A stretch of 64,000 nt of DNA from assembly GCA_001825665.1 (NCBI GenBank), contig MHXZ01000112.1:18994-82993 (forward strand), in the 5' to 3' direction. The notes below the pieces were generated by a model. It was not told where the DNA came from. It did not search any database and was given only the letters and a program-made list of their open reading frames with translations. Shown here piece by piece: positions 1 through 64,000 of the stretch. Position 1 is the first letter of the stretch, and each line of letters begins with the position of its first letter. The translations under genes and the position numbers were made by a program. The stretch comes from Planctomycetes bacterium GWF2_41_51. GTDB taxonomy: Bacteria; Planctomycetota; Phycisphaerae; Sedimentisphaerales; UBA12454.

Positions 1-3000
1 ACTTATCGGGGTGATTATTACGCTCTTTGCGGAAATACCGTTAAAGTTGATTTCGGTATTATGAGCATAATCAGGTCCATGCGAAGCTTCACCGAACATG
101 TGCGTCGTTCCAAGTGTGTTATACGTAACACCATCCGCGGAATATTCAATATAAGCTTCTTCAACACCTTCAATATCAGATGGTCCGCCTGTTCCAACGC
201 CGTTATGATTCCAAATCCACATCGTTCCGAGATTATATGCCTGCTCAAAGTCATATTTTATCCAGGCAATGCCGAATTGCGTTGAACCAGGTGCCGCTAC
301 TCCGGGCCAATCCCATACCGGTATTGATCGCCACATTCCATATCCTGTCGCGGGAGCTTGCCAGTGTTTAAGTCCGTCAAGACCCCAGCCGTTTACAGTA
401 TTAGATGCCGTATCAATACTATACGCACCGTGAGCAGTAACTATAATATCATCGCCGTTAATAGCTTTTTGATATGCTGCACCATCTGAAGTATTTTCAA
501 AATTCCATTCGAGAGATTTTATAGCTGCTTGAGCAGTTGTAAAACTCCATACATTTCCAGTTACCTTATTTTCTGCTCCATAAGAATTATCGTAAACATC
601 TACGCGCCACAGATAAGATTTCAAAGGATTAAGAGTTGTTGTCGCAAATTCGACCGGTTGTTTATTTACTATCTTCACCGGATTGGTAAAACCCGGATCG
701 ATTGCGGCATCAGCGATATACACGTCACATGAAACGCTTCCTGTTGGTTCGCTTGGCCTTGGGTTCGTCCATTGTAATGTTTGTGCGTCCTGATAACATG
801 CTTTCACTCCATTTGCCGGCAATGGAGAATGAGCTGTTGCATTACTGTATCCGACAGCAATTCTCAAAGTCTTTCTTCCAAAATCATCATTCACAATTTG
901 CGATCCGAAAGTATAATTCGCGTCTTCAGATATTACTGAAAGACCTTCATCAATTATGTCCTTTGCGTTTACTATGTCGTAAGTCGAACCAGTTGCAAAG
1001 CCATTAAGCAAACGAACAACAATTTTCGAGCCATTTTCAAAAGTCGCATTGCCATCGGTTGCTACAACAGGTGTAATGTCTGAATCAAGACCTACCAGGA
1101 AAGTTCCTTTGTCGGTAACTCTGAACCTGTCGAAAGATATGCTGGCAATGTTTGAGCCGAGCACTTCGAAACTTGCACTGTCAATTACAAAATTTGTCGG
1201 AGCAGTTAAAGAACCGCCGGAAATACTGTATTGTGCTGAACCATCGCTATAGCCCAATCTGCATGAGCTTTTGACATTCACATCAAATACAACCTGACCC
1301 CCTGTTTGAGTAAAGTTGCCTTGTGAGTTGCAATATCCCAGTCTGAAAACTTCGCCATGCTGAACAAATTTGCCGCCTGAAATCGTATAATTTACATTCG
1401 CTGCCGCGCCTGTAGTTGTAGTATTCCAGCCCATATTAAGATCGCCGGTAATATTTACATCGCCTGCGGTTTGATTGATTATAACGTTTGCACCCGGCGA
1501 TAATGCCATCATTACATCACCATTTACTTTTACATTGCCGCCTGAAATATTTATTTGTGCGGTTTGTGAAGGCGCGCCGCCTGCGACCAATTGCTGGAGA
1601 TTTAATTTTGAATTATTGTCAATATTTAATACAGGTAAACCAATTCCTCCGATTCGCAGTTTCTTTGCCTCGCATTGCGAACCATCGGTTGGCAGAGAGA
1701 CAGTTCCGCCATTGATAACAGCGCTTTTGCTGATTGATGGCGCCCCGTTTTGCCATGTACCGGAACTTGACCAAAAACCGTTTCCACTATTACAAATAGA
1801 GGCATTAAGTTGTCTTAATTTCAACCATTGACCTTTTACAGCATCATTTTCGATATAATATTCAAAATCATAATTTGGTGTCAGAACCACAAGTTTAAGA
1901 TCAGAAGCAGTAATACTATTTGTTGCAGCCGATGCATACATAAGAGGATAAACTGTTCCAGCGGTTCCATTAAAACCGCCAAGAGTATTGATTGTCATTG
2001 TTCCATTAGTGAGAACAGCATTGCCGTCAGCCGAGAAATTAGTGAGTTGAATTGGCGTAACACCACTTGAATCTAATTCATAAGCAAGCGTTTCATTGAT
2101 ACCATTCCAAAAACGGAAACATGGACCAACACCCATTCTGCCCATCGCAGCTATATTCGTTGCACCAGTGCCGCTGACTTTAAAAATACCATTATCTATA
2201 ATAACTGGAAATCGAGATTCGAAAGTTCCACCGGAAATTGAAATTTCACCATAACCTCCGCTTGATCCAATTTGCAATTTATCTGTAGTGCCATTAATAC
2301 CGGTAAAAATGAAATCTCCACCGGTTTGATTAAGATAGCCCTTTCCACCGTTTATTCCGAAAGCAAAAACTCTGCCATTTGATATAATTTGGCCGCTTGA
2401 TAGATTGAACCTTCCGACAGAATCAGGAACATATCCTAAATAAACACGTCCTCCGTTTGCCCTGAAAATACCACCATTGCTAATATTCATTGTGAAATTA
2501 CAATCAATCGGAACTGTCACGTTTTCAGAATACGGCATATATGTATTATTAACATTCGAAAATGTTCCACCTGAAAGATTGTAGACCGAAGTGCCTTGGC
2601 CAAAATCAACAGAAGGAGGGCTTGTGGCAGTAATATTAATTGTGCCGCCAGTTTGGTTAAAGGTACCCAACCATCCGGCCCCACAACCCATATAAAATCT
2701 ATAAATGCTAATAGTGCCTGATTCTACTGTTAATGATGCACCGCTTGGTCCGCCGAGATAAATTCGCTGTATTCTGCCATTTGGAATATGATCTGAATTA
2801 ATAACAGCAGAACCTTGCTGAACGCGAGCAAACACAGTGTTCCAATTAGATGCTTCTCCCGTAGGAACATAACCGGGGAAAATCCATTGCGGTTCATCCG
2901 GTTCGCCAAACCAATTTGCAGATACATCCCAATATCCATTTGGGGTCGGGCAAGTCCAATAATAATCTGCACATGCTAAAGACGAGAATAGCAAAACTAA

Positions 3001-3030
3001 AAGGGAACATTTTATCAGTTTCAAATTCAT
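1..3030 (-). CDS. Large secreted beta-strand-repeat exoprotein (autotransporter-associated PATR-like repeats) with a discoidin/F5-8-type-C-like module; C-terminus runs off the window
   Basis: Absent from the supplied ORF track because it has no stop in the window. I read all 1010 minus-frame codons from the ATG at 3030-3028 down to base 1 and found no stop. AGGAGG lies 4 nt upstream of the ATG. The N-terminus MNLKLIKCSLLVLLFSSLACA is a signal peptide. The body has reiterated G-rich repeats (e.g. GINGGKGYLNQTGGDFIFTG). The last ~200 aa in the window (IAWIKYDFEQAYNLGTMWIWNHN...EEAYIEYSADGVTYNTLG) look like a galactose-binding/discoidin fold. Confidence 0.85.
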   Translation of the reverse strand, partial: MNLKLIKCSLLVLLFSSLACADYYWTCPTPNGYWDVSANWFGEPDEPQWIFPGYVPTGEASNWNTVFARVQQGSAVINSDHIPNGRIQRIYLGGPSGASLTVESGTISIYRFYMGCGAGWLGTFNQTGGTINITATSPPSVDFGQGTSVYNLSGGTFSNVNNTYMPYSENVTVPIDCNFTMNISNGGIFRANGGRVYLGYVPDSVGRFNLSSGQIISNGRVFAFGINGGKGYLNQTGGDFIFTGINGTTDKLQIGSSGGYGEISISGGTFESRFPVIIDNGIFKVSGTGATNIAAMGRMGVGPCFRFWNGINETLAYELDSSGVTPIQLTNFSADGNAVLTNGTMTINTLGGFNGTAGTVYPLMYASAATNSITASDLKLVVLTPNYDFEYYIENDAVKGQWLKLRQLNASICNSGNGFWSSSGTWQNGAPSISKSAVINGGTVSLPTDGSQCEAKKLRIGGIGLPVLNIDNNSKLNLQQLVAGGAPSQTAQINISGGNVKVNGDVMMALSPGANVIINQTAGDVNITGDLNMGWNTTTTGAAANVNYTISGGKFVQHGEVFRLGYCNSQGNFTQTGGQVVFDVNVKSSCRLGYSDGSAQYSISGGSLTAPTNFVIDSASFEVLGSNIASISFDRFRVTDKGTFLVGLDSDITPVVATDGNATFENGSKIVVRLLNGFATGSTYDIVNAKDIIDEGLSVISEDANYTFGSQIVNDDFGRKTLRIAVGYSNATAHSPLPANGVKACYQDAQTLQWTNPRPSEPTGSVSCDVYIADAAIDPGFTNPVKIVNKQPVEFATTTLNPLKSYLWRVDVYDNSYGAENKVTGNVWSFTTAQAAIKSLEWNFENTSDGAAYQKAINGDDIIVTAHGAYSIDTASNTVNGWGLDGLKHWQAPATGYGMWRSIPVWDWPGVAAPGSTQFGIAWIKYDFEQAYNLGTMWIWNHNGVGTGGPSDIEGVEEAYIEYSADGVTYNTLGTTHMFGEASHGPDYAHNTEINFNGISAKSVIITPIS

Positions 3031-3082
3031 TTTTCCTCCTGAGTAAATTTATTTAAACAGTTTCTTTTTCTTTTTTAAACAT

Positions 3083-3940
3083 TTATTGAGGATAAGCTAT
3101 AGGATAACCCCATATTGCTCTGTAAACTCTGTCGAAATCGTCATCTTCTTTTGGCACAACGTAAGTTGATCCATCGTATTTTGAGTAATCTTTTTTCCAT
3201 GCCCAATATTCTGTATGCCCGTCACCGAATGAAAGTGTTGTCCCTTTTTTGCCATTATGAACCTGTGGCGGAATATCACGCCATTGTCTTGTTGCCAGAA
3301 AAGGACTGTAACATTCGAACCCATAATTTTCTTCAAAGACTCCGCCCTGACAAATGAATACCATTTTTTCACCGGCCTGCTTGATTTGCGATGTTTTCTT
3401 GTAAATTCTGCTCAATCTTCCACCCCATTCTTCTCCTGTACCGTCATGTCTGTATCCGTTCATCATTGAGCTGACTGCGTAGCTTCTTGAATTATCTTTT
3501 GCAGTTGCACCTGGACAGCGGTACGATTTAAGATTCTGCATATAAGGCCACATTAACCCCATGTCAATTAATGCGTCCTGAAACCATTGCTCCTCGAATG
3601 CTCTTGGAACTGGATAATCTGCACATGCTACCCAGCTTGGTTCGGGATGATATGAGGTTGCTGTTTTCCACATCAGGCTTTTGGCACCGTTTTGACGTGC
3701 TCGCCTTGTCGCACCAAAAACAATCTTGCCGTCATTGTTGATCGCATATACATTCCAGCCGACAAATAATTGTTTCACATTGCTCATGCATATCGCCTTT
3801 TTCCCCTGTTCGCGGGCCTTGTTCAAAGCAGGCATAAGAACGGCCAAAAGAGTCGCTATAATAGAAATGACTACCAGCAATTCCACAAGAGTAAATCCAA
3901 GACATCGCTTTATCATTCCTTGTTCAGACTTGTTTAACAT
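3083..3940 (-). CDS. Prepilin-type N-terminal cleavage/methylation domain protein, DUF1559 / H-X9-DG class (pseudopilin-like)
   Basis: Class-III signal peptide ...KRCLG|FTLVELLVVISIIATLLAVLMP. The C-terminal HNGKKGTTLSFGDGHTEYW resembles the H-X9-DG motif, here with 11-residue spacing. Only 52 nt separate it from the downstream giant exoprotein gene, so they are probably co-transcribed. Confidence 0.85.
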   Translation of the reverse strand: MLNKSEQGMIKRCLGFTLVELLVVISIIATLLAVLMPALNKAREQGKKAICMSNVKQLFVGWNVYAINNDGKIVFGATRRARQNGAKSLMWKTATSYHPEPSWVACADYPVPRAFEEQWFQDALIDMGLMWPYMQNLKSYRCPGATAKDNSRSYAVSSMMNGYRHDGTGEEWGGRLSRIYKKTSQIKQAGEKMVFICQGGVFEENYGFECYSPFLATRQWRDIPPQVHNGKKGTTLSFGDGHTEYWAWKKDYSKYDGSTYVVPKEDDDFDRVYRAIWGYPIAYPQ

Positions 3941-4017
3941 AAAATTACCCTTTCATTGCGAAGATAAGCTTTTTTGCTAAAATTTGATATTATAAATATA
4001 ACTAAATCCCCTTATGT

Positions 4018-4066
4018 AAAACATAGCGAATATTCGCCAATACCTTTAAAAAATGAACCAATTTGC
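4018..4066 (-). promoter_or_regulatory. Copy 1 of a conserved ~46-nt upstream element (CATAG-N9-GCCWAWACCT-N8-TGAACC on the + strand)
   Basis: CATAG at 4022 and TGAACC at 4054, a 32-nt spacing identical to the copies at 5547/5579 and 7647/7679. It lies 78 nt upstream of the DUF1559 gene start at 3940. Confidence 0.55.
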
Positions 4067-4198
4067 ATTTTTTACCTCTTTTTGGATAAAAAATTTGCCG
4101 CTTAAAACCCTTTTACAATCATTACTTCCTCTTGTATTTGATAAAAACTACTAAAAAGCCTTACTTTGAAAATTGAAACTACATAGAAAAATGAATAT

Positions 4199-4230
4199 AA
4201 AAAAAAGGCAGGTGGTTAAGCCTGCCTTTC
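4199..4230 (-). terminator. Rho-independent terminator after the PEP-CTERM gene
   Basis: The minus strand reads AAAGGCAGG-cttaacca-CCTGCCTTT followed by a T8 run, 17 nt after the stop at 4247. Confidence 0.8.
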
Positions 4231-4246
4231 GGGAAATAATGAAGTT

Positions 4247-5425
4247 TTATTTTTTACGTTTAATGAATAAGAAACTTCCAAAACTCATTAAAAGCATTGT
4301 TGCTGGTTCCGGAATTACCGTTAATTGAAGCAACTCACCGCTTTCATAACCAAAATCAACAGCATTTACAACTGCCCAACTGAACAGGGTAGAATCAAGA
4401 TTAACAAAAGACATACCAGTTGTGTGGATACCAAAATTCTTTGCCCAGATAACATCATAAGTATCGCCGATTTGACCATCAAAGCCTTCGAGCGTATCTA
4501 CTTTAAATATCACGTTATCCAACAAAGCGCCTACATTATAGATAGAAGCTGCATCTGTTCCAACTTGTACCAGCGTGCTTCCATCAGCATCAAGTTCAAC
4601 GACAAAGTTAATATTCGCACCAACAGCACGGTTAAAACTAATCTGCTGTATGTCTATGAGATCAGATCCTGAACCGCTTACAGTGAATGTGCTATTATTA
4701 TATGCACCCATATATTTATCAACTATTAATGAGCCGCCGGAAATCGAATAAATGCCCGATGAACCAGCTTGATAGCCAAGGCGAGGTCTGTTAAGCAAAG
4801 CTGTGCCGCCAGTTTGATTGAATTGGCCGTTGCCTAAATTTCCGATTTCAAGATAGGTAGTCGTTCTCATTGTATTTAGCGTGCCGCCAGACAGATTAAA
4901 TATACCTGTTGATCCAGCCGCATCACCAATATAAGAAGTGGTAAGGTCCAATGAACCGCCCTGGAGATTATAAATTCCTGTGCCGCCGTTAATTCCGCCT
5001 ATTCTCATATTGCTTCCAGCATAATGGGTGCCGGAAATTTGAGTAGCTGTTCCTGTACTGTTTGCTTTATTGCCAAGGTAGCTTCTCCAGGTAGAAATAT
5101 CCGCATCAATTTCCAAATGTCCGCCATTTACATATACCCTTTGAACCACACCATCTGGTCTTGATGCCCATGTAACCTGAGGATTGCCATCTTCTATGTA
5201 GGCGTATGCCAAATTTGCGTTTTCCGCCCAAGTACTATCCGGATTTGCAGGATTTCCCTCAACCCAGCCGGGAACATACCATGTCGGTGTCGCTTCTGAC
5301 CAATTGGCCTGGTCCAACCATGAACCATTACCGCCAACCCAAAAAATGTCATCTGCTTTTGCCCCCATAACCATACATAAAAATAAAAATACTACTGCTA
5401 ACTTCTTCATCTTCAACTCCTTCAA
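4247..5425 (-). CDS. PEP-CTERM-anchored secreted beta-strand-repeat protein
   Basis: Signal peptide MKKLAVVFLFLCMVMGAKA. G-rich repeats of the form GGSLDLT...IGDAAGSTGIFNLSGGTLN. The C-terminal VIPEPATMLLMSFGSFLFIKRKK gives a PEP motif, a TM helix and a basic tail. Confidence 0.85.
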   Translation of the reverse strand: MKELKMKKLAVVFLFLCMVMGAKADDIFWVGGNGSWLDQANWSEATPTWYVPGWVEGNPANPDSTWAENANLAYAYIEDGNPQVTWASRPDGVVQRVYVNGGHLEIDADISTWRSYLGNKANSTGTATQISGTHYAGSNMRIGGINGGTGIYNLQGGSLDLTTSYIGDAAGSTGIFNLSGGTLNTMRTTTYLEIGNLGNGQFNQTGGTALLNRPRLGYQAGSSGIYSISGGSLIVDKYMGAYNNSTFTVSGSGSDLIDIQQISFNRAVGANINFVVELDADGSTLVQVGTDAASIYNVGALLDNVIFKVDTLEGFDGQIGDTYDVIWAKNFGIHTTGMSFVNLDSTLFSWAVVNAVDFGYESGELLQLTVIPEPATMLLMSFGSFLFIKRKK

Positions 5426-5542
5426 AAAGTTAAAATTTTTTAATCTTTTTACAGCACTTTAAATCAACAAAAAATTTTTGAGTTACCTCCCTTCCTGAAA
5501 TCTTTTATATGTATAAATCAATATAGCAAGTATCTTTGCCTG

Positions 5543-5591
5543 AAAACATAGCAATATCTCGCCTAAACCTAGTCAAAATGAACCTAATACA
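5543..5591 (-). promoter_or_regulatory. Copy 2 of the conserved ~46-nt upstream element
   Basis: CATAG at 5547 and TGAACC at 5579. It lies 118 nt upstream of the PEP-CTERM gene start at 5425 and just downstream of the URO-D-like gene stop. Confidence 0.55.
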
Positions 5592-5601
5592 CATTTATTA
5601 T

Positions 5602-6669
5602 TCATAACGTCTTATAATTATATTCTTCATTGAACGATTCTAAAACTGCAATCGCATTCTCAAGAGGAGTATCATCCAGGATCATCTTTGCCGGCCCGAG
5701 TATATAGCCGCCATCTTTTGCCATTTCACTTCGTAATTTTTTTACTTCCTTTTTTATCTCATTTGGCGTCCCAAAAGGCACTGTTCTTTGAGAACCCAAA
5801 CCTCCCCAAAAAGCCATTTGGCCTGAAAATAGTTTTTTTAATTCATAAGGATTCATTGCTTCAGGCTGTACACTTTGAAGGCAATTCAAACCAATTTCAA
5901 CGCAATCGCCAATGATTTCCGAAACATTTCCACAACAATGCGATATTACATATTTTCCGGCAGCATGAACTTTATCGTAGAGCCTGGCCACTCTGGGCTT
6001 TACAAGCTCTCTCCATCGCGCAGCACCGATAATAACACCTCTTTGTTCACACCAATCATCACTGAAATAAATTCCATCTGCTGAAGTTTGAATTAATCTT
6101 TCAATCATTTGAAGCTGATGTTCTGTAACAGCTTCAATTAAATCTTCATAAAAGGCAGGTTCGGCAGCTATATCCATTAAAGTATTTTCAAAGCCGCGAA
6201 GAGTCCAGGTACGTTCGAATAAGCCGAAACTGAAAGTAACAAGTGAAAAATATTCTTTCGAAGAAGCAATTTTCGCTTCAGTTTCCTCTAAAATTCTATC
6301 AGGACACAATTCTTCGACAGAAGGAAATTTGTATCCATTTAAAGATGGTTTTTCTAAAGCAGGAATCTCGATGTGCTTGGCTCCCATTCCATATCGCCAG
6401 GTTACGCCATAATCGTCCTTAAAAATATCTTCATGATTGTCAGATTCTTTTATTCCTGAAAATGAAACAATCGCATTATGCAGATTATTTTTCCAGCGAT
6501 TGGAGCCATAATATTGATCTATTTTATTTGAAATCCCATCCGCAAACGACAATCTGCCGTAAGGTACCGGCACCGTCGATTTAAATTCCAACTGATCAAC
6601 AACTAATTGTTTATAATTAAACATTGATGCAAATATCCTTTCTGTATTGATCTTTGCTTGAGATTCCAT
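5602..6669 (-). CDS. Uroporphyrinogen decarboxylase (URO-D) family / MtaA-like fold protein
   Basis: The C-terminal half (HCCGNVSEIIGDCVEIGLNCLQSVQPEAMNPYELKKLF...FWGGLG...GGYILGPAKMILDDTPLENAIAV) fits the URO-D barrel family pattern by eye. There is a 6-nt gap to the upstream AraC gene. Confidence 0.6.
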   Translation of the reverse strand: MESQAKINTERIFASMFNYKQLVVDQLEFKSTVPVPYGRLSFADGISNKIDQYYGSNRWKNNLHNAIVSFSGIKESDNHEDIFKDDYGVTWRYGMGAKHIEIPALEKPSLNGYKFPSVEELCPDRILEETEAKIASSKEYFSLVTFSFGLFERTWTLRGFENTLMDIAAEPAFYEDLIEAVTEHQLQMIERLIQTSADGIYFSDDWCEQRGVIIGAARWRELVKPRVARLYDKVHAAGKYVISHCCGNVSEIIGDCVEIGLNCLQSVQPEAMNPYELKKLFSGQMAFWGGLGSQRTVPFGTPNEIKKEVKKLRSEMAKDGGYILGPAKMILDDTPLENAIAVLESFNEEYNYKTL

Positions 6670-6675
6670 CCTCTG

Positions 6676-7602
6676 TTAGTTTTCCCTTCTTTTCTTAGTA
6701 TCTTTCTTTTCCATAACTTCCATATACTTACCGCGATATTTTCTCGGTGAAAGGCTGTATTTTTTTCGAAAACAAGTTGAAAAATAAAAAGGGTCATCAA
6801 AACCAACTCTTTGAGATATTTGCGATACCGACAACGAAGAGGTCACAAGTAAATTTGCCGCTGTATTAAGTTTGACCCTCATAAGGTAATTGTGAGGCGA
6901 CATATTTCCCTGCTTGGAAAATAGTCGGGCTAAATATTGAGGTGTAACGCAGCATTTTTCAGCTACCTGATTTATACTTTTGATTTCCGTGTAATGTCCG
7001 TCAATGTAATCTCTGCATTCTTTAAATGTTAAAGCTGACAGCGTTGAAGTATGCTCCTTGATTTTAGAAGCAGCTGCCATTTCCAAAAAAAGAGCTTTTA
7101 AATAAAGAGAACAAATTTCGTAGGTATATTCGGTCGAATTATTTCCGTGCCTCAATATCCGCCAGAAAAGGCTTCCGGCAATATCTGGATTTTCCAATTT
7201 CAAAACTACTTGCTGTTCAAAGCCGCATTTTTTGAAGAATTCAATGGCCTTTTTACCTTGAAACAAGACATATAAATATGATAGCCCTTTACCTCGAATC
7301 CCTTTAAAGCTATGGCTTGTTTCCGGCAAAAGCCCTATCATCATGCCTTTAGAAATTTTAAATGTTTTATTGTATGCAATTAATTCTCCTTCACCGTCCG
7401 CAATGAATTTTATCATATGGTAATTAAATGAAAAATTCTGCTTATCATCATCAGAGAGATGTTTTTCGTACCCGCCAGCCAACAATGAAAATCCATCTTT
7501 TAAAGGCAATTTATCCAATCTGAAATAATTACCTTCCGCGATTCCGAACTCTGGATTTAATATTCTTCCAAATGCAAACATTTTCGTTCCCGAGAAATTC
7601 AA
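6676..7602 (-). CDS. AraC family transcriptional regulator
   Basis: N-terminal cupin-like sensor plus a C-terminal double HTH (INQVAEKCCVTPQYLARLFSK...LSVSQISQRVGFDDPFYFSTCFRKKYSLSPRKYR). Confidence 0.9.
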   Translation of the reverse strand: MNFSGTKMFAFGRILNPEFGIAEGNYFRLDKLPLKDGFSLLAGGYEKHLSDDDKQNFSFNYHMIKFIADGEGELIAYNKTFKISKGMMIGLLPETSHSFKGIRGKGLSYLYVLFQGKKAIEFFKKCGFEQQVVLKLENPDIAGSLFWRILRHGNNSTEYTYEICSLYLKALFLEMAAASKIKEHTSTLSALTFKECRDYIDGHYTEIKSINQVAEKCCVTPQYLARLFSKQGNMSPHNYLMRVKLNTAANLLVTSSLSVSQISQRVGFDDPFYFSTCFRKKYSLSPRKYRGKYMEVMEKKDTKKRREN

Positions 7603-7642
7603 ACATTAATTAATTTTTAAGTATATTATATTTGGGTATAAG

Positions 7643-7691
7643 CCCCCATAGATATATATGGCCAATACCTTTGAATATTGAACCAGTTTAC
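7643..7691 (-). promoter_or_regulatory. Copy 3 of the conserved ~46-nt upstream element
   Basis: CATAG at 7647 and TGAACC at 7679. It lies 41 nt upstream of the AraC gene start at 7602. It matches copy 1 at 34 of 46 positions in a gap-free alignment. Confidence 0.55.
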
Positions 7692-7876
7692 AATGAAAAT
7701 TTTATTTTACATCTAAAATAATCCAAAAATTTAATTAGCAGAATCGTTTCGTTCTCCATTATCTACCATCATCAGCTATCACGTTTACTTTTAATGTGTT
7801 TCCAGTAACCTGTTGAATTGTTTTCTGAGGCAGGACCTGCAATTGTGCTATGATTTAAACGAAGCTGAATTAATGT

Positions 7877-9679
7877 TTATTTCATTTTTACTATTTTTAA
7901 CTCATAAGGTTTAAGGCTTAACGAATGTGTTTGGCCGAATCGAGTTTTTATTTCTCCTGCTACTATACTTGCATTGTAATTAGCGAGTATTGTTTTTTTA
8001 TCATAATAAAAACATTGAACTGCCACAGGCCCTTTCCAATAAACAGAAAAATCAATATTTGCGAAACTGAGAATATCTAACACTCTATTTCTCCACTGAC
8101 TGCAAAGCAAAACCTGTTTCGTGCGGGATAAATTATAACCGAAAATTATAAGTTTACCTTTACCTAAAGCAAATATTGCAGCGGTACAGCCTGCCTCTTT
8201 GCCATCCACATTGAAAGATCGCCATTTATATTTCAAATCTTCATTCGTCTCTATATAAGATATCGAATCCGAGGGACAATCAGCTATTATATCGCATCTG
8301 CTGCCATCAGATAAAATTTCATATCTGTTCAAACTAAAAGAGCCGCTAATATTGAAAGCAACCTGACCTCCATAAATTCTATAACATTCGGCTGCCCTTG
8401 AATCCAACACCGTAACGCCGCCATTAAAAATATATTCATCAATATTTGCTATCATTTTCCTGCTTATATATGAAGAACAAATTATTGCGGGTTGATTTTC
8501 AGGTATAGCAGGCCGGATAATTACAGGCAATCCCAAAAGACTAATTATGTTATATGCGTTAATCGGGTCATCTGTTGCACCGTAAGGAACCGATATGTTT
8601 ATGGGTGTATATGAGCCGAGGTTGGAATCGATGTAAATACATAAAGGCGATTGTGGTTTGGTTTTTATTTCTTCGGAGATTTTTAAGACATGATTTTTGC
8701 TTTCAATAACGGCATCGCACAGGCCTGTACGTTCAAATTCTTCAGGCCAACACCAATGGATTGTTTTTTGAGCGGTTGCGGCAATAACTAAATCAGTCTC
8801 GAACATAACAGAACCGGAGCTTCGATAAGAAACCGCCGGTACAGACGTTACTTCAAGCATCTTTTCGGTATTTTCAGGATAACAATCATTCATGTATTGC
8901 GACCAGCCGGTCGATTGACAGATATGCCGTATATCGTCATCATAACATTCGCCGCAGAGACGTGTAAAAGCCGGTGCATCCTCAGTGCTGAAAACTTTTA
9001 ACCAATCAGCGGGATTGCGGCCTGAGAAATCCTGGCAGCGTTTTGCGGATGTGCAAATACCTATTCTGCACTTTGGATTAATACTATGTACAGCTTGTTC
9101 AATCTGTCGAGCATAATTGATCATTCCCTGATATTTATACTCGTACCATTTCTGACGCAGATTTTCATATTCAGGATTATCAAGAATGCTGCTTAAAATA
9201 TGTTCAATCTGCGATCTGCTTTTGCCTTTAAAGCCGGCGAAGCCGGTAATATGCTCATCACAATAACAAAATGCATCTCGCAGGTCATCGTCAAACATCA
9301 GGCGATTAAATCCAAGCCCGGCAGCTTTTTTTGCGAACGCAATCATTTCCTGTTGACGAGTTTTGTCGCGGAAACAAATAAATGCCGGCCGAGGTGAACC
9401 GTCGATATTTTTTTGCATTCTGTAACGATTTGGAAGCTGGTAATTACCTTCAGGATGGTTAATGGTTATAAAAAAAGGAAAGACTTCGAGTTTTTTCTTC
9501 AAACTCAATTCGGCTTTAGCAGCAAGTTTTTCCAGATTAGATAAAATAATTTCAGGTTTTGATAATACCTCATTATTCGTATCGAAAGGGGTAACATACG
9601 CACGTTTTACTCCCATATCCGTGAGACGGTTGATATCAAAACGCAAACGAGACTGCGAAGTATAAAAAATTTCAGACAT
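7877..9679 (-). CDS. Hypothetical 600-aa cytoplasmic protein (no family recognised)
   Basis: Long uninterrupted ORF with ordinary composition and no signal peptide. The only ORFs on the opposite strand are short shadow ORFs. Confidence 0.6.
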   Translation of the reverse strand: MSEIFYTSQSRLRFDINRLTDMGVKRAYVTPFDTNNEVLSKPEIILSNLEKLAAKAELSLKKKLEVFPFFITINHPEGNYQLPNRYRMQKNIDGSPRPAFICFRDKTRQQEMIAFAKKAAGLGFNRLMFDDDLRDAFCYCDEHITGFAGFKGKSRSQIEHILSSILDNPEYENLRQKWYEYKYQGMINYARQIEQAVHSINPKCRIGICTSAKRCQDFSGRNPADWLKVFSTEDAPAFTRLCGECYDDDIRHICQSTGWSQYMNDCYPENTEKMLEVTSVPAVSYRSSGSVMFETDLVIAATAQKTIHWCWPEEFERTGLCDAVIESKNHVLKISEEIKTKPQSPLCIYIDSNLGSYTPINISVPYGATDDPINAYNIISLLGLPVIIRPAIPENQPAIICSSYISRKMIANIDEYIFNGGVTVLDSRAAECYRIYGGQVAFNISGSFSLNRYEILSDGSRCDIIADCPSDSISYIETNEDLKYKWRSFNVDGKEAGCTAAIFALGKGKLIIFGYNLSRTKQVLLCSQWRNRVLDILSFANIDFSVYWKGPVAVQCFYYDKKTILANYNASIVAGEIKTRFGQTHSLSLKPYELKIVKMK

Positions 9680-10472
9680 GCCGCTTCTTTCTAAACTGCA
9701 TTTTTAAAAAAATCTATCATGACGAGAATATTTTCAATCGGAGTATCAGGCTACCGCATGAGCAGCAAATGTTATATAACCTCCGTTTTTTTCCTAATAT
9801 ATTACAAGACGTTTGGCTTCGTTATGGACCTGTCAGTTTACATTCCAGGTTCGTTCAAACATAGAAGCGGTGTCTATCCTATCCATCTATGTTGTTTTTT
9901 ACAATGGTTATCTATATGCTTATTTTAGGACTTTCATAATCCCGCAATTTCACATTAGGCCATTTGTATTTTTAATATCTTATTGGTTGAGCGTTACTTA
10001 ATGGATGATATGCAAATTCATTTCTCATAAAAGCCAAACTCGTCTTTTACCAAAGCAGCAGAGGCGTCCTATCGGCAATTCATGCTCATGCGAATCCATA
10101 ATTACCTAAAATAGTCTTTAGTGCTGATAAAAAACATAGGAATGACAAACCATTTTTCAGCTACGCAGGTTTTGATGAGTGCGCGGGTGTACCAGCGATT
10201 CAACTTGCAGGTATCGACCTTGAAATTTTTAATATCACGGATTTGACTTAACGATAAGATTTAGCGGAATACTGGATGATGAAATTACCTGAGTCTGACA
10301 GAAGTATACGTGATTTTACTGAAAATTCGGCAGTAGACGCTGAGGATTAAAAATGGATCGGGTGTATTCGGCTATCGCAATGAAAAAACAAATTGTTCAT
10401 AAGATATGAAAAGGGAAATCAAAGAATTAGCCTTGCCTGAGTGCCGCTACGCATATATAATAGGTAATTACG

Positions 10473-10961
10473 ATGGAAAATACAATGGCTGAACTGAAAA
10501 ATATTGCAGAAATTCTACAGGTGGGAATCAGCAGAGAAACAGAGGCTAATGTTTTTTATAATCTTCTGTCCCAATATGTGCAGGATCCGCAGATAAGCCA
10601 ATTATGCAAGGAACTGGCATCAGAGGAGCTTGAACACAGAGCCAGGCTCGAGCTTGAAATAACAAAGCTCGGTCAGATATCAAGAGCATCCGATGCAAAG
10701 GGAAATCCCAGTTTGACTCCGCTTGATTACATGGTCAATATGTCGGATATAATGCAAATGGATTACGAGGATTTGCTTATTCTGGCGATGAAAAAAGAAA
10801 AAGAAGCGTTCATATTCTATGTCGAATTGCTGAGCTTAGTAAGCAACGCAGCGCTTCGAGATGTAGTAATTGAGCTGGCGGAAGAAGAAGCTAGACACAA
10901 AATACGTTTTGAAATTCAATATGATATGTATATTTCCAGCAAGAAAAATCCACCTGAATAG
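10473..10961 (+). CDS. Rubrerythrin/ferritin-like diiron domain protein
   Basis: Two helix pairs with E...ExxH motifs (SEELEHRARLE and EEEARHKIRFE), typical of ferritin-like four-helix bundles. Confidence 0.7.
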   Translation: MENTMAELKNIAEILQVGISRETEANVFYNLLSQYVQDPQISQLCKELASEELEHRARLELEITKLGQISRASDAKGNPSLTPLDYMVNMSDIMQMDYEDLLILAMKKEKEAFIFYVELLSLVSNAALRDVVIELAEEEARHKIRFEIQYDMYISSKKNPPE

Positions 10962-10968
10962 AGTTTGG

Positions 10969-12189
10969 TCATGAGATAGTTTTTTCAAGAATCTCATCTT
11001 TTACCTTATCGGGAACAGGCAAATCGTGAGGTCCTTTTTGCGGCAGTGTAATAGTGAAGGTGGTTCCTTTATTCAGTTCGCTTTCAACAGAAATTGTTCC
11101 TTCGTGCCTGCTGATAATTTGAGCAACAATGGGCAGGCCCAAACCGGTACCTGCGATTTCTTTGCCCGGTCTTTTTACGCGATAGAATCTTTCGAAAATT
11201 TTAGATATATCATCTTTGGGAATTCCCATACCTGAATCAGAAACAGCAATTGAAATTATGTCGTTTTGCTGGAAGGCACTAAGAGATACTTTGCCGCCTG
11301 CAGGAGTAAATTTAACTGCATTGCTTAAAAGATTGGTCAGTACCTGGATAATTCTGTTATGATCGAATAAAGCGGCTCCAATTTGCGGATCGATATTAAG
11401 GGACATTTCCACTTTTGCTTTATTGGCCATCAGGGTCATTGTCTCTGCCGCTTCTTTTATGGTTACAGCCATATCGGAATATGCGAAATCGAATCTCATT
11501 CTGCCTGAATCGAGTTTTTGAAAATCGAGCACATCATTAATGAGCGTACTGAGCCGATCGACGTTTCTCTTTGCGAGCAGCAGAAATTCCCGCTGTTTTT
11601 TCCTTAGCCTGCCTGCAACTCCTTCGAGAACAATATTTAAACCTTCTCTAATGGCGGTCAAAGGCGTCCTCAGTTCGTGGGAAACGGTAGAAATAAACTG
11701 CTGCTTAAGTTCCATAGATTCGGCAAGTTTTTCCTCAGCGAGTTTTCTATCAGTAATATCATTGAGACAAACGACAACATGATTTCGTTCGTCTACAATG
11801 ACAGGTTTGATAGTTAAAGAAAACCATAATTTTGCGCCTTTTTCGCGGAAAAAGGTTTCGCTTTCAAATTCATATTCTTCAATCGCCTGCGAGGTGTTAA
11901 AAACTTTGGCAATATTTGTCTTCAAGGGACATATATTGCAGCAATCGCCTTCGCCGCAGCGTTTACCAATCGCGATTTTACAGCTCAGTGCATCGCCAAT
12001 CGAATTACTGATTATGTACTTAAAATCTTTTCCTATCATCCTTCGAATCGCATTGTTGACTCTATCAACAACCAGATTTTCATCCACAAGCATAAGGCCG
12101 ACGGGAATAGCATCAAAAATTGCTTCGAGACTCTTACTTTTGCGTTCGATGATGAGGTTTAATTTTTCATTGATCATTAAGTCAGACAA
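10969..12189 (-). CDS. Cytoplasmic PAS-domain sensor histidine kinase
   Basis: HisKA H-box SHELRTPLTAI. The HATPase_c N, G1 and G2 boxes are present (LLSNAVKFT, DSGMGI, GTGLGL). There is no TM segment. The PAS region carries a Cys-rich insert CKIAIGKRCGEGDCCNICPLKTN. Confidence 0.85.
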   Translation of the reverse strand: MSDLMINEKLNLIIERKSKSLEAIFDAIPVGLMLVDENLVVDRVNNAIRRMIGKDFKYIISNSIGDALSCKIAIGKRCGEGDCCNICPLKTNIAKVFNTSQAIEEYEFESETFFREKGAKLWFSLTIKPVIVDERNHVVVCLNDITDRKLAEEKLAESMELKQQFISTVSHELRTPLTAIREGLNIVLEGVAGRLRKKQREFLLLAKRNVDRLSTLINDVLDFQKLDSGRMRFDFAYSDMAVTIKEAAETMTLMANKAKVEMSLNIDPQIGAALFDHNRIIQVLTNLLSNAVKFTPAGGKVSLSAFQQNDIISIAVSDSGMGIPKDDISKIFERFYRVKRPGKEIAGTGLGLPIVAQIISRHEGTISVESELNKGTTFTITLPQKGPHDLPVPDKVKDEILEKTIS

Positions 12190-12211
12190 GCGGCACCATT
12201 AAATTTACGGG

Positions 12212-12610
12212 TCATTTATTATCAATGACGTTCGTAATTTTCTCAAGCAGTTGAGGATACTCGAAAGGTTTGGTAACATACTCTGTAACGCCGAGCGAAC
12301 CTGCCAATGAAATATTAGTCGATTCGCAAACCGCTGTTAACATTATCACAGGTATATTCCTGAACCTGCTGTCCTGTCTCATCCGTTCAAGCATCTGAAA
12401 ACCTGACATCACAGGCATATTACCGTCGAGCAGAATCAAATCGGGTGTTATAGTTTCAAGTTTCTCGAGTGCCGCGCTGCCGTTGGAAGCTGTCTCTACT
12501 TTGAATTTGTTCCATTCAAGTCTGGCTTTGATTGTACTGACAAGATCTGGTTCGTCATCCACAACAAGAATTGTAGCAGTTTTTTTCTTCGTTTTAAACA
12601 AACCGAGCAT
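12212..12610 (-). CDS. Single-domain (CheY-like) response regulator
   Basis: Receiver motifs ILVVDDEPD...LILLDGNMP...MLTA...KP. I moved the start from 12700 to the internal ATG at 12610 (MLGLFKTKKK...), because the upstream extension is hydrophobic junk. The gene lies 22 nt upstream of the kinase gene. Confidence 0.85.
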   Translation of the reverse strand: MLGLFKTKKKTATILVVDDEPDLVSTIKARLEWNKFKVETASNGSAALEKLETITPDLILLDGNMPVMSGFQMLERMRQDSRFRNIPVIMLTAVCESTNISLAGSLGVTEYVTKPFEYPQLLEKITNVIDNK

Positions 12611-12839
12611 AGCATTTTCCTTATAAATATATCCTTTGTTAATTTCGACCATTCTGAGGTCGGCTTTAAGTAAAAAATAAGTTATTCCATAGAAGAGCAT
12701 TCTTTTCGAGCGCTTTTAATGGGATTCACTTTTATCGGGCGTTGCCAAAGAACAAAATGACATTTAGGTTAAGCAACAGGACAGTTTTGACGATTTTTGA
12801 AATGCGCAGAAAATATATTTAGCGGACGCGGGAAAAAAT

Positions 12840-14546
12840 ATGCAGGAATTGCAGACAGAAAATCCGTTATATGAAGTGATAATCAGTCTGGGCATCGCCG
12901 ACAGACAAAGGCTCGACCAGATGATTGACCAATGCGCTCAAAACGGCAAAAATATACTTACATTTCTTAAAGAAAACAATCTCGCAACTGAGGAACAGCT
13001 AAGCAGGCTTGTTGCTCAAAGCCAGCATATCGAATTTATAAATCTATCACCCGACATGATCGAAGCAATCGCTGCGCATATGATTCCATACGAAATTTCA
13101 AATGAACACAACCTAATAGGTGTTCGTTTGGATGGCAATAAATTATTTGTGGCGATGTGTTCTCCAATGAACCTCGCTATTCGCGACCAGATAGAAATGC
13201 GAACCGGATGCAAAGTTATCCCACAGGCAGCGGCTCCAAATGCTATAAAAAGCGCTATACGTTATCACTTCAATATTCAGAATGTAACCAAGCAGACAAT
13301 AGTCTCAATGAGGCTCAAAAAAAATGCAGAGCAGGAAAAAGAGCAGCGCCCATTGGCAATTCTGGATAAACTCCAGGAAAGCGAAGACCCGGTCAGCGGA
13401 CTTGTGGCTTCAATCATAAGCGGAGCTATAGATGCACACGCAAGCGATATTCACATCGAGCCTCAGGAAAAAGATACGATTATCAGGTACAGGGTTGACG
13501 GAATCCTGCGAAAAGAGTTAGATATTCCTTCTACCGCACAGGGTGAAATGGCAAGTCATATAAAAATTCTTGCCAAAATGGATATCGCCGAAAAAAGGAT
13601 TCCCCAGGACGGCCATATTAAAACCGTTCATCAAAATAAAGAATACGACCTTAGAGTTTCATCGCTGCCATCAATCATCGGAGAGAAAATCGTTATACGT
13701 ATTCTCAATAAAAGCGGCAACAGATGGAACCTTGATAATATCGCACCGGACTCGTTCGATAATCAGCAGATAAGAAAACTTGTTGAAAATCCATACGGAA
13801 TGATTCTTCTTACCGGCCCCACCGGAAGCGGCAAAACCACAACGCTATATTCCTTATTGCAGCTTCTTAATACAGGCAAAAATAATATCGTTACAGTTGA
13901 AGACCCGGTTGAATACAGACTTGAAGGAATTACTCAGGTACCGACAAATCCGCGAGCGGGATTGACCTTCGCGACGGCACTGAGAAGTATTTTGCGACAG
14001 GACCCGGATGTGATTCTAATAGGCGAAATAAGAGATTATGAAACAGCTGAAATAGCCGTCAGCGCCGCAATGACCGGGCATCTCGTGCTTTCGACTCTGC
14101 ATACCAATGATGCCGCAGGAGCCGTATCAAGACTTATAAATCTGGGGGTTCCTCCTTTTATGCTGGCATCTTCTCTTCTCGGTACTATCGCACAAAGACT
14201 TTACAGGGCATCATGCGTAACGTGCAAACAACCGTATACGCCTGAACCCAATATCAAAAAGACGCTGTTTGCAGATGAACCTGAAAATATGGTTCTTTAC
14301 CGCGGCATCGGCTGTGACAATTGCGGCAAAAGCGGATACGCAGGAAGAAAAGCTATTTATGAAATTTTGCCGATTTCGACAACGATTCGAAATATGATGA
14401 TTGAAGGCAAAAACGATACCCTGATAAAATATCAGGCAATAAAAGAGGGTATGAGAACTCTGCGAATGAGCGGAATCAAACAAGTTATGGCCGGTTCGAC
14501 CACTGTCGATGAATTATATCGCGTCGTTGATATGCAGGAGGATTAA
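12840..14546 (+). CDS. gspE: GspE/PilB-family secretion ATPase
   Basis: T2SSE_N-type N-domain. Walker A is GPTGSGKTT, with Asp/His boxes. A tetracysteine motif is present (CVTCKQPY...CDNCGKSGY). The stop overlaps the next start (TAATG at 14544-14548). Confidence 0.9.
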   Translation: MQELQTENPLYEVIISLGIADRQRLDQMIDQCAQNGKNILTFLKENNLATEEQLSRLVAQSQHIEFINLSPDMIEAIAAHMIPYEISNEHNLIGVRLDGNKLFVAMCSPMNLAIRDQIEMRTGCKVIPQAAAPNAIKSAIRYHFNIQNVTKQTIVSMRLKKNAEQEKEQRPLAILDKLQESEDPVSGLVASIISGAIDAHASDIHIEPQEKDTIIRYRVDGILRKELDIPSTAQGEMASHIKILAKMDIAEKRIPQDGHIKTVHQNKEYDLRVSSLPSIIGEKIVIRILNKSGNRWNLDNIAPDSFDNQQIRKLVENPYGMILLTGPTGSGKTTTLYSLLQLLNTGKNNIVTVEDPVEYRLEGITQVPTNPRAGLTFATALRSILRQDPDVILIGEIRDYETAEIAVSAAMTGHLVLSTLHTNDAAGAVSRLINLGVPPFMLASSLLGTIAQRLYRASCVTCKQPYTPEPNIKKTLFADEPENMVLYRGIGCDNCGKSGYAGRKAIYEILPISTTIRNMMIEGKNDTLIKYQAIKEGMRTLRMSGIKQVMAGSTTVDELYRVVDMQED

Positions 14547-15742
14547 TGGCGACATACGAATATACAGCACGTGATGGAGCCGGCCATATTTTCAACGGTA
14601 TTTATGAAGATATAAACAGTGTAAGCGCGCTGAAAAGTGAATTTACGAAAATCGGCTATAAACTCTTAAAAGTAAAAAGACGAACAAAATTCAATCCGAA
14701 ATCTTTCAATGTCAAACGTTCAGAAGTCATACCATTTACTTATCAACTGGCAGGAATGTGCGGCGCAGGTCTGTCAATCGTACAAAGTCTCGATACACTC
14801 GAAAAACAAACAGAAAACAAATCTCTGCAATATATTATCGCGGATGTAAAAAAGAACATATCAGTAGGTTCATCGCTTACGGACGCATTTAGAAAATACC
14901 GAGACATATTTTCAGATTTTTTTCTTGGTATGGTTGAGGCGGGCGAATCAAGCGGTAAACTTCCTGAAAGCCTCGAAATCAGCGCTCGTTATATGGAGAA
15001 ACAAAACGATCTAAGAGTCCGAATAAAAAATGCGTTTACATATCCGCTGATAGTTATGTTTATGTGCATTGTTATCGTGGCCGCTCTGATAATTTTTATT
15101 GTGCCTGTATTTTCAAAAATTTACGGTCAACTCGGGGTATCACTGCCGGGGCCGACACAAATGCTTATCGTTATAAGTGTTATTTTCAGAAATTACTGGA
15201 TTTATTTAATAATATTCTTTTGCCTGTTTTTATATTCTTTTCAATACCTGCGTAAAAATAAATATATCAAAACGAAATGGGACTACTTTAAATTTTCAAT
15301 GCCGATTTTAGGCAAATTAAACAAAATCGCAGCGGCAACTAATTTCATCCGAAGCTTTTCAATGCTCATAACAACAGGCGTGCCGATAATTAAAGCGCTG
15401 CAGGTGTCTGGTCTTGTATCCAATAATGAAAAGATGTCTTGCATCTGCCAGGATCTTCAAAAATCCGTTCAATCAGGCAAGAACCTGTCAGAATCACTTC
15501 AAAATCATAATATTTTCCCTCCTTTGATAGTTCAACTTGCAGGCGCGGGCGAACAATCCGGACAAATAACACAGATGCTTAATAAAGGCGTTGAATTTCT
15601 TGAAAAAGATATCGATAGAATCATCACTTCCCTGCTGGTGAAACTCGAACCGGCACTTACATTGGGAATGGGAATCATTATAGGACTAATACTAATGGCG
15701 GTGTATCTGCCAATGTTCGATTATATGTCACATTTGAAATAA
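14546..15742 (+). CDS. gspF: GspF/PilC-family inner-membrane platform protein
   Basis: Duplicated T2SF domain architecture with three TM segments. Translationally coupled to the ATPase gene. Confidence 0.85.
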   Translation: MATYEYTARDGAGHIFNGIYEDINSVSALKSEFTKIGYKLLKVKRRTKFNPKSFNVKRSEVIPFTYQLAGMCGAGLSIVQSLDTLEKQTENKSLQYIIADVKKNISVGSSLTDAFRKYRDIFSDFFLGMVEAGESSGKLPESLEISARYMEKQNDLRVRIKNAFTYPLIVMFMCIVIVAALIIFIVPVFSKIYGQLGVSLPGPTQMLIVISVIFRNYWIYLIIFFCLFLYSFQYLRKNKYIKTKWDYFKFSMPILGKLNKIAAATNFIRSFSMLITTGVPIIKALQVSGLVSNNEKMSCICQDLQKSVQSGKNLSESLQNHNIFPPLIVQLAGAGEQSGQITQMLNKGVEFLEKDIDRIITSLLVKLEPALTLGMGIIIGLILMAVYLPMFDYMSHLK

Positions 15743-15846
15743 AATACCTAAAATTGAAAATTTAAGATAAGTAGGTTGTTTTTTCAGCCGATTATGTATT
15801 TAGTAAAAATTTTATGTATAAATCGCTTTTCGAAAGGAGATTTAAG

Positions 15847-16164
15847 ATGAAACGTAAAGGCTTTACATTGATAGAGCTGCTTATCGTGATTTTGATATTG
15901 GGAGCATTGGCTGCTATAGCAATACCAAGAATCACGACAAGTGCCGGTACAGCAAAAGAGAACGCATGTGCTACTAACATAGACCTGCTGAATTCTCAAA
16001 TCGAGCTGTACGCCGCCGATAAAGACGGTGTTTATCCGGCATCACTGGGAACACTTACGGGAAATAAAGACTATTTTCCGGAGGGCGAACCAGAATGTCC
16101 ATTAAAGGGAAAATATTCAATGGACGAATCGACTCACAGAGTAAGCTGTAGTCATACAAAGTAA
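15847..16164 (+). CDS. gspG: Major pseudopilin/pilin (prepilin-type N-terminal methylation domain)
   Basis: MKRKG|FTLIELLIVILILGALAAIAIP with Glu at +5. GGAG lies 7 nt upstream of the ATG at 15847; the track start at 15814 is probably too far upstream. The mature protein is about 100 aa with paired Cys residues. Confidence 0.8.
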   Translation: MKRKGFTLIELLIVILILGALAAIAIPRITTSAGTAKENACATNIDLLNSQIELYAADKDGVYPASLGTLTGNKDYFPEGEPECPLKGKYSMDESTHRVSCSHTK

Positions 16165-16188
16165 AAACGGATTCCGTAGAGGATAAGT

Positions 16189-16224
16189 AAAGGGATGGCT
16201 GTAAAGTCATCCCTTTATTTTTGG
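16189..16224 (+). terminator. Rho-independent terminator/attenuator after the major pseudopilin gene
   Basis: AAAGGGATG-gctgtaaagt-CATCCCTTT followed by ATTTTTGGTTT, 25 nt after the stop. Confidence 0.75.
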
Positions 16225-16232
16225 TTTGAAAA

Positions 16233-16688
16233 ATGAAAAAGAACGCAAAAGCCTTTACTCTTGCTGAAATGCTTATAGTCGTATTGATAATAAGCGCGTT
16301 TACTTTCATTGCCGTTCCAAGAATGGGAATGGCGACAATTTTCAGGGGCAAATCAGAAATAGCGGCAAATCAAATCGCTTCCGCAATCAGGCTTTGCAGA
16401 ACGCTTGCTATAGATAATGCAGCAGTAAATAAGCAGGGTTACAGTTTAAATATGACAGGAAGCGGCCAATACAGTGGTTTCCAAATCGTCAATCTGCAAA
16501 CAAACCAGATAGTGAAATCGGAAACAATTCCAACCAGTGTCAGTTGTAAAGGAACTGGTAACTTCAGATTCAATCCTCTGGGCAGCAGAACAGACGGCAA
16601 CGGTATACTAATGGTCACAGGCGGCGGAAAAAATTATAAATTATCCGTTATTTCATCAACGGGAATGGTCAGATGCGAAAAAAATTAA
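16233..16688 (+). CDS. Minor pseudopilin (GspH-position)
   Basis: MKKNAKA|FTLAEMLIVVLIISAFTFIAVP prepilin-type leader, in the gene-order position of GspH. Confidence 0.7.
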   Translation: MKKNAKAFTLAEMLIVVLIISAFTFIAVPRMGMATIFRGKSEIAANQIASAIRLCRTLAIDNAAVNKQGYSLNMTGSGQYSGFQIVNLQTNQIVKSETIPTSVSCKGTGNFRFNPLGSRTDGNGILMVTGGGKNYKLSVISSTGMVRCEKN

Positions 16689-17065
16689 GAAGACGACAAG
16701 GTTTTACATTGCCGGAAGTTCTGACAGCAAGTGCCCTGCTTGTAATTGCATTCGTGCCGATATTAAAAGCACTTACGCAGATTAATTTGAGTACGGTTAT
16801 AATTGAAAGAAGAACAAAAAGCCTGAACCTGGCTAAAATGAAAATAAATCATCTGCACGCAAAATCAATTAAAAATTTTGATGATGATTTTTCCGAAAGT
16901 AATTTAGTTCTCGATAGTTTTTATTTGTGTAACATTTCAAATCAATCAGTAAACGGCAACCTGAAATCAATCGTGGTTTCAGTAGGTATGGATCGCAACG
17001 GCAACAGAACTCTCGACAGCAGTGAAGTAGAGATTTCACTTCAAACCCAATTAGCACGCAGATAA
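16673..17065 (+). CDS. Minor pseudopilin (GspI-position)
   Basis: RRRQG|FTLPEVLTASALLVIAFVP prepilin-type leader. It overlaps the upstream gene by 16 nt. Confidence 0.7.
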   Translation: MRKKLRRRQGFTLPEVLTASALLVIAFVPILKALTQINLSTVIIERRTKSLNLAKMKINHLHAKSIKNFDDDFSESNLVLDSFYLCNISNQSVNGNLKSIVVSVGMDRNGNRTLDSSEVEISLQTQLARR

Positions 17066-17239
17066 TTATAGGACGCATTTTCAGCAACATCAAAAAAATA
17101 CCTTTTTTGGTGTTAGTGTCCGATAAAACGTCATTTATTTTGCCCCAATAAAGGTTTTTGGCGATATTTGTATTCTTTTGGCAATTATACATTTGAAGTT
17201 AGCAAGCAGTGTTTATAAGCCGATATTTCAAAAGAAGTA

Positions 17240-19174
17240 ATGAGACAAAGTATGTATATGCGCAAAGAAAAATTAAAAAAGGCATTTACGCTGATGGAGC
17301 TGATGGTTTCAGCTGCGCTGCTGCTTGTGATAATGGCGGCAATTGTTCCGCAGTTTCGCGCAATACGCAATAGCTGGGCAACAACCCAGGACTCTTCTGT
17401 AAAAATTCAAAACGGTCTTGTACTCGATGAACATCTAAACAGAAATCTCACAACGGCTTCACAAATAACAGCTGTCAGTTCGAGCGAAGTTGGAAATGGG
17501 TTTATAACTTTCAAGGATAATCTCGGAGCAACTCAAAAATATATGGTCGAAGACGGCTATATCGTATTCGGTCCTGTTGGACATGAAGAACAACTCGCAG
17601 GCCCTGTCAGCAAATTTCAGATAAGCTGCTATTCGCTGAATGATTTAGAAAATCCAATGACAGATGTTAGCAGGATCCGACTGGTTAAGATTGAAACAGA
17701 AATTACAAATAGCGATTCTCAGAGTTCGGCTAACAAAGTTATTTCAGAAGTTTTCATACAAACAAACAAATCAACTATATCAGACCAGAACGTTATTGAT
17801 ATAATTATCAATCCTGACCAGCCTGACACCGCTTATGATTACACAGAAGGCGACCATGGCTGCGATGCAGTTATCGAAATTGAAAAGAACAGTACTCAAG
17901 GTCTCTTGTGCTTTAAAGGCATTGTTGGCAACGCAAGCTGGCAAATACCGCAGAATACCGAAATTACCGAAGCGAAACTGGAACTTTGGTGTGTTAATCA
18001 TAACGGCAATCATGATGTTTACATATATCGAATGAATGTCGGGTGGACTGAAACCTCAACATGGAACAACATCGGCGGAGGAATCATTCCGGGTACGAAC
18101 TGCGATTCGATGAGCGTTGTAACAGCAAATCTCGGAAACAGTGTTCCAACTTCGGTCGAGATTGATGTAACCGAAATTGTGCGGGGATGGATCAACGGCG
18201 ATTATCCAAATTTCGGATTCGGTTTCATCAACAGCAAAAATAACAGTCTTCAATTTGCCGCAGCGGAAAACAGAACAGGAACCGGTGCTCATACTCCGCG
18301 GCTTATAATTAGTTATCAGTCAACTGATAACAATCCTAAAATCGCTTTGAAAAATACATTAAATTACGGCGGCTCACACGGTATTATCGACAGTTATAAT
18401 TCAAGTGCAGGTTTTTACGGCGGAAGCAATATTTCTCATAATGCAGTTGTTACATCAAACGCGATCGGAAGCGACATAATAACACTTTACAGCGGCGGCA
18501 GGATTTACGGTGATGCATACATCGGACCGGGCGGCAATCCTGCTATTGGATTTTCAACATGGGGCTCTACAATCACCGGTGAAGAAGGAACTCTTGATGA
18601 AGCCGTCGATTTGCCAACTCCAACTGCACCGACAGGTCATCCTTTTCATGGTTGGCACGAAGGAGATTTCCCGAGCAATGACTGGCTCGGCGGTGAACGA
18701 ATACTTAACAGTAATCATTATTTTAACAGTATTTCTATCTGGAGTTCTTATATCACTATCAACGGCAACATTACAGTTTTATTAAATAATGACCTGAATA
18801 TCGGCAGCGGCCGAAGTATAAGAATTCCTCCGGGTTCGAGCCTGAATCTATACGTCAAAGGCAATTGTAACATAGGCGGAGATATAAATTCATTTTTTGA
18901 TCGACTGCCTTCAAATTTAAAAATTTATATGATCGGCAATAATAAATCTTTCAGCACATGGGGCACTGGAAATGTTTATGCCCTGCTTGATAATCCAAAT
19001 GGTTCGGTCAGCCTTTGGGGCGGGCAATTTTATGGGCGAATAAAAGCAAAATATCTTTCAGGCGGATGCAAAATTCACGTTGACCTCGATTCGAATTTCG
19101 GCAGCGGAGGAGGAAGCCCAAGTAGACTGTGGACTTTCGGCGGAAATATTATTCAGGGCGAGATACTGCCATAA
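17240..19174 (+). CDS. Giant minor pseudopilin (GspJ-position) with a DNRLRE-like domain and a C-terminal beta-helix-like module
   Basis: KLKKA|FTLMELMVSAALLLVIMAAIVP prepilin-type leader; the start may be the ATG at 17258. The middle segment (EAKLELWCVNHNGNHDVYIYRMNVGWTETSTWNNIG...VEIDVTEIVRGWINGDYPNFGFGF...) resembles the DNRLRE secreted-protein domain. The C-terminus has G/N-rich repeats ending ...GRIKAKYLSGGCKIHVDLD. Confidence 0.7.
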   Translation: MRQSMYMRKEKLKKAFTLMELMVSAALLLVIMAAIVPQFRAIRNSWATTQDSSVKIQNGLVLDEHLNRNLTTASQITAVSSSEVGNGFITFKDNLGATQKYMVEDGYIVFGPVGHEEQLAGPVSKFQISCYSLNDLENPMTDVSRIRLVKIETEITNSDSQSSANKVISEVFIQTNKSTISDQNVIDIIINPDQPDTAYDYTEGDHGCDAVIEIEKNSTQGLLCFKGIVGNASWQIPQNTEITEAKLELWCVNHNGNHDVYIYRMNVGWTETSTWNNIGGGIIPGTNCDSMSVVTANLGNSVPTSVEIDVTEIVRGWINGDYPNFGFGFINSKNNSLQFAAAENRTGTGAHTPRLIISYQSTDNNPKIALKNTLNYGGSHGIIDSYNSSAGFYGGSNISHNAVVTSNAIGSDIITLYSGGRIYGDAYIGPGGNPAIGFSTWGSTITGEEGTLDEAVDLPTPTAPTGHPFHGWHEGDFPSNDWLGGERILNSNHYFNSISIWSSYITINGNITVLLNNDLNIGSGRSIRIPPGSSLNLYVKGNCNIGGDINSFFDRLPSNLKIYMIGNNKSFSTWGTGNVYALLDNPNGSVSLWGGQFYGRIKAKYLSGGCKIHVDLDSNFGSGGGSPSRLWTFGGNIIQGEILP

Positions 19175-19179
19175 AGAAT

Positions 19180-19575
19180 ATGAAAAAAGAAATGAAACAT
19201 AATGGTTCAGTTTTATTGATAGCAATTTTTACAATTGCCCTGCTGACGGCGTTTGTTGTGGGAATGCTGCAGCTTAACAGTGAACAGTTCCAGATTATGA
19301 AAAATGAAATATTCGCCGCTCAGGCGAATTTAATCGCTGAGGCAGGTATTGCCGATGCTTTTGCCCGTATCCGCAGCAGTCGAGCTCTGCCGCCGAATTT
19401 CAACCGCAATTTCGGGGGCGGTTCGTACAGCGTTACCGTTTCAGGTTCAATACCGAACCCGAATTTTACATCGAGAGGAACTTCCCCGCAGGGATTTGTT
19501 TCTGATATTCAAGTCGATGTAACCATTGACAGCAACTCGTATGTTATTCGTATCGACAAGATGAGGATAAACTGA
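19180..19575 (+). CDS. GspK/PilX-like minor pseudopilin
   Basis: MKKEMKHNGSVLLIAIFTIALLTAFVVGMLQL is a PilX_N/GspK-type hydrophobic N-terminus without the Glu+5 motif. The start is set at the ATG at 19180, 6 nt after the upstream stop. Confidence 0.6.
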   Translation: MKKEMKHNGSVLLIAIFTIALLTAFVVGMLQLNSEQFQIMKNEIFAAQANLIAEAGIADAFARIRSSRALPPNFNRNFGGGSYSVTVSGSIPNPNFTSRGTSPQGFVSDIQVDVTIDSNSYVIRIDKMRIN

Positions 19576-21083
19576 TGAATCCAAATCATAAAAAAGCAAT
19601 AGGCATAGATGTTTGCGGTAAGTTTGTGAATATCATTTGCCTTAAGAAGAACGGCAGAAAAATCATTCTGACCTACAGCAAACAATTACCGCTTGCCAAA
19701 GAAATTATAAACGGCGAAACCGGCGCAGCTTTGAAATCTCTTGCAGGCACTTTAAAGCATTTAAAATTGACAAAACGCCTTTCGCACTGCGAAGCAGGTT
19801 TATGTGTCTGCTCTTATCCTGAGCTTCTTCAGATTTTCAAACTTCCGGATTCTGCACCGCAGGCAGGAATAAAATTCATACAGGATGAAATTCGGCAATA
19901 CGCGGTTCTGCCTCTTAAAAATATTAAGACAGATTATTGTATGCTGCAGGGAAATATGGGTTCTGAAAACAGACGCGTTCTTGTAGGAGCGTGTCAACCG
20001 GAGCCGTTTGCAGAGGCGGCTAAAGAACTGGAAAAGATTCAAATCGATGTCAACCTGGTAGAACCTGCTATAGTTTCACTTATCAGAGCATGCTATAGAA
20101 AAGTCATTATGCAGACAGAGCATAAGAATACAATATTCATTCTTCTGCGAGATGATGTTATAAACCTTTGCGTATTTAACGGAAGTAAGTTCGATTTTCT
20201 GCGTACAAAGAAAATCGATTGTAATAATTCAGAGCAAAACTCCCCTGCCGAGGTTATCGCAGAACAGGTGGAATCCGTTATCCAATACTACGAACTTGAG
20301 AAAGCTTCTGATCAAAATAAATGGCAATTATTTTTAAACTGCTGTCCGCATACATCTGAAAGTCCGCGAATGGCGGAGCAACTAAAAAAGCTTACAAATC
20401 GCCAAAATTTGGAAATTTATGCGATTGGACCAGAACATATAGGCATAGAATCAGAAAATAAAAATACAGTTGATTTTTCAGTTGTGGCTGTTGGAGCGGC
20501 AATGAAGCTGCTCGATTGCAACGATTCTCAAATCAGTATTAATATGATTCCCGATGAACTATCGGAAATCAGGAAATCGTACAAACATTTTCTTATGATA
20601 ATTAACACGGCAGCGGTAATTCTTTTGCTGTTATTTTTACACATTGCGCAGCTTTCGGTAAAAACGGCAGAAGCTAATACAGAAATATCCAAAAAATCCA
20701 AATCGCGATCAAATATTCCCCAGCTTGCTCGTGTTGAGGAAGACGTTAATTCGCAGACTTTACAGGTAACGAAACAAATAAATATTCTGCGCGACATTAA
20801 CAAAGACAGGGTATGGAATAATCTGGCCAATATATTAGTAGACATTTCAAATAAAGCGCCGGAAACAATACAGTTTCACACTATTGAGTCGAGAATTTCC
20901 GGCAAATTAACTATTGATGGCATAGCTGTGAGTTATGATGCTGTAAATAGTTTCATCGAAAAACTTGCAGCCTGCAAATCAATCAGTTCCACTCAAATTA
21001 CGTATGTCAAACAAAATATGCTTTACGGCAATGGTCTTGTAGATTTTTCAATAAATTGCACCCTTGCTGAGAAGGATAATTGA
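19575..21083 (+). CDS. GspL-like protein (PilM-type actin-like domain, TM helix, PilN-like periplasmic domain)
   Basis: The N-terminal KKAIGIDVCGKFVNIICL is a PilM-like phosphate-1 motif. There is one TM helix (FLMIINTAAVILLLLFLHIAQL), followed by a coiled coil and an alpha/beta domain. The start overlaps the upstream stop (TGATG at 19573-19577). Confidence 0.65.
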   Translation: MNPNHKKAIGIDVCGKFVNIICLKKNGRKIILTYSKQLPLAKEIINGETGAALKSLAGTLKHLKLTKRLSHCEAGLCVCSYPELLQIFKLPDSAPQAGIKFIQDEIRQYAVLPLKNIKTDYCMLQGNMGSENRRVLVGACQPEPFAEAAKELEKIQIDVNLVEPAIVSLIRACYRKVIMQTEHKNTIFILLRDDVINLCVFNGSKFDFLRTKKIDCNNSEQNSPAEVIAEQVESVIQYYELEKASDQNKWQLFLNCCPHTSESPRMAEQLKKLTNRQNLEIYAIGPEHIGIESENKNTVDFSVVAVGAAMKLLDCNDSQISINMIPDELSEIRKSYKHFLMIINTAAVILLLLFLHIAQLSVKTAEANTEISKKSKSRSNIPQLARVEEDVNSQTLQVTKQINILRDINKDRVWNNLANILVDISNKAPETIQFHTIESRISGKLTIDGIAVSYDAVNSFIEKLAACKSISSTQITYVKQNMLYGNGLVDFSINCTLAEKDN

Positions 21084-21084
21084 T

Positions 21085-21687
21085 ATGACTTCTGATATGC
21101 AAAATATTTCAAAACGAAATGTGATGGTTTCGGCGGTTTTGATAATAATCGCGATAGCCATTTATCACTGGTTTGTAACGCCGCATTCACAATATCTTAT
21201 GGCTGCGGAACAATATCAGAAAGCTATAGATACTATAGATAAGAAAAGCAAAATTCTCAACAGCCAGATTCAAATACGGCGAAAAAAACTTGAGAACCTG
21301 ACAAAAGAATTCGAGGAATATAAAGAAGGATATTTTGAAACTGAACAGGCAAAGGATTTTCTTTCGAATCTTCAGACTGCCGCCGAAAACAGCGGATGCG
21401 CAGTTAAAAACATAAAATTCCCGCCATCAAGGTATGCTCCTGTTAAAGGCAGTGAAGAGATGATAATTCATCAATACCAGGCTAATTTATCGCTGCAAGG
21501 TGAATACAGCAGCATCTTAAAATTTCTAAATACCATTCACAACAGACCTGAAAAAGTATGGGTGGAATCGATAAATTTTGAAATGAAAAACACAGAGAAT
21601 GGAGACCTCGGCTGCGATGTCACATTAAGTATTTACACATTAAAGGTTATGGAGCGCATTAAAAATGTTAACAATAAACAAAAATAG
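21085..21687 (+). CDS. GspM/PilO-like bitopic protein
   Basis: N-terminal TM helix (VMVSAVLIIIAIAIYHWFV), a coiled coil and a C-terminal ferredoxin-like region. The start is set at the ATG at 21085, which has GAAGGA upstream. Confidence 0.55.
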   Translation: MTSDMQNISKRNVMVSAVLIIIAIAIYHWFVTPHSQYLMAAEQYQKAIDTIDKKSKILNSQIQIRRKKLENLTKEFEEYKEGYFETEQAKDFLSNLQTAAENSGCAVKNIKFPPSRYAPVKGSEEMIIHQYQANLSLQGEYSSILKFLNTIHNRPEKVWVESINFEMKNTENGDLGCDVTLSIYTLKVMERIKNVNNKQK

Positions 21688-22918
21688 CAGATTAATTTTA
21701 ACGTTTATAATTCTTTTATCTGCATCAGTTTTCGCGGCAGAGGAAATCGATATCAATTCGATAACAAAAAGTAATCCTTTCGCGAGATTTACACCAAGGC
21801 AAGCAACTCCCGGCAGCGTCGCAGTAATTGATAAACCAGACCTGGTTGTTGAAACAGCTACGCTGAAATTCCTCGATGCAAAAAGTGTTAAAGCCTCAAT
21901 TATAAATATGGCAAGCAATTATGGGAACATTGAGACAGATGACAAAGTTAACGCGTTGATTATCTGCGATACGCGGGAGAATGTCGATAAAATTCTCCTG
22001 CAAATCCGAAAGATAGACCGCAAACCAGACCAGGTTATGATTGAAGTTGTCATCGTTGATGTGAAGCTCGATAACGAAACTGAAATCGGCGTTAACTGGG
22101 ATATGCTCACAAATGATTATAGAGATGCAGTTTACAGGCAAAATCTTAATTTTTCAAACCGTCTAACTGCTACACCTCAAACAGGTAACATAGAAAATGC
22201 AACTGCATTCAACACAATAGGTACTGCCGGGGATTTCTGGCTTATTATGGGAGATATAAGAACAGTCATTCATGCATTGCAGCAAAGAAACAAAGTAGAA
22301 ATTATCGCAAGTCCGCGCGTTATGGTATTGAGCGGACAGACAGCATCTATTGAGTCCGTCGAAGAGATACCATATTCCGAACTATCACAAACAAGCGAGG
22401 GAGGCTCGTTAACAAGTACACAGTTTAAAAATGTTGGCGTTACACTCGATATCGGTGCAACTTTAACAGATGATAAATATATCCTGTTAGATGTTGAATC
22501 AGGGCAAAAAGTCAGGACGGGTTCCAGCATCGACGGAGTACCCATTGTTGATGCAAGAGTAGTCAAGAGTTCTCTTCTGCTTGAAGATGGGCAGACTCTC
22601 GTAATAGGCGGACTGCGACGAAAGGAAATGCAGAAACAAACTAATCAAATTCCATTTCTTGGTGATATTCCTGTTGTTGGTTTGGCGTTTAAGGCCACGA
22701 ATACAGTCGAAAATAATTCGGAGCTTCTGATAATTCTTTCACCGCACATATACGCAGGTGAGAAACCAAACGCACAGCAAATGAAGAAATTTAATGAAAT
22801 AACCAAAAGACCTCTTCTGACTATTTCGGAATTCGAAGAAGAAAAAGAAAAAAAAGAAAGAAAAGAGAAAGCGGAAAAACTGAAAAAGGAAAAGGTAACG
22901 AAGAAGGTAACAAAATAG
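21665..22918 (+). CDS. gspD: Short secretin (one N1-type domain plus secretin domain) with a Lys/Glu-rich tail
   Basis: Signal peptide. Secretin_N-like segment (DDKVNALIICDTRENVDKILLQIRKIDRKPDQVMIEVVIVDV). Secretin core (VEIIASPRVMVLSGQTASI...LVIGGLRRKEMQKQTNQIPFLGDIPVVGLAFK). Tail EEEKEKKERKEKAEKLKKEKVTKKVTK. Confidence 0.8.
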   Translation: MLTINKNSRLILTFIILLSASVFAAEEIDINSITKSNPFARFTPRQATPGSVAVIDKPDLVVETATLKFLDAKSVKASIINMASNYGNIETDDKVNALIICDTRENVDKILLQIRKIDRKPDQVMIEVVIVDVKLDNETEIGVNWDMLTNDYRDAVYRQNLNFSNRLTATPQTGNIENATAFNTIGTAGDFWLIMGDIRTVIHALQQRNKVEIIASPRVMVLSGQTASIESVEEIPYSELSQTSEGGSLTSTQFKNVGVTLDIGATLTDDKYILLDVESGQKVRTGSSIDGVPIVDARVVKSSLLLEDGQTLVIGGLRRKEMQKQTNQIPFLGDIPVVGLAFKATNTVENNSELLIILSPHIYAGEKPNAQQMKKFNEITKRPLLTISEFEEEKEKKERKEKAEKLKKEKVTKKVTK

Positions 22919-22957
22919 ATTTAAGCAGCTTGTTTTGAAAATGAAAGGCAACTACAA

Positions 22958-24745
22958 ATGAATTGCAAGACAAACGTCGTTCATGTAACACACGAAGCGG
23001 TAAGCAAAATTGGCGGTATCGGCGCAGTGCTCGAAGGAATGCTCACAAATAAAGTTTATCTCGAATCAACGGGAAGAACAATTCTTATCAGCCCTCTCTT
23101 CTCCACTGACGGACCAGTAGAAAATCGTCTCGGTCTCGGAGGTGAGGTGCTTTATTCGAGTGTTGATGGTTTTGTGCAAACGGGATATAACGAAACTTTC
23201 AAACATATTGAAAAATATTTCAATGTCGATATCGTTTACGGCAGAAAACTTTTCGAAGACAGACGCCACGGTATTACAAGCTCGCCCGAAGTTATATTAA
23301 TTGATGTTCGTCAAATTAATGCTCATGCGATAAACGAATTCAAAAGACAATTGTTTGAGCATTTCGGCATATCGAGCATGAGATACGAGCACATCTGGGA
23401 TTATGAAGAATGGACAAGGCTCGCCCCGCCGGCAATCGCTGCTATCAAAGCAATAGGAGCCGCTCCTCATAACGGCAGCACCGTAGTATTCAGTCATGAG
23501 TTTATGGGAATGCCCACAGCACTTGCCGCCAAACTCGAACAAGACTGCAATTTCAGGACAGTTTTCTATGCGCACGAAGTTGCCACTGTCCGGCGAATAG
23601 TAGAAGATAGAACCGGTCACGATACAATGTTTTATAATGTAATGAACGCCGCAACTGCACGCGATATGTCGCTGCCTGATGTATTCGGAGACCAAAACGG
23701 CTATGCCAAACATGCACTTGTAAACGCTTCAAAATTTTGTGACAAAATATATGTAGTAGGCGACCTTGTCGGCGAAGAAATGAAATTCTTATCGAAGGAA
23801 TTCGACTCCGCTCAAATTCAACTCGCTTATAACGGCATCCCCGCTTATCAAATCAGTCTTGAAGAAAAAAATATTTCACGCAACAGATTGCGCCAGTACA
23901 GCAAAAATCTGCTCGGGTTCGAGCCGGATTATCTATTTTCTCACGTAACCCGGCTTGTACGCAGCAAAGGGCTTTGGCGGGATTTAAGGGTACTGGAGCA
24001 TATAGATAAAGAATTATGCGCACAGAACAAAACGGGAGTAATGTTCTTTTTGAGTACCGAAGTAGGCCCGCGAAGAGAACATGATATTCTGAAAATGGAA
24101 TCGGAATATCACTGGCCGGTTGTGCATCATGACAGGCTGCCGGATTTAAGCGGAGGTGAAGCTGTTTTTTACACAGCAGTTCAGGAGTTCAACGCAAGAA
24201 GCAGAAATGTAAAAGTTGTTTTTATAAACCAGTTCGGTTTCAACAGGCAACGCTGCGGCAATAGAATGCCCGAAGATATGGAATTCATGGATATCAGAAA
24301 AGGTACCGATGTCGAATTCGGCCAAAGCATCTATGAGCCGTTCGGAATTGCACAATTGGAGCCTTTGAGTTTTGGAGGTATATGCGTTGTAAGCAGCGTT
24401 TGCGGATGTGCCGGTTTTATTAAAAGAATCTGCAATCCTGAAGAAGTAAAAAATGTGATAATAGCGGACTACACTGATCTGAACGGAATGAAATTTAACA
24501 GTATGGATGAATTGCTCAAAATAAATCTTGAGACCAGAGACCGGCTGGAGCATCATATCAGTCAGAAAGTCGCAGTTCAAATACTCACGAATCTACCGCG
24601 CAGCGATGAGGATTTAGCCAATATGATTAATACAGGATATCTCCTGGCCGCACAGATGAGTTGGGATGTTGCCGTTGAGAATTATATTTTGCCCGGACTT
24701 CCAAAAACAGATGCAATAAAACAAGAATCAGTTTCATTAGCATAA
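22958..24745 (+). CDS. GT-B fold glycosyltransferase, glycogen-synthase (GT3/GT5)-like
   Basis: The N-terminal VVHVTHEAVSKIGGIGAVLEG resembles the E-x-x-x-K-[IV]-GG-[IL] motif of glycogen synthases. The C-terminal SIYEPFGIAQLEPLSFGG resembles the GT-B EX7E region. Confidence 0.5.
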   Translation: MNCKTNVVHVTHEAVSKIGGIGAVLEGMLTNKVYLESTGRTILISPLFSTDGPVENRLGLGGEVLYSSVDGFVQTGYNETFKHIEKYFNVDIVYGRKLFEDRRHGITSSPEVILIDVRQINAHAINEFKRQLFEHFGISSMRYEHIWDYEEWTRLAPPAIAAIKAIGAAPHNGSTVVFSHEFMGMPTALAAKLEQDCNFRTVFYAHEVATVRRIVEDRTGHDTMFYNVMNAATARDMSLPDVFGDQNGYAKHALVNASKFCDKIYVVGDLVGEEMKFLSKEFDSAQIQLAYNGIPAYQISLEEKNISRNRLRQYSKNLLGFEPDYLFSHVTRLVRSKGLWRDLRVLEHIDKELCAQNKTGVMFFLSTEVGPRREHDILKMESEYHWPVVHHDRLPDLSGGEAVFYTAVQEFNARSRNVKVVFINQFGFNRQRCGNRMPEDMEFMDIRKGTDVEFGQSIYEPFGIAQLEPLSFGGICVVSSVCGCAGFIKRICNPEEVKNVIIADYTDLNGMKFNSMDELLKINLETRDRLEHHISQKVAVQILTNLPRSDEDLANMINTGYLLAAQMSWDVAVENYILPGLPKTDAIKQESVSLA

Positions 24746-24757
24746 ATAAACTGGAAG

Positions 24758-26722
24758 TTATGGCATAAACGGCATCGGTCCGCCAGGCATATTCCCCGGC
24801 TGCATAGGCAAACTTTCATTTTCCATATTGCCCGGCTGATATGTGGGCGCTCTGCGAGTTGTTCCGCTCGATGCCTGTTCCCATGGCAGCAGTACTATAG
24901 GCGGAGCTTCAAGAGTTGCGGTAATATCTTTGTAAATCTTTGTAACATCTGCAGGCCAATTCTTTTCTTTAATCGGCATTTTCTCAATTTTATTGCCGTC
25001 AAAGCTGAACATCATTTCATAATAATCGCGAGAACGTAAAGTGCCGGTGCCGTACAATTCAGATATGCGGCGTGCGTCAACCATTACAGCTCCTGTAGAA
25101 AAATCTATCGGATCGCTGTTGATACCGGCATCCGCTAGTCTTGCATCTGCGTCTTCGTCAGCTCTGCCGATTTCTTCACCGCTTTTAACTGAATATTTTT
25201 TGCTTGCCCAGTTGCCGAGCATATACCTGGCAACTACAACTTCGACATTTTTATCCGTGCTGATACCTTTGGGATTGTCTCTTACTTCGATCGGGAAGAA
25301 GTATAACCTTTGCGGTATTTCAATAGTTGAGTTTACATCAGCAAAATCGCTCCATAATACTACCTGGTTACGATATTCTTTCTGCTCTTCAGTAAACAAA
25401 TCTCTGCCGGCGATCGGATTGAACACACCGACTCTTATTCGATACTGATATTTTTCGCCGGGTTTGGTTGTATCATCGTGAGCCCAGAAAACTAACTTGT
25501 CCAAATTTTCCAAACTATTTTCCGGCTTGATTTTGATTGCCTCGAAATCAGCTTCTTCTGTTATATCGGGCAAAGAAGGTGAGTTCGTAACTCTATCAGG
25601 ACGTGCCGGTCTTTCCCTCTCAGGTGTCGTTGGTTGTCTTCTCGTTTGCGTTGGCTGTCGAGGCGCGGCTTCACGACGAGAAGTAGTACGCGAAGGCGCC
25701 GCTTCCCTTCCTCTCCCGCCGATAGGTGTCATCTCATCGACATTTCTTGACGGGGTACGGGTTTCGCGAGTTTCACGTGCAGGAGTGCTTCTATCCTGAA
25801 GCCTTCTGGTTTTTTCGGCTTCCATTTCCTGACGGCGAATTTCTTCCTGCTGTTTTTCCAGCTTAACCTGCCGTTTGTTATAAAAAGAGGGACTTATCCA
25901 CATATCGGCAGGTATCGCGTTGCAATAAACCTGGGGTTGGATAACTTCCTCGCGAAATTCATCTTTGGCAAACTGAACCAGCGCCATTTCTATTCCATAT
26001 TCACTTGGCTCTTCAGGGATAGCCAGATTCTTTTTGAGATAACATATCTTAGTCTGAGGAACTTCAGCCCAATCGCTCCAACTGCCATCCGGCTGCAACG
26101 TTTTTTTCTGAAGCTGAACTTTAGCGAAAACAGGTTTGGCATATTGTTCTTTGCGTTTTTCGGCAGGAAAACTTCTGCCCGCAAATGATTCTCTGAATTT
26201 GGCGTAAAGAGTTTTAATATCAATCGACGACTCAACTGTTACAAGATCCAAATCCTCAATTTTTTTCTCAGCACTTTCATAAGTAACCGTCATCGAAAGC
26301 TCTTCCAACGGCACAAAAGCCGCCATTCTTACAACCGATGAACTTGGCCTTTCTATCCGGCCTATATTAGGAATTTTATAGGTGAACTTTAAGGAATCTT
26401 CAAGTTTTTGCGATTGATTGCCGGCCAGCGGAAATTTTATATTATCATTTACATCTTTGCCAATCGGATTATTTAACAACGCAAGAAATTGAACCTGCTT
26501 CGATACATATTTTATATTTTCATTCGGTTCATCATTCATTCTTGCGTCGAGTCGCATCGCTTTTTGATGAATTGCATCATCAATTTCCGAAGGACCTGCG
26601 CCATCGACATTAGGGCTCTTAAAGACAAAAACAAAAAGTATAATAAGCGACAGAAACGCCGCTGCTGCGATTATAATCTTATCGATATAAAGTTCGATAT
26701 AATTTGTTTTTTTCATTCCCAT
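24758..26722 (-). CDS. Hypothetical membrane-anchored protein (654 aa), third gene of the PilM-like operon
   Basis: N-terminal TM helix (IIIAAAAFLSLIILFVFVF). A ~90-aa Arg/Pro/Thr/Glu-rich linker. A C-terminal domain containing LVFWAHDDTTKPGEKYQYRIRVGVFNP. A Gly/Met/Pro tail PGNMENESLPMQPGNMPGGPMPFMP. The start overlaps the upstream stop (TAATG at 26720-26724). Confidence 0.7.
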   Translation of the reverse strand: MGMKKTNYIELYIDKIIIAAAAFLSLIILFVFVFKSPNVDGAGPSEIDDAIHQKAMRLDARMNDEPNENIKYVSKQVQFLALLNNPIGKDVNDNIKFPLAGNQSQKLEDSLKFTYKIPNIGRIERPSSSVVRMAAFVPLEELSMTVTYESAEKKIEDLDLVTVESSIDIKTLYAKFRESFAGRSFPAEKRKEQYAKPVFAKVQLQKKTLQPDGSWSDWAEVPQTKICYLKKNLAIPEEPSEYGIEMALVQFAKDEFREEVIQPQVYCNAIPADMWISPSFYNKRQVKLEKQQEEIRRQEMEAEKTRRLQDRSTPARETRETRTPSRNVDEMTPIGGRGREAAPSRTTSRREAAPRQPTQTRRQPTTPERERPARPDRVTNSPSLPDITEEADFEAIKIKPENSLENLDKLVFWAHDDTTKPGEKYQYRIRVGVFNPIAGRDLFTEEQKEYRNQVVLWSDFADVNSTIEIPQRLYFFPIEVRDNPKGISTDKNVEVVVARYMLGNWASKKYSVKSGEEIGRADEDADARLADAGINSDPIDFSTGAVMVDARRISELYGTGTLRSRDYYEMMFSFDGNKIEKMPIKEKNWPADVTKIYKDITATLEAPPIVLLPWEQASSGTTRRAPTYQPGNMENESLPMQPGNMPGGPMPFMP

Positions 26723-27969
26723 TATTGCATGCCTCCTGGCATTCCCGGCATTCCATACCCTCCTCCTTGATTACCGGAATCGTAGGAAGGAGAACCTGTT
26801 GAAGATGTTCCGGCAATATCATCACTGATTGATTGAGGTTTAATTACATCATATCCCTGGCGATTGAAGACATATTCGCAAATCAAATCCAAACTAACAA
26901 CCGCATCAGAGCCGTAGTAGTATCTTTTATTTTCCGCACTGTTTCTGTCAACAGGGGTGATACTGCTTTCAAGTACCGTAATTTGATTATGTTTGTATTT
27001 TTCAGGAGACAATTCTCCTTTATACCCGGCGAAATTATGCTCCTTCTCACTGCAAAGAGCAGACATAAATTTCAGCACGTCATCTGCTCTGACTATTGCT
27101 GAAACCTTAAAATGAACTACATCAATTTTTTCATTACACTTTCTGCCAGTCCAGGGTTGACACAAACCGCCAACCGTTTCATTAACATAAACAGGCAAAT
27201 CTAAACCGCTGTCTCTGGTGCCCTCGGTGAATTTGACAGAAAGAAGCCTTTTAACTGATGATTCATCAACGCTCGATGAACCTGCATTTATTGAATTGAT
27301 GGTATCGATGACATCCTGATGAATCCAGCAGGCAAGCTGACAATACCAGCAATCTTTAACGGCGCTTTCTGTTCCTTTATATTCCCAATTGTCCCAAAAA
27401 GCGTATCCGCTGAAAACCCAGGGATTAGCATAAACAGGAATTTCCTGACTGCGGCTTTTGCAGATAAGTTCTACAATTTTATCGTCGCCTTTTGTTCCGG
27501 GCGAATAACTTTCATTTCCGGCCGAGATAGTAACAGAACCTGCAAGTTTTCTTATTTCATTGTCCGTAGGAGCATCCAATGCTTTTAAGTTTTTCACATA
27601 ACCGGCAAAAGCCGTGTTATATTCTCTTTTGAATTCATTGAAAATCTGCATCGATGTCTCATTGGGATCCGGAAATATCTTATAACTAAGCAGTTCCCTT
27701 TGCGTTGTTTGCATTGCGAGCTTGTCAATTTGGTTTGCGTCGATTTCGTGGCTATCCTGATGCTTTTTCTCAATTTCCGGTTGCCGTGACGAAACTATAG
27801 TATTGAGCATTGAATTGATGCTTCTGCCTAAACTTGCGCTTTCCTCGAGTTTATTGCTTATTTTGCCGCGCAACATAACAGACGGAATCAAAAGCAATAA
27901 CGCTGCGGCAGCTATTACCGCCGGTATAATTATTGCCATATTCTTTTTTATAATTTTAACTACATCCAT
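26722..27969 (-). CDS. Hypothetical membrane-anchored protein (415 aa), second gene of the PilM-like operon
   Basis: N-terminal TM helix (MAIIIPAVIAAAALLLLIPSVML), a Cys/Trp-rich soluble domain (DCWYCQLACWIHQDVIDTINSIN) and a tail GNQGGGYGMPGMPGGMQ. The start is moved to the ATG at 27969, 24 nt after the upstream stop. Confidence 0.7.
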   Translation of the reverse strand: MDVVKIIKKNMAIIIPAVIAAAALLLLIPSVMLRGKISNKLEESASLGRSINSMLNTIVSSRQPEIEKKHQDSHEIDANQIDKLAMQTTQRELLSYKIFPDPNETSMQIFNEFKREYNTAFAGYVKNLKALDAPTDNEIRKLAGSVTISAGNESYSPGTKGDDKIVELICKSRSQEIPVYANPWVFSGYAFWDNWEYKGTESAVKDCWYCQLACWIHQDVIDTINSINAGSSSVDESSVKRLLSVKFTEGTRDSGLDLPVYVNETVGGLCQPWTGRKCNEKIDVVHFKVSAIVRADDVLKFMSALCSEKEHNFAGYKGELSPEKYKHNQITVLESSITPVDRNSAENKRYYYGSDAVVSLDLICEYVFNRQGYDVIKPQSISDDIAGTSSTGSPSYDSGNQGGGYGMPGMPGGMQ

Positions 27970-27992
27970 ATATACGTCTTTCGTAGTTCGGT

Positions 27993-30161
27993 TTAATAAG
28001 TTCCCACTAATTGTTCCTGTGAAGGTTCTTTCCAGAGGAATTTTGCTCTGATTCTGAACCATCTGTCTCTTTCAATATAAAGAGGCTTTCCGAAAGAATC
28101 TATCTTCTTTCTGCCTTTTTCATCAAGCTCAAACGTTTTGCTGATTTCTTCATTTGTAAGCGGGTCGATGAGAACCAGTTCGCTTGCGACATGATCGGCT
28201 GATTCGCCTCTGCCAACCGTCCTGCCGCCTCGGCCGGTCGCAGTCGCAGGTTGTTCTTCATCAACGGAGCCTCTTGTTTTAAGCAGAGGGACGCCAATTC
28301 CTGCCGGCATCTTGTTATCTGTAATCTCAACAAGGCCTGTTTCCGTTCTGAAATGTTCGATTTTTCCCTTATTAAACAATTGGAATGGACTGTTGCCATC
28401 AAAAAAATAATTAAGATTCATCATTCGAGTAACAATGCCCCATTTATTGGGGTCGCTTCCAACACCTGCCGGGTCCATCAATTCGCCAATTCTTTCATAA
28501 GGCGTATAACCTTCGATAACAACTACAAAACCTTTCCCGTCTGCCGCTTGGCCTGTCGGGTCGATAGTTTCGCCACCATAACTTGCATCTGCGGTCCTGA
28601 CAGTTCGCCCGCCCCTGCCGCTTGTTTCAAACGAAGCGCTCGCGATACTGTCGTAATACATTACATTAAGGCTTGTTATAAATACCTGCTTGCGTTCGTT
28701 TCTCTGCACTGCAAGTATCTTACTGATATCGCCTTGCGTGTAAGCATCGCAAATATCTTTCTGCTGAGGAAGGCATTTAAAGATTGTTTGATGAAGCAAC
28801 GGAATTACTTCACGGTATTTAAAAATCTGCATCTGATTGTCAATCTGTTGTTTATACGTATCATTTCTTGACTTTTGCGCCTGCAGCTCCGATTCTATAT
28901 TTCTTGCTTTTTGAAGTATTGCTTCGGTTGCCTGCTTTTTCGGCGATGAACCTCCGGAATCAATGCTCTTGAGGTCAAATACTGTTTTAAGCAATCCGAG
29001 CAGTGATGCGGCAATCAGAATTATCGCTGCCGTTGTGAAAAATTTGCTTTTGCGAGCCCACATCATTCTGCGCGCAATTCCCTTGGGTAGAAGATTGCTG
29101 TTGATTTTCGCGTAACCGAGCGCCTGCACACCAAGGCCATAAGTAACGGCAAGGTCGCAAATGCTGTCGTGCAGCTTTGCGCTTGAAACACTGGCTGATG
29201 GAACAAGTTTTTCGAATGAATCCGGCCTAACTACTGATAATTGCGTAGTTTGCTGAATATATTTGTTCAGGCCCTGAAGTTTAAAACCGCCGCCGAGCAA
29301 TACTATTTTTGTGTAAGCCGTGCCTCTGTGACTGCCGCTGAAATATCCCAAAGAACGCTGCACTTCGGCGCCTAAATCCGTAAAAACGGGTTTCATAGCG
29401 TGGAAAATCTGTCTTGCGTATTTGCTGACAGGAGCGCCGCGTTTGAGTTTTTCAGCTTTTGCAAAATCGAGTTTAAAGGCGTCAGCGATTGCTTTCGTAA
29501 AGTTATTGCCGCCTAAGGGGATACATCTCTGCCAGACAGATAATTTTGTGCAAATCACAAGATTTGTATCGGCAGAACCCATATCGAGAAGCACAACCGC
29601 TTTTTTGTCCTGGTCGTCGAGGTCGTTGCGGTCGAACTGAGCGTAATTATATAACGCCATCGGGGCCATCTGGACGAGGGTTACTCTCAGGTTTTCTGAT
29701 GAGAAATTATCGAGATATCTGCTGATAAGCTCGTTTTTTATCGCGAAAATACCGACTTCCACATCGGGACTATCGGGCTTGGGCATAATTTGCCAGTCCC
29801 ATTCCACTTCGTTAATATCGAATGGAATTTGCTGAACTGATTCAAATTTGATGATTTCGGGAATTTTTTTGGGTTCAACCGGAGGAAGCTTTATAAATCT
29901 TGCAAAACTCGTCTGGCCGGGAACTGAAACGGCTATCTCATCTTTGGCTAAGGAGTTGCGGCCTACAAAAGTCGCGAGGCTTGCACGAATTATTTGATTT
30001 TTTTCTTCTTCGCTGATACCATTTGCGTTTAGAATCCTGGGATGCTCGATATAGTCAAGTCCGGTTACCTCAATACGGTCGCCTGCCGCCTGAAGTCTTA
30101 GTGCTTTCAGAGAACTGCTGCCTATGTCGATTGCCCAAACAGAACGAGCGGCTGTTGCCAT
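27993..30161 (-). CDS. PilM-like actin-fold ATPase fused to a PilN-like TM/coiled-coil segment and a ~300-aa C-terminal extension
   Basis: VWAIDIGSSSLKALRL and VVLLDMGSADTNLVI are PilM phosphate-binding motifs. A TM helix FFTTAAIILIAASLLGLL sits near residue 370, followed by a coiled coil. The extension contains a duplicated GRGGRTV motif. Confidence 0.65.
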   Translation of the reverse strand: MATAARSVWAIDIGSSSLKALRLQAAGDRIEVTGLDYIEHPRILNANGISEEEKNQIIRASLATFVGRNSLAKDEIAVSVPGQTSFARFIKLPPVEPKKIPEIIKFESVQQIPFDINEVEWDWQIMPKPDSPDVEVGIFAIKNELISRYLDNFSSENLRVTLVQMAPMALYNYAQFDRNDLDDQDKKAVVLLDMGSADTNLVICTKLSVWQRCIPLGGNNFTKAIADAFKLDFAKAEKLKRGAPVSKYARQIFHAMKPVFTDLGAEVQRSLGYFSGSHRGTAYTKIVLLGGGFKLQGLNKYIQQTTQLSVVRPDSFEKLVPSASVSSAKLHDSICDLAVTYGLGVQALGYAKINSNLLPKGIARRMMWARKSKFFTTAAIILIAASLLGLLKTVFDLKSIDSGGSSPKKQATEAILQKARNIESELQAQKSRNDTYKQQIDNQMQIFKYREVIPLLHQTIFKCLPQQKDICDAYTQGDISKILAVQRNERKQVFITSLNVMYYDSIASASFETSGRGGRTVRTADASYGGETIDPTGQAADGKGFVVVIEGYTPYERIGELMDPAGVGSDPNKWGIVTRMMNLNYFFDGNSPFQLFNKGKIEHFRTETGLVEITDNKMPAGIGVPLLKTRGSVDEEQPATATGRGGRTVGRGESADHVASELVLIDPLTNEEISKTFELDEKGRKKIDSFGKPLYIERDRWFRIRAKFLWKEPSQEQLVGTY

Positions 30162-30241
30162 ATTTTTTCCGATAATTGCTTTTAAAAGTTAGGTTTATAA
30201 AATATTATCAAGACAAATAATTATAACAGATTACCTAAATT

Positions 30242-31510
30242 ATGCAAACTTTTGCTATAAATACTCTTGGCTGTAAAGTAAATCAATACGAATCCCAGCA
30301 GATTATACAATTTCTGACGGATTGCAAACTCTTATACGTACAAAGGTTCGAATCGGCCGAAATAATTATTATTCATACCTGCTGCGTAACGAAAACCGCT
30401 TCAGCCAAAAGCAGGCAGCTTGTCAATAAAGCTCAAAAACTCAATCCTAATGCTAAAATCATCGTTTCCGGCTGTCTTTTAAATTCGGAGCCGAAAGAGT
30501 TTGAATCTTTGAAGGACAAGGCACTGTTTGCATCTAATATCAATGAACTTTTTGAACTTCTCAAGAAAGAGCTGAACCTTAGCAACCCCCTGCCAATCAA
30601 AGGCTTACAAAAGTTCTGCGGTCAAACGCGGGCTTTTTTGAAAGTACAGGATGGATGCGATGGCTACTGTTCGTACTGCATCATTCCAACGACAAGACCC
30701 AATATCACGTTTAAGCCTGTTGAGCAAATTATAACAGAAACGCAAGACCTTGTCAAATCAGGACATAAAGAGATAATCCTTACCGGAATATTCCTCGGAG
30801 CATACGGTCAAAATACGGTAAAACGTAAAAATTGGCCGGATAATGAAAATCCATTACTGGCTGAAATGCTGGAGGAGGTGGCGCAAGTACCTGACCTTAA
30901 ACGAATTAGGTTAAGCTCGCTGGAACCGGCAGATGTTACTTCAAGATTGCTTGAAGTGATGAAAAATTATCCTAACATTATGCCGCACCTGCACTTATCA
31001 TTACAATCGGGTTCGGATAAAATCCTGAAAAAAATGAATCGGCAATATACCGTCAAAGACTTTCTTAACTCCATTGAAAACATCAATTTACAGCTTGACC
31101 GCCCTGCTATTACCACGGATGTCATCGTGGGATTTCCGGGCGAGACTATGCAGGATTTCGCGCAAAGTCTTTCAATTGCTAAACTTGCGGGCTTTTCCAA
31201 AATACATATCTTTCCATTCAGCAAACGAGTGGGAACAGCTGCGGAAAAATTGCAAGACCAGACAAGCAAAGAAGTTATAACGGAAAGAACCAAACAACTG
31301 CACGAACTGGAAAAACAGTTAGCTCAGAATTTCAGAAAGCAATTTATCGGCCAGACGGTGCAAGTCCTTATAGAGGATGAAGTTAAGAATTGCGGTAAAT
31401 GCGAGCGATATTATGAAATCATTGTGAAAACGGATGCCACATTGCCGAAAGGCGAAATTGTGAAATGCATAATCAACTCTGATGCAGTGACGGCAACGAT
31501 TGAAGTTTAG
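30242..31510 (+). CDS. mtaB: tRNA t6A37 methylthiotransferase MtaB (MiaB-like radical SAM)
   Basis: UPF0004 N-domain (FAINTLGCKVNQYESQ), radical SAM motif CDGYCSYCIIP, C-terminal TRAM-like domain, 422 aa in length. Confidence 0.8.
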   Translation: MQTFAINTLGCKVNQYESQQIIQFLTDCKLLYVQRFESAEIIIIHTCCVTKTASAKSRQLVNKAQKLNPNAKIIVSGCLLNSEPKEFESLKDKALFASNINELFELLKKELNLSNPLPIKGLQKFCGQTRAFLKVQDGCDGYCSYCIIPTTRPNITFKPVEQIITETQDLVKSGHKEIILTGIFLGAYGQNTVKRKNWPDNENPLLAEMLEEVAQVPDLKRIRLSSLEPADVTSRLLEVMKNYPNIMPHLHLSLQSGSDKILKKMNRQYTVKDFLNSIENINLQLDRPAITTDVIVGFPGETMQDFAQSLSIAKLAGFSKIHIFPFSKRVGTAAEKLQDQTSKEVITERTKQLHELEKQLAQNFRKQFIGQTVQVLIEDEVKNCGKCERYYEIIVKTDATLPKGEIVKCIINSDAVTATIEV

Positions 31511-31738
31511 CTAATTTAGCTATACTCACTAAATTAAATAGCTCCTGACCCCATTTTTTTTATGCGCAAGTTTTAGGCCTTATTTTTGAGCTGAAAATAA
31601 GGTTTAATGTTAGAAAGATGGGTGATCAATTAACCGTGCAAAGTTAACGTAAATAAAAGACTTATGGCACTTTTGTAAAATATAACATATTGATTTTCAA
31701 TAACTTAGAACGAATTTGCTAAAAATTGAAAAATTAAC

Positions 31739-31769
31739 CACGGATTGCACGGATTTTCATGGAATTTTT
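31739..31769 (+). repeat. Three phased tandem words CACGGATTG / CACGGATTTT / CATGGAATTTTT
   Basis: Direct reading shows a 9-10 nt period. It is the same word family as 41002-41031. Confidence 0.7.
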
Positions 31770-31839
31770 AAAAAAATGGTGAGAAAAGTATATCAAAAGT
31801 GAATACTTTTTATAGAGGTTCAGGGTCTTTATTGATTGC

Positions 31840-31878
31840 ATCTCGCATTTCGTGAAGCGTATCTCGTTTTTAGTGAAG
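31840..31878 (+). repeat. Direct repeat of two 18-nt units (ATCTCG-N6-GTGAAG) with a 21-nt period, followed by AGTGAATA words to 31902
   Basis: atctcgcatttcgtgaag / cgt / atctcgtttttagtgaag, 14 of 18 identical. Confidence 0.65.
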
Positions 31879-31944
31879 AGTGAATAACGAATAGTGAATA
31901 GCTGTGGATTCGGAAGCCGAGACTATTTTAATCATTACTACAGC

Positions 31945-31967
31945 CACAGACGGACACAGATTTTTTT
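31945..31967 (+). repeat. Two phased words CACAGACGGA / CACAGATTTT ending in a T-run
   Basis: 10-nt period, preceded by CC like the CACGRATT loci. Confidence 0.6.
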
Positions 31968-32269
31968 AATATATTATTTGGCGGATTCTTCGATGGAGTT
32001 TCGGAATTCCAAAAACTCCTGCTCGATCATTGAGCTTCTAATTTCTTCATCGGTCTGCCAAAGATCGTTCAAGCCAATCAACTAACATTTCAATATCAAT
32101 TGGTTCAATCGATGTTGCTGATTGGGCGGCAGGTAGTAAACCCCCGGCAGAGCCGAGGGCTAAATACTTGGAACATTTTGAAGAGAAATATTTTTCAGGC
32201 TATTTTAAACATTAATAAAATTTGAAAAAAATTTCATTTGAAAATATGGTACAATAGTTATGGTGAAAT

Positions 32270-33688
32270 ATGACTGGGGCGGTTAAATACATTTTGTTGT
32301 TTTCAATTCTCTTTACGGCGGCCGGAAATGCTTTTGCAGAGTGCAATGATTTTGAAATTGACGGGACGTGGGAAGCATCGCTGGATTTGCCGCGGATTAA
32401 TTTTCTGCTGAAAACATCTGCGAGCGGGCCGCCGATTGAAGTTGAGGGAGCGTTCGAGCTTAACTGGGCATTTCTGGATACCGGGGCATCGGGAATACTT
32501 CTTTCGCGAGAGACGACGGAGATAATGGGAATTAATAAAGAAACAAACGCTCAATTTGTCGATACGGGAATCGGGGGCGATGAGTTTTTCGATGTATCCG
32601 CACCTTTGTATGTCGGTACGCTAGACTTTGACAGCGATGAAATACAGGCATATAACCTTGACGAATATCATCTTTATCCGCAATGGAGGTTTCAGGTTTC
32701 ACGCGAATATGCGGAATGGCCTTCTGAGCCGCTGGACGTTTTGGGAATGCCTGTGATGGCGGGCAGGGTCGCGGTGCTTCGGCCGATTCAGGATTTGGAT
32801 ATAGGATGGGAGTGGGATATTGATTCGGAACAGACTATGGATGGCGAGGGGCAGATATATTTTTCTGCGGATATCAAAGACGCCAACGACCCGAATATAC
32901 CTGCGACGGATTTTCAGGTTGCGCTGCGGTTTGACAAATTCATTAACAAAACGAATCCGGGAAATATACCGCCTTTGCCTGTGCTTGGATATAATCCGGT
33001 TATAGACAATATTACAATCGAGAAAGACGGGTTAAGTTCGACGTGCAATCTGCTGCTTGATACAGGCGGGACGATAAGTATTATTTCTGTTGAGCATGGG
33101 ATGGCGCTGGGGCTTGTGGATGAAAATGGCGAACCGATAGTGCCTTATGATTTTTCGATACCGATTGGCGGAATCGGCGGAGAGGTTGAACTGCCGGGGT
33201 TTACGCTGGATAAGTTGTCTGTGCCGACGATGAACGGATTTAATCTTGTATATCTCAACGCGAGGGTTTGCGTGCATGATATCGGGATCCTTGACGAGGA
33301 CAGCGGAGAGTTTGAAATTATTGATGGGATTTTCGGCGATAATTTTATCTGTGCCTCGATGAATATCGATACGTGGGATATAAGCTCGACGCCATTCGAT
33401 AATATTGTTGTCGATATGCGGCGCGGGATTCTGGGATTTGATGTGAATCCGATTTATCCTGTGCCGAGCTGCAATTTTACCGGCTGCGGGAGCGCGAGCA
33501 TGCCCCGGCCTGCGGGTGATTTTACAGGAGATTGCGCGGTCGATATCGCGGATTTGCAAATCGTGGCGGAAGAATGGCTCAAAGATTGCGACTGGCTGAA
33601 TTTCAATTGCAGAGGGGCTGATATGGTTCGTGACGGGGTGATAGATTACAGGGATTTTAACGAATTGGCCAATCAGTGGCGTCTGTGA
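32270..33688 (+). CDS. Secreted tandem retropepsin-like aspartyl protease with a dockerin-like C-terminal module
   Basis: Signal peptide. Two copies of the retropepsin active-site context (WAFLDTGASGILLSRETTEIMGI and NLLLDTGGTISIISVEHGMALGL). The C-terminal GDFTGDCAVDIADLQIVAEEW...DMVRDGVIDYRDFNELANQW resembles paired dockerin/EF-hand repeats. Confidence 0.55.
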   Translation: MTGAVKYILLFSILFTAAGNAFAECNDFEIDGTWEASLDLPRINFLLKTSASGPPIEVEGAFELNWAFLDTGASGILLSRETTEIMGINKETNAQFVDTGIGGDEFFDVSAPLYVGTLDFDSDEIQAYNLDEYHLYPQWRFQVSREYAEWPSEPLDVLGMPVMAGRVAVLRPIQDLDIGWEWDIDSEQTMDGEGQIYFSADIKDANDPNIPATDFQVALRFDKFINKTNPGNIPPLPVLGYNPVIDNITIEKDGLSSTCNLLLDTGGTISIISVEHGMALGLVDENGEPIVPYDFSIPIGGIGGEVELPGFTLDKLSVPTMNGFNLVYLNARVCVHDIGILDEDSGEFEIIDGIFGDNFICASMNIDTWDISSTPFDNIVVDMRRGILGFDVNPIYPVPSCNFTGCGSASMPRPAGDFTGDCAVDIADLQIVAEEWLKDCDWLNFNCRGADMVRDGVIDYRDFNELANQWRL

Positions 33689-33767
33689 TTGAAATTTAAG
33701 TCTTGACGAGAGGATATATAAGGGGTTATATTTTCCAGTTCTAAGAAGGTTTTTTCAGGAATATTTT

Positions 33768-34325
33768 GTGAAAGCAAGCGAATTAAGGCCCGGAATGGGC
33801 GTGATAATGGATAATAAACTTTGCATTTGTGTTAAGTCGGTGCATGTTACGCCGGGCAATCTTCGTGCGTTCGTGCAGGCGAAACTTCGCGGTGTTAAGG
33901 ATGGGGTGATGTTCGAGAAAAGGCTTCGCTCGACGGAAGACATCGAGCAGGCGTTTCTGGACAGACGCGAAATGCAATATTTATATTCTGACCAGACGGG
34001 GCTTGTGCTGATGGATAATGTGAATTTCGATCAGTTCACGGTGCCGCTTGAGATGGTTGAGGATGTGGTGAAATTTTTGAAACCGGATACAAATATTACT
34101 GCGCTTCTGCACGATAATATCGTAGTTTCGATTGAACTGCCGAAGGTTGTGGAATTGAAAGTTACGGAAACGGCTCCGCAGCCAAAGGGAGCAACCGCAA
34201 CGAATCAGTTGAAAGACGCTGAACTGGAAACGGGTCTTCATACACGGGTTCCGCCTTTTATCGAGGTTGGTGAAATGGTGAAAATCAGTACTGAAGACGG
34301 TTCTTATTTATCGAGAGCGAAATAA
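33768..34325 (+). CDS. efp: Elongation factor P
   Basis: GTG start. KASELRPGMGVIMDNKLCICVKSVHVTPGNLRAFVQAKLRGVKDG matches the EF-P N-domain, including the conserved loop. 185 aa. Confidence 0.9.
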   Translation: MKASELRPGMGVIMDNKLCICVKSVHVTPGNLRAFVQAKLRGVKDGVMFEKRLRSTEDIEQAFLDRREMQYLYSDQTGLVLMDNVNFDQFTVPLEMVEDVVKFLKPDTNITALLHDNIVVSIELPKVVELKVTETAPQPKGATATNQLKDAELETGLHTRVPPFIEVGEMVKISTEDGSYLSRAK

Positions 34326-34344
34326 TTCCGGCAGAGCCAGGGGG

Positions 34345-35094
34345 CTAAAAGTTTTTAATCAACCTTAGAATCATATCTGCTGTTCGCGGTTTTTTTTCGA
34401 GGACATACGTCATATATTCAATCAGCAATTCTTCGATTTGAACGAGGGAAGTTTTCTGCGCATCTGAAATTTTCTGCGGCTGATTAAGAATCATAGCGGA
34501 TTGATAAGGCAGCATTTTTTTGTCAATGTAGGCGGGTTCGCAATCGCGGCAGACGAGTCCCCCTGCTGTAATGCTGAAGAAATACTGCTTCCAATTCGCA
34601 TCGAATTTTCTTTTGCAGTTTGCGCAAATATCCGTCATCGGCAAAGAGCCGGCGTAGGTGAGAAGAGAAATTTCAAACATAATCAGGAACGGCAGAATTT
34701 TATCTTCGGGATTTTCGTCAAGTCTTTTGAGGAATGTAACGGATTCATCGAAAAGCTCGGGGTGAGGGTCGTGCTCTTTTGTGAAGAGGTTGAGCAGTTC
34801 GGCGGCGAAGAATGCACAATTAATCGCGAGAAGTTTTTTGCGAATGCCGATACTGAAAAATGTCGGATTAAATTCGGTGAGCGTGCCCATCTTCTCATTT
34901 TCTCTGAGTGAGTAAACCAAATCGGCAACGGAGCAGATTTCTATGGGTGCGGAGAATGAAGATTTGGCTCTTCGGGAGCCTTTGGCGATGAGGGAAATTT
35001 TGCCGGAGGCGGCGGTGAAGAAAGTCAGAATCTGCGAACTTTCGGAATAATCGGTCGAGCGGATGCAAATACCTTTATCTTTTATCAGAGCCAT
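34345..35094 (-). CDS. recO: DNA repair protein RecO
   Basis: OB-fold N-terminus (GICIRSTDYSESSQILTFFT...GKISLIAKGSRR) and a zinc motif CANCKRKF...CRDCE. Confidence 0.8.
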   Translation of the reverse strand: MALIKDKGICIRSTDYSESSQILTFFTAASGKISLIAKGSRRAKSSFSAPIEICSVADLVYSLRENEKMGTLTEFNPTFFSIGIRKKLLAINCAFFAAELLNLFTKEHDPHPELFDESVTFLKRLDENPEDKILPFLIMFEISLLTYAGSLPMTDICANCKRKFDANWKQYFFSITAGGLVCRDCEPAYIDKKMLPYQSAMILNQPQKISDAQKTSLVQIEELLIEYMTYVLEKKPRTADMILRLIKNF

Positions 35095-35548
35095 ATACCA
35101 CTCCGAAACCGTGTTTTCGCAGAATTTGGTCTTCTGTGCGGTGCATTTTTGCGGCTTTTCGCGGCGTTAAATCGTCGAAGCCAAGCTGGTGCAACAGGCC
35201 GTGAAGAATATAAAGGGCAAGCTCGGACTCGGGACTGTGGCCGCGGAGTTTTGCCTGGCGATTTGCTAATTGCGCGTTGACGATGATATCATAAAATTTT
35301 TCTTTATTTTCAGAAACATCGAAACTAATCACATCGGTAACCTTGCTTGTTTTCAGGAATTTTTTATTAACCGCGATGATTTTTTTATCATCGGCAATTT
35401 CAATATTAATCTGTGCTTTGCGCAGGCCGAAAAGATTAGATGTTTTTCGAATGAGGTTGTTTATGCGGCGTTTATTGAACGCAAATGATTTGCTGCTCAT
35501 AAAAAATTTAATTTTGATACCTGAGAGCTTTGCGCGTTTTTCAGGCAT
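35075..35548 (-). CDS. ybeY: rRNA maturation endoribonuclease YbeY
   Basis: The metal site HGLLHQLGFDD matches the H-G-x-L-H-L-x-G-x-D pattern. The start is set at the ATG at 35548, which overlaps the upstream stop (ATGCCTGA). The ATG at 35500 is also possible. The track start at 35662 lies inside the upstream gene. Confidence 0.8.
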   Translation of the reverse strand: MPEKRAKLSGIKIKFFMSSKSFAFNKRRINNLIRKTSNLFGLRKAQINIEIADDKKIIAVNKKFLKTSKVTDVISFDVSENKEKFYDIIVNAQLANRQAKLRGHSPESELALYILHGLLHQLGFDDLTPRKAAKMHRTEDQILRKHGFGVVYGSDKR

Positions 35549-37070
35549 CTTCGTTCTCTTGTTCATGTATTGCGGTTTGATGGTGAGGTTTGCCGCCGAC
35601 GGTGGGATATGCGATCCTTCCGTGGTAATGGCCGGCAAGGCTCTTTGAGAGCGTTTCTTCAATCTTGCTAAGTTCCTTAAGCGTCAGGTCGCATTCATCA
35701 AATTGGCCATCCTGCAAACGCTTCATTGCCATATTGTGCACGACTGTTTCAATTTTAGTCGGCGTAACTTCGGTTTGCGCCCTGACGGCTCCTTCGACTG
35801 CATCGGAGAGCATAACAATGGCGGCTTCTTTTGTGCGCGGACGCGGGCCGGGGTAACGGAATTCTGATTCTGAGGGCGGCGTTTCACCGTTTGCTTTTTT
35901 GCGAGCCTCTTCGTAGAAATATTCGATTAAGGTTGTGCCGTGATGGGTTTCGATGAACTGGCGAATGACCGCGGGCAGACTGTATTCTTCGGCAAGTTCG
36001 AGGCCGTCTTTGACGTGGCCTGAGATTATTAACTGGCTCATCGCGGGAGAAAGCTGGTCGTGACGGCTGGCGGTGCCCATTTGATTTTCGACGAAATAGC
36101 GAGGCTTGCCGATTTTGCCGATGTCGTGATAATACGCGCCGACACGGCAAAGGAGGCCGTTTGCGCCAATGGACTCGGCGGCGGCTTCGGCGATTGAACC
36201 TATGAGCAGACTGTGGCTGTATGTGCCGGGGGCATCCATCGCGAGTTTCTTGAGAAGCGGCTGATTGGCGTCACTATAATCGAGAAGCGTCATACTGGTT
36301 GCTATGCGAAAAACTTTTTCGATGATTGGCAGGAACGCCTGGATAACGACGGCGACGCAAATAACTGCGGTTGCTGTCCAGCCGGCCTGAGCAAATATAC
36401 TTCTATTCAAACCATTGTCGAAGAGGTCTGTCGAAAAGCTGATTATGAAAACTGCGGCGCCGGCGAAGATGCCGACTTCGAGAATTTTGATTCTTGTTCT
36501 TATTTCACGGAGCAGAAAGCAACTCGATATTGTGCCGGAAATCATTGTAAGGAAAAGGCTGAAATCAGTTTCGCGGCCTGCGGCAAGGCAGGCGAGCATC
36601 GAATATGACAGGCTCATCGCAAGCGCAAAACGCTGGTCGTAGACGATTGAGAGAATTATAGCTCCGCCAACTGCGACGGCAACTGCGATGTAAATGCCGG
36701 CGGCAAAAAGCATACCGAACTTTGTAATGGCTATAAGGGTCAAAAACAGGCATGCAAGGACAATTGCGCGGGCAGGATTTTTTATAAGTGAATAATTGAA
36801 ACGGAAAACATATAACCCGCTGGTAGCGGAAATAATGAACACTAAAAGTGTAACAGCGAAAATCTGGTGCGGCGGGCGATAACTGAAAGAATCAAAAGTT
36901 ACCCTGATGCTAAGCAGAAAGCTGCAAACGGCGGCGAAAAAAAGAATTATCAAAGTTGAAACGAGCATACCGCTGTTAACGAAACCAACAATTTTTACAA
37001 ATCTATCGGCGGCAAAAGCTTCTCTGAGCTGCTTGCGTCTGGGACTAATATTTTTTTTCAGTATTCCCAT
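35541..37070 (-). CDS. 7TM-HD membrane phosphohydrolase (PgpH/YqfF family)
   Basis: Seven TM helices followed by an HD domain (YYHDIGK, ETHHGTTLIEYFY). It occupies the canonical phoH-pgpH-ybeY gene order. Confidence 0.75.
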   Translation of the reverse strand: MGILKKNISPRRKQLREAFAADRFVKIVGFVNSGMLVSTLIILFFAAVCSFLLSIRVTFDSFSYRPPHQIFAVTLLVFIISATSGLYVFRFNYSLIKNPARAIVLACLFLTLIAITKFGMLFAAGIYIAVAVAVGGAIILSIVYDQRFALAMSLSYSMLACLAAGRETDFSLFLTMISGTISSCFLLREIRTRIKILEVGIFAGAAVFIISFSTDLFDNGLNRSIFAQAGWTATAVICVAVVIQAFLPIIEKVFRIATSMTLLDYSDANQPLLKKLAMDAPGTYSHSLLIGSIAEAAAESIGANGLLCRVGAYYHDIGKIGKPRYFVENQMGTASRHDQLSPAMSQLIISGHVKDGLELAEEYSLPAVIRQFIETHHGTTLIEYFYEEARKKANGETPPSESEFRYPGPRPRTKEAAIVMLSDAVEGAVRAQTEVTPTKIETVVHNMAMKRLQDGQFDECDLTLKELSKIEETLSKSLAGHYHGRIAYPTVGGKPHHQTAIHEQENEDA

Positions 37071-37073
37071 ATT

Positions 37074-38018
37074 TTATTGTGAGTGTCTCTTTTTCTTCGC
37101 TTCGTACGCCTGAACGATGTTCTGGACAAGATTGTGCCTTACAATGTCCGTGTCGTCAAGCCCTATTAATGAAATTCCTTCTGTGCGGGCGAGAGTTTCC
37201 ATGGCATCGAGCATACCGCTTTTCTGGCCTCGTTCAAGGTCGGTTTGGGTGATGTCGCCGGTGATAATCATTTTGGAGCCTCTGCCCATCCTTGTAAGGA
37301 ACATAAGCATCTGGGTTGGAGAGGTATTTTGTGCCTCATCGCAGATAATGCAGGCTTCGTTGAGCGTTCTGCCTCGCATAAACGCAAGAGGAATCACTTC
37401 AATAATGTCCATATCGGCAAGTTTCCGCATCTGGGCAAAATCCATCATATCCTCAAGACTGTCGAAGAGCGGACGCAAAAAGGGATTGACCTTCGCTTCG
37501 ATATCGCCGGGCAGGAAGCCGAGCTTCTCCCCCGCTTCTACCGCAGGCCGCGCAAGCACGATTTTTCTAATCTGTTTCTTTTTGAGCATCGATACAGCGA
37601 CTGCAACTGCAAGATAAGTTTTGCCTGTACCGGCGGGGCCTGTGCAGAAAGTCAAATCGTGATTGAGCATCGCTTCGATATATCTTCGCTGGCCGCGAGT
37701 GAACGGCTTAATCATTCTCTTGGGCGAAAAAACTGAAACGCCGAAATCCTCATCAGGTTCGATATTGACTTCGACTTTGCTAATCAGGCCGACCACATCG
37801 TTGGCATCGAGTTTGCCGAATCGGGAAAGATACTGCTGCATCAAATCGACAACCTGCTCTGCTTTTCTGACGGCCTGCTCCTGACCTGCGATGACAACCG
37901 AATCGTCACGCGCAGCGATACTGACTCCGCAGCGAGCGCGAACTATCCGCAAATGCTCATCGGCGGGTCCGAAAATTTCGAGCCTTTTTTTCGAAACAAG
38001 TTGAACAGTTATTTCCAA
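37074..38018 (-). CDS. phoH: PhoH-like ATPase (YbeZ)
   Basis: Walker A GPAGTGKTYLAVAVAV and the IICDEAQN / ITGDITQTD motifs. Confidence 0.9.
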   Translation of the reverse strand: MEITVQLVSKKRLEIFGPADEHLRIVRARCGVSIAARDDSVVIAGQEQAVRKAEQVVDLMQQYLSRFGKLDANDVVGLISKVEVNIEPDEDFGVSVFSPKRMIKPFTRGQRRYIEAMLNHDLTFCTGPAGTGKTYLAVAVAVSMLKKKQIRKIVLARPAVEAGEKLGFLPGDIEAKVNPFLRPLFDSLEDMMDFAQMRKLADMDIIEVIPLAFMRGRTLNEACIICDEAQNTSPTQMLMFLTRMGRGSKMIITGDITQTDLERGQKSGMLDAMETLARTEGISLIGLDDTDIVRHNLVQNIVQAYEAKKKRHSQ

Positions 38019-38037
38019 AGTTAATTACCCGTTCCGT

Positions 38038-38898
38038 TTAAACGAATAAGAAAAATAAATAGGCGAAAATCGCGGTGCCAAGCGGCGAATCAATAATATC
38101 GAGCACGCCGCCAAAACCGGGCACTGAAGAGGCCGAGTCTTTTGTCTCCGCGGCACGTTTAAGCATCGATTCAGCTAAATCGCCGAGCTGGCCAAGATAC
38201 GCAAAAACGGCACCAAAGACAACCGCTGCCCAAAGCGGCATTATATCAAAAGCTTTCGCAAATATCGAGGCAACAATTATGGAAAAAATAATGCCCCCCG
38301 CCATACCTTCCCATGTTTTTTTGGGACTGATTACGGGCGAAAATTTGTGTTTACCGAAGAGCCTGCCAAAAGTATAAGCGCCTATATCGCAGCATTTTAC
38401 GACAAAAACGAACATCAAAAACGCGATTGGGCCAAAGTCGATTCTGAGCTTGATAATGAAACTCGTCAGCACGCCAAGATAGCAAATAATAAGCAAATTC
38501 GCGCCGCAATTGGCGAATGCCCCGATAGCAGCATACTTCAAACCCTGCCATAAAAAAATGGCAAGAATACTTAAACCGAAAATTAAAATGAAAAATATCG
38601 AGGCAAACTGCAAGCTGTCTTCGAAGAATTGTGCCAGATACCAACCACCTGCAATCAGAACCGTTGCGACAACCGTAATGGGCAGGAAAATTTTCGCACC
38701 ACCTGATTTTATGAGTTTGGCAAGTTCGAAATTCGCAGGAACGGCAACGAGTACTATTAAAATGGCAAGCAGTGTCCCCTGTATCGCTGAATCTTCTTTC
38801 TGACTGCTCAAACTCCCATCAAGAAAACCATCGAATAAAATCAACGATACAAAACATATCGTCATCAACGTACCGAAAATTAATCTATACTTTAGCAT
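38038..38898 (-). CDS. cdsA: Phosphatidate cytidylyltransferase
   Basis: Polytopic membrane protein with the C-terminal signature SMLKRAAETKDSASSVPGFGGVLDIIDS. Confidence 0.85.
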   Translation of the reverse strand: MLKYRLIFGTLMTICFVSLILFDGFLDGSLSSQKEDSAIQGTLLAILIVLVAVPANFELAKLIKSGGAKIFLPITVVATVLIAGGWYLAQFFEDSLQFASIFFILIFGLSILAIFLWQGLKYAAIGAFANCGANLLIICYLGVLTSFIIKLRIDFGPIAFLMFVFVVKCCDIGAYTFGRLFGKHKFSPVISPKKTWEGMAGGIIFSIIVASIFAKAFDIMPLWAAVVFGAVFAYLGQLGDLAESMLKRAAETKDSASSVPGFGGVLDIIDSPLGTAIFAYLFFLFV

Positions 38899-38918
38899 TT
38901 AATCTCCCACATAATTAC

Positions 38919-39701
38919 TTACACTAAAGATGGTTTTATGTCTCCCATTCTTCTGGCGCGTTTTGAAAAGTCAAGAATCGCTTTGTCAACATCTGCAGGA
39001 GCAAAGTCCGGCCAGAGCGTATCAGTTATGTAAAACTCGGCGTAAGAAAGCTGCCAAAGCAGAAAATTACTAATCCTCTTTTCACTCGATGTTCTTATCA
39101 GCAAATCAGGGTCAGGCAGCGAAGCGGTGTAAAGGCTGTCGGCAACAATCTGCTCATCAATCTGGTCAATTGTCAGCGAACCTTTAATACAATCTGAGGC
39201 GATTTTTTTTGCGGCATCAATGATCTCCTCACGACTGCCATAGTTTAACGCAAGAGCGAGAGTCATTCCCGTATATTTCGAACTTATCTCGATAGTTTTA
39301 TGCATCTCGCGAACAAGTTTGGGGGGAAGTTTTTCGGTCCTGCCGAGATGAACCAGCCGAACATTGTGTTCCTTGAGGGTTTTTCTTATCCCCACAAGAT
39401 AACGGGTATAAAGCTGCATCAGGAAAGCGACTTCCAGTTTCGGCCGTTTCCAGTTCTGCATACTGAACGAATAAAGCGTGAGGCAATCGATTCCAATATC
39501 GACACAGTAATCAACAATTTTTTCGACGGTTCTTGCGCCCTGGCGATGACCATGAAAACGAGGCATTCCACGGTTTTCAGCCCATCTGCCGTTTCCATCC
39601 ATTATAATTGCGACGTGTTTTGGAAATTGCGAAGGTTCAATGCCGAGCCTTTTTGCTGCGGCGATACGATTTGCTTTCATATCAGGAATTTCTTTTGACA
39701 T
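38919..39701 (-). CDS. uppS: Isoprenyl transferase (undecaprenyl diphosphate synthase)
   Basis: HVAIIMDGNGRWA...HGHRQG and RTSSEKRISNFLLWQLSYAEF motifs. The start is set at the ATG at 39701, 1 nt after the purA stop. Confidence 0.9.
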   Translation of the reverse strand: MSKEIPDMKANRIAAAKRLGIEPSQFPKHVAIIMDGNGRWAENRGMPRFHGHRQGARTVEKIVDYCVDIGIDCLTLYSFSMQNWKRPKLEVAFLMQLYTRYLVGIRKTLKEHNVRLVHLGRTEKLPPKLVREMHKTIEISSKYTGMTLALALNYGSREEIIDAAKKIASDCIKGSLTIDQIDEQIVADSLYTASLPDPDLLIRTSSEKRISNFLLWQLSYAEFYITDTLWPDFAPADVDKAILDFSKRARRMGDIKPSLV

Positions 39702-39702
39702 T

Positions 39703-40980
39703 TTATTTCCTGAAAATCGTCTGTTTTCTCGAAGGGCCGACACCGATAATGGTTACCGGAAGGCCGACGGCATCTTCGACTGCTTTTACATACAGCCTTG
39801 CCTGGTCTGGAAGTTTTTCAAAACTGTCAACTTCGGTTAAATCCTCGCCGAAACCTTTTACGGTTTTGAAAACGCATTCAACTTTCGCGAGTTTGTCAAT
39901 ATTCGATGGGAACATTTTTACTTCTTTGCCGTCGATTGTATAACCAGTACAGATTTTCACTTCGTCGAGACCAGCCAAAGTATCGAGGTGCATCATAGCG
40001 AGTTCATTAATACCGCCGATTTTGGCGGCGTATTTTACAACCATTGCATCGAACCAGCCGCAGCGGCGAGGTCTGCCGGTCGTAGTGCCGTATTCGTGGC
40101 CTTTGTCGCGAATGTATTGGCCTATTTCGTTTTCAAGCTCGGACGGGAACGGGCCTGCACCGACTCGTGTTGTATATGCCTTTACTACGCCAATGAAATT
40201 ATCAATCATCTGAACGGGAACACCGCAGCCGGGGCCGACGCCGAGAGAACTTGCGTTGGAGCTGGTAACAAACGGGAAAGTACCGTGGTCGAGGTCGAGA
40301 AGAGCGCCCTGAGCGCCTTCGAATAGAATATTTCTGCCTGCTTCAATTTGTTCGTGGAGATAGGCAGTCGTATCGCAGACATATTTAGATAATTTTTGCG
40401 AATAGACTTTACATTTTTCGTAAATTTCGCCTGCATTCATCGGCTCGGCATTATATAAAGCACCGAATATTTTATTTTTATAATTTACAATGTTTTCAAT
40501 TTTGCCTTTTAAGTTTTCGATATTCAGCAAATCGGCCATTCTTACCGCGTAGCTCCTGCCTACTTTATCTGAATAACATGGGCCGATGCCGCGGACGGTT
40601 GTTCCGATTTTATTTTTGCCGAGCGATTCTTCTCTTAGCCTGTCTTCGGCTTTGTGATAATCGAGAACGACGTGCGCGTTTTCACTGATTAGCAGCCTGT
40701 CATCGAGTGTGATGCCCTTGTTAATGAGGGAATCAATTTCGCCCAGCAGCACTTCGGGGTCAACGACAACGCCGTTGGCAATGACGCAGACGGTATTTGG
40801 CCGAACCGCACCGCTTGGCAAAAGATGCAGAGCAAATTTTTTATCTCCAATAACTACGGTATGGCCGGCGTTTGCTCCGCCTCCATAGCGGACAACAATA
40901 TCATTCTTTTCGGCAAGAATATCAACGACTTTGCCTTTGCCTTCATCGCCCCATTGCAGACCTACTACACAGATATTCAT
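39703..40980 (-). CDS. purA: Adenylosuccinate synthetase
   Basis: MNICVVGLQWGDEGKGKVVD P-loop, GIGPCYSDK and GTTTGRPRRCGW motifs. Confidence 0.95.
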   Translation of the reverse strand: MNICVVGLQWGDEGKGKVVDILAEKNDIVVRYGGGANAGHTVVIGDKKFALHLLPSGAVRPNTVCVIANGVVVDPEVLLGEIDSLINKGITLDDRLLISENAHVVLDYHKAEDRLREESLGKNKIGTTVRGIGPCYSDKVGRSYAVRMADLLNIENLKGKIENIVNYKNKIFGALYNAEPMNAGEIYEKCKVYSQKLSKYVCDTTAYLHEQIEAGRNILFEGAQGALLDLDHGTFPFVTSSNASSLGVGPGCGVPVQMIDNFIGVVKAYTTRVGAGPFPSELENEIGQYIRDKGHEYGTTTGRPRRCGWFDAMVVKYAAKIGGINELAMMHLDTLAGLDEVKICTGYTIDGKEVKMFPSNIDKLAKVECVFKTVKGFGEDLTEVDSFEKLPDQARLYVKAVEDAVGLPVTIIGVGPSRKQTIFRK

Positions 40981-41001
40981 AATGATTGACTCTCAAAAAA
41001 C

Positions 41002-41031
41002 CACGAATTAACACGAATTGACACGAAAATT
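41002..41031 (+). repeat. Three exact-phase tandem words CACGAATTAA / CACGAATTGA / CACGAAAATT (10-nt period)
   Basis: It fills most of the 54-nt spacer between the stop of the 157-aa gene (41035) and the purA start (40980). Confidence 0.75.
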
Positions 41032-41034
41032 ATA

Positions 41035-41508
41035 TCAGCCTGAAATTTTAGACACAAGCAAATCGAGGACGGCATCCATATTGTCCCAGTTTTTGCTGCA
41101 AATCTTTTTTTCAAGCGGTTTGCCGTCAGGGCCTTTGTAAGTGATAACAAAGCAGCCTTTTGACGCATAATCGGTTTTGTTAATGCTCTCCAATGAACTA
41201 TAAGGAATTTTTTCGCCGTCGGCAAGAATAAGCTCCTGCTCGTCTGCGACAATCTTTTTGCCATTGACAATGAAAGCATAAATTCCGACAGCTATAGCGC
41301 CGGCGATAAGAAATGGAGGAGCTTTTTTGTGAAAAACGAGTGTATGATCTTCAACACCGTTTTTGGTATGCTTGGCTATAAATTTATCATTTTTATAACC
41401 ATCATAAGCAAACCAGACACCTGCGACGAACAGAATAAGAATCCAGATTTTATAATTTGTTTTTTTGTACTTCGCGAGCGGCGCTACAACTGCCATTTTG
41501 ACCTCCAT
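41035..41508 (-). CDS. Hypothetical small membrane protein (two TM helices plus a soluble C-domain)
   Basis: TM helices IWILILFVAGVWFAY and FLIAGAIAVGIYAFIV. No family recognised. Confidence 0.5.
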   Translation of the reverse strand: MEVKMAVVAPLAKYKKTNYKIWILILFVAGVWFAYDGYKNDKFIAKHTKNGVEDHTLVFHKKAPPFLIAGAIAVGIYAFIVNGKKIVADEQELILADGEKIPYSSLESINKTDYASKGCFVITYKGPDGKPLEKKICSKNWDNMDAVLDLLVSKISG

Positions 41509-41567
41509 AAAAATCCATTTTTCTTAAGATTTATTACCAATCGCTTACGCTCATGGCTCTGATTAAA

Positions 41568-42317
41568 TTATCTTCTGTGCGCAATAGCGTTTGTCAAAGG
41601 CAGAACGATATTGGGCACAACTTTTTCGTCCATATACTCAACCGCAAGAGCACAAATTTTAGCAAATACTTTTTCAAGTTCGAATTCCTGCCCTGCCTGC
41701 GGATACTGCCTGATTGTCGAAAACAGGCTTATTGGTTTGTCAGTATCGAATTTTCCGCTTCTAATCTCGGCCTCATCTGTACGCGATTCAATTGCAATTC
41801 TTGCCCTTGTCGAGCAATCTTCATTGAGAGCTATAATCGCTGAAGGTGAAAGATTGAGCGGACCGGGTCCGGCGATATCAAACAGTCTTGAAAAAGCCGA
41901 GCCGCCGAAAAGCGCTTCGGAAATAATATCGTTGTGATTGCCCGCGAATTCAAAATCCATACCGAAAGTCAAATCGACGGATTCAATATCAAGACTGCGT
42001 ACGCCGAGCATATAAGGAACCAAACCTATCACAAACCGGGGCAAATCGAAAGCCTGCTGAAAAGTTTCAGGATTAACGCAGCCTGCTCCGAGCCGGTCAA
42101 CATCGACGCTGACCCAGAGATTGTGCTCCGATTGAGCGGATTCGTCAAGGCAGTATTCAGTACCTTCGCGATTTAGAATCGTCATACCGGGATACTGCTT
42201 TTTGACCCTTTCGAAAAAGGCAAGCAGAGTGTCCCTTTCCGAAGGAAGGTCAAAACGGGTATTTATATACATATCAACGTAAAAATCGTCACAAAACGAA
42301 TTATAACTAATCGACAT
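41568..42317 (-). CDS. Hypothetical 249-aa cytoplasmic protein, partner of the kinase-fold membrane protein
   Basis: The start is moved to the ATG at 42317 (MSISYNSF...), which has GAGG upstream. The track start at 42491 overlaps the upstream gene. No family recognised. Confidence 0.55.
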   Translation of the reverse strand: MSISYNSFCDDFYVDMYINTRFDLPSERDTLLAFFERVKKQYPGMTILNREGTEYCLDESAQSEHNLWVSVDVDRLGAGCVNPETFQQAFDLPRFVIGLVPYMLGVRSLDIESVDLTFGMDFEFAGNHNDIISEALFGGSAFSRLFDIAGPGPLNLSPSAIIALNEDCSTRARIAIESRTDEAEIRSGKFDTDKPISLFSTIRQYPQAGQEFELEKVFAKICALAVEYMDEKVVPNIVLPLTNAIAHRR

Positions 42318-42400
42318 AGAAGCCTCGCTCCAAAAACCAGTTACAAAACCATTCTCGCATAACCGGCCGATAAAAACAATCAAATTTCCAATAAAAACCG

Positions 42401-44863
42401 TTATTTTGGGGCATTTTCGACATCCGGCAAAGACAATTCGGTAACTATCGCACCAACCACTGCCGCTATTGTAAAGCCGAAACAATGCCACAAACCTGAA
42501 ATTATTACATCATTTGCGGTCTTGCCGTTCATTAAAATACTTATAAAGGTATAAATAAGTGCAGTCAGGAAGCCTGCCGCCGCAGAAAGCGAAATTCTTT
42601 TAAGAAGAGACGCTTTGCCGCAAAAAATTGTCGTGAAAGCACCGGCGCCAAAACAGAGCATGGCCGCGGCGATATTGAAGTGCCATTTTACAAAGAATGC
42701 CAGAACGCACGCAGCGATAATTGAAATCGGGAAAATGTGCCAGTTATGCGGCTCCAGTTTTTCGCGGAGTTCGGCTCGTGCCCGTATTCGCCTGCGGATG
42801 GTGAGCGGCCAATTATAGAAGATGCAGAAAATCGCATGTTCGAACAGAGCGCCGCGTTCGCCGAAAACCGGAACGATATGCACGGCGTCGGTCGCCCAAT
42901 GCGCCGCCATAAAACGAGCGAGAGCCGGATAGCGATACGTCATTTGAATCGGGAACGCAAGGTAGCCGACGATTTTGAAAAAACTGAGAAACAGCGCGAT
43001 ATTGTAATCTTTAAAATTCCGCTCACGAATCGCAAGCGACACAGTGTAAAATCCGCGAACAAGCGACCCGGGCGAAATCGGCAAAACATGAAACGCAAGC
43101 AGAATCGCGCCAACCATTTTCGCTCGTTCAGCCGCTGGTACATCCGGATGCGTCAGCAAATAAATCCCCGTTACCAGCAACCATGTTATTTCAGAAACAA
43201 AAATCGTCATCAAATGAACAACAAGACTGACAAGGTATTTCTGGATAAACGGTTCATCAAGCTGCGACTCGATAATCTCAGCATCTTCATCTGTTAAGAT
43301 ATGCTTATCTTTCCCTTGCTGAATCATATCGAGCAGCCATTGTTTTCGCTGTCCGGAATCAAAATAAAGCTTTATAGGCCTGATTACCAAATCATGAAAT
43401 TTTTCTTTTACGAATTGCCAATCAGTCAAAAACCTGTGCAGAAACGGAAGTATCAGAATCAACAACGGCAGATGATATAAAATTCGCCATTTATGATTTG
43501 CAAGCATTTCTCCTTTTTCCTGCGAGATTCTGCCTGCGCGATGCCATTTTGCGAGCATTTCAAGAACCTTGCCCTGCATTGCTTTTTTGAAATATCCGAA
43601 ACTTGTCAGCAAAGAAATATAATGCTTTCGCCAACTATTATGACACCAGAATTTTCGCAGTACTCTGCCGAGAATCGGAATCAATCCGATTAAGAAAAAT
43701 ATGAAAGTTTTGAATCTGCTGTTCCGCAGTTTTTCAAAACCAGTATCATCGATGATATTCTGCACTTTCCAGCCGACAACCGCGCTGTCAAAAATCGTTG
43801 ACCATAATTTGCCGCTGGTGAAAAGGCGAATATGATTGTGCGAAACATCAGGCACTGAGTTCCGATAAATATCTTCGGCGGCAACAAGCTGGTCGTACAT
43901 ACCTGTCATATCGCTGAAATTTTCTTTATGGGTGTCGATATAAGTTTTGAGCTGGTTCAAATCGCCCCGGTCGAACTGCACGAGCGAGCCGCGTTTAATG
44001 CCCTGGCCGATTAATTTGAAATCGCCGGGACTCATCGGCAGAAATGGCAGCAACGCCAAACCTGCCCGAAAATCGACAGCGACAAGGCCTTTTTCGGCAT
44101 CAGTTCCGGTTTCAATTCGTTTAAGGCAGTTCGGCTGGCTCTTGAGGGTCGTCCATTCGTACTGTCGCGCAAATTCGTGAGCGCCTATTTCGTGCAGGAG
44201 ATTTACAAACTCGTGCATAAAAACATATTTTGTACGATACTCAGGCGAGCCAAGTTTGTCCGAGTCAACTTCTTGCCCTTTTCGCCATTTTTTCAATAAA
44301 TCGATATGGTCATCGACTTCGAGCCGCCAAGTTCGACCTTCAATCCATTCGCTTATTTCGCCGCAGCTTCCGATTTGACTATCGACTAATGTGCCGAAAA
44401 TATTAACGACACTTTTTTCGTCGCCGAATTTGATTTGAGCCGCCCTGCGGATAAATTTCTGCCAAAGCGCACCTGCTTTTGCGGCGGCAGGATTGACCTG
44501 AAGCTGAAACGGGCCGCCAAAGCCGAGCCAGTAAAGCGAATTGCGGAATAATCTTGAAAAGTTCGAGGGCGGGACAAGGATTTTCATCGCGTAAATATTG
44601 CCAACCTGCAAATCGCGGCAAAGCTGCGGTTTATCGGTATCGAGAATTTTTATTTTGTAAACCTGTCCTGCGAACCCTCCGCCGACAAATCTTTCGATTG
44701 CTAATTTGATTTTTATTTTTTCGCCGCCGTTAATCGGCTGGAAATCATAAGTAAGTTCTGTCTGCGGCTCGTAATGAGCCATAGACACAGGTCTATGCAA
44801 TTCTAACTGCTCGAAGCGCAAATATAAATTTTTACAGAAATCTGAGGAATAGTCCAAAGCCAT
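42401..44863 (-). CDS. Protein-kinase-like (ABC1/UbiB/RIO-like) domain fused to a polytopic membrane domain
   Basis: Gly-rich loop FVGGGFAGQVYKI, VAIK-like NIYAMKIL, hinge-like EISEWIEGRTW and DFG-like LVAVDFRAG. The region where the catalytic loop is expected reads LKSQPNCLKR. The C-terminal ~450 aa contain about 10 predicted TM helices. Confidence 0.5.
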   Translation of the reverse strand: MALDYSSDFCKNLYLRFEQLELHRPVSMAHYEPQTELTYDFQPINGGEKIKIKLAIERFVGGGFAGQVYKIKILDTDKPQLCRDLQVGNIYAMKILVPPSNFSRLFRNSLYWLGFGGPFQLQVNPAAAKAGALWQKFIRRAAQIKFGDEKSVVNIFGTLVDSQIGSCGEISEWIEGRTWRLEVDDHIDLLKKWRKGQEVDSDKLGSPEYRTKYVFMHEFVNLLHEIGAHEFARQYEWTTLKSQPNCLKRIETGTDAEKGLVAVDFRAGLALLPFLPMSPGDFKLIGQGIKRGSLVQFDRGDLNQLKTYIDTHKENFSDMTGMYDQLVAAEDIYRNSVPDVSHNHIRLFTSGKLWSTIFDSAVVGWKVQNIIDDTGFEKLRNSRFKTFIFFLIGLIPILGRVLRKFWCHNSWRKHYISLLTSFGYFKKAMQGKVLEMLAKWHRAGRISQEKGEMLANHKWRILYHLPLLILILPFLHRFLTDWQFVKEKFHDLVIRPIKLYFDSGQRKQWLLDMIQQGKDKHILTDEDAEIIESQLDEPFIQKYLVSLVVHLMTIFVSEITWLLVTGIYLLTHPDVPAAERAKMVGAILLAFHVLPISPGSLVRGFYTVSLAIRERNFKDYNIALFLSFFKIVGYLAFPIQMTYRYPALARFMAAHWATDAVHIVPVFGERGALFEHAIFCIFYNWPLTIRRRIRARAELREKLEPHNWHIFPISIIAACVLAFFVKWHFNIAAAMLCFGAGAFTTIFCGKASLLKRISLSAAAGFLTALIYTFISILMNGKTANDVIISGLWHCFGFTIAAVVGAIVTELSLPDVENAPK

Positions 44864-44919
44864 AAAATCCTTTGTCAGCTTTCAATTTTTAGAGATGATA
44901 CTTTGAAAAGGAGAAATAA

Positions 44920-45414
44920 TCAACCACCCATTTGTGCAAATCTGACAAGCAGGGTTGTAATGCATACGACGGTGCCTGCAATAACCCCGGCGACCAAATC
45001 ATCGGCAAGAATGCCCAATCCGCCATTGAGGTGTTCCATTTCGCGAATGGGGGAGGGTTTCCAAATATCGAAGATTCTAAAGAGTACAAAGGCGGCAATT
45101 GCAGGAGCTAAAACTGTGCCGCTGGTTACCGCGGCGGGAAAAAGAGCAACAGCCTGACCTGCGAATTCATCAATAACAATCCAGCCCGGGTCTCTTTTTC
45201 GTCCATTTTTTTCGATTGCACCGGCAAAAACAACGCAAAAAACGCCTGCGATTATCATCGCTGCCAGCAGAAAAAAAACTGAAACAAACTGAATCGGCCA
45301 GAAATGATTTACCGCCAGAAAAGTGGCCAGCATCAGCAAACTGCCGAAAGTGCCGGGCGCTATAGGCATAAACCCTAATCCAAAGCAGGAAAGTACGAAT
45401 ATTTTAAACTTCAT
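44920..45414 (-). CDS. pgpA: Phosphatidylglycerophosphatase A
   Basis: GLGFMPIAPGTFGSL and FRIFDIWKPSPIR...GGLGILADDLVAGV motifs. Confidence 0.8.
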   Translation of the reverse strand: MKFKIFVLSCFGLGFMPIAPGTFGSLLMLATFLAVNHFWPIQFVSVFFLLAAMIIAGVFCVVFAGAIEKNGRKRDPGWIVIDEFAGQAVALFPAAVTSGTVLAPAIAAFVLFRIFDIWKPSPIREMEHLNGGLGILADDLVAGVIAGTVVCITTLLVRFAQMGG

Positions 45415-45471
45415 ACCTTTAGTATAATCGAAAATACAAAATTAAAAACTAAAAAATCCTTTCAAAATCCC

Positions 45472-45500
45472 TTGACTTTATCCGGTATAAAAGTTATCAT
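45472..45500 (+). promoter_or_regulatory. Sigma-70-type promoter of the zur-znuACB operon
   Basis: TTGACT (45472-45477), a 17-nt spacer, then TATCAT (45495-45500). Confidence 0.6.
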
Positions 45501-45503
45501 TAT

Positions 45504-45518
45504 TGCAACATTGTTGCA
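45504..45518 (+). promoter_or_regulatory. Perfect 7-1-7 palindrome TGCAACA-T-TGTTGCA, candidate Zur operator
   Basis: It lies between the -10 hexamer and the ATG at 45521, where a repressor would block initiation. Confidence 0.55.
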
Positions 45519-45520
45519 TT

Positions 45521-45940
45521 ATGAATATAGAAACAATTTACAAAACGATAAAATTAAAAGGTAAACGCCTGTCAAAGGTTCGAAAGGCGATTATCGGGAT
45601 TCTGCATCAATCGCCCTGCCTGCTTTCGACTTCCGAGATTTTATCGTGTTTGAAATCGCATAAAATTGAGCCTAACAGGTCAACGATGTACCGGGAGCTG
45701 ATGTTCCTGGCAAAAAATAATATCGTCATAAAAAATACCATCGGCCATAAAGATTTTTTTGAGCTGCCGACAGACCATCATCATCACCTGGTATGCACCA
45801 ACTGCAATGCGATAAAAAAAGTAGTTATCGGCAGACATCTTCACAAACAGGAAAAACAACTGGAAAAAGAAAACGGTTTTGTAATCAAAAGCCATTCAAT
45901 CGAATTTTACGGCCTTTGCCGGGATTGCAGGACGGAATAA
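45521..45940 (+). CDS. zur: Fur-family metalloregulator, probably Zur
   Basis: Winged-helix N-domain (STMYRELMFLAKNNIV), then HHHHLVCTNCNAIKKV...GLCRDC (two CxxC pairs). It heads a znuACB operon. The start is set at the ATG at 45521. Confidence 0.75.
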   Translation: MNIETIYKTIKLKGKRLSKVRKAIIGILHQSPCLLSTSEILSCLKSHKIEPNRSTMYRELMFLAKNNIVIKNTIGHKDFFELPTDHHHHLVCTNCNAIKKVVIGRHLHKQEKQLEKENGFVIKSHSIEFYGLCRDCRTE

Positions 45941-45942
45941 TA

Positions 45943-46893
45943 ATGAAGAAAATTTTATTTTTCTGGATTACAGTAATTATACTTCTGCTGGCAATGTTCG
46001 CATCGGTAAAGTTCGGGCAGAAATCCCGACCAGACGACGGCAAACTCACTGTCATTACGACTCTGTTTCCATTGTATGATTTTTCCAAAAATATCGGCGG
46101 AGATAAAGTGAACGTTTCACTGCTGCTTCCGCCGGGTGTTGAGCCGCATTCATTCGAGCCGAAGCCAAGCGATATTGCTAAAATAGGCGGTGCGGATGTT
46201 TTCGTCTTTACCGGTGAATTTATGGAGCCATGGGCGCACAATATCATACGCGGAACTTCAAATGCGAAAATCGGCGTTGTCGATGCAAGCGCAGAAGTAA
46301 AAATGATATCGATGGAAGAGCGTCATGAATGCGACGAACATCACGAACATGAAAATCAGGATGGTATAGATCCTCATATCTGGCTCGATTTCGACAATGT
46401 GAAAATCATCGTCGATAACATCACAAATGCGTTTTGCGAAAAAGACCCCGCAAACGCGGATTACTACAAGCAAAATGCAGATGAATACAAAAATAAAATT
46501 AACGAATTAGACAACGAATATAGAACTGCACTGGCAAATTGCCGAACACGCACGATAGTTTACGGCGGACATTACGCATTCGGCTATATGGCACATCGAT
46601 ACGAATTGCAGTATAGGGCGGCACAAGGCCTATCGCCTGACGCCGAGCCAAGCGCGCAGGATATTATCGCACTCATCGAACAAATCAGGGAAAATAATAT
46701 TCACTCTATTTTTTATGAAGAATTGACAAATCCTAAAATCGCTGAGACTATCGCAGCCGAAACGAACGCTAAAATGCTGGCTCTCAACGATGCGGCCAAT
46801 GTCAGCAGAAAAGATATCGAAAACAATACTTCGTTTATTTCGATTATGGAAAATAATTTGAAAAATTTTAAAACCGGTCTCGAATGTAACTAA
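45943..46893 (+). CDS. znuA: Zinc ABC transporter substrate-binding protein
   Basis: Signal/TM anchor MKKILFFWITVIILLLAMFASV. DPHIWLD motif. A His/Asp/Glu-rich loop ERHECDEHHEHENQDG. The start is set at 45943; the track start at 45793 overlaps zur. Confidence 0.8.
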   Translation: MKKILFFWITVIILLLAMFASVKFGQKSRPDDGKLTVITTLFPLYDFSKNIGGDKVNVSLLLPPGVEPHSFEPKPSDIAKIGGADVFVFTGEFMEPWAHNIIRGTSNAKIGVVDASAEVKMISMEERHECDEHHEHENQDGIDPHIWLDFDNVKIIVDNITNAFCEKDPANADYYKQNADEYKNKINELDNEYRTALANCRTRTIVYGGHYAFGYMAHRYELQYRAAQGLSPDAEPSAQDIIALIEQIRENNIHSIFYEELTNPKIAETIAAETNAKMLALNDAANVSRKDIENNTSFISIMENNLKNFKTGLECN

Positions 46894-46896
46894 TAG

Positions 46897-47712
46897 ATGG
46901 CAATTATTGATATAAAAAATGTTTCAGTATCCTATAACAGCCACGAAGCGCTGAAAGATATTTCGTGCAAAGTAGAAACGGGCGACTTTATCGGCTTTGT
47001 CGGGCCAAACGGTGCGGGAAAGACCACGCTCATAAAAGCGATATTCGGACTTGTGCCGGTAAAGGAAGGGAATATAGAACTTTTCGGCACCCCCGCGAAA
47101 AAATTCACGAACTGGGATAAAATCGGTTATCTGCCGCAGCAATCAACTTCCATTAATCCGCTTTTTCCGGCAAATGTTCGTGAAGTTGTTCTGCTCGGTT
47201 TACTGTCCCGAAAAAAATGGCCGAGAAAAATTACCAGGCATGACCGGACAAAAGTCGATGAAATTGCCGAAAAGCTGAAAATCGGGCATCTGAAGAAAAG
47301 AATGTTCAGCGAACTGTCCGGCGGACAGCAGCAAAAGGTTCTGCTTGCCCGCTGTCTTGTTTCGGAACCGCAGCTTTTGATTTTCGACGAGCCTTCAACC
47401 GCACTCGACCCGGATTCAAGAGAATCATTTTTCGAGCTGATAAAGGATTTGAATATAAAAAGCAAAATCGCCGTGATACTTATCACCCACGATACCGGAT
47501 ATGTCGGAAGATTTGCGGAGAAATTATTGTATCTCGATAAAAATCTGATTTTCTTCGGGAAATTCTCAGACTTCTGCAAATCTGAAAAGATGGGCCTTTA
47601 TTTCGGAGAACATCATCAGCATATAATCTGTCATCAGCACCATGATGCCAGCGACAAACATCATCATACACACTATCCTCCGCACGATGCCATAGAAGGC
47701 GAAAAAATATGA
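46897..47712 (+). CDS. znuC: Zinc ABC transporter ATPase with a His-rich C-terminal tail
   Basis: Walker A GPNGAGKTT, signature LSGGQQQKVLLAR and Walker B LLIFDEP. The tail reads GEHHQHIICHQHHDASDKHHHTHYPPHD. Confidence 0.85.
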   Translation: MAIIDIKNVSVSYNSHEALKDISCKVETGDFIGFVGPNGAGKTTLIKAIFGLVPVKEGNIELFGTPAKKFTNWDKIGYLPQQSTSINPLFPANVREVVLLGLLSRKKWPRKITRHDRTKVDEIAEKLKIGHLKKRMFSELSGGQQQKVLLARCLVSEPQLLIFDEPSTALDPDSRESFFELIKDLNIKSKIAVILITHDTGYVGRFAEKLLYLDKNLIFFGKFSDFCKSEKMGLYFGEHHQHIICHQHHDASDKHHHTHYPPHDAIEGEKI

Positions 47713-48515
47713 ACCTGATAAGTTTTTTACAGTACACGTTCATTCAAAAAGCCTTCTTGGCCGGTGCTTTTATCTCTGTTACCTGCGCAGCTTTGGGAAT
47801 GTTTCTGGTACTTCGCAAGATGTCGCTAATCAGCGACGGTCTTTCACATCTTAGTTTCGGTGCGATAGCGGTAGGTCTTTTCTTCGGCGTTTATCCTTAC
47901 TATATCGCTGTGCCGCTTGTCATGGCGGGTTCATATTTAATTTTGAAAATCACCGAAAAAGCGAAAGTTTACGGCGACGCATCAATCGGCATTGTTTCGG
48001 CGGTCGGCATCGCAGGCGGCGTGATTATCGCGAGTCTTTCGAAAGGATTTAACGTTGACCTGTTCAGTTATCTTTTCGGAAGCATTCTCTCTATCCGAAC
48101 GGTCGAGGTATTTTTATCCCTTCTGCTGTCATTGACTGTACTTACGATTTTATATTTTTATTATTGGGATTTATTTTCAGCAACGTTCGATGTTGAATAT
48201 GCAAAAACAACCGGCATTAAGACAAACAAAATAAATGTAATTCTCACTTTGCTGACATCACTTGTCGTTGTGCTTTCAGTAAAAGTCGTAGGCGTACTTC
48301 TCGTATCGGCTCTTATGATTCTGCCCGCGGCTGCCGCTCTGCAAATCGCCAATGGATTCCGCTCGGCTATCTTTATCGGGTGCTGTTTTTCGCTTATTTC
48401 GGTTTTGGCTGGCATTACATTTTCATTCTTCCTCGATTTGCCGACCGGAGCAACGATTGTGATGATTAACGCGATTATTTTCGCCCTCGCCCTGCTCTAT
48501 AAAAAAATAAGCTGA
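47709..48515 (+). CDS. znuB: Zinc ABC transporter permease
   Basis: ABC-3 family polytopic permease. It overlaps znuC by 4 nt. Confidence 0.85.
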   Translation: MNLISFLQYTFIQKAFLAGAFISVTCAALGMFLVLRKMSLISDGLSHLSFGAIAVGLFFGVYPYYIAVPLVMAGSYLILKITEKAKVYGDASIGIVSAVGIAGGVIIASLSKGFNVDLFSYLFGSILSIRTVEVFLSLLLSLTVLTILYFYYWDLFSATFDVEYAKTTGIKTNKINVILTLLTSLVVVLSVKVVGVLLVSALMILPAAAALQIANGFRSAIFIGCCFSLISVLAGITFSFFLDLPTGATIVMINAIIFALALLYKKIS

Positions 48516-48584
48516 TTACTTTGTAATTGCCGTAGGTAGATTTTTTCTTTTTGCCTTTTTCTTTATTTATCTTATAATTATTTT

Positions 48585-48902
48585 ATGGTAGATTTTAATG
48601 ACATTCAGGCATTAGCGAACAGAATCGTGGAGCTTTTTCATCCTCACCGTATTATTTTATTTGGTTCGTATGCCGCCGGTAATGCAAACAAGGATTCAGA
48701 CGTTGATTTACTTGTTGTATTGCCATTCGAGGGCAAGAATTTTTACAAATCTCTGGAAATCGTCAATGCTGTTAATCCTATGTTTAGTACGGATATTTTG
48801 GCGAGAAAACCTGAGGATACGCAATGGCGTTATCGTAATGGCGACCCCCTGATAAAAGATGCCATTGACCGCGGGAGAGTTTTATATGAACAAAATTATT
48901 GA
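48585..48902 (+). CDS. mntA: MntA-type nucleotidyltransferase (type VII antitoxin-like)
   Basis: LFGSYAAGNANKDSDVDLLVV, the G-S-x(n)-D-x-D minimal nucleotidyltransferase motif. Confidence 0.75.
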   Translation: MVDFNDIQALANRIVELFHPHRIILFGSYAAGNANKDSDVDLLVVLPFEGKNFYKSLEIVNAVNPMFSTDILARKPEDTQWRYRNGDPLIKDAIDRGRVLYEQNY

Positions 48903-49266
48903 AGAATGGATTCGAAAAGCCGATGCTGATTATGCCACTGCATCTCGTGAAATGTCGGTAAGAGAAGACACAAACTTCGACGCTATCTGTTTTCACTCAC
49001 AGCAATGTATTGAAAAATTAATGAAAGCTCTGCTTATCAAAAATGGCCAAACGCCTCCAAAGATTCATGATTTATTTCATTTAAGTCTCTTGCTTTCTCC
49101 TGTCTGCAAAAAATGGTCTTGCCGTCATGAAGATTTGCGGTATTTGACTCGTGCATCAGTTGATTTTCGTTATCCTGGCGAATCCGCCGATAAAGATGAA
49201 GCCGCACACGCTCTTGAAATCTGCTCAAACCTGCGAACCGTTCTCCATCAACTCTTGTCTGAATAG
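48886..49266 (+). CDS. hepT: HEPN domain protein (HepT-like toxin)
   Basis: All-helical, about 126 aa, with a C-terminal R-x4-H-like region (DFRYPGES...AAHALE). It overlaps mntA by 17 nt. GGGAGAG lies upstream of the ATG at 48886. Confidence 0.65.
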   Translation: MNKIIEEWIRKADADYATASREMSVREDTNFDAICFHSQQCIEKLMKALLIKNGQTPPKIHDLFHLSLLLSPVCKKWSCRHEDLRYLTRASVDFRYPGESADKDEAAHALEICSNLRTVLHQLLSE

Positions 49267-49274
49267 ACGAATTT

Positions 49275-49303
49275 TCAAATCTTCAATCTTCAATTTTAAA
49301 TTT
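49275..49303 (+). repeat. AATCTTCAAT word repeat (tcaaatcttcaatcttcaattttaaattt)
   Basis: It shares AAATCTTCAAT[C/T]TTCAAT with 61951-61993. Confidence 0.6.
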
Positions 49304-50393
49304 ATTTAATCATCTCCAAACAATACCTGTCCGTCATACCAGACACATAATCGCAGACCGTTCTTTCAAGTCCGAATTCGTTTATAAGGTTCTGATAAAA
49401 CTTTGGCATCAGTTCGGGGTTATTTTTAAATTTATCAAAAACTTTAGCCAGCCATTCTTTCGCTTGCGACGAAACATCTTTGACGAGCGGATTATCATAC
49501 ATATTTTTCAGCAGAAATATCTCAAGCTGACGCAGACCCGCTTCGGCCGAATCGCTGATAGTTATAAGATTATCGCTTCTTTCGAGAACCTGCCCGATAG
49601 TACCGATATGTTTATTTTCAATCACTGCCCTGCTTGTTTCAATGCAGTCGCCGACGAGCATATCGATTATCGTTTTTGCGATTCGAGTATATTTAATCAC
49701 TCCGCCGCTGACAACTTTCGATTCACATATTTCGATAGCCTTTCGGCACAATTCAACATTTTGAATCATTTCATAACTCAAAACCCTCGAGCGAAGCCCG
49801 TCCTCAAGGTCATGGCAGTTATAAGCGATTCTGTCTGCGAGGTCAGCAATCTGGCCTTCGAGCGAACAGTTTTTTTCGGTAAAACTTTTATTCCTAAGCG
49901 GATTATCAAAATGCGTTTTATGCTTGGCAAGAGCGAGCCTCGTTTCATACATAAGATTAAGGCCGATGAAATCAGGATAAGGCCTTTCGAAGAGTTCAAC
50001 AATCCGCATAGTTTGATAATTATGTTCGAACCCGCCGAAATTTTTCATAAGTTCATTCAGTGCCGCTTCACCGCTGTGACCGAATGGACTATGGCCGAGG
50101 TCATGCGCAAGACAAACCGCTTCAGTCAGGGCTTCATTAAGGCCGAGAACTTTCGCGATTGTTCTGCCGATTTGCGATACTTCGATGCTGTGCGTCAGGC
50201 GTGTACGGTACTGGTCGTTAATCTGCGGCATAAAAACCTGTGTTTTGCCTTCGAGCCGGCGGAACGCAGATGTATGAATGATCCTGTCTCTGTCGCGCTC
50301 AAATGCTGCGCGATAAGAATGAGCAGGTTCTTTAAACTGTCTGCCTTTACTGTTTGTTTCCGTTACCGCGTATGGTTTTAAAGCATCGGACAT
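49302..50393 (-). CDS. dgt: dGTP triphosphohydrolase-like HD-domain protein
   Basis: RTRLTHSIEVSQIGRTIA and AHDLGHSPFGHSGE motifs. Confidence 0.8.
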   Translation of the reverse strand: MSDALKPYAVTETNSKGRQFKEPAHSYRAAFERDRDRIIHTSAFRRLEGKTQVFMPQINDQYRTRLTHSIEVSQIGRTIAKVLGLNEALTEAVCLAHDLGHSPFGHSGEAALNELMKNFGGFEHNYQTMRIVELFERPYPDFIGLNLMYETRLALAKHKTHFDNPLRNKSFTEKNCSLEGQIADLADRIAYNCHDLEDGLRSRVLSYEMIQNVELCRKAIEICESKVVSGGVIKYTRIAKTIIDMLVGDCIETSRAVIENKHIGTIGQVLERSDNLITISDSAEAGLRQLEIFLLKNMYDNPLVKDVSSQAKEWLAKVFDKFKNNPELMPKFYQNLINEFGLERTVCDYVSGMTDRYCLEMIK

Positions 50394-50395
50394 TA

Positions 50396-50905
50396 TTAAA
50401 TTCCGGGGAGATTATTTTTTTCACTGACATCTTTCAGCTGCTGATAAAGGTCTTTCAAAGTTTGACTTATCACGTTGGTGTCGGCGCAGACTTCCATAAA
50501 ATTGGTATCGCCGTCCCATCTCGGTACGATATGGATATGCAGATGTTCCGGCAGCCCCGCTCCTGAACTTCGGCCTAAATTTATGCCGACATTAAATCCG
50601 TGCGGATTTATTGCGAGCCTCAATACTTTTTGGCAGGCAATCATCAGCTTTGAGATTTCAAGAAGTTCGCTGTCGTTCAATTCTTCCAATTCAGCGACAT
50701 GCCTGACTGGGCACAGAAGGAGATGGCCATTGTTATATGGGAATCGATTAAAAATTACGATGGATTGTTTTGTCCGCCAAAGCACGAAATTATCCGCGTC
50801 CGATTGAGGATTATTTACATTATGACAGATAAAGCATTCGTGTTTTTCAGTTAAACCTTTTATATACCCCAGTCTCCATGGAGCCCAGAGATTATTTCGC
50901 TTCAA
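50396..50905 (-). CDS. HIT family nucleotide hydrolase/transferase (Ap4A phosphorylase-like)
   Basis: LWAPWRLGYI N-terminus and the histidine triad PEHLHIHIVPRW. It lies 2 nt upstream of dgt. Confidence 0.8.
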   Translation of the reverse strand: MKRNNLWAPWRLGYIKGLTEKHECFICHNVNNPQSDADNFVLWRTKQSIVIFNRFPYNNGHLLLCPVRHVAELEELNDSELLEISKLMIACQKVLRLAINPHGFNVGINLGRSSGAGLPEHLHIHIVPRWDGDTNFMEVCADTNVISQTLKDLYQQLKDVSEKNNLPGI

Positions 50906-50944
50906 TTAAAACTCCCGAATCAAGAAGGATTTTAAAATATAAAT

Positions 50945-51970
50945 TTATTCAACCAGCTTCATAGTGATTGTCTGGTCTATTTCAATATTGGGGGTAAGTT
51001 CATCGCTGCCGAGACCCATAATTGAAGCGCTAACCGCTGCTTTATAATTCTGAATATCGCTGACAATCATACCTTTGTCTATGTTAAAAATCTGTGTGCC
51101 TTTACCTTCGAGTGAAAGCACTTTATAGCCCTGCAGAAAACCAAACATTCCCTTCATCTGGAACGACCCGCTGTATGGCAGCGGCGCCTCGGCCGGGGTT
51201 CGGCTTAAAGTATAGACGCTCTCGATTTCAGCAAGGGTACCGGTTTCAGTTTGTTTCACGCCGGCAAGACTGTAATCGACATCACGTGCGATTTTTGAAA
51301 CGTAGGGCATCGGAGCGATAAGTTTCGAGTTCCATTTGCTTTTAGCCGTCAAACCTTTTGCAGGATTTTTTATAGCTGCGACTGTATCCCATATATTCCA
51401 CTGTGTCGCGAGGAAATCCATAATCATATCAGGATTTTTAACTTTGCCTCTTTTGCCGTCTCCGCCGCTGAATGCTTTTTCGCCAAGCTCTTTAGAAATT
51501 TTTTCTAAAGAACTGTAATCAACTATTTTGCCGGTCGGAGAAATGCTTAATGTAAAACTCTTGCCAACGAGACTTTCAACTGCGTCAGTTTTGTCCTGCC
51601 CTCTTCCTGAACCAACCCTTGTAACTTTCGCTGAACGGCAGGTTGCTTCGATAGTAGAAACGCCGAGGGGGTCTAATTTTACAGGTTTGTATGCAATCTG
51701 CATTTCAAGTTTTTCAGATTGCGACTGTTCTTTGCCGTCTTTTTTTCCCTTCGAGTACTTGCCCGATGGGTCGAGATTAATCGTCATTGTTCTTTCGCTG
51801 ACGAAATTATACACAACCTCTGTATCCGGCTGGAAATCTACGCTTAACAGCACAGCCTCTTTTAAATCAACAGCTTTAGATTTCTGTTGTTTTTCCTGCT
51901 GCTGTTGACAACCCAAAAAACAAATAGCTGCTGACGCCAAAATCAAACTTGCAAAAATCCATTTCTTCAT
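50945..51970 (-). CDS. Lipoprotein, uncharacterised (paralog A)
   Basis: Lipobox ICFLG|C. Colinear similarity to the neighbouring gene (LVGKSFTLSISPTGKIV vs LIGASYKIKISPKGAVE; VYTLSRT vs VYTLTDI). Confidence 0.65.
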   Translation of the reverse strand: MKKWIFASLILASAAICFLGCQQQQEKQQKSKAVDLKEAVLLSVDFQPDTEVVYNFVSERTMTINLDPSGKYSKGKKDGKEQSQSEKLEMQIAYKPVKLDPLGVSTIEATCRSAKVTRVGSGRGQDKTDAVESLVGKSFTLSISPTGKIVDYSSLEKISKELGEKAFSGGDGKRGKVKNPDMIMDFLATQWNIWDTVAAIKNPAKGLTAKSKWNSKLIAPMPYVSKIARDVDYSLAGVKQTETGTLAEIESVYTLSRTPAEAPLPYSGSFQMKGMFGFLQGYKVLSLEGKGTQIFNIDKGMIVSDIQNYKAAVSASIMGLGSDELTPNIEIDQTITMKLVE

Positions 51971-51999
51971 AATTTTACCCGCAATCCGTTAAAGTTAAA

Positions 52000-52953
52000 T
52001 TAATCTACTTTTTCAATACTGTAATTATATGTAAAGCCCATAGTGAGCTGGTCTGGCCCTTTGTCGCTTTTCTGTTCTTCAGATGTTTCAGCCGCGACCC
52101 ACTGTGCCTTTAATGTTTCGTCATAACTGAGAATAGTGCCGGTAGTCAAATTGATAATCATTTTGCCGGTGTATTCGTCTTTTTCATCGAACATATTGGC
52201 GAACATACCCATTCCGGCTTCTTTATCGCTTGCGCCTTCGACACGCTTCGAACTCGGAACCGCGTTCATTTCAATAGTCGCAATCTTCTGGTCGTTTTCT
52301 TCTTTTATATCTGTGAGAGTATAAACTTTTTCAAAACTTTTTGACCTGAGCATTCCGGCCGGTGATGCGGTTACAGAACTCCACTTTTCACCCTTTTTAT
52401 AGGAATCTTTTGCATCGAACAGAGCCATGACCTGGTGTCTGCGTGCGATTTCCTCATCGCTCAGCATTCTTGCCGCTGTCTTTTCAGATGCGCCCTGCTT
52501 TACTAATGCCCTTGCCGCCGAAGCATCGACGACCTCTACCGCACCTTTTGGCGAAATTTTTATTTTATAGCTTGCGCCGATAAGTTTCGTCATCGGGTCT
52601 GATTCGTTTGCAGTTGTGCTGTCGAATCCAACCTCTTTGCCCTGCGAATCTGCGGAAGTATATTTCAATTGTTTAATGGTTATGTTCGCTATCGCGTTGC
52701 CCTGCTCATCGACAGATTCTATGCTCTGTGAAAATACCATTTCAACACTGCCGCCGGTGTGGCGTTCTTTTGTCTTGTTAATCGACGGCTGAACAAACTC
52801 ATAATCCTTGGTTGAGCCTGTTACAACTTTATACGTCGTCTCGCTCTTGGGCGAGAGATTGAGCTTCATCTCGGAACTCGGTACGCAGCCTGCAAAAATA
52901 ATCATCACTGCGCAAACACCACAAATAACTGCACAAAGTTTTCCAACTTTCAT
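52000..52953 (-). CDS. Lipoprotein, uncharacterised (paralog B)
   Basis: Lipobox IIFAG|C. Paralogous to 50945-51970. Confidence 0.65.
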   Translation of the reverse strand: MKVGKLCAVICGVCAVMIIFAGCVPSSEMKLNLSPKSETTYKVVTGSTKDYEFVQPSINKTKERHTGGSVEMVFSQSIESVDEQGNAIANITIKQLKYTSADSQGKEVGFDSTTANESDPMTKLIGASYKIKISPKGAVEVVDASAARALVKQGASEKTAARMLSDEEIARRHQVMALFDAKDSYKKGEKWSSVTASPAGMLRSKSFEKVYTLTDIKEENDQKIATIEMNAVPSSKRVEGASDKEAGMGMFANMFDEKDEYTGKMIINLTTGTILSYDETLKAQWVAAETSEEQKSDKGPDQLTMGFTYNYSIEKVD

Positions 52954-53155
52954 CGTTTTCTCCTAAAATCATTCAGGTAAAATAGTTAATCCGTTAAAGA
53001 CCGAACTCGAATTATAACCATTTTAATTTTTAGAGCAATTTTTTTTGCTAAATAAATTTTCTGATTATTGGGATTTATTTCCGGCCGATTTAAGTTTATA
53101 ATACCGGCTGAACTATTTTTATGATTTTACGTAACCTATTCAGGAGCAAATACCT

Positions 53156-54829
53156 ATGAAAAGTGACGCCATTAAGAAAGGCTTTCAGCACGCCCCGCAC
53201 AGGGCATTGCTTAGGGCCTGCGGTCTGAAAGATTCGGACATAAATAAACCTTTTATCGGCATCGCAAACAGCTTTTGCGAAGTCGTTCCCGGCCATAGAC
53301 ACCTGAATATCGTCGCCCAAAAAGTCAAAGACGCTGTCCGCGCAGCAGGCGGAGTTCCTTTCGAATTCAATACTATCGCCATTTGCGACGGCATCGCAAT
53401 GGGACATACAGGTATGAAATATTCGCTGGCATCGCGCGAGATTATCGCTGATTCAGTCGAATCGATGGTTCGCGCTCATTGCTTCGACGGACTTATCTGT
53501 ATCCCCAATTGCGACAAAATCGTTCCAGGAATGTTAATGGCTTCTGTCCGCGTAAATATTCCGACAATCTTCGTCTCCGGCGGACCAATGGCAGCGGGCA
53601 AAGATTCAAAAGGAGAGGCTGTCGATTTGATTTCCGTCTTCGAAGGTGTCGCATCACTAAAGGCAGGGAAGATTGACGAAAAAAGACTTTATGAACTTGA
53701 ATGTTCAGGCTGCCCTTCCCAAGGCAGCTGCTCAGGTATGTTCACCGCCAATAGTATGAACTGCCTCTGCGAAGCAATTGGAATGGCTCTGCCCGGCAAC
53801 GGCACTATACTTGCAATCAGTCCCGAACGCGACAAACTTTACGAAGCCGCCGGCAAACAGATTATCCAGCTTATCAAAAAGGACATCAAACCGCTCGACA
53901 TCATCACGGCCAAATCAATCGATAACGCTTTTGTCCTCGATATGGCAATGGGCGGCTCAACAAATACAGTTCTGCACGCTCTCGCGATTACAAGCGAAGC
54001 GGAAATTAAATACGACCTCGAAAGAATTAATAAAATCAGCCAGAAATGCCCCAACATCTGCAAAGTTTCGCCATCGAGCAAATGGCATGTCGAAGACGTT
54101 CACAATGCCGGCGGCGTAAGCGCGATTTTAAACGAAATAAGCAAACTTGAAGGTATGCTCAATCTCGATTGCATTACCGTAACCGGAAAAACTCTCGGCC
54201 AAAACATCGCAAAATCTAAAATCCAAAACTTTGATTGCATTCACAAACTCGAAAACGCATATTCTAAAACCGGCGGCCTTTCAATCCTCAAAGGCAACCT
54301 CGCGCCGAAAGGCTGTGTTGTCAAAACCGCAGGAGTTGCTGAAAAAATGCTCAAACATACCGGCCCTGCTGTTATTTTCGAAAGCCAGGAAGACGCCTGT
54401 GATGGCATTCTCGCAGGAAAAGTCAAAGCTGGCGACGTCGTCATCATTAGGAACGAAGGCCCGAAAGGCGGCCCCGGAATGCAGGAAATGCTCGCGCCGA
54501 CAAGCTATATCGCAGGTGCAGGCCTTGGCGAATCAGTCGCTCTCATTACCGATGGCAGATTCAGCGGCGGAACCCGCGGCGCATGCATAGGCCACGTCAG
54601 CCCAGAAGCCTCAGTTGGCGGGCCAATCGGTCTATTAAAAAAAGGCGATATTATTGAAATCGACATTCCGAAAAAGAAAATCTCTGTAAAAGTTTCAGAT
54701 GCCGAACTCGCCAAACGCAGAAAAAAATTCGTCGCGCCGAAACCAAGAGTTACTAAAGGCTCTCTTGCTAAGTATGCCTCAATGGCAACAAGCGCAGACA
54801 CCGGCGGCGTCCTGAAATGGGAAAATTAA
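53156..54829 (+). CDS. ilvD: Dihydroxy-acid dehydratase
   Basis: Near-canonical IlvD sequence throughout ([39 protein letters not shown]). Confidence 0.95.
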
Positions 54830-55254
54830 AATCTGTGGCAAAAAATAAATGGTATATAAATGGTCTTCACTTCGAATGTCAGCAGTGCGGCAATTGCTGC
54901 TCCGGCCCGGAGGAAGGTGTAATCTGGATTACAAAGCAGGAAATTGAAAAACTCGCCGAGCATTTTCAAATGATGCCTGCCGAGCTTCATAAAAAATATC
55001 TGCGCAAAATCGGCCTGCGTGTTTCCATCAAAGAAGACCCCAGGACAAAGGACTGCATCTTTCTTACAAGAACGAACGACAAGCCCGGCTGCGCGATTTA
55101 CAATTTCCGGCCGACCCAATGCCGAACATGGCCGTTCTGGTCTTATAATTTAGACAGCCCCGACGATTGGAACATCGCCGCGCAAAAATGTCCCGGCATA
55201 AATAAAGGCGGACTTCACACATTCGATGAAATCGAAAAAAAAAGAAATTTGTAA
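54817..55254 (+). CDS. YkgJ-family Cys-cluster protein (CxxCxxCC)
   Basis: [10 protein letters not shown] plus distal Cys residues (PGCAIY...CRTWPFW). It overlaps ilvD by 13 nt. Confidence 0.65.
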
Positions 55255-55633
55255 ACAAGTCAAACAGATTTATGATTGGCTTGATGCTGAAATAAAATCA
55301 CTTAATGCCGATTGTTGCGTCTGCGGAAAATGCTGCGATTTTGACTCCTTCGGCCATAAATTATTTATAACATCTCCCGAACTGTATTATTTTTACGAAA
55401 ATTTGAAACCGCTGAAAAAAATGCCGGCCGGTGTTTGCCCTTATATGGAAAATGGCAAATGCACCGCAAGAGATTTTCGCTTCACAGGATGCCGAATCTT
55501 TTTCTGCAAAGCCGATGACGAAAAAATAAACGACTTGAGCGAACAGGCGATAAGAAAGTTTAAGGGCTTATGCAATGAATACAATTTTCCTTACAGCTAT
55601 ATGGAACTTTCAAAAGCTTTAAATGAATATTGA
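55226..55633 (+). CDS. Second YkgJ-like Cys-cluster protein
   Basis: CCVCGKCCDF...CPYMENGKCTARDFRFTGCRIFFC. It overlaps the upstream gene by 29 nt. Confidence 0.6.
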   Translation: MKSKKKEICKQVKQIYDWLDAEIKSLNADCCVCGKCCDFDSFGHKLFITSPELYYFYENLKPLKKMPAGVCPYMENGKCTARDFRFTGCRIFFCKADDEKINDLSEQAIRKFKGLCNEYNFPYSYMELSKALNEY

Positions 55634-55660
55634 TACTATAACTTCAAAACAAATACCAAT

Positions 55661-55692
55661 CGCAACCGAGACGAACCGCGCAACCGCAACCG
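55661..55692 (+). repeat. Tandem CRAACCG words (CGCAACCG-aga-CGAACCG-cg-CAACCG-CAACCG)
   Basis: Read directly in the spacer between the second YkgJ-like gene and the LysE-family gene. Confidence 0.6.
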
Positions 55693-55720
55693 TTAAACGT
55701 AACCTGCTCTTGTAGAATTT

Positions 55721-56335
55721 ATGAACCTATTTTTATTCCTAATACAGGTCGTCATCATTTCATTATCCGGCGTTCTTGCCCCCGGCCCTGTTATGGCATC
55801 TACAATTGCGCACGGAACAAAATCCAGACACGCAGGATTTTTCATTTCTCTCGGCCACTCGGCGATTGAACTGCCTCTTCTTGCCGCAATTGCTTTGGGA
55901 ATAGGTTATATTTTCGAATATCCCGCGGCAAAAACATCGATTGGCCTTATCGGCGGCGCGTATCTGCTTTGGATGGGCTGGGGAATGTTTAAGGAACTGA
56001 AAAATTATCACGAAACAAAATCATCTTTAAACTCCAGCAGCCCTTTTATGACGGGACTCGTACTTTCCGCCACTAACCCATATTTTCTGTTATGGTGGGC
56101 AACTGTCGGCCTGAATATGGCAAAAGACGCCGCAACTTTGGGTTATCTGGCGATTGTTTTGTTTGCGATTGTCCATTCACTTTGCGATATGACATGGCTG
56201 GAGCTTATTTCATTTACAAGTTACAAAGGCACAAAGCTGCTCAATGAAAAGAATCAGAAGTATATTTTGGTTTTCTGTGCCGCCGCAATTATCTTTTTCG
56301 GCCTTTATTTTATAATCAAAAGTGTTGTGTCTTAA
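55721..56335 (+). CDS. LysE-family amino-acid exporter
   Basis: Six-TM protein of about 200 aa with an N-terminal APGPV motif. Confidence 0.7.
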   Translation: MNLFLFLIQVVIISLSGVLAPGPVMASTIAHGTKSRHAGFFISLGHSAIELPLLAAIALGIGYIFEYPAAKTSIGLIGGAYLLWMGWGMFKELKNYHETKSSLNSSSPFMTGLVLSATNPYFLLWWATVGLNMAKDAATLGYLAIVLFAIVHSLCDMTWLELISFTSYKGTKLLNEKNQKYILVFCAAAIIFFGLYFIIKSVVS

Positions 56336-56362
56336 CCGAAAATCGGCGGAAAACAGGAAAAC

Positions 56363-56381
56363 GGTGTCAGGAGTCATTTAT
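56363..56381 (+). repeat. GTGTCAGGA motif copy 1 (aaaacGGTGTCAGGAGTCATTTAT)
   Basis: 12 nt upstream of the radical SAM gene ATG at 56393. Confidence 0.65.
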
Positions 56382-56392
56382 CCATTTATCTT

Positions 56393-57325
56393 ATGAATAT
56401 AGTTACCAAACAACGTAAAACCAATTTTCTGTCTTCGCCGGCACTGGACTGCCTGAGGGCTTTAGCAAATATAAATGTCTCCGCAGGCTGCGTTCACAAT
56501 TGCCTTTATTGTTATACTAAAGGCTATTCCATTTACCCGGGCGAAAATACAATTGAACTTTATGAAAATATAGTTGCTAAAGTCACAGATGAAATCAAAC
56601 GCAAAAGAAAAAAACCGCGATGCGCGTATTTTTGCTCATCCTGCGATCCATTTCAGCCGATACCGCGGATTCAGCAGATTACCTTCGATTTAATGAAAGC
56701 TCTGCTTGAAAATAACATCAATGTCCAGTTCGTAACTAAAGGCATTATATCGGATAAAACTTTTGAGTTGTTCAATGAACATCCATCAAAAATTTTCGGC
56801 CATATCGGGTTAATAACAGTTGAGGAAAAAATTTTGAAAATTTTTGAGCCTGGCGCTGCAAGTCCTCCCGTTCGCCTCAACCAGCTTGAAAGATTGACAA
56901 AAATGGGAATTGAGATGTCTGTCCGCTGCGACCCAATAATTCACGGCCTTACAGATTCAGATGAGCAATTACAAAAATTATTTTCGGCAATCGCAAACAC
57001 CGGCTGCAAACGTGTGTCGATAAGTTTTCTTTTTTTGCGCCCTGCAATTATTTCGAGTTTCAAACAAAATATCTCTGACAAAGAGACATTAGATAAAATC
57101 TTAAAACCATATTCAGCAAACAACATTTTGCCTATCGGTCTTAGTTCAAAAGGAACTGTTTTGCCGCCGGAGATAAGAAAAGCCGGCTTTGAAAAAATCG
57201 AAAAAATTGCCGCCGGTTTCGGCATAACAACCCGCATCTGCGGCTGCAAAAACAATGATATCACAACTCAGAAATGTTATCTCACTCGCGAAATAATGAA
57301 CAGTCCAAAACTTTTATTCTCCTGA
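56393..57325 (+). CDS. Radical SAM protein (SplB/DNA-repair-photolyase-like family)
   Basis: CVHNCLYCY is a CxxxCxxC cluster near the N-terminus. 310 aa. Confidence 0.7.
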   Translation: MNIVTKQRKTNFLSSPALDCLRALANINVSAGCVHNCLYCYTKGYSIYPGENTIELYENIVAKVTDEIKRKRKKPRCAYFCSSCDPFQPIPRIQQITFDLMKALLENNINVQFVTKGIISDKTFELFNEHPSKIFGHIGLITVEEKILKIFEPGAASPPVRLNQLERLTKMGIEMSVRCDPIIHGLTDSDEQLQKLFSAIANTGCKRVSISFLFLRPAIISSFKQNISDKETLDKILKPYSANNILPIGLSSKGTVLPPEIRKAGFEKIEKIAAGFGITTRICGCKNNDITTQKCYLTREIMNSPKLLFS

Positions 57326-57334
57326 AATAAAAAT

Positions 57335-57353
57335 GGTGTCAGGAACTATTTAT
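57335..57353 (+). repeat. GTGTCAGGA motif copy 2 (aaaatGGTGTCAGGAACTATTTAT)
   Basis: 10 nt after the radical SAM gene stop. Confidence 0.65.
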
Positions 57354-57396
57354 GTACTTTATTTACAATAACTTACAACTGAATATATGGCTAAAT

Positions 57397-57417
57397 AGTG
57401 TCAGGAACATTTTTTAT
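57397..57417 (+). repeat. GTGTCAGGA motif copy 3 (taaatAGTGTCAGGAACATTTTTTAT)
   Basis: 62 nt after copy 2, in the same orientation. Confidence 0.65.
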
Positions 57418-57441
57418 ACCTTTTTCAATCTTAAATCAAAA

Positions 57442-59163
57442 TCAGGTTCTTTTACTCACAACCTTCTCTCCAAAAGCCTGATGAACGATATTCCAAATCG
57501 CCAACCCGTCCGCAGCATTATAAAGTTCGTTCCGCATCGCAGGGTCGCTCATTAGCCGTGCGATGTGGCCAAGTATCTGCACCTGCGACTCGTCCTCATT
57601 TTGCGGCGTCAATATCAAATAAATCAATTGTGCCGGTTTCCCATCAGGCGAATCCCATTCGATACCTTTAGCTGATCGCCCGATTATAACCAAAGGTTTT
57701 TTAATCAAATTCGTTCGCGCATGCGGAACTGCAATCCCTTCCTCCATCGCAGTCCCCTTCGCACGTTCACGCTCCAGCACCGCTTCTTTCAACTGCTCTG
57801 CCTGAGATATGCTTTCATGCTCAGCGGCCAATTCCGCAAGTTCTTCAATCGCATTTTCTCGATTGTTTGCTTTAAGAGATGCAATGATCGCTGTGCGAGA
57901 GAAAAATTCAAGAACGCTTATCTGCGGTCTTCGTTTAATCGAGTACGCAAGCCAAGGCCCCAGTATGACAGACGACGCCACCGCTCCGAAAACTATCGCT
58001 ACAAAAATAGGTTCGGTAATTACGCCATTTTCCAGCGCAATGATACCTACAACAATCTCCATCGCTCCACCCGGAGTATGAGCAATAGCGATAGAAAGCT
58101 GATTGGCCTTGCCGATTTTTGTAAGAAGCACGCCGAGCCATGCACCAAGGAATCTTCCGCCGATTCCTATTATTGTCACCAGCAGCACAAGCCACAAGTT
58201 GAAACCGGTAAGAAAGTCAATTTTAAGCCCGATGTTCGCAAAGAATAGCGGTACAAATATCGCATATACCATTTGAGAAATAATCTGCCGTGTCCGCTGA
58301 GAAAGCGCGGTGCTTTGCCCTGCCATAATTCCCGCGATAAAAAATCCGAACAACGCGTGGATTCCGATTTTTGACGTTATCGCACCGCAGGCAAGCCCCA
58401 ACAGGCAGATAAAAGTCAATGATGAAGCGGGTTCAGGCATATTGCGTTTCTTCATCCGACCGATTACAGCCGATGCCCCGATACGGCCCGCCGTCAGACA
58501 GATTGCGGTAAACACTATCGTGCCCGCCATAATAAGCAGATTGCTCATCACTCCCATTTCCGGCTTGATGGACATTGCCAGCACAAGAGTAAATATCAGC
58601 CATCCGATAATATCGTTGACCGACAGAGCGGACATTATCAAAAAACCAAGGTCGGTTTTTGATAAACGCAAATCATGCAGCGATCTTGCCGCTACGGGCA
58701 TTGCGCTGATAGTCATTGCCGCTGCCATAAACAAAGCAAAAATAAGCCGCTGACTGGTATCAGCAAGAAATCTGTCAGGTATCAGCAGTGCGGGAAAAAA
58801 CGCGACAACCATTGGTATTATGATATCAGAGACAGCAATTTTAAGAGCATCGCCACGCTGCCGCCATGCCGCCAGAAAATCCATTTCAAGGCCCATCTCC
58901 AGAAGCAGAAAAAGCACACCAAGCCATGCGACCGTTTCGAGCATATTCTGCTGTACCATATCGGAGGGGAAAATTGCATCGTGCAGCCCGGGCGCAAATC
59001 GTCCCAGAATAGTTGGACCCAGAAATATTCCGACAAGTATTTCAGCCGTCAGCGCCGGCTGCTTAAATCGTGTGAAAATCTGTCCAAGACCGCGTGCCAG
59101 CCCAAGAAGCAAAAATACCTGAACCAGAAATAGAAATATATGCTCTTCGCTCAGATAGTGCAT
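57442..59163 (-). CDS. CPA2-type cation:proton antiporter fused to a PTS EIIA(Ntr/Fru)-type domain
   Basis: About 400 aa of Na+/H+-exchanger-type TM helices. The C-terminal ~150 aa contain GTAMEEGIAVPHARTN, the EIIA type-2 phosphorylatable His context. Confidence 0.8.
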   Translation of the reverse strand: MHYLSEEHIFLFLVQVFLLLGLARGLGQIFTRFKQPALTAEILVGIFLGPTILGRFAPGLHDAIFPSDMVQQNMLETVAWLGVLFLLLEMGLEMDFLAAWRQRGDALKIAVSDIIIPMVVAFFPALLIPDRFLADTSQRLIFALFMAAAMTISAMPVAARSLHDLRLSKTDLGFLIMSALSVNDIIGWLIFTLVLAMSIKPEMGVMSNLLIMAGTIVFTAICLTAGRIGASAVIGRMKKRNMPEPASSLTFICLLGLACGAITSKIGIHALFGFFIAGIMAGQSTALSQRTRQIISQMVYAIFVPLFFANIGLKIDFLTGFNLWLVLLVTIIGIGGRFLGAWLGVLLTKIGKANQLSIAIAHTPGGAMEIVVGIIALENGVITEPIFVAIVFGAVASSVILGPWLAYSIKRRPQISVLEFFSRTAIIASLKANNRENAIEELAELAAEHESISQAEQLKEAVLERERAKGTAMEEGIAVPHARTNLIKKPLVIIGRSAKGIEWDSPDGKPAQLIYLILTPQNEDESQVQILGHIARLMSDPAMRNELYNAADGLAIWNIVHQAFGEKVVSKRT

Positions 59164-59208
59164 AGAACCGCCTTTGTTTTTAATGGTACAAAGGAAAAAA
59201 CATTACGC

Positions 59209-59355
59209 TATAATGGTATTTGCTGATAAAATTTATAGCATCTTCTAATTAGACATCCATTAATCTTTATATAAAAAAGTAATTAGCGTCTATTCGTGAA
59301 AATATGAAGAAAGGGCATCCTTGGGTATAATAAAGTAAACCCAAATACCATTATA
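59209..59355 (+). other. Perfect 12-nt inverted repeat pair (TATAATGGTATT / AATACCATTATA) enclosing 123 nt; candidate structured RNA 5' of the transposase
   Basis: The arms lie at 59209-59220 and 59344-59355. An inner hairpin TTGGGT-N12-ACCCAA sits at about 59321-59344. Confidence 0.4.
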
Positions 59356-59369
59356 CGAAAGGAGCCCTT

Positions 59370-60431
59370 ATGAACAGTATCAATTATATCGGAGTTGATG
59401 TGCATAGCAACAATATTGAAATGGCAGTCAGGCACAAAGGGCAAATCAGTCAAAGCTTTGCTCTGCCGACATCCATTTCTGCCGTCATAACCGCCCTCGA
59501 CTCTATCAAAAGCCCGAAAATGATGGCAATCGAAGAAGGGCCAATGGCAGGCTGGCTTTACCGAAATCTGCTCAAAAAGTCGATAAATTTATCGTCTCAG
59601 AACCACGCAGAAACAAGCTCATCAGTTCTGATGGCGACCACGACGACAAAATAGACTCCGCAAAATTGGCAATGCTGCTTGAAGGCGGTTTTCTCAAAGA
59701 AGTTTATCACAGCGATGATGTTAAAAAAGCAGAGTTCAAACAGTGGGTAAATCTCTATCATGATAGAGTTAAAGACGCTGTTCGCAGCATAAATAAAATC
59801 CGGGCAGTTTGCAGAATGCAGGGAATTAAGATTCCTCGTTCGGTAATTATAAAACCTGATAATCGCTGCAAATGGCTTAGCCAATTAAGACAGGCTTCGC
59901 TTTCAGAGCAGTTGAATATGCTGTTCATAGGTTACGATGCGGCCGCACAGCAGACGCCTTGCAAAAAAACAATTGGTTCGCTTCGGGAAAAATTATCCGA
60001 TTATAAAAATCTGGCAAGAGATTGTTGGTGTGGGCTTAATAAGGGCGACAACGTTATTCGCGTATTTGGATACACCTTTTCGGTTCAGTGAAAAGAATAA
60101 GCTGTGGAAATATTGCGGCATTGGACTTGTACACACAACCAGCGGCACAGACGGCAAAGGCAGACCCAAGCCTGCAAGGTTACAGTTGCCCTGGAATTGC
60201 AGCAGGGTTTTAAAGAATGTGATTTTAGGCGCATCATTGAGCGCTATCAGACAGAAAGATAATATATTCAGAGATGATTATGAAAGGATGCTCAAAAATG
60301 GCATAACAATATCAAATGCCCGACATACTGTAGCACGAAAAATACTGACAGCGATGTGGGGTATATGGAAAAGCAGTTATCAAAATGGTGCAGTCAAATT
60401 CGACCGCCAAAAAATTACAGCAGATTGTTAA
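59370..60431 (+). pseudogene. IS110-family (DEDD) transposase disrupted by two frameshifts
   Basis: The N-terminal YIGVDVHSNNIEMAV is the DEDD motif. The protein continues in frame 2 (VDKFIVSEPRRNKLISSDGDHDDKIDSAKLAMLLEGG) and then returns to frame 0 (IVGVGLIRATTLFAYLDTPFRFSEKNKLWKYCGIGLVHTTSG, the IS116/IS110/IS902 C-domain). The frame order is 0, 2, 0. Confidence 0.8.
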
Positions 60432-60608
60432 AAGCTCTTTTACAAAGACAATTATAAGATATCGTTTTGGCATTACAGTAAAGAGTTCCGTTGTAACCGC
60501 TGGACGCCTTTAGTTGCAGTCCCCGATTCGTGAATGAACCTTTGCTTAGCTCTGCCTCAATTCTTTTTATGAACTGCCGGCGTAAGGCAAGTTCCAGATA
60601 GGTGGTTG

Positions 60609-60624
60609 GCAGCATATATGCTGC
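60609..60624. repeat. Perfect 16-nt palindrome GCAGCATATATGCTGC
   Basis: Read directly. It lies in the 3' non-coding flank of the IS110-family gene. Confidence 0.7.
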
Positions 60625-60810
60625 TGAATGAATAAAGAAAAGATGTCGCAAAATAATGTCTTTTGAGCATAAAGCACAATCAGGAAACTTGTTGGCGTGA
60701 ATGTGTCATAGAAAAATATGTAAGCACGGATGCCCTCAAAGCAAAAAATATTCGTGTAACGGAAAAAATATTACTTGACTATGAGTTCTTCATAGGTGTT
60801 TATTAGTGGT

Positions 60811-61932
60811 TTAAATTTCCTTCGCAGTATCCAAACCATTCGGCTCATTCACTTCGTTCGCATCAGCCGGTTTCTCGACGGGAATATCTTCCACAAGTTC
60901 CGCCATTGGTTTTGTGATGTTGTCCGCCATATAGGATGGAATTTTAAAGACCCAGCCTTTGGCCGAATCGTGCAGTTTCTTTGCGTTTTCCATAGCCAGC
61001 AGCTTTGCTTCTTTCTGTTTAAGAGCTTCCTGTGATTCGACGCCCTCTTCTTTCGTTACCTGCGTTTTATCTGTGAACTCTGCTTTGCATTTAATGAACG
61101 TATCGGAATCTTTTTTCGCTATCTCAAGATTAATCAGCGTTGAATCTTTCATTTTGAGATTATATTTTCTGTCGAACACCAAATCTTTAGCTTCCGACTC
61201 TGCCATCACATCGTCGAACCGCAAATTTGAGAGAGCGCCAAGCACCTGCGAACATTCGCTGTCCTTCTGTTTTTTGCCTGCCGGCAGTTCCTTCAATTTT
61301 ACAATAGCGCCATTAGCATCCGAAACAAGCGAATAAAAATCATTCGGCCCCGCTACAGTAACCCAGTCTATATTTTCCTTCTTTACATAGATAAGGTCTT
61401 TATTCATATAATCGACCGCTGGCCCCTGTATCCAGGGAACATCGCTTAGTACATAAACTTTTTTATCATTAAAGAGTTTACCGTATGCGTAACTGCCTTT
61501 TCCAGATTCGGTATCTTTGCCGATAATAAAGCCGGTGATAAGTTTGTCATCAGCCCCGAAAAACTGAATGCTTCCCTTCGATTCTTCCTCAGTAACGCCG
61601 AGGTCTTTATAATTTTTCTCGTCCTCGGTGTACAATTCGACAATCTTGATATCGAGGCTCGATGTAAAAAGATTGTTAACGACTTTATTCGCTGCCGGGT
61701 AGCCCGCTTTTTCCGCGATAACAAAACCGTCTTTCCTGCGGTTCAGCGTAACGACATTATCTTCCTGCTTGACGATAATCTTTTGTACCGCTGATGGGTC
61801 AAGTCCCTGTATAAGCGCGCCAGTCGCCGATGCCGCTGGTTTGCTTTTGTTTGCGTATTGTGAAACTACAACTGCAAGAACAACCGAAATTACCGCTGCA
61901 ATACCTAAAAATGATAACTTTCTATCACTCAT
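60811..61932 (-). CDS. DUF4340-like protein (GldG-associated)
   Basis: N-terminal TM anchor (LSFLGIAAVISVVLAVVVS). It sits immediately downstream of a GldG-like gene, the usual position for DUF4340 proteins. Confidence 0.6.
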   Translation of the reverse strand: MSDRKLSFLGIAAVISVVLAVVVSQYANKSKPAASATGALIQGLDPSAVQKIIVKQEDNVVTLNRRKDGFVIAEKAGYPAANKVVNNLFTSSLDIKIVELYTEDEKNYKDLGVTEEESKGSIQFFGADDKLITGFIIGKDTESGKGSYAYGKLFNDKKVYVLSDVPWIQGPAVDYMNKDLIYVKKENIDWVTVAGPNDFYSLVSDANGAIVKLKELPAGKKQKDSECSQVLGALSNLRFDDVMAESEAKDLVFDRKYNLKMKDSTLINLEIAKKDSDTFIKCKAEFTDKTQVTKEEGVESQEALKQKEAKLLAMENAKKLHDSAKGWVFKIPSYMADNITKPMAELVEDIPVEKPADANEVNEPNGLDTAKEI

Positions 61933-61950
61933 TGAATCGACTCCATTTTT

Positions 61951-61993
61951 AAATCTTCAATTTTCAATCTCAAATTTCAAATTTCGATTTTCC
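61951..61993 (+). repeat. AATCTTCAAT / AAATTTCAA word repeats
   Basis: aaatcttcaattttcaatctcaaatttcaaatttcgattttcc, located between the GldG-like stop and the DUF4340 start. Confidence 0.6.
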
Positions 61994-62000
61994 ATTTTCT

Positions 62001-63989
62001 TTACGCGTCGCTTGCGTGACTGATATATCTGCGTTTCCTTGTGCCCCTGTAAACGCTAAGCACAATCGCGATTCCAAGAATTACCGCAGGTGCCGAAAGC
62101 ATATTAAAATTCCGCAGCTTATTGCCAAGCTGTTCTTTACGCTGCAATTTAACTTTCTTAATTTCCTGCAACTGTCTTTTCGCTTCGAGAATATTCAGCT
62201 CAAGCTCTTTTTTCTTTTGCAGAATCGTACTGCCGACAAGGTCTTCCTGTCCCTCCTGTGCGGAGCTTAGGATTTTGCGCAGTTCATCTTCAAACCCTGC
62301 AATCTTTGCGTTAATTTTATTTTCTTCTTCAGCCGTTTGAAGGTCAGCTTCTGCTTCGATTTTATCTACTTTAATAAACGGCCGTTTGAAATTACCTCTC
62401 GACCTGATGGAAATCAATTCGCTCGACCCGCATAAATCGTCAATCGCATTCAGCAATAGTGCGCTGTTATCGCCGACAACCATCATTCCGAAAAACGAAT
62501 TTCTATATGCCAGTACATCGCTGATAAAATCTATATCCGCAAAAACCGCAACTGCGCAATTCTCTGTTGCCTGTGCGACACCATCGATATGGTTGACTTT
62601 CTTCGGCCCATTCGGGTCATTGGCATCCATCGGCTCTTCAGTCTCGATATCTATTCCATTCGGAAATGCGCTCTTGAGTTTGCCCGTAATCAGATAACCC
62701 ATATTCACCGGCTCTGTCCCAGGCACAAATTTCTTCATCAGCGTTCCCATATCCGGCGTCATCAATTCATATTGATTATTCACACGCCAGCTATTGCCCT
62801 GCTTGGTCGTCATAACCAGCGGAATCCGCTCAAGATTCATTTCCTTCTTTTCTTCGTCAGTCATCGGCAGTTCTTTCAAAACACCGCTGAACAGAAAATC
62901 AACCTGGTTCAGTTCCGCCGAAATCGCGACATTTTTATTAAAGCACTCCGAATTGGTCTGGAGATAACCGATAATCATCTGAGGCCTTTCGCCCTGCCGA
63001 AGCGCCGCCTCGACAGCGATACTCATATCGCCCGCAAACGTATTCTTCGGCATCTCAAGTCCCCAGTGTGCCAGCAGTTTATCAAGCTCCGACGATGGAT
63101 CGTGCTGCATCTGCATTTGCATCATCTGCTGTTGCTGGGGAGGCATATCAACAACACTGTAAGGATCAACGCAAATAACCGTTCTGCCGCCGTTGACAAC
63201 AAACTGGTCAATCGCAAATTGCGTCTGCTCCGGCAAATCCTTCGGATGCACAACCAGCAGCAAATCAACATCTTCAATTTTATTTGCATCAGCCGGTATA
63301 TTTTTCAATTCATATTGCTGTTTCAACTGTGTCGCGATTCCCCATGGCTGGGTAGGCTGCTGCCCCTGCATCTGCATCATTCGTGCCATATAAGGCGTAA
63401 CATCATCGCCCATCACCGGCAGCGAACTAAGAATCCCAACCCGTTTTTTCTGCCGTGTAATCGCCGTATCAATCAGATAGCTGATATCATATTCAATAAA
63501 ATTCTGCCGCTGCGGAGAGAACACAGGTATCGTCTTTTCAACTCCGAACTGCGTCTGCACAACAAGTCCAAAGAAGAAATTTTCCTCTTCCGTTATTGGA
63601 AATTTCTTCAATCCATATCGCGTCGCCGCAACCTCATCATCCGAATACGGCCGCGGGTCGATAACCTCTAACTGCACCATTCCCTTGCCCGCCGCCGCAT
63701 ATTCCTCCAGCAGCGAACGCACAAACTCATAATAATTATTGAAATAGCGAATCTGGTCAGGCCCCTTCATCGCCGCAGTCTTACTGTAATAAAGTTTCAT
63801 CCTTATCGGCTGATTCAGTTTGCCAAGTATCGCCTTCGTACCATTTGATAAGCTGTAAATCTTCTGCTCTGTAACATCAGCTTTAAGATTTTTCCCCGCA
63901 CTCTCACTGATACTTATAAAACTGAACGCTATAATCAGCACGAACACAACGCCTGCGATTTTTCGAATCGTTTTATTCTCATCCAGCAC
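62001..63989 (-). CDS. gldG: GldG-like auxiliary component of an ABC-type (gliding-motility-type) transporter
   Basis: N-terminal TM helix, then ADVTEQKIYSLSNGTKAILGKLNQPIRMKLYYS (the GldG family opening), and a C-terminal TM helix. The cognate ABC ATPase and permease genes would lie beyond the window. Confidence 0.75.
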   Translation of the reverse strand: MLDENKTIRKIAGVVFVLIIAFSFISISESAGKNLKADVTEQKIYSLSNGTKAILGKLNQPIRMKLYYSKTAAMKGPDQIRYFNNYYEFVRSLLEEYAAAGKGMVQLEVIDPRPYSDDEVAATRYGLKKFPITEEENFFFGLVVQTQFGVEKTIPVFSPQRQNFIEYDISYLIDTAITRQKKRVGILSSLPVMGDDVTPYMARMMQMQGQQPTQPWGIATQLKQQYELKNIPADANKIEDVDLLLVVHPKDLPEQTQFAIDQFVVNGGRTVICVDPYSVVDMPPQQQQMMQMQMQHDPSSELDKLLAHWGLEMPKNTFAGDMSIAVEAALRQGERPQMIIGYLQTNSECFNKNVAISAELNQVDFLFSGVLKELPMTDEEKKEMNLERIPLVMTTKQGNSWRVNNQYELMTPDMGTLMKKFVPGTEPVNMGYLITGKLKSAFPNGIDIETEEPMDANDPNGPKKVNHIDGVAQATENCAVAVFADIDFISDVLAYRNSFFGMMVVGDNSALLLNAIDDLCGSSELISIRSRGNFKRPFIKVDKIEAEADLQTAEEENKINAKIAGFEDELRKILSSAQEGQEDLVGSTILQKKKELELNILEAKRQLQEIKKVKLQRKEQLGNKLRNFNMLSAPAVILGIAIVLSVYRGTRKRRYISHASDA

Positions 63990-64000
63990 AACCGCGCAAG

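What the first reader, a model, noticed from the sequence alone, without database searches (positions are those of the whole stretch)
17240..19174. A 644-aa pseudopilin at the GspJ position carrying a DNRLRE-like domain and a beta-helix-like C-terminus
Minor pseudopilins are normally 130-230 aa. This one has a bona fide prepilin leader (KKA|FTLMELMV...). It is followed by about 180 aa of pilin-like sequence. Next comes a segment resembling the DNRLRE secreted-protein domain (EAKLELWCVNHNGNHDVYIYRMNVGWTETSTWNNIGGG...VEIDVTEIVRGWINGDYPNFGFGFINSKNN). A ~270-aa G/N-rich repetitive C-terminus follows, ending in ...FYGRIKAKYLSGGCKIHVDLD, which resembles the beta-helical tails of some PilX/PilY-like tip proteins.

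A cargo-sized module fused to a tip pseudopilin suggests the fibre displays an adhesin or a glycan-binding or enzymatic head. That would differ from a classical piston-type T2SS.
Basis: partly seen in the sequence, partly recalled or inferred. Interest (0 to 1): 0.6.

Follow-up and report, generated by a model that had tools for sequence, protein, structure and literature searches.

The report
Pilus tip subunit with swappable sugar-binding head
This gene encodes an oversized pilus subunit from a Phycisphaerae (Planctomycetota) bacterium: a normal pilin "handle" carrying a carbohydrate-binding module and a beta-helix, and related bacteria keep the same handle at the same locus but swap in different sugar-binding heads, so it is a new variant of the known "modular pilin" idea rather than a new kind of machine.

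Summary
Window 17240-19174 (+) is an intact 644-codon ORF. It has a class III (prepilin) signal with the assembly glutamate E5, a ~170-aa pilin module, a DNRLRE/CBM96 module (67.8 bits, cut-off 34), and a ~260-aa beta-helix containing DUF7305.

It is the fourth pilin gene of a type IV filament cluster: ATPase, platform, G, H-like, I-like, this gene, short K-like, PilM-N, PilO, secretin. The source is Planctomycetes bacterium GWF2_41_51.

- The middle domain scores as DNRLRE/CBM96.
- The long form is conserved. 18 orthologues are 50-76% identical end to end, and about 20 syntenic loci have a gene of 443 to at least 968 aa at this position.

New findings:
- The pilin module is a constant carrier. 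The head is an exchangeable cassette (CBM96 + helix, CBM96 + other, helix only, LamG x1-2, DUF1349, pentaxin-like).
- One strain pair shows 97% and 95% DNA identity on either side of a non-homologous cassette.
- Cassettes of every type end in a C-terminal [ILVM]-x-P motif, which is unexplained.
- DUF7305 beta-helices occur mostly on PilX/GspK-type tip pilins.

Best reading: a tip-displayed glycan-binding adhesin. Function is inferred, not shown. This is a new variant of the known modular pilins.

The parts
17240..19174 (+). Complete ORF of the modular J-position prepilin (644 codons + stop; likely true start at 17252 or 17258)
17240..17302 (+). Class III (prepilin) signal: basic leader ending in A15, predicted cleavage before F16 (17285), start of hydrophobic alpha1N with E5 = E20 (17297-17299)
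   Evidence: N_methyl and TIGR02532 hits; E20 invariant in 18 orthologues and 69 scaffold homologues
17276..17794 (+). Carrier pilin module (aa 13-185), J-class: long alpha1 helix plus 8 beta-strands
   Evidence: Sub-HMM found in 77+ proteins. AF2 pLDDT 83. Best PDB match Tt1219/5g24, probability 0.97, E 0.087. Tt1219 is the GspJ/XcpW counterpart (PMC5131608). A stand-alone 188-aa form exists.
17816..18310 (+). DNRLRE / CBM96 beta-sandwich module (aa 193-357)
   Evidence: NF033679 67.8 bits vs cut-off 34; PF24517 38.7 vs 26. Foldseek top hits 8wab (CS-binding CBM) and 4ycg, the same neighbours as the CBM96 founding paper. A phage CBM96 protein is among the BFVD hits.
18320..19099 (+). Beta-helix module containing DUF7305 (aa 361-620), with family-wide conserved motifs DSYNS (aa 384-388) and HVDLD (aa 613-617)
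   Evidence: PF23981 30.3 bits vs cut-off 27. AF2 pLDDT ~90. Weak fold matches to IBP-type beta-helices. 5,170 cluster representatives. Invariant columns.
19100..19171 (+). G/S-rich linker and conserved C-terminal tail (W631...ILP-COOH); terminal [ILVM]-x-P motif at 19163-19171
   Evidence: W631 and P644 invariant. The motif ends 70 of 77 scaffold-bearing proteins whatever the module type and all complete genes at this position in syntenic loci.
12840..14546 (+). Assembly ATPase (PilB/GspE family, with MshEN N-terminal domain)
   Evidence: T2SSE 440 bits, MshEN 52 bits. PilB 560 vs GspE 538 bits, both below their equivalog cut-offs.
14546..15742 (+). Platform protein (GspF/PilC family)
15814..16164 (+). 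Major (pseudo)pilin, G-like (G|FTLIE)
   Evidence: N_methyl 35 bits; ComGC and GspG partial hits
16233..16688 (+). H-like minor pilin (A|FTLAE)
   Evidence: ComGD, XpsH and GspH partial hits
16673..17065 (+). I-like minor pilin (G|FTLPE)
   Evidence: ComGE partial hit, N_methyl
19180..19575 (+). Short K-like minor pilin (131 aa, G|SVLLIAI, no E5), starting 6 nt after the J stop
   Evidence: GspK N-terminal hit at E 7e-7. 131-137 aa in all relatives. ATG at 19180.
19575..21083 (+). PilM-PilN fusion
21064..21687 (+). PilO-like protein
21665..22918 (+). Short secretin (417 aa)
   Evidence: Secretin 143 bits. PilQ 197 and GspD 168 bits, both below cut-off.
10969..12700 (-). Histidine kinase and response regulator, conserved upstream of the cluster in relatives

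Best explanation
The gene encodes a tri-modular minor pilin of a Phycisphaerae type IV filament machine.

**Shown**
- It has a class III signal with E5.
- It has a self-sufficient J-class pilin module.
- A CBM96/DNRLRE beta-sandwich and a DUF7305 beta-helix are grafted C-terminally, followed by a short conserved tail.
- It occupies the fourth pilin slot of a conserved E-F-G-H-I-J-K-PilMN-PilO-secretin cluster.
- In relatives the same pilin module at the same locus carries other lectin-type heads, exchanged as whole cassettes.

**Inferred mechanism**
1. A prepilin peptidase cleaves the leader.
2. The alpha1 helix bundles with the H-, I- and K-like minor pilins into the priming complex that caps the fibre.
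3. The ATPase polymerises the 116-aa major pilin underneath and pushes the cap out through the secretin.
4. Because K is small here (131 aa) and J is huge, J's modules form the exposed head.
5. The CBM96 module binds a polysaccharide. By analogy with characterised CBM96 members this is possibly an acidic one.
6. The beta-helix acts as a rigid stalk or a second adhesive face, as in ComZ-like tip pilins.
7. Cassette exchange retunes which glycan a strain attaches to or captures.
For: - **Signal, domains and gene order:**
- **Conservation of the long form:**
- **One carrier module with many heads:**
- **Same syntenic locus in all cases, with lengths of 443 to at least 968 aa:**
- **Clean cassette replacement:** DNA identity is 97.4% over the pilin module, absent over the head, and 94.7% from the stop codon / K start. 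The I protein is 97% identical and K is 95%.
- **The carrier is a complete pilin on its own:** the 188-aa P0245 sits in a syntenic cluster.
- **J-class fold:**
- **CBM96 fold and family:**
- **Beta-helix mostly on GspK/PilX-type N-termini, often with PA14, LamG or adhesive domains:**
- **Precedents:** modular pilins displayed at pilus tips (PMC8179133); ComZ, a tip pilin with an IBP-like beta-solenoid (PMC6561018); dextran binding to pilus-like fibres of Planctomycetes (PMC5394234).
Against: - No experiment or multimer model shows incorporation into a fibre, tip location or glycan binding.
- The window holds no prepilin peptidase and no PilT, and the rest of the genome was not examined.
- The machine cannot be typed as T4P or T2SS.
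- The secretin is short (417 aa), and whether a ~630-aa subunit can pass through it is unknown.
- AF2 confidence is only moderate for the CBM96 part (pLDDT 60-78) and low for the linkers and tail.
- Foldseek support for the J class is weak (E 0.087, TM 0.42).
- CBM96 ligand specificity cannot be read from the sequence.
- The conserved [ILVM]-x-P tail is not explained by this model.
Confidence: 0.6

Rival explanations
1. The cluster is a type II secretion system. The fibre is a short periplasmic pseudopilus, and the lectin-type head on J engages cargo (for example glycosylated exoproteins) or cell-envelope glycans during secretion, rather than acting as an external adhesin.
For: The platform protein scores best as GspF (299 vs 273 bits). 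The ATPase scores almost equally as GspE (538) and PilB (560). The major pilin is short and GspG/ComGC-like. No PilT is present in the window. T2SS tip complexes are thought to contact substrates (general knowledge; PMC5131608).
Against: There is no GspC, and GspL and GspM give only weak hits. PilM-N and PilO are present instead. All equivalog cut-offs are missed. The only glycoside hydrolase linked to the locus, GH2, lacks a signal peptide. Exchangeable lectin heads between close strains fit environmental ligand diversity better than a conserved secretion role.
Confidence: 0.15
2. The head is an enzyme. The beta-helix would be a polysaccharide lyase or hydrolase and CBM96 its targeting module, giving a pilus-displayed CAZyme.
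For: CBM96/DNRLRE modules are typically appended to alginate, hyaluronate, pectate or chondroitin lyases (PMC9971899; 8wab). Beta-helices are the common lyase fold (noted in PMC6561018). The family-wide invariant polar motifs DSYNS and HVDLD could form a metal or catalytic site.
Against: No PL or GH family is hit in Pfam or NCBIfam. The nearest folds are ice-binding-type beta-helices, not lyases or tailspike depolymerases. Relatives have heads made only of lectin domains. DUF7305 relatives co-occur with adhesin-type domains.
Confidence: 0.08
3. It is a ComZ-like DNA receptor of a competence pilus.
For: The G, H, I and K proteins give their best partial NCBIfam hits to ComGC, ComGD, ComGE and ComGG. 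The secretin is HofQ-sized. ComZ is a tip pilin with an IBP-like beta-solenoid that binds DNA. ComZ is the top PDB hit for a broad profile of DUF7305 proteins, though only at E 0.016 and only over the pilin part.
Against: All Com hits are far below their cut-offs and cover mainly the N-terminal helix. The heads at this locus are carbohydrate-binding folds and vary between strains, which makes little sense for DNA binding. Many variants lack the beta-helix altogether. No ComEA, ComEC or DprA was identified among the cluster's own or adjacent genes scanned. The rest of the window was not scanned for them.
Confidence: 0.07
4. The protein is never polymerised. The pilin-like N-terminus only anchors it in the inner membrane, where the modules bind imported glycans in the periplasm or act as a plug or length regulator for the fibre.
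For: Planctomycetes encode many prepilin-type paralogues of unknown role, for example ORF 3083-3940 (-) in this window. The size of the head raises the question of passage through a 417-aa secretin.
Against: Strict synteny places it between the I-like and K-like minor pilins, with near translational coupling to K (6 nt). E5 is invariant. The pilin module has a J-class fold. Precedents exist for large tip subunits such as ComZ, PilB and CofB.
Confidence: 0.08

Closest known systems
Modular type IV pilins (PilB and PilC of Streptococcus sanguinis; InterPro survey in Raynaud et al. 2021, PMC8179133)
   Same: An N-terminal pilin module carries a grafted functional module not specific to pilus biology, predicted to be tip-exposed. 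Lectin-type modules (PF13385 LamG, PA14) are already listed among known architectures.
   Different: Here the carrier is a J-class minor pilin in a diderm PVC-group bacterium. The head is CBM96 plus a DUF7305 beta-helix, and CBM96, DNRLRE and DUF7305 are not among the modules named in the passages of that paper read here. The head is shown to be swapped as a cassette at one orthologous locus, and every cassette type ends in [ILVM]-x-P.
ComZ of Thermus thermophilus (PDB 6QVI; PMC6561018)
   Same: A minor pilin with a large beta-solenoid whose nearest fold is an ice-binding protein, argued to sit at the pilus tip with neighbouring I/J-like pilins. The C-terminal domain here also hits IBP-type helices.
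   Different: ComZ has a GspK-like pilin domain with the solenoid inserted before the last strand, and it binds DNA. Here the carrier is J-like and complete on its own, the modules are appended, and a CBM precedes the helix. No sequence similarity was detected between the solenoids.
GspJ / XcpW / EpsJ / PilW and Tt1219 (J-class minor pilins)
   Same: Same gene position (after the H- and I-like genes, before the K-like gene), E5-bearing alpha1, and a two-sheet pilin fold. The best solved-structure match is Tt1219.
   Different: No hit to the GspJ sequence models. J-class pilins are typically about 200 aa and non-modular (the GspJ model is 192 positions; Tt1219 spans residues 33-236). This one is about 630 aa. 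In this system K is the small partner and J the large one, the reverse of GspK/GspJ.
CBM96 (TM6-N4 of alginate lyase Dp0100, PDB 7VBO; chondroitin-sulfate-binding CBM 8WAB)
   Same: Scores above the curated cut-offs for CBM96 and DNRLRE. Same fold neighbours (8wab, 4ycg).
   Different: It is attached to a pilin rather than a lyase. No sequence-level hit to the solved members. Ligand unknown.
PilY1/PilC and CofB tip adhesins
   Same: Large adhesive proteins presented by the minor-pilin tip complex, with variable N- or C-terminal effector modules.
   Different: PilY1 is not a pilin and is defined by a beta-propeller, for which no hit was found here. CofB belongs to type IVb pili and has different domains.

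Membership tests
Type IV pilin / pseudopilin (class III signal peptide proteins) | Short basic leader ending in Gly/Ala, followed by ~21 hydrophobic residues with Glu at +5 | tested here: met
   KKA|FTLMELMV. N_methyl 21.2 bits (= cut-off) and TIGR02532 16.7 bits (cut-off 16.3). E5 invariant in 18 and in 69 homologues.
Type IV pilin / pseudopilin (class III signal peptide proteins) | Alpha-beta pilin fold: long N-terminal helix packed on an antiparallel sheet | tested here: met
   AF2 pLDDT 83, helix 18-71 plus 8 strands. The best PDB match is a type IV-like pilin, 5g24, at probability 0.97 but a weak E of 0.087.
Type IV pilin / pseudopilin (class III signal peptide proteins) | Cleavage and N-methylation by a prepilin peptidase, and polymerisation into a filament | not testable with these tools
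   No peptidase gene was identified in the cluster, and the rest of the window was not scanned for one. No experimental data.
GspJ / PilW (J-class minor pilins) | Match to the family sequence models (TIGR01711 gspJ, Pfam T2SSJ/PilW) | tested here: not met
   No such hit at E <= 0.1. Only N-terminal-helix hits to ComGE and Verru_Chthon cassette protein C.
GspJ / PilW (J-class minor pilins) | Gene order H-I-J-K within the minor pilin operon | tested here: met
   Fourth pilin gene, between the I-like and the E5-less K-like gene, in the window and in all syntenic loci.
GspJ / PilW (J-class minor pilins) | Two-sheet J-type fold, and a heterotrimer with I and K | tested here: inconclusive
   The best structural neighbour, Tt1219, is the GspJ/XcpW counterpart, but TM is only 0.42. 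GspJ itself is not in the top 50. Complex formation could not be modelled.
Modular pilins (sensu Raynaud et al. 2021) | An N-terminal pilin module plus at least one extra domain not specific to pilus biology | tested here: met
   Pilin module aa 13-185 plus CBM96/DNRLRE aa 193-357. Definition taken from PMC8179133.
CBM96 / DNRLRE domain | Score above the curated cut-off of the family models | tested here: met
   NF033679 67.8 vs 34; PF24517 38.7 vs 26.
CBM96 / DNRLRE domain | Beta-sandwich fold of the solved members | tested here: met
CBM96 / DNRLRE domain | Carbohydrate binding via the basic groove residues of TM6-N4 | not tested
   No residue-level alignment to 7VBO was obtained (one search found no sequence hit). 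Binding needs experiment.
DUF7305 | Score above the Pfam gathering cut-off; predicted beta-helix | tested here: met
   PF23981 30.3 vs 27. pLDDT ~90 with a beta-strand ladder. 63 of 64 sampled profile hits also carry DUF7305.
Classical type II secretion system | GspC, GspL, GspM, a long GspD with N0-N3 domains, and a GspE equivalog | tested here: not met
   PilM-N and PilO are present instead, with only weak GspL_C and T2SSM_b hits (E 0.07-0.1). The secretin is 417 aa with one N domain. GspE scores 538 against a cut-off of 630.
Type IVa pilus system | PilB, PilC, PilM-N-O-P, PilQ and PilT equivalogs | tested here: inconclusive
   PilMN, PilO and a secretin are present. PilB scores 560 against a cut-off of 676 and PilQ 197 against 284. 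No PilT or PilP was found in the window.
PilY1/PilC tip adhesin | C-terminal PilY1 beta-propeller domain; not a pilin | tested here: not met
   No such Pfam hit, and the protein has a prepilin signal.

The most novel reading that the evidence does not exclude
The locus encodes a re-programmable glycan-capturing fibre. The J-class carrier pilin presents an exchangeable lectin cassette at the tip, and that cassette decides which polysaccharide a Phycisphaerae cell attaches to or hauls in. This would be the first molecular candidate for the polysaccharide-binding pilus-like fibres seen on Planctomycetes (PMC5394234). The universally retained C-terminal [ILVM]-x-P tail would be a docking or quality-control element that lets any cassette be mounted on the tip complex.
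Probability: 0.2. Interest if true: 0.8.

Novelty: new variant of a known kind. Interest (0 to 1): 0.5.

Why it matters
How simple pilus fibres acquire ligand specificity is a live question, and modular pilins are the current answer. This family gives an unusually clean natural experiment. It has one conserved carrier pilin at one conserved locus, at least six head architectures, a documented recent cassette swap between near-identical flanks, and a rare head-less form.

It also ties an experimentally defined CBM family (CBM96) and a widespread domain of unknown function (DUF7305, more than 5,000 sequence clusters, mostly on PilX/GspK-type tip pilins) to pilus tips.

For Planctomycetota, which are important polysaccharide degraders, it offers a testable candidate for fibre-mediated glycan binding. 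In practical terms the carrier plus tail could serve as a display scaffold.

Tried and rejected
2. **Locus scan query.** The 69-sequence alignment A2 was too diverse for the locus scan. It was replaced by the 11-sequence scaffold alignment A3.
3. **Word-indexed searches.** The search with the C-terminal domain gave only 5 hits, so the exhaustive representative search was used instead. The scaffold-only search returned mostly contig-end fragments, but it did reveal the genuine short form P0245.
4. **Module clustering.** Single-linkage clustering of the heads merged everything. Explicit sub-HMM and Pfam labels replaced it.
5. **TafC lead.** The NCBIfam TafC hits in long DUF7305 proteins refer to haloarchaeal Tat-fimbriae and lie outside the region shared with this protein. 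Dropped.
6. **Verru_Chthon cassette proteins.** Only weak N-terminal-helix hits, so the protein is not a member.
7. **GH2 as secreted cargo.** Rejected because it has no signal peptide.
8. **Silent cassettes and recombination signals.** No silent spare cassettes in the window, no repeats at the cassette borders, no promoter or terminator signal in the I-J gap, and no compositional anomaly.
9. **Tail as the last strand of the pilin fold (ComZ-style insertion).** Weakened by the 188-aa stand-alone carrier, which lacks the tail.
10. **Sequence searches against the PDB.** Nothing for the CBM96 part or the beta-helix.
11. **Phage depolymerase similarity.** Not found for the beta-helix.
Full report
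**Observation**

Window 17240-19174 (+) is an uninterrupted ORF of 644 codons. It is 100% identical to a hypothetical protein of "Planctomycetes bacterium GWF2_41_51" (P0001, 640 aa, which starts at the in-frame M5). Most orthologues start at the residue aligned with M7, so the true start is probably 17252 or 17258. The mature protein is unaffected.

The N-terminus...KKA|FTLMELMV, matches the prepilin methylation motif at or just above the curated cut-offs (Pfam N_methyl 21.2 bits against 21.2; TIGR02532 16.7 against 16.3). The Glu at +5 is invariant in 18 orthologues and in 69 scaffold homologues. The -1 residue is Ala here and Gly in most relatives.

- NCBIfam DNRLRE_dom matches aa 193-357 at E 1.1e-18 and 67.8 bits (cut-off 34).
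- Pfam CBM96 scores 38.7 bits (cut-off 26).
- Pfam DUF7305 matches aa 493-610 at 30.3 bits (cut-off 27).

The C-terminal 284 residues are G/S/N-rich (15.8, 11.6 and 10.6%). They contain no detectable sequence or DNA repeats, so any repetition is only that of beta-helix coils.

**Context**

The gene is the fourth of five pilin-type genes in a type IV filament cluster:

| Component | Coordinates |
|---|---|
| ATPase | 12840-14546 |
| Platform protein | 14546-15742 |
| G-like major pilin | 15814-16164 |
| H-like minor pilin | 16233-16688 |
| I-like minor pilin | 16673-17065 |
| This gene | 17240-19174 |
| K-like gene (131 aa, E5-less) | 19180-19575 |
| PilM-N fusion | 19575-21083 |
| PilO | 21064-21687 |
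| Secretin (417 aa) | 21665-22918 |

The K-like gene starts 6 nt after this gene's stop codon.

The machine cannot be typed. The ATPase scores PilB 560 against GspE 538 bits, and the platform protein scores GspF 299 against PilC 273. The secretin scores PilQ 197 against GspD 168. All of these are below their equivalog cut-offs. PilM-N and PilO are present where GspL and GspM would be, no GspC is present, and the window holds no PilT. I therefore call it a type IV filament system of unresolved subtype.

**Structure**

With 18 orthologues, AF2 gives mean pLDDT 73. Confidence is about 90 for residues 370-620, 70-87 for the pilin globular part, 60-78 for the CBM96 part, and below 50 for the linkers and the last 24 residues.

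The beta-helix part gives only weak matches to ice-binding-type beta-helices (5uyt, 3wp9, 4nu3, 6bg8; E 0.01-0.1). A search of viral models found a phage CBM96 protein and a DUF3494 protein but no depolymerases.

Folded alone with 69 homologues, the N-terminal 192 residues give pLDDT 83, with a helix at 18-71 and eight strands. The best PDB match is the Thermus type IV-like pilin Tt1219 (5g24; probability 0.97, E 0.087, TM 0.42). Its authors describe Tt1219 as the structural counterpart of XcpW/EpsJ/GspJ (PMC5131608). The module is therefore J-like by position and by its best, though weak, structural neighbour. It does not match the GspJ sequence models.

**The family: one carrier, many heads**

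The homologue search found about 19 full-length orthologues (49-76% identity). It also found some 70 proteins of 384-1108 aa that share only the first ~27% of the query.

Sub-profiles built from the orthologue alignment show that residues 13-185 form a discrete carrier module. It is followed by one of these heads:
- DNRLRE + beta-helix: 19 proteins
- DNRLRE + another C-terminal region: 6
- Beta-helix only: about 445 aa, including P0024 and P0029, plus about 20 more among the cluster representatives
- One or two Laminin_G_3 domains: 20
- An I36/crystallin-like region: 8
- DUF1349, pentaxin-like and unassigned regions

Gene-context look-ups and a scan of species-representative genomes gave about 20 independent loci. 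All come from Phycisphaerae, Sedimentisphaerales or unclassified planctomycete MAGs. All share the same order: HK-RR / E-F-G-H-I-[this gene]-K-PilMN-PilO-secretin-595-aa GT-like protein.

Measured from the prepilin motif, the gene at this position is 443, 443, 521, 567, 569, 576, 628, 632, 632, 708, 730, 787, 789, 816, 822, 822, 829, 854, 954 or at least 968 aa.

**Cassette exchange**

Head type does not follow carrier phylogeny. P0004 (CBM96 + helix) has a carrier 89% identical to that of P0045 (LamG), against 72% for its nearest same-architecture relative. P0016, P0019 and P0015 behave similarly.

At the DNA level, L027 (LamG) and L026 (CBM96 + helix) compare as follows:

| Region | Similarity |
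|---|---|
| Upstream of the gene | 86% DNA identity |
| Carrier module | 97.4% DNA identity |
| Rest of the gene | no detectable similarity |
| From the stop codon / K start onward | 94.7% DNA identity |
| I protein | 97% amino-acid identity |
| K protein | 95% amino-acid identity |

The protein alignment breaks in the last strand of the carrier (...DRTFL|SEVFIRTN against ...DRTFL|TSAYLRTN). This is a whole-head replacement between conserved flanks.

No silent cassettes, flanking repeats or compositional anomaly were found in the window. Homologous recombination through the flanks after horizontal acquisition is the simplest mechanism, but that is an inference.

A genuine head-less form exists. 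P0245 (188 aa, on a 125-kb contig) lies in a syntenic cluster, and its K gene starts 7 nt after its stop codon. The carrier is therefore a complete pilin, and the heads are grafts.

**An unexplained conserved tail**

Of 77 proteins with a complete carrier, 70 end in [ILVM]-x-P-COOH whatever the head type, for example ...GEILP...GQISP...NRVKP and ...GGILP. So do all complete genes at this position in the syntenic loci.

- P0021, which has lost the beta-helix, keeps 'WTFGG...QQVTP'.
- Beta-helix proteins without the carrier (P0047, P0093) lack the tail.
- The head-less P0245 also lacks it.
- W631 and P644 are invariant among orthologues.
- AF2 does not place this segment confidently.

Because the carrier can stand alone, the tail is unlikely to be an obligatory last strand of the pilin fold, as in ComZ. 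It may tie the end of the head back to the carrier or to a partner minor pilin, or it may be a processing signal. None of these could be tested here.

**The beta-helix**

An exhaustive profile search found 5,170 cluster representatives at E <= 1e-3, of which 2,270 are at E <= 1e-10.
- Of the 146 newly retrieved top hits, at least 57 begin with a Gly-hydrophobic, E5-less N-terminus of the PilX/GspK type, and 14 begin with an E5 prepilin signal.
- All eight such proteins tested hit the N-terminal helix region of the GspK model.
- In a 64-protein sample, 63 carry DUF7305. Co-occurring domains are PilX_N (7), PA14 (7), the 'ice-binding-like adhesive domain' (6) and LamG (4).
- Many have two to four tandem copies.
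- A profile of this sample has ComZ (6qvi) as its top PDB hit, but only at E 0.016 and only over the pilin part.

ComZ is a Thermus tip pilin whose ~380-residue solenoid most resembles the ice-binding protein FfIBP (PMC6561018). DUF7305 is thus a module that recurs on tip-type minor pilins. Here it has been mounted on the J-type carrier instead, while the K partner is minimal (131 aa).

Two polar motifs, DSYNS (aa 384-388) and HVDLD (aa 613-617), are conserved across the wider family. Their role is unknown.

**Mechanism**

Shown: the signal, the modules, the gene position, the conservation, the cassette exchange, and the lectin-type nature of the alternative heads.

Inferred:
1. After leader cleavage, the alpha1 helix joins the H-, I- and K-like pilins in the priming complex that caps the fibre.
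2. The ATPase polymerises the major pilin beneath the cap and drives it out through the secretin.
3. The CBM96 module binds a polysaccharide.
4. The beta-helix serves as a rigid stalk or a second adhesive surface.
5. Cassette exchange changes ligand specificity.

This is the modular-pilin principle of Raynaud et al. (PMC8179133). That survey already lists LamG and PA14 pilins. Dextran binding to pilus-like fibres of Planctomycetes has been observed (PMC5394234), but nothing yet connects those fibres to this locus.

I put 0.6 on the tip-displayed glycan-binding reading. The rivals are:

| Rival | Confidence |
|---|---|
| T2SS pseudopilus whose lectin tip acts in secretion | 0.15 |
| Pilus-displayed lyase or hydrolase | 0.08 |
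| Non-polymerised, membrane-anchored periplasmic protein | 0.08 |
| ComZ-like DNA receptor | 0.07 |

**Novelty and score**

The protein is a clear member of the known class of modular pilins, so it is not categorically new.

I found no description of the following in the searched literature:
- a J-class carrier that is almost always modular;
- the CBM96 + DUF7305 head;
- whole-head cassette exchange at one orthologous locus;
- the universal [ILVM]-x-P terminus;
- the link between DUF7305 and PilX/GspK/ComZ-type tip pilins.

I rate it a new variant of a known kind, with interest 0.5.

Noticed in passing
L004 3916-6405, L005 5217-7886, L006 5230-7815, and L008-L012, L016, L018, L019, L023, L025 (all minus strand, between the I-like gene and the J gene): An orthologous GH2 (beta-mannosidase-like, 830-890 aa) gene lies on the opposite strand, nested between the I-like and J genes, in 13 related loci. 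It has no signal peptide (it starts MAKQILDLTGKWQFKEYP). It is absent from the window's 175-bp I-J gap and from the whole 64-kb window. This suggests a link between the locus and glycan metabolism, but the reason is unknown.
   Followed up: partly
window 24758-30161 (-): Three conserved minus-strand genes lie just downstream of the cluster. One is a 722-aa PilM-like protein that hits the Amuc_1101 family (224 bits, below the cut-off; it also passes TIGR01175 pilM). The other two are unknown proteins of 446 and 654 aa, the latter with a Pro/Arg/Thr/Glu-rich low-complexity stretch. The trio is syntenic in L001, L002 and L007. It may be a second pilus-like module related to the Akkermansia Amuc_1098-1102 cluster.
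   Followed up: partly
window 22958-24745 (+): A 595-aa protein with only faint glycogen-synthase / GT1-like similarity follows the secretin in nearly all related loci ('GT595'). Its role in the cluster is unknown.
   Followed up: no
window 19163-19171 (+), and the C-termini of about 70 homologues: The extreme C-terminal [ILVM]-x-P-COOH motif is conserved across non-homologous head cassettes. It is absent from the head-less 188-aa form (P0245) and from beta-helix proteins that lack the carrier.
   Followed up: partly
L021, L022, L023, L024 (contig ends): Four MAG contigs begin or end inside or right at the J gene. L021 and L024 are from the same MAG and look like two halves of one cluster broken in J. 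This fits assembly fragmentation caused by cassette polymorphism within populations.
   Followed up: no
window 3083-3940 (-): A further prepilin-type ORF (285 aa, ...RCLG|FTLVELLVVISIIATLL...) lies outside the cluster. It is probably one of the many PulG-like paralogues of Planctomycetes.
   Followed up: no
window 12840-13280 (+): The assembly ATPase carries an N-terminal MshEN domain (52 bits). This domain binds c-di-GMP in MshE-type ATPases (from my own knowledge, not checked here). An HK/RR pair and a rubrerythrin gene are conserved immediately upstream (10473-12700). Regulation of the fibre by c-di-GMP or the two-component system is possible.
   Followed up: no
L026 6051-6149 (5' end of P0004): P0004 has a ~100-bp (36-aa) insertion within the leader region relative to P0045. 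It is flanked by a repeated 'G-L-T' motif, so its annotated start is probably too far upstream.
   Followed up: no
L029 3020-5779: In the cluster with the head-less 188-aa J gene, a MASE3 histidine kinase and a pirin gene occupy the I-J gap. Other loci hold GH2 there, so this gap is a recurrent insertion site.
   Followed up: no
window 18389-18403 and 19076-19090 (aa 384-388 DSYNS; aa 613-617 HVDLD): [quoted passage not shown] They could form a metal-binding, capping or catalytic site.
   Followed up: partly

Follow-up and report, generated by a model that had tools for sequence, protein, structure and literature searches.

A conserved planctomycete gene trio as a candidate, highly diverged PilM-PilN/PilO-type inner-membrane scaffold

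Three minus-strand open reading frames, of 722, 415 and 654 aa, stand together in the ORF listing of the 64,000-nt stretch of DNA that we analyzed (the window), and a preliminary description had taken them for part of a separate and possibly undescribed trans-envelope machine. This raises the question of whether the trio is a unit in its own right, an additional module for the pilus/T2SS-like cluster that lies beside it, an ordinary T4aP subcomplex that has diverged from its relatives, or a scaffold unrelated to filaments.

The trio is co-transcribed as one operon. The stop of gene 1 and the start of gene 2 are 23 nt apart (27970-27992), and base 26722 is common to the gene 2 stop and the gene 3 start, giving a TAATG at 26720-26724; the tight coupling described earlier therefore stands, with the first gap corrected from 24 to 23 nt. 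The strongest promoter candidate (30220..30248, minus strand) reads TTTGCA-17-TATAAT and has an upstream TG; it is a consensus match only, at 10 of 12 positions, and falls in the 80-bp gap separating gene 1 from a divergent mtaB gene. A hydropathy scan found one hydrophobic helix per protein, at residues 377-395 of gene 1, 11-29 of gene 2 and 16-34 of gene 3, so that genes 2 and 3 do each carry the single N-terminal anchor previously attributed to them.

All three genes were colinear on one strand, and in the same order, in each of the 79 loci where all three were found, with a median intergenic gap of about 50 nt. Given this colinearity, the short gaps, the relatives in 249 reference species genomes and the 1554 clusters (50% identity) into which the relatives of gene 2 fall at E<=1e-3, we conclude that these are real genes and not chance ORFs. 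The trio is kept even at distant loci (L087 and L088); hundreds of planctomycete genomes preserve the three genes together, and the operon is a conserved one in Phycisphaerae-type Planctomycetota. Its only widely conserved neighbor is mtaB, encoding a tRNA methylthiotransferase (30242..31510, plus strand; TIGR01579, 387 bits, cutoff 357), which was divergent within 1.5 kb of the trio in 49 of the 56 loci with enough upstream sequence and is probably context rather than a functional part of the trio. Across 84 loci, none of the genes for an ATPase, a platform protein, a pilin or a secretin was conserved beside the trio, which extends to its relatives what had been said of this one operon.

Gene 1 (27993..30161, minus strand; 722 aa), whose database entry reads 'hypothetical protein A2Y10_12040', is by its Pfam, NCBIfam and PDB matches a natural PilM-PilN fusion with a large periplasmic extension. 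Residues 5-346 (29124..30149) form its predicted cytoplasmic PilM actin-like domain: residues 11-345 match Pfam PilM_2 at E 1e-34, the protein scores 135.9 bits against TIGR01175 (pilM), above the cutoff of 133, and the PDB PilM chains 3jc8, 2ych and 5eou all match. The PilM-type N-terminus that had been read from the letters is thus borne out by profile searches. The best family match is NCBIfam Amuc_1101_fam, at E 2e-66 and 225 bits against a cutoff of 650; distant orthologues of gene 1 score 246-262 bits with this model, and the gene 1 set scores 136-164 bits with pilM. The alignment to Amuc_1101_fam reaches only position 448 of 608, and the C-terminal 160 positions were unmatched by gene 1 in the NCBIfam profile search. 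The nucleotide-binding motifs are kept among 68 orthologues, at D12 (67/68), G14 and K19 (both 68/68), D/N193, G195 (68/68) and G290-292 (65-68/68).

Between the PilM domain and the membrane helix of gene 1 lies a PilN-type N-terminal motif, I-N-S-N-L-L-P (residues 353-359; 29085..29105, minus strand), whose NLLP is near-invariant in the same orthologues (N356 in 66, L358 in 67, L357 and P359 in all 68). In T4aP, docking of the PilN motif into PilM is established. The alignment of gene 1 to 5eou, an engineered P. aeruginosa PilM-PilN chimera, extends through residue 359. The sole TM helix (residues 377-395; 28977..29033, minus strand) has five K/R among the 15 residues before it and three among the 15 after it, and with the retained NLLP peptide it supports the PilN-like membrane segment proposed earlier. 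What follows (residues 396-722; 27996..28976, minus strand), predicted to be periplasmic, probably opens with a coiled coil, after which an alignment of 64 orthologues delineates a conserved domain of about 270 aa; two variable GRGGRTV loops occupy residues 515-521 and 643-649. Searches of Pfam and the PDB returned no match to this part of about 325 aa, in keeping with the earlier failure to place the extension in any family. By hhalign it was not linked to gene 2, gene 3 or the window's own PilN domain, and no PilN core was detected in it, also after the variable loop was removed. Overall, the sequence comparisons indicate that in gene 1 a PilM actin-like domain is followed by a PilN-type NLLP, a single TM helix and an extensive periplasmic region.

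The 415-aa, bitopic product of gene 2 (26722..27969, minus strand) had matched no recognizable family by eye. An alternative in-frame ATG at 28062 would give a 446-aa protein; we preferred the 415-aa start, since the deposited A2Y10_12035 has exactly this sequence (100% identity) and alignments with homologues begin at residue 1. Its TM helix is followed by long helices that extend as far as about residue 89, and an α/β core (about 107-386) and a disordered G/M/P-rich tail complete the protein, whose AF2 model has a pLDDT of 83 and a pTM of 0.74. When this model was searched against the PDB with Foldseek, 11 of the 12 best matches were Amuc_1100 or PilO chains (Amuc_1100, E 2e-4, probability 1.0; PilO 2rjz/5uvr, E 3e-3), at modest target-normalized TM-scores of 0.41-0.51 and with high RMSD. 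On the strength of the model, the predicted core of gene 2 has a PilO/Amuc_1100 fold. Sequence comparison gave no link to Amuc_1100 or PilO and no Pfam or NCBIfam match: hhalign against the Amuc_1100 sequence returned E 0.32, and a single one of 89 family members touched Amuc_1100_fam, at E 0.05. The earlier verdict on gene 2 thus holds for sequence families and gives way for relatives by predicted fold. Four cysteines (C170, C207, C306 and C364) are conserved, a pattern compatible with a periplasmic location.

Gene 3 (24758..26722, minus strand; 654 aa) encodes, according to its AF2 model, a bitopic protein whose two folded domains, both periplasmic, are connected by a basic disordered tether. 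Behind the TM helix come an N-domain (about residues 115-312), a linker (313-387), a β-rich C-domain (388-620) and a G/P/M-rich tail; the model has a pLDDT of 81, above 90 in both domains, and a pTM of 0.69. The R/G/T/P-rich linker (25562..25786, minus strand; pLDDT <50) is present in 96 of 96 aligned homologues, at 30-122 aa and with a net charge that is always +1 to +19. A fold search with the model gave nothing significant (best E 0.07 in the PDB and 0.01 in BFVD), and no similarity to PilP or GspC was seen by sequence or by fold. Gene 3 also had no match in Pfam, NCBIfam or the PDB sequences, as its earlier listing among unrecognizable proteins would lead one to expect, and every one of the best 120 homologues listed is unnamed or 'hypothetical'.

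Could the trio instead serve its neighbor? On the opposite strand, convergent to the trio, a pilus/T2SS-like cluster (12840-22918) encodes PilB, PilC, five pilins, a PilM-PilN fusion, a PilO-like protein and a secretin, and a glycosyltransferase-like ORF (22958-24745) fills the 1.8 kb in between. The trio might be an accessory or alternative alignment module for this cluster, or for a different, ordinary type IV filament system of the same genome, borrowing PilB, PilC and secretin and supplying a PilP-like link. The glycosyltransferase-like ORF, next after the cluster's secretin, is 13 nt away from the end of the trio, the arrangement recurs among the nearest relatives (L007-L010, L013 and L015), the trio brings no motor, and we recognized no PilP-like gene in the cluster. 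However, the two units are convergent, they adjoin in only 6-7 close relatives among 84 loci, with glycoside hydrolase or sugar kinase genes downstream of gene 3 elsewhere, and the cluster's own PilMN and PilO have no detectable similarity to the trio proteins. Given this sparse adjacency and the cluster's own PilMN and PilO, we regard the trio as independent of the cluster, as the preliminary description had argued, and a role as its module as unlikely.

A filament-unrelated scaffold, in which an FtsA/PilM-type domain tethered to periplasmic domains would organize the envelope, peptidoglycan or division, has some appeal in a phylum in which, according to a review, all members lack ftsZ and most lack ftsA. 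The trio is single-copy and very widespread, its neighbors mtaB, efp and recO are housekeeping genes, the PilM domain of gene 1 is very strongly conserved (50-60% identity in the most distant loci, compared with 45-50% for mtaB and about 30% for gene 3), the Pfam FtsA SHS2 domain matches gene 1 at E 7e-10, and peptidoglycan could be a ligand of the basic gene 3 tether. We nevertheless consider this quite unlikely: gene 1 scores 136 bits with PilM against 36 with FtsA (NCBIfam), an NLLP peptide with a PilO-fold partner is a hallmark of pilus and secretion platforms, and linkage to dcw or mre genes was seen in 0 of 84 loci. Most improbable by far is an ordinary T4aP PilMNOP alignment subcomplex that has diverged and split from pilQ/pilB/pilA. 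It would account for the gene order M(N)-O-P, the score of gene 1 above PilM model cutoffs and the PilO-like fold of gene 2. A typical PilO is about 200 aa and a typical PilP about 170 aa; gene 2 is roughly double the former, and gene 3 over three times the latter. PilN, PilO and PilP profiles match no family member, genes 2 and 3 scoring in none of the PilO/PilP profile searches, gene 3 lacks a PilP fold, and the trio adjoins pilQ/pilB/pilA in a few close relatives only, where the two are convergent.

We favor, at a probability of roughly 0.55, the reading that the trio is a self-contained, highly diverged PilM-PilN/PilO-type inner-membrane scaffold of the type IV filament superfamily. In such a scaffold, the NLLP peptide would dock in cis into the PilM groove of gene 1, and the periplasmic parts of genes 1 and 2 would pair via their helices and cores, like PilMNOP or GspL-M-C. 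Gene 3, in the place that pilP would occupy in pilMNOP operons, may use its tether to put the C-terminal β-domain deep in the periplasm, toward a peptidoglycan or outer-membrane partner, and the cytoplasmic PilM domain could couple assembly to a partner encoded elsewhere. We found no outer-membrane or filament partner and identified no pilin, secretin or ATPase partner for the trio, and we read the partner machine, if any, as encoded elsewhere or absent. By analogy, the trio most likely provides a pilus-like apparatus, at the surface or for uptake, with its envelope scaffold and is not the cluster's spare part, and it may belong to a separate trans-envelope machine. We propose this role because the nearest described system, the Akkermansia MUL2 locus, is needed for mucin acquisition.

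Among known systems, T4aP PilM-PilN-PilO-PilP shares with the trio the PilM domain with nucleotide motifs, the NLLP of PilN followed by a single TM helix, a predicted PilO-like fold in the next gene, and, in the place of PilP, a protein whose tether is disordered and whose C-terminal domain is β-rich. It differs in that PilM and PilN are fused in gene 1, the periplasmic domains of the trio are larger by a factor of 2-4 and escape the PilN, PilO and PilP profiles, gene 3 is TM-anchored with an extra N-terminal domain, and pilQ, pilB, pilC and pilA are not linked. T2SS GspL-GspM-GspC likewise starts with a cytoplasmic actin-like domain fused through one TM helix to a periplasmic domain and continues with two bitopic proteins, the first of PilO/GspM fold and the second a linker, an architecture also found in MSHA MshI-MshJ-MshK. 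Yet gene 1 scores 16.3 bits with GspL against a cutoff of 25.5 and keeps the nucleotide motifs that GspL lacks, the trio has no GspM or GspC profile matches, and no GspD, GspE, GspF or GspG is linked to it. FtsA and gene 1 share an actin-like subfamily marked by an SHS2 insert, but gene 1 reaches 36.5 bits with TIGR01174 (ftsA) against a cutoff of 176, and it carries a PilN motif and is anchored by a TM helix, not an amphipathic helix.

The closest parallel is MUL2 (Amuc_1098-1102), a pilus-like locus of Akkermansia muciniphila with a PilM-like Amuc_1101 and a PilO-like Amuc_1100, for which the published surveys are confined to Verrucomicrobiota. Gene 1 falls well short of its family cutoff (225 versus 650 bits) and its periplasmic part leaves the Amuc_1101 C-terminus unmatched, gene 2 has no Amuc_1100_fam match, genes 2 and 3 are unrelated in sequence to the Akkermansia proteins, and 0 of 84 trio loci adjoin an Amuc_1102-like pilin or Amuc_1098-like secretin. 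On the other side, Amuc_1101_fam is the best family of gene 1, with a match spanning PilM domain, TM helix and coiled coil, Amuc_1100 is the best structural match of gene 2, the order of a PilM-like gene, a PilO-fold gene and a third membrane-anchored protein is the locus-tag order 1101-1100-1099, and both Akkermansia and the host of the trio belong to the PVC group. The suggestion of an undescribed machine thus gives way, since this kind of system is already described as MUL2, while the view of the trio as a separate conserved unit persists: the trio is a distant cousin of MUL2.

Three coupled open reading frames (ORFs) occupy the minus strand as gene 1 (27993-30161, 722 aa), gene 2 (26722-27969, 415 aa), and gene 3 (24758-26722, 654 aa), just as the preliminary description placed them, and the stop of gene 2 and the start of gene 3 do share the sequence TAATG. 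The close spacing it gave for genes 1 and 2 also holds, except that the gap is 23 nt rather than 24. A longer, 446-aa version of gene 2 starting at 28062 is unlikely, and we rejected it because homologues align from residue 1 of the 415-aa form (M32 of the longer one) and the protein deposited as A2Y10_12035 for "Planctomycetes bacterium GWF2_41_51" is identical to that form. All three proteins are deposited under the name "hypothetical protein." Each carries one hydrophobic helix (residues 377-395 of gene 1, 11-29 of gene 2, and 16-34 of gene 3), in line with the single membrane anchor previously assigned to each, and the best promoter-like site in the region upstream of gene 1 falls within the 80-bp gap before that gene. 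Several periplasmic or C-terminal segments on the minus strand are of low complexity: GRGGRTV occurs twice in gene 1, each time in a variable loop (28599-28619 and 28215-28235); gene 3 has a basic tether rich in R, G, T, and P (25562-25786); and genes 3 and 2 end in G/M/P-rich tails (24761-24862 and 26725-26805; for example, GMPGMPGGMQ and PGNMPGGPMPFMP). Homologues keep the composition of these segments but not their sequence; the gene 3 tail is G/P/R/M-rich, and the G/M/P tail of gene 2 is confined to the closer clade.

Gene 1 encodes a PilM-PilN fusion that occurs naturally. Residues 9-346, the whole of the actin-like domain, exceed the cutoffs of both the PilM model TIGR01175 (135.9 bits, cutoff 133) and PF11104 (120.5 bits, cutoff 27, E = 1e-34), so the PilM-type actin fold recognized by eye is upheld, and PilM chains from Myxococcus xanthus, Thermus thermophilus, and Pseudomonas aeruginosa in the Protein Data Bank (PDB) match at 3e-25 to 1e-13. 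The nucleotide-binding motifs of this fold (D12, G14, K19, G195, and G290-292) are near-invariant across 68 orthologues. Between the PilM domain and the membrane helix, 17 residues ahead of the latter, sits a PilN-type peptide, I353-x-S-N356-L357-L358-P359, whose N, L, L, and P are kept in 66 to 68 of the 68 orthologues. The N-terminal NLLP motif of PilN binds PilM in type IVa pilus (T4aP) systems; here, the peptide is fused to PilM in cis, and the alignment of gene 1 to 5eou, an engineered PilM-PilN chimera, extends through the motif. Related models for other systems stayed below their cutoffs: the GspL search (PF05134 and TIGR01709) gave 16.3 bits for PF05134 (cutoff 25.5), and the FtsA model TIGR01174 gave 36.5 bits (cutoff 175.85).

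The family that scores best for gene 1 is NCBIfam Amuc_1101_fam (225 bits, E = 2e-66) rather than plain PilM; its model is matched over positions 6-448 of 608, corresponding to the PilM domain, the membrane helix, and the coiled coil. Distant gene 1 orthologues score 246 to 262 bits against it. These values lie well under the 650-bit cutoff of this equivalog model (NF045709), and the full-length model is not covered; as judged by profile score, therefore, the Amuc_1101 family is the closest one, yet the trio does not belong to it.

The periplasmic part of gene 1 (residues 396-722) is conserved among orthologues, as seen in an alignment of 64 of them, and it was said earlier to fit no family. 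Searches of Pfam, NCBIfam, and PDB sequences indeed returned no match, and the PilN core PF05137 was not detected at an E value of ≤1 in any of the 64 orthologue C-terminal parts. A homologue search with this part found 14 proteins. By eye, it contains a PilN-like pattern (LLxxxIxxxLP, a strand, a loop, and GFVVxIxGY), which failed the profile test; splicing the variable loop out of nine orthologues still gave no PF05137 match at an E value of ≤10, and for that reason we make no claim for this pattern. Profile-profile comparison likewise revealed no link among the periplasmic parts of the three trio proteins. One lineage, represented by the related loci L006 and L027, carries a CxxC...CxxC zinc-ribbon-like insert (CEGCGKIMLSQKPEKCPNCRDE; inside L006:8707-9906) in this domain, and a few family members show weak zinc-ribbon matches in Pfam.

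Gene 2 appears to have a PilO/Amuc_1100 fold, on the strength of moderate matches to its predicted structure, without belonging to a sequence family. The AlphaFold2 (AF2) model, a confident one (pLDDT 83, pTM 0.74), comprises an N-terminal membrane helix and long helices that reach roughly residue 89 and are followed by an α/β core. When this model was compared with the PDB by Foldseek, 11 of the 12 best matches were Amuc_1100 chains or P. aeruginosa PilO, and Amuc_1100 chains (6lad, 6kny, and 6laf) made up 10 of the best 11 (ranks 1-9 and 11), with E values of 2e-4 to 4e-3, probabilities of 0.96 to 1.0, and TM scores of 0.41 to 0.48 to the target. PilO was matched through 2rjz (E = 3e-3, probability 1.0, TM 0.51 to the target) and 5uvr (E = 2e-2). 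Overall, TM scores to the targets ranged from 0.41 to 0.51 with high RMSDs, making for a moderate match that is in part a reflection of flexible helices. The protein also has four conserved cysteines, consistent with a periplasmic location. The claim that gene 2 has no recognizable family thus holds for sequence, since Pfam, NCBIfam, and PDB sequence searches with the window protein were empty, but not for predicted fold. Nor is gene 2 an ordinary PilO by profile: PF04350 was absent among its Pfam matches at an E value of ≤1, and the Amuc_1100 family profile (NF038287) did not match it. Among 89 members of its family, no pilus family in NCBIfam was matched save for a single Amuc_1100_fam match at an E value of 0.05. 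The gene 2 profile aligned to the Amuc_1100 sequence (checked against 6lad) with an hhalign E value of just 0.32, and the relationship is therefore apparent in structure alone.

Gene 3 was modeled as a two-domain protein (pLDDT 81, pTM 0.69). Its N-domain (about residues 115-312) and its β-rich C-domain (residues 388-620) each have a pLDDT above 90; between them lies a disordered stretch (313-387), and a disordered tail follows. The linker is a consistent feature, being R/G/T/P-rich, 30 to 122 aa long, and positively charged (net charge +1 to +19) in all 96 aligned homologues. Pfam, NCBIfam, and PDB sequence searches bore out the impression that the protein has no recognizable family. The best fold match in the PDB had an E value of 0.07, with insignificant FN3/Ig-like hints, and there was no significant match among viral models. 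Gene 3 is also not an ordinary PilP: none of 65 family members matched any family, PilP and GspC included, and neither profile nor fold comparison linked it to PilP or to the GspC HR-domain.

The trio is a real, widespread, unannotated operon. The gene 2 profile retrieved 1554 clusters at 50% identity with an E value of ≤1e-3 (238 at ≤1e-30), and 249 reference species genomes contain a relative; all 80 of these that were inspected are Planctomycetota metagenome-assembled genomes, mostly labeled Phycisphaerae or Sedimentisphaerales. Wherever all three genes were found (79 of 79 loci), they are colinear on one strand, with a median intergenic gap of about 50 nt. The trio is also retained in L087 and L088, which are more distant loci, at identities of about 50% for gene 1, about 30% for gene 2, and 25 to 35% for gene 3. 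The analysis thereby defines two sizeable families, gene 2 (the 1554 clusters) and gene 3, for which neither Pfam nor NCBIfam has a model.

We clustered all ORFs flanking the trio in 84 loci and found only two recurring neighbors. The tRNA ms2t6A methylthiotransferase gene mtaB (30242-31510, plus strand; TIGR01579, 387 bits, cutoff 357) diverges from gene 1 in 49 of the 56 loci with enough upstream sequence. This synteny is tight, although nothing beyond it supports a functional link between mtaB and the trio. A GH2 β-mannosidase-like gene lies convergently, directly past gene 3, in 18 of the 84 loci (for example, L004 13350-15872 and L006 13249-15753) and is the sole recurring carbohydrate-related neighbor. 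No ATPase, platform protein, pilin, or secretin gene was a conserved neighbor in these loci, which agrees with the earlier remark that the trio lacks such genes, and neither was an Amuc_1102-type pilin-like or Amuc_1098-type secretin gene. Elsewhere in the window, the 472-aa product of 32270-33688 (plus strand) has two segments resembling aspartyl proteases and ends in a dockerin domain, and two large minus-strand ORFs (7877-9679, 600 aa; 42401-44863, 820 aa) belong to no Pfam or NCBIfam family.

The trio could be a spare alignment module for the type IV pilus/type II secretion system (T2SS)-like cluster that lies beside it on the plus strand (12840-22918), but the evidence argues against this. 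The cluster is complete in itself, encoding PilB/GspE, PilC/GspF, five prepilin-type ORFs, its own PilM-PilN fusion (502 aa), a PilO-like protein (207 aa), and a secretin that is unusually short at 417 aa; we recognized no PilP-like gene in it. Its secretin is the only one in the window and scores 84 bits against the 750-bit cutoff of Amuc_1098_fam. Outside the NLLP/membrane-helix stretch, no similarity could be detected between the cluster's PilMN and PilO and genes 1 and 2 (hhalign E values of 0.61 for the PilN domain versus the gene 1 periplasmic part and 0.18 for the PilO-like protein versus the gene 2 profile). Furthermore, the cluster's secretin, PilO-like, and PilMN genes occur near the trio in only 6 to 7 of the 84 loci, all close relatives. 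Because the adjacency is not conserved, we rejected the idea that the trio completes the cluster, as the preliminary description had also done. A 595-aa glycosyltransferase-like ORF (22958-24745, plus strand; weak glycosyltransferase group 1/glycogen-synthase-like matches) lies between the secretin gene and gene 3 and stays with the secretin gene in close relatives only. Within the cluster, a 644-aa protein (17240-19174, plus strand) combines a prepilin N-terminal methylation motif with a DNRLRE/CBM96 carbohydrate-binding-type domain and DUF7305; it resembles a giant minor pilin and may bind glycans.

An ordinary PilMNOP subcomplex is ruled out by the profile and fold tests. A further rival is a filament-independent scaffold for the envelope or for division. 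In its favor, the actin-like domain is very strongly conserved, the neighborhood is of a housekeeping kind, and, according to a review, Planctomycetota divide without FtsZ, ftsZ having been lost throughout the phylum and ftsA in most of its members. Set against this are the PilN motif of gene 1, the predicted PilO fold of its partner, gene 2, and the lack of linkage to dcw or mre genes.

We conclude that the trio is an orphan scaffold of the PilMN/PilO type that has diverged and is a distant relative of MUL2, the pilus-like locus Amuc_1098-1102 of Akkermansia muciniphila, a member of the sister phylum. Its established features are a PilM domain with its motifs, an NLLP peptide in cis, bitopic topologies, a PilO-type predicted fold in gene 2, and the strict joint conservation of all three genes. 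The preliminary description proposed the scaffold of a separate and possibly undescribed trans-envelope machine; a PilMN/PilO-type platform conserved as a unit supports that proposal in part, although a related kind has already been described in MUL2. Under our reading, genes 1 and 2 would pair in the periplasm, gene 3, at the position of pilP, would project its C-domain via the basic tether towards the wall or outer membrane, and the PilM domain would engage a cytoplasmic partner encoded elsewhere. It is conceivable, if rather unlikely (we put it at a little under one in five), that the trio forms the planctomycetal core of an MUL2-type apparatus found across the PVC group, which captures large polymers such as polysaccharides and glycoproteins and imports them into the periplasm, sharing a common origin with the Akkermansia mucin system but rebuilt around new periplasmic domains and a basic tether and working without a secretin or pilin gene of its own at this locus.

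The findings touch on two open questions, macromolecule uptake and FtsZ-less division in planctomycetes. A review notes that Planctomycetota take up whole macromolecules and calls the mechanism and its players unknown; if the polymer-uptake reading were true, the trio would supply the first molecular players. The operon is compact, single-copy, and strongly conserved; it joins a PilM-PilN fusion, a PilO/Amuc_1100-type predicted fold, and a third protein whose fold is unassigned, and it always stands apart from motor, pilin, and secretin genes. This makes it a concrete candidate, accessible to genetics, for uptake or division. If it is instead a diverged alignment module, it shows how far PilMNOP can be remodeled and uncoupled from its machine.

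Compared with known systems, the trio has the anatomy of the same sort of PilM-PilN/PilO-type inner-membrane platform as T4aP PilMNOP and T2SS GspL-M-C. A complete type IV filament system (T4aP or T2SS) encodes an ATPase, a platform protein, pilins, and, in diderms, a secretin together with its alignment proteins, whereas the trio has just mtaB and, in the 18 loci, the GH2-like gene as conserved neighbors. MUL2, as described in papers that cite the primary work, comprises abundant envelope components, including the PilO/PilN-like Amuc_1100, and is important for mucin acquisition while mechanistically uncharacterized; published surveys of it are confined to Verrucomicrobiota. Its locus has the pilin-like and secretin genes that the 84 trio loci are without, and, given this and the missed Akkermansia family cutoffs, we class the trio as a variant rather than a member. 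Nevertheless, with Amuc_1101_fam as the top family of gene 1, albeit under its cutoff, and a predicted gene 2 fold resembling the solved Amuc_1100, MUL2 is the nearest described system to the trio, to which it is distantly related.
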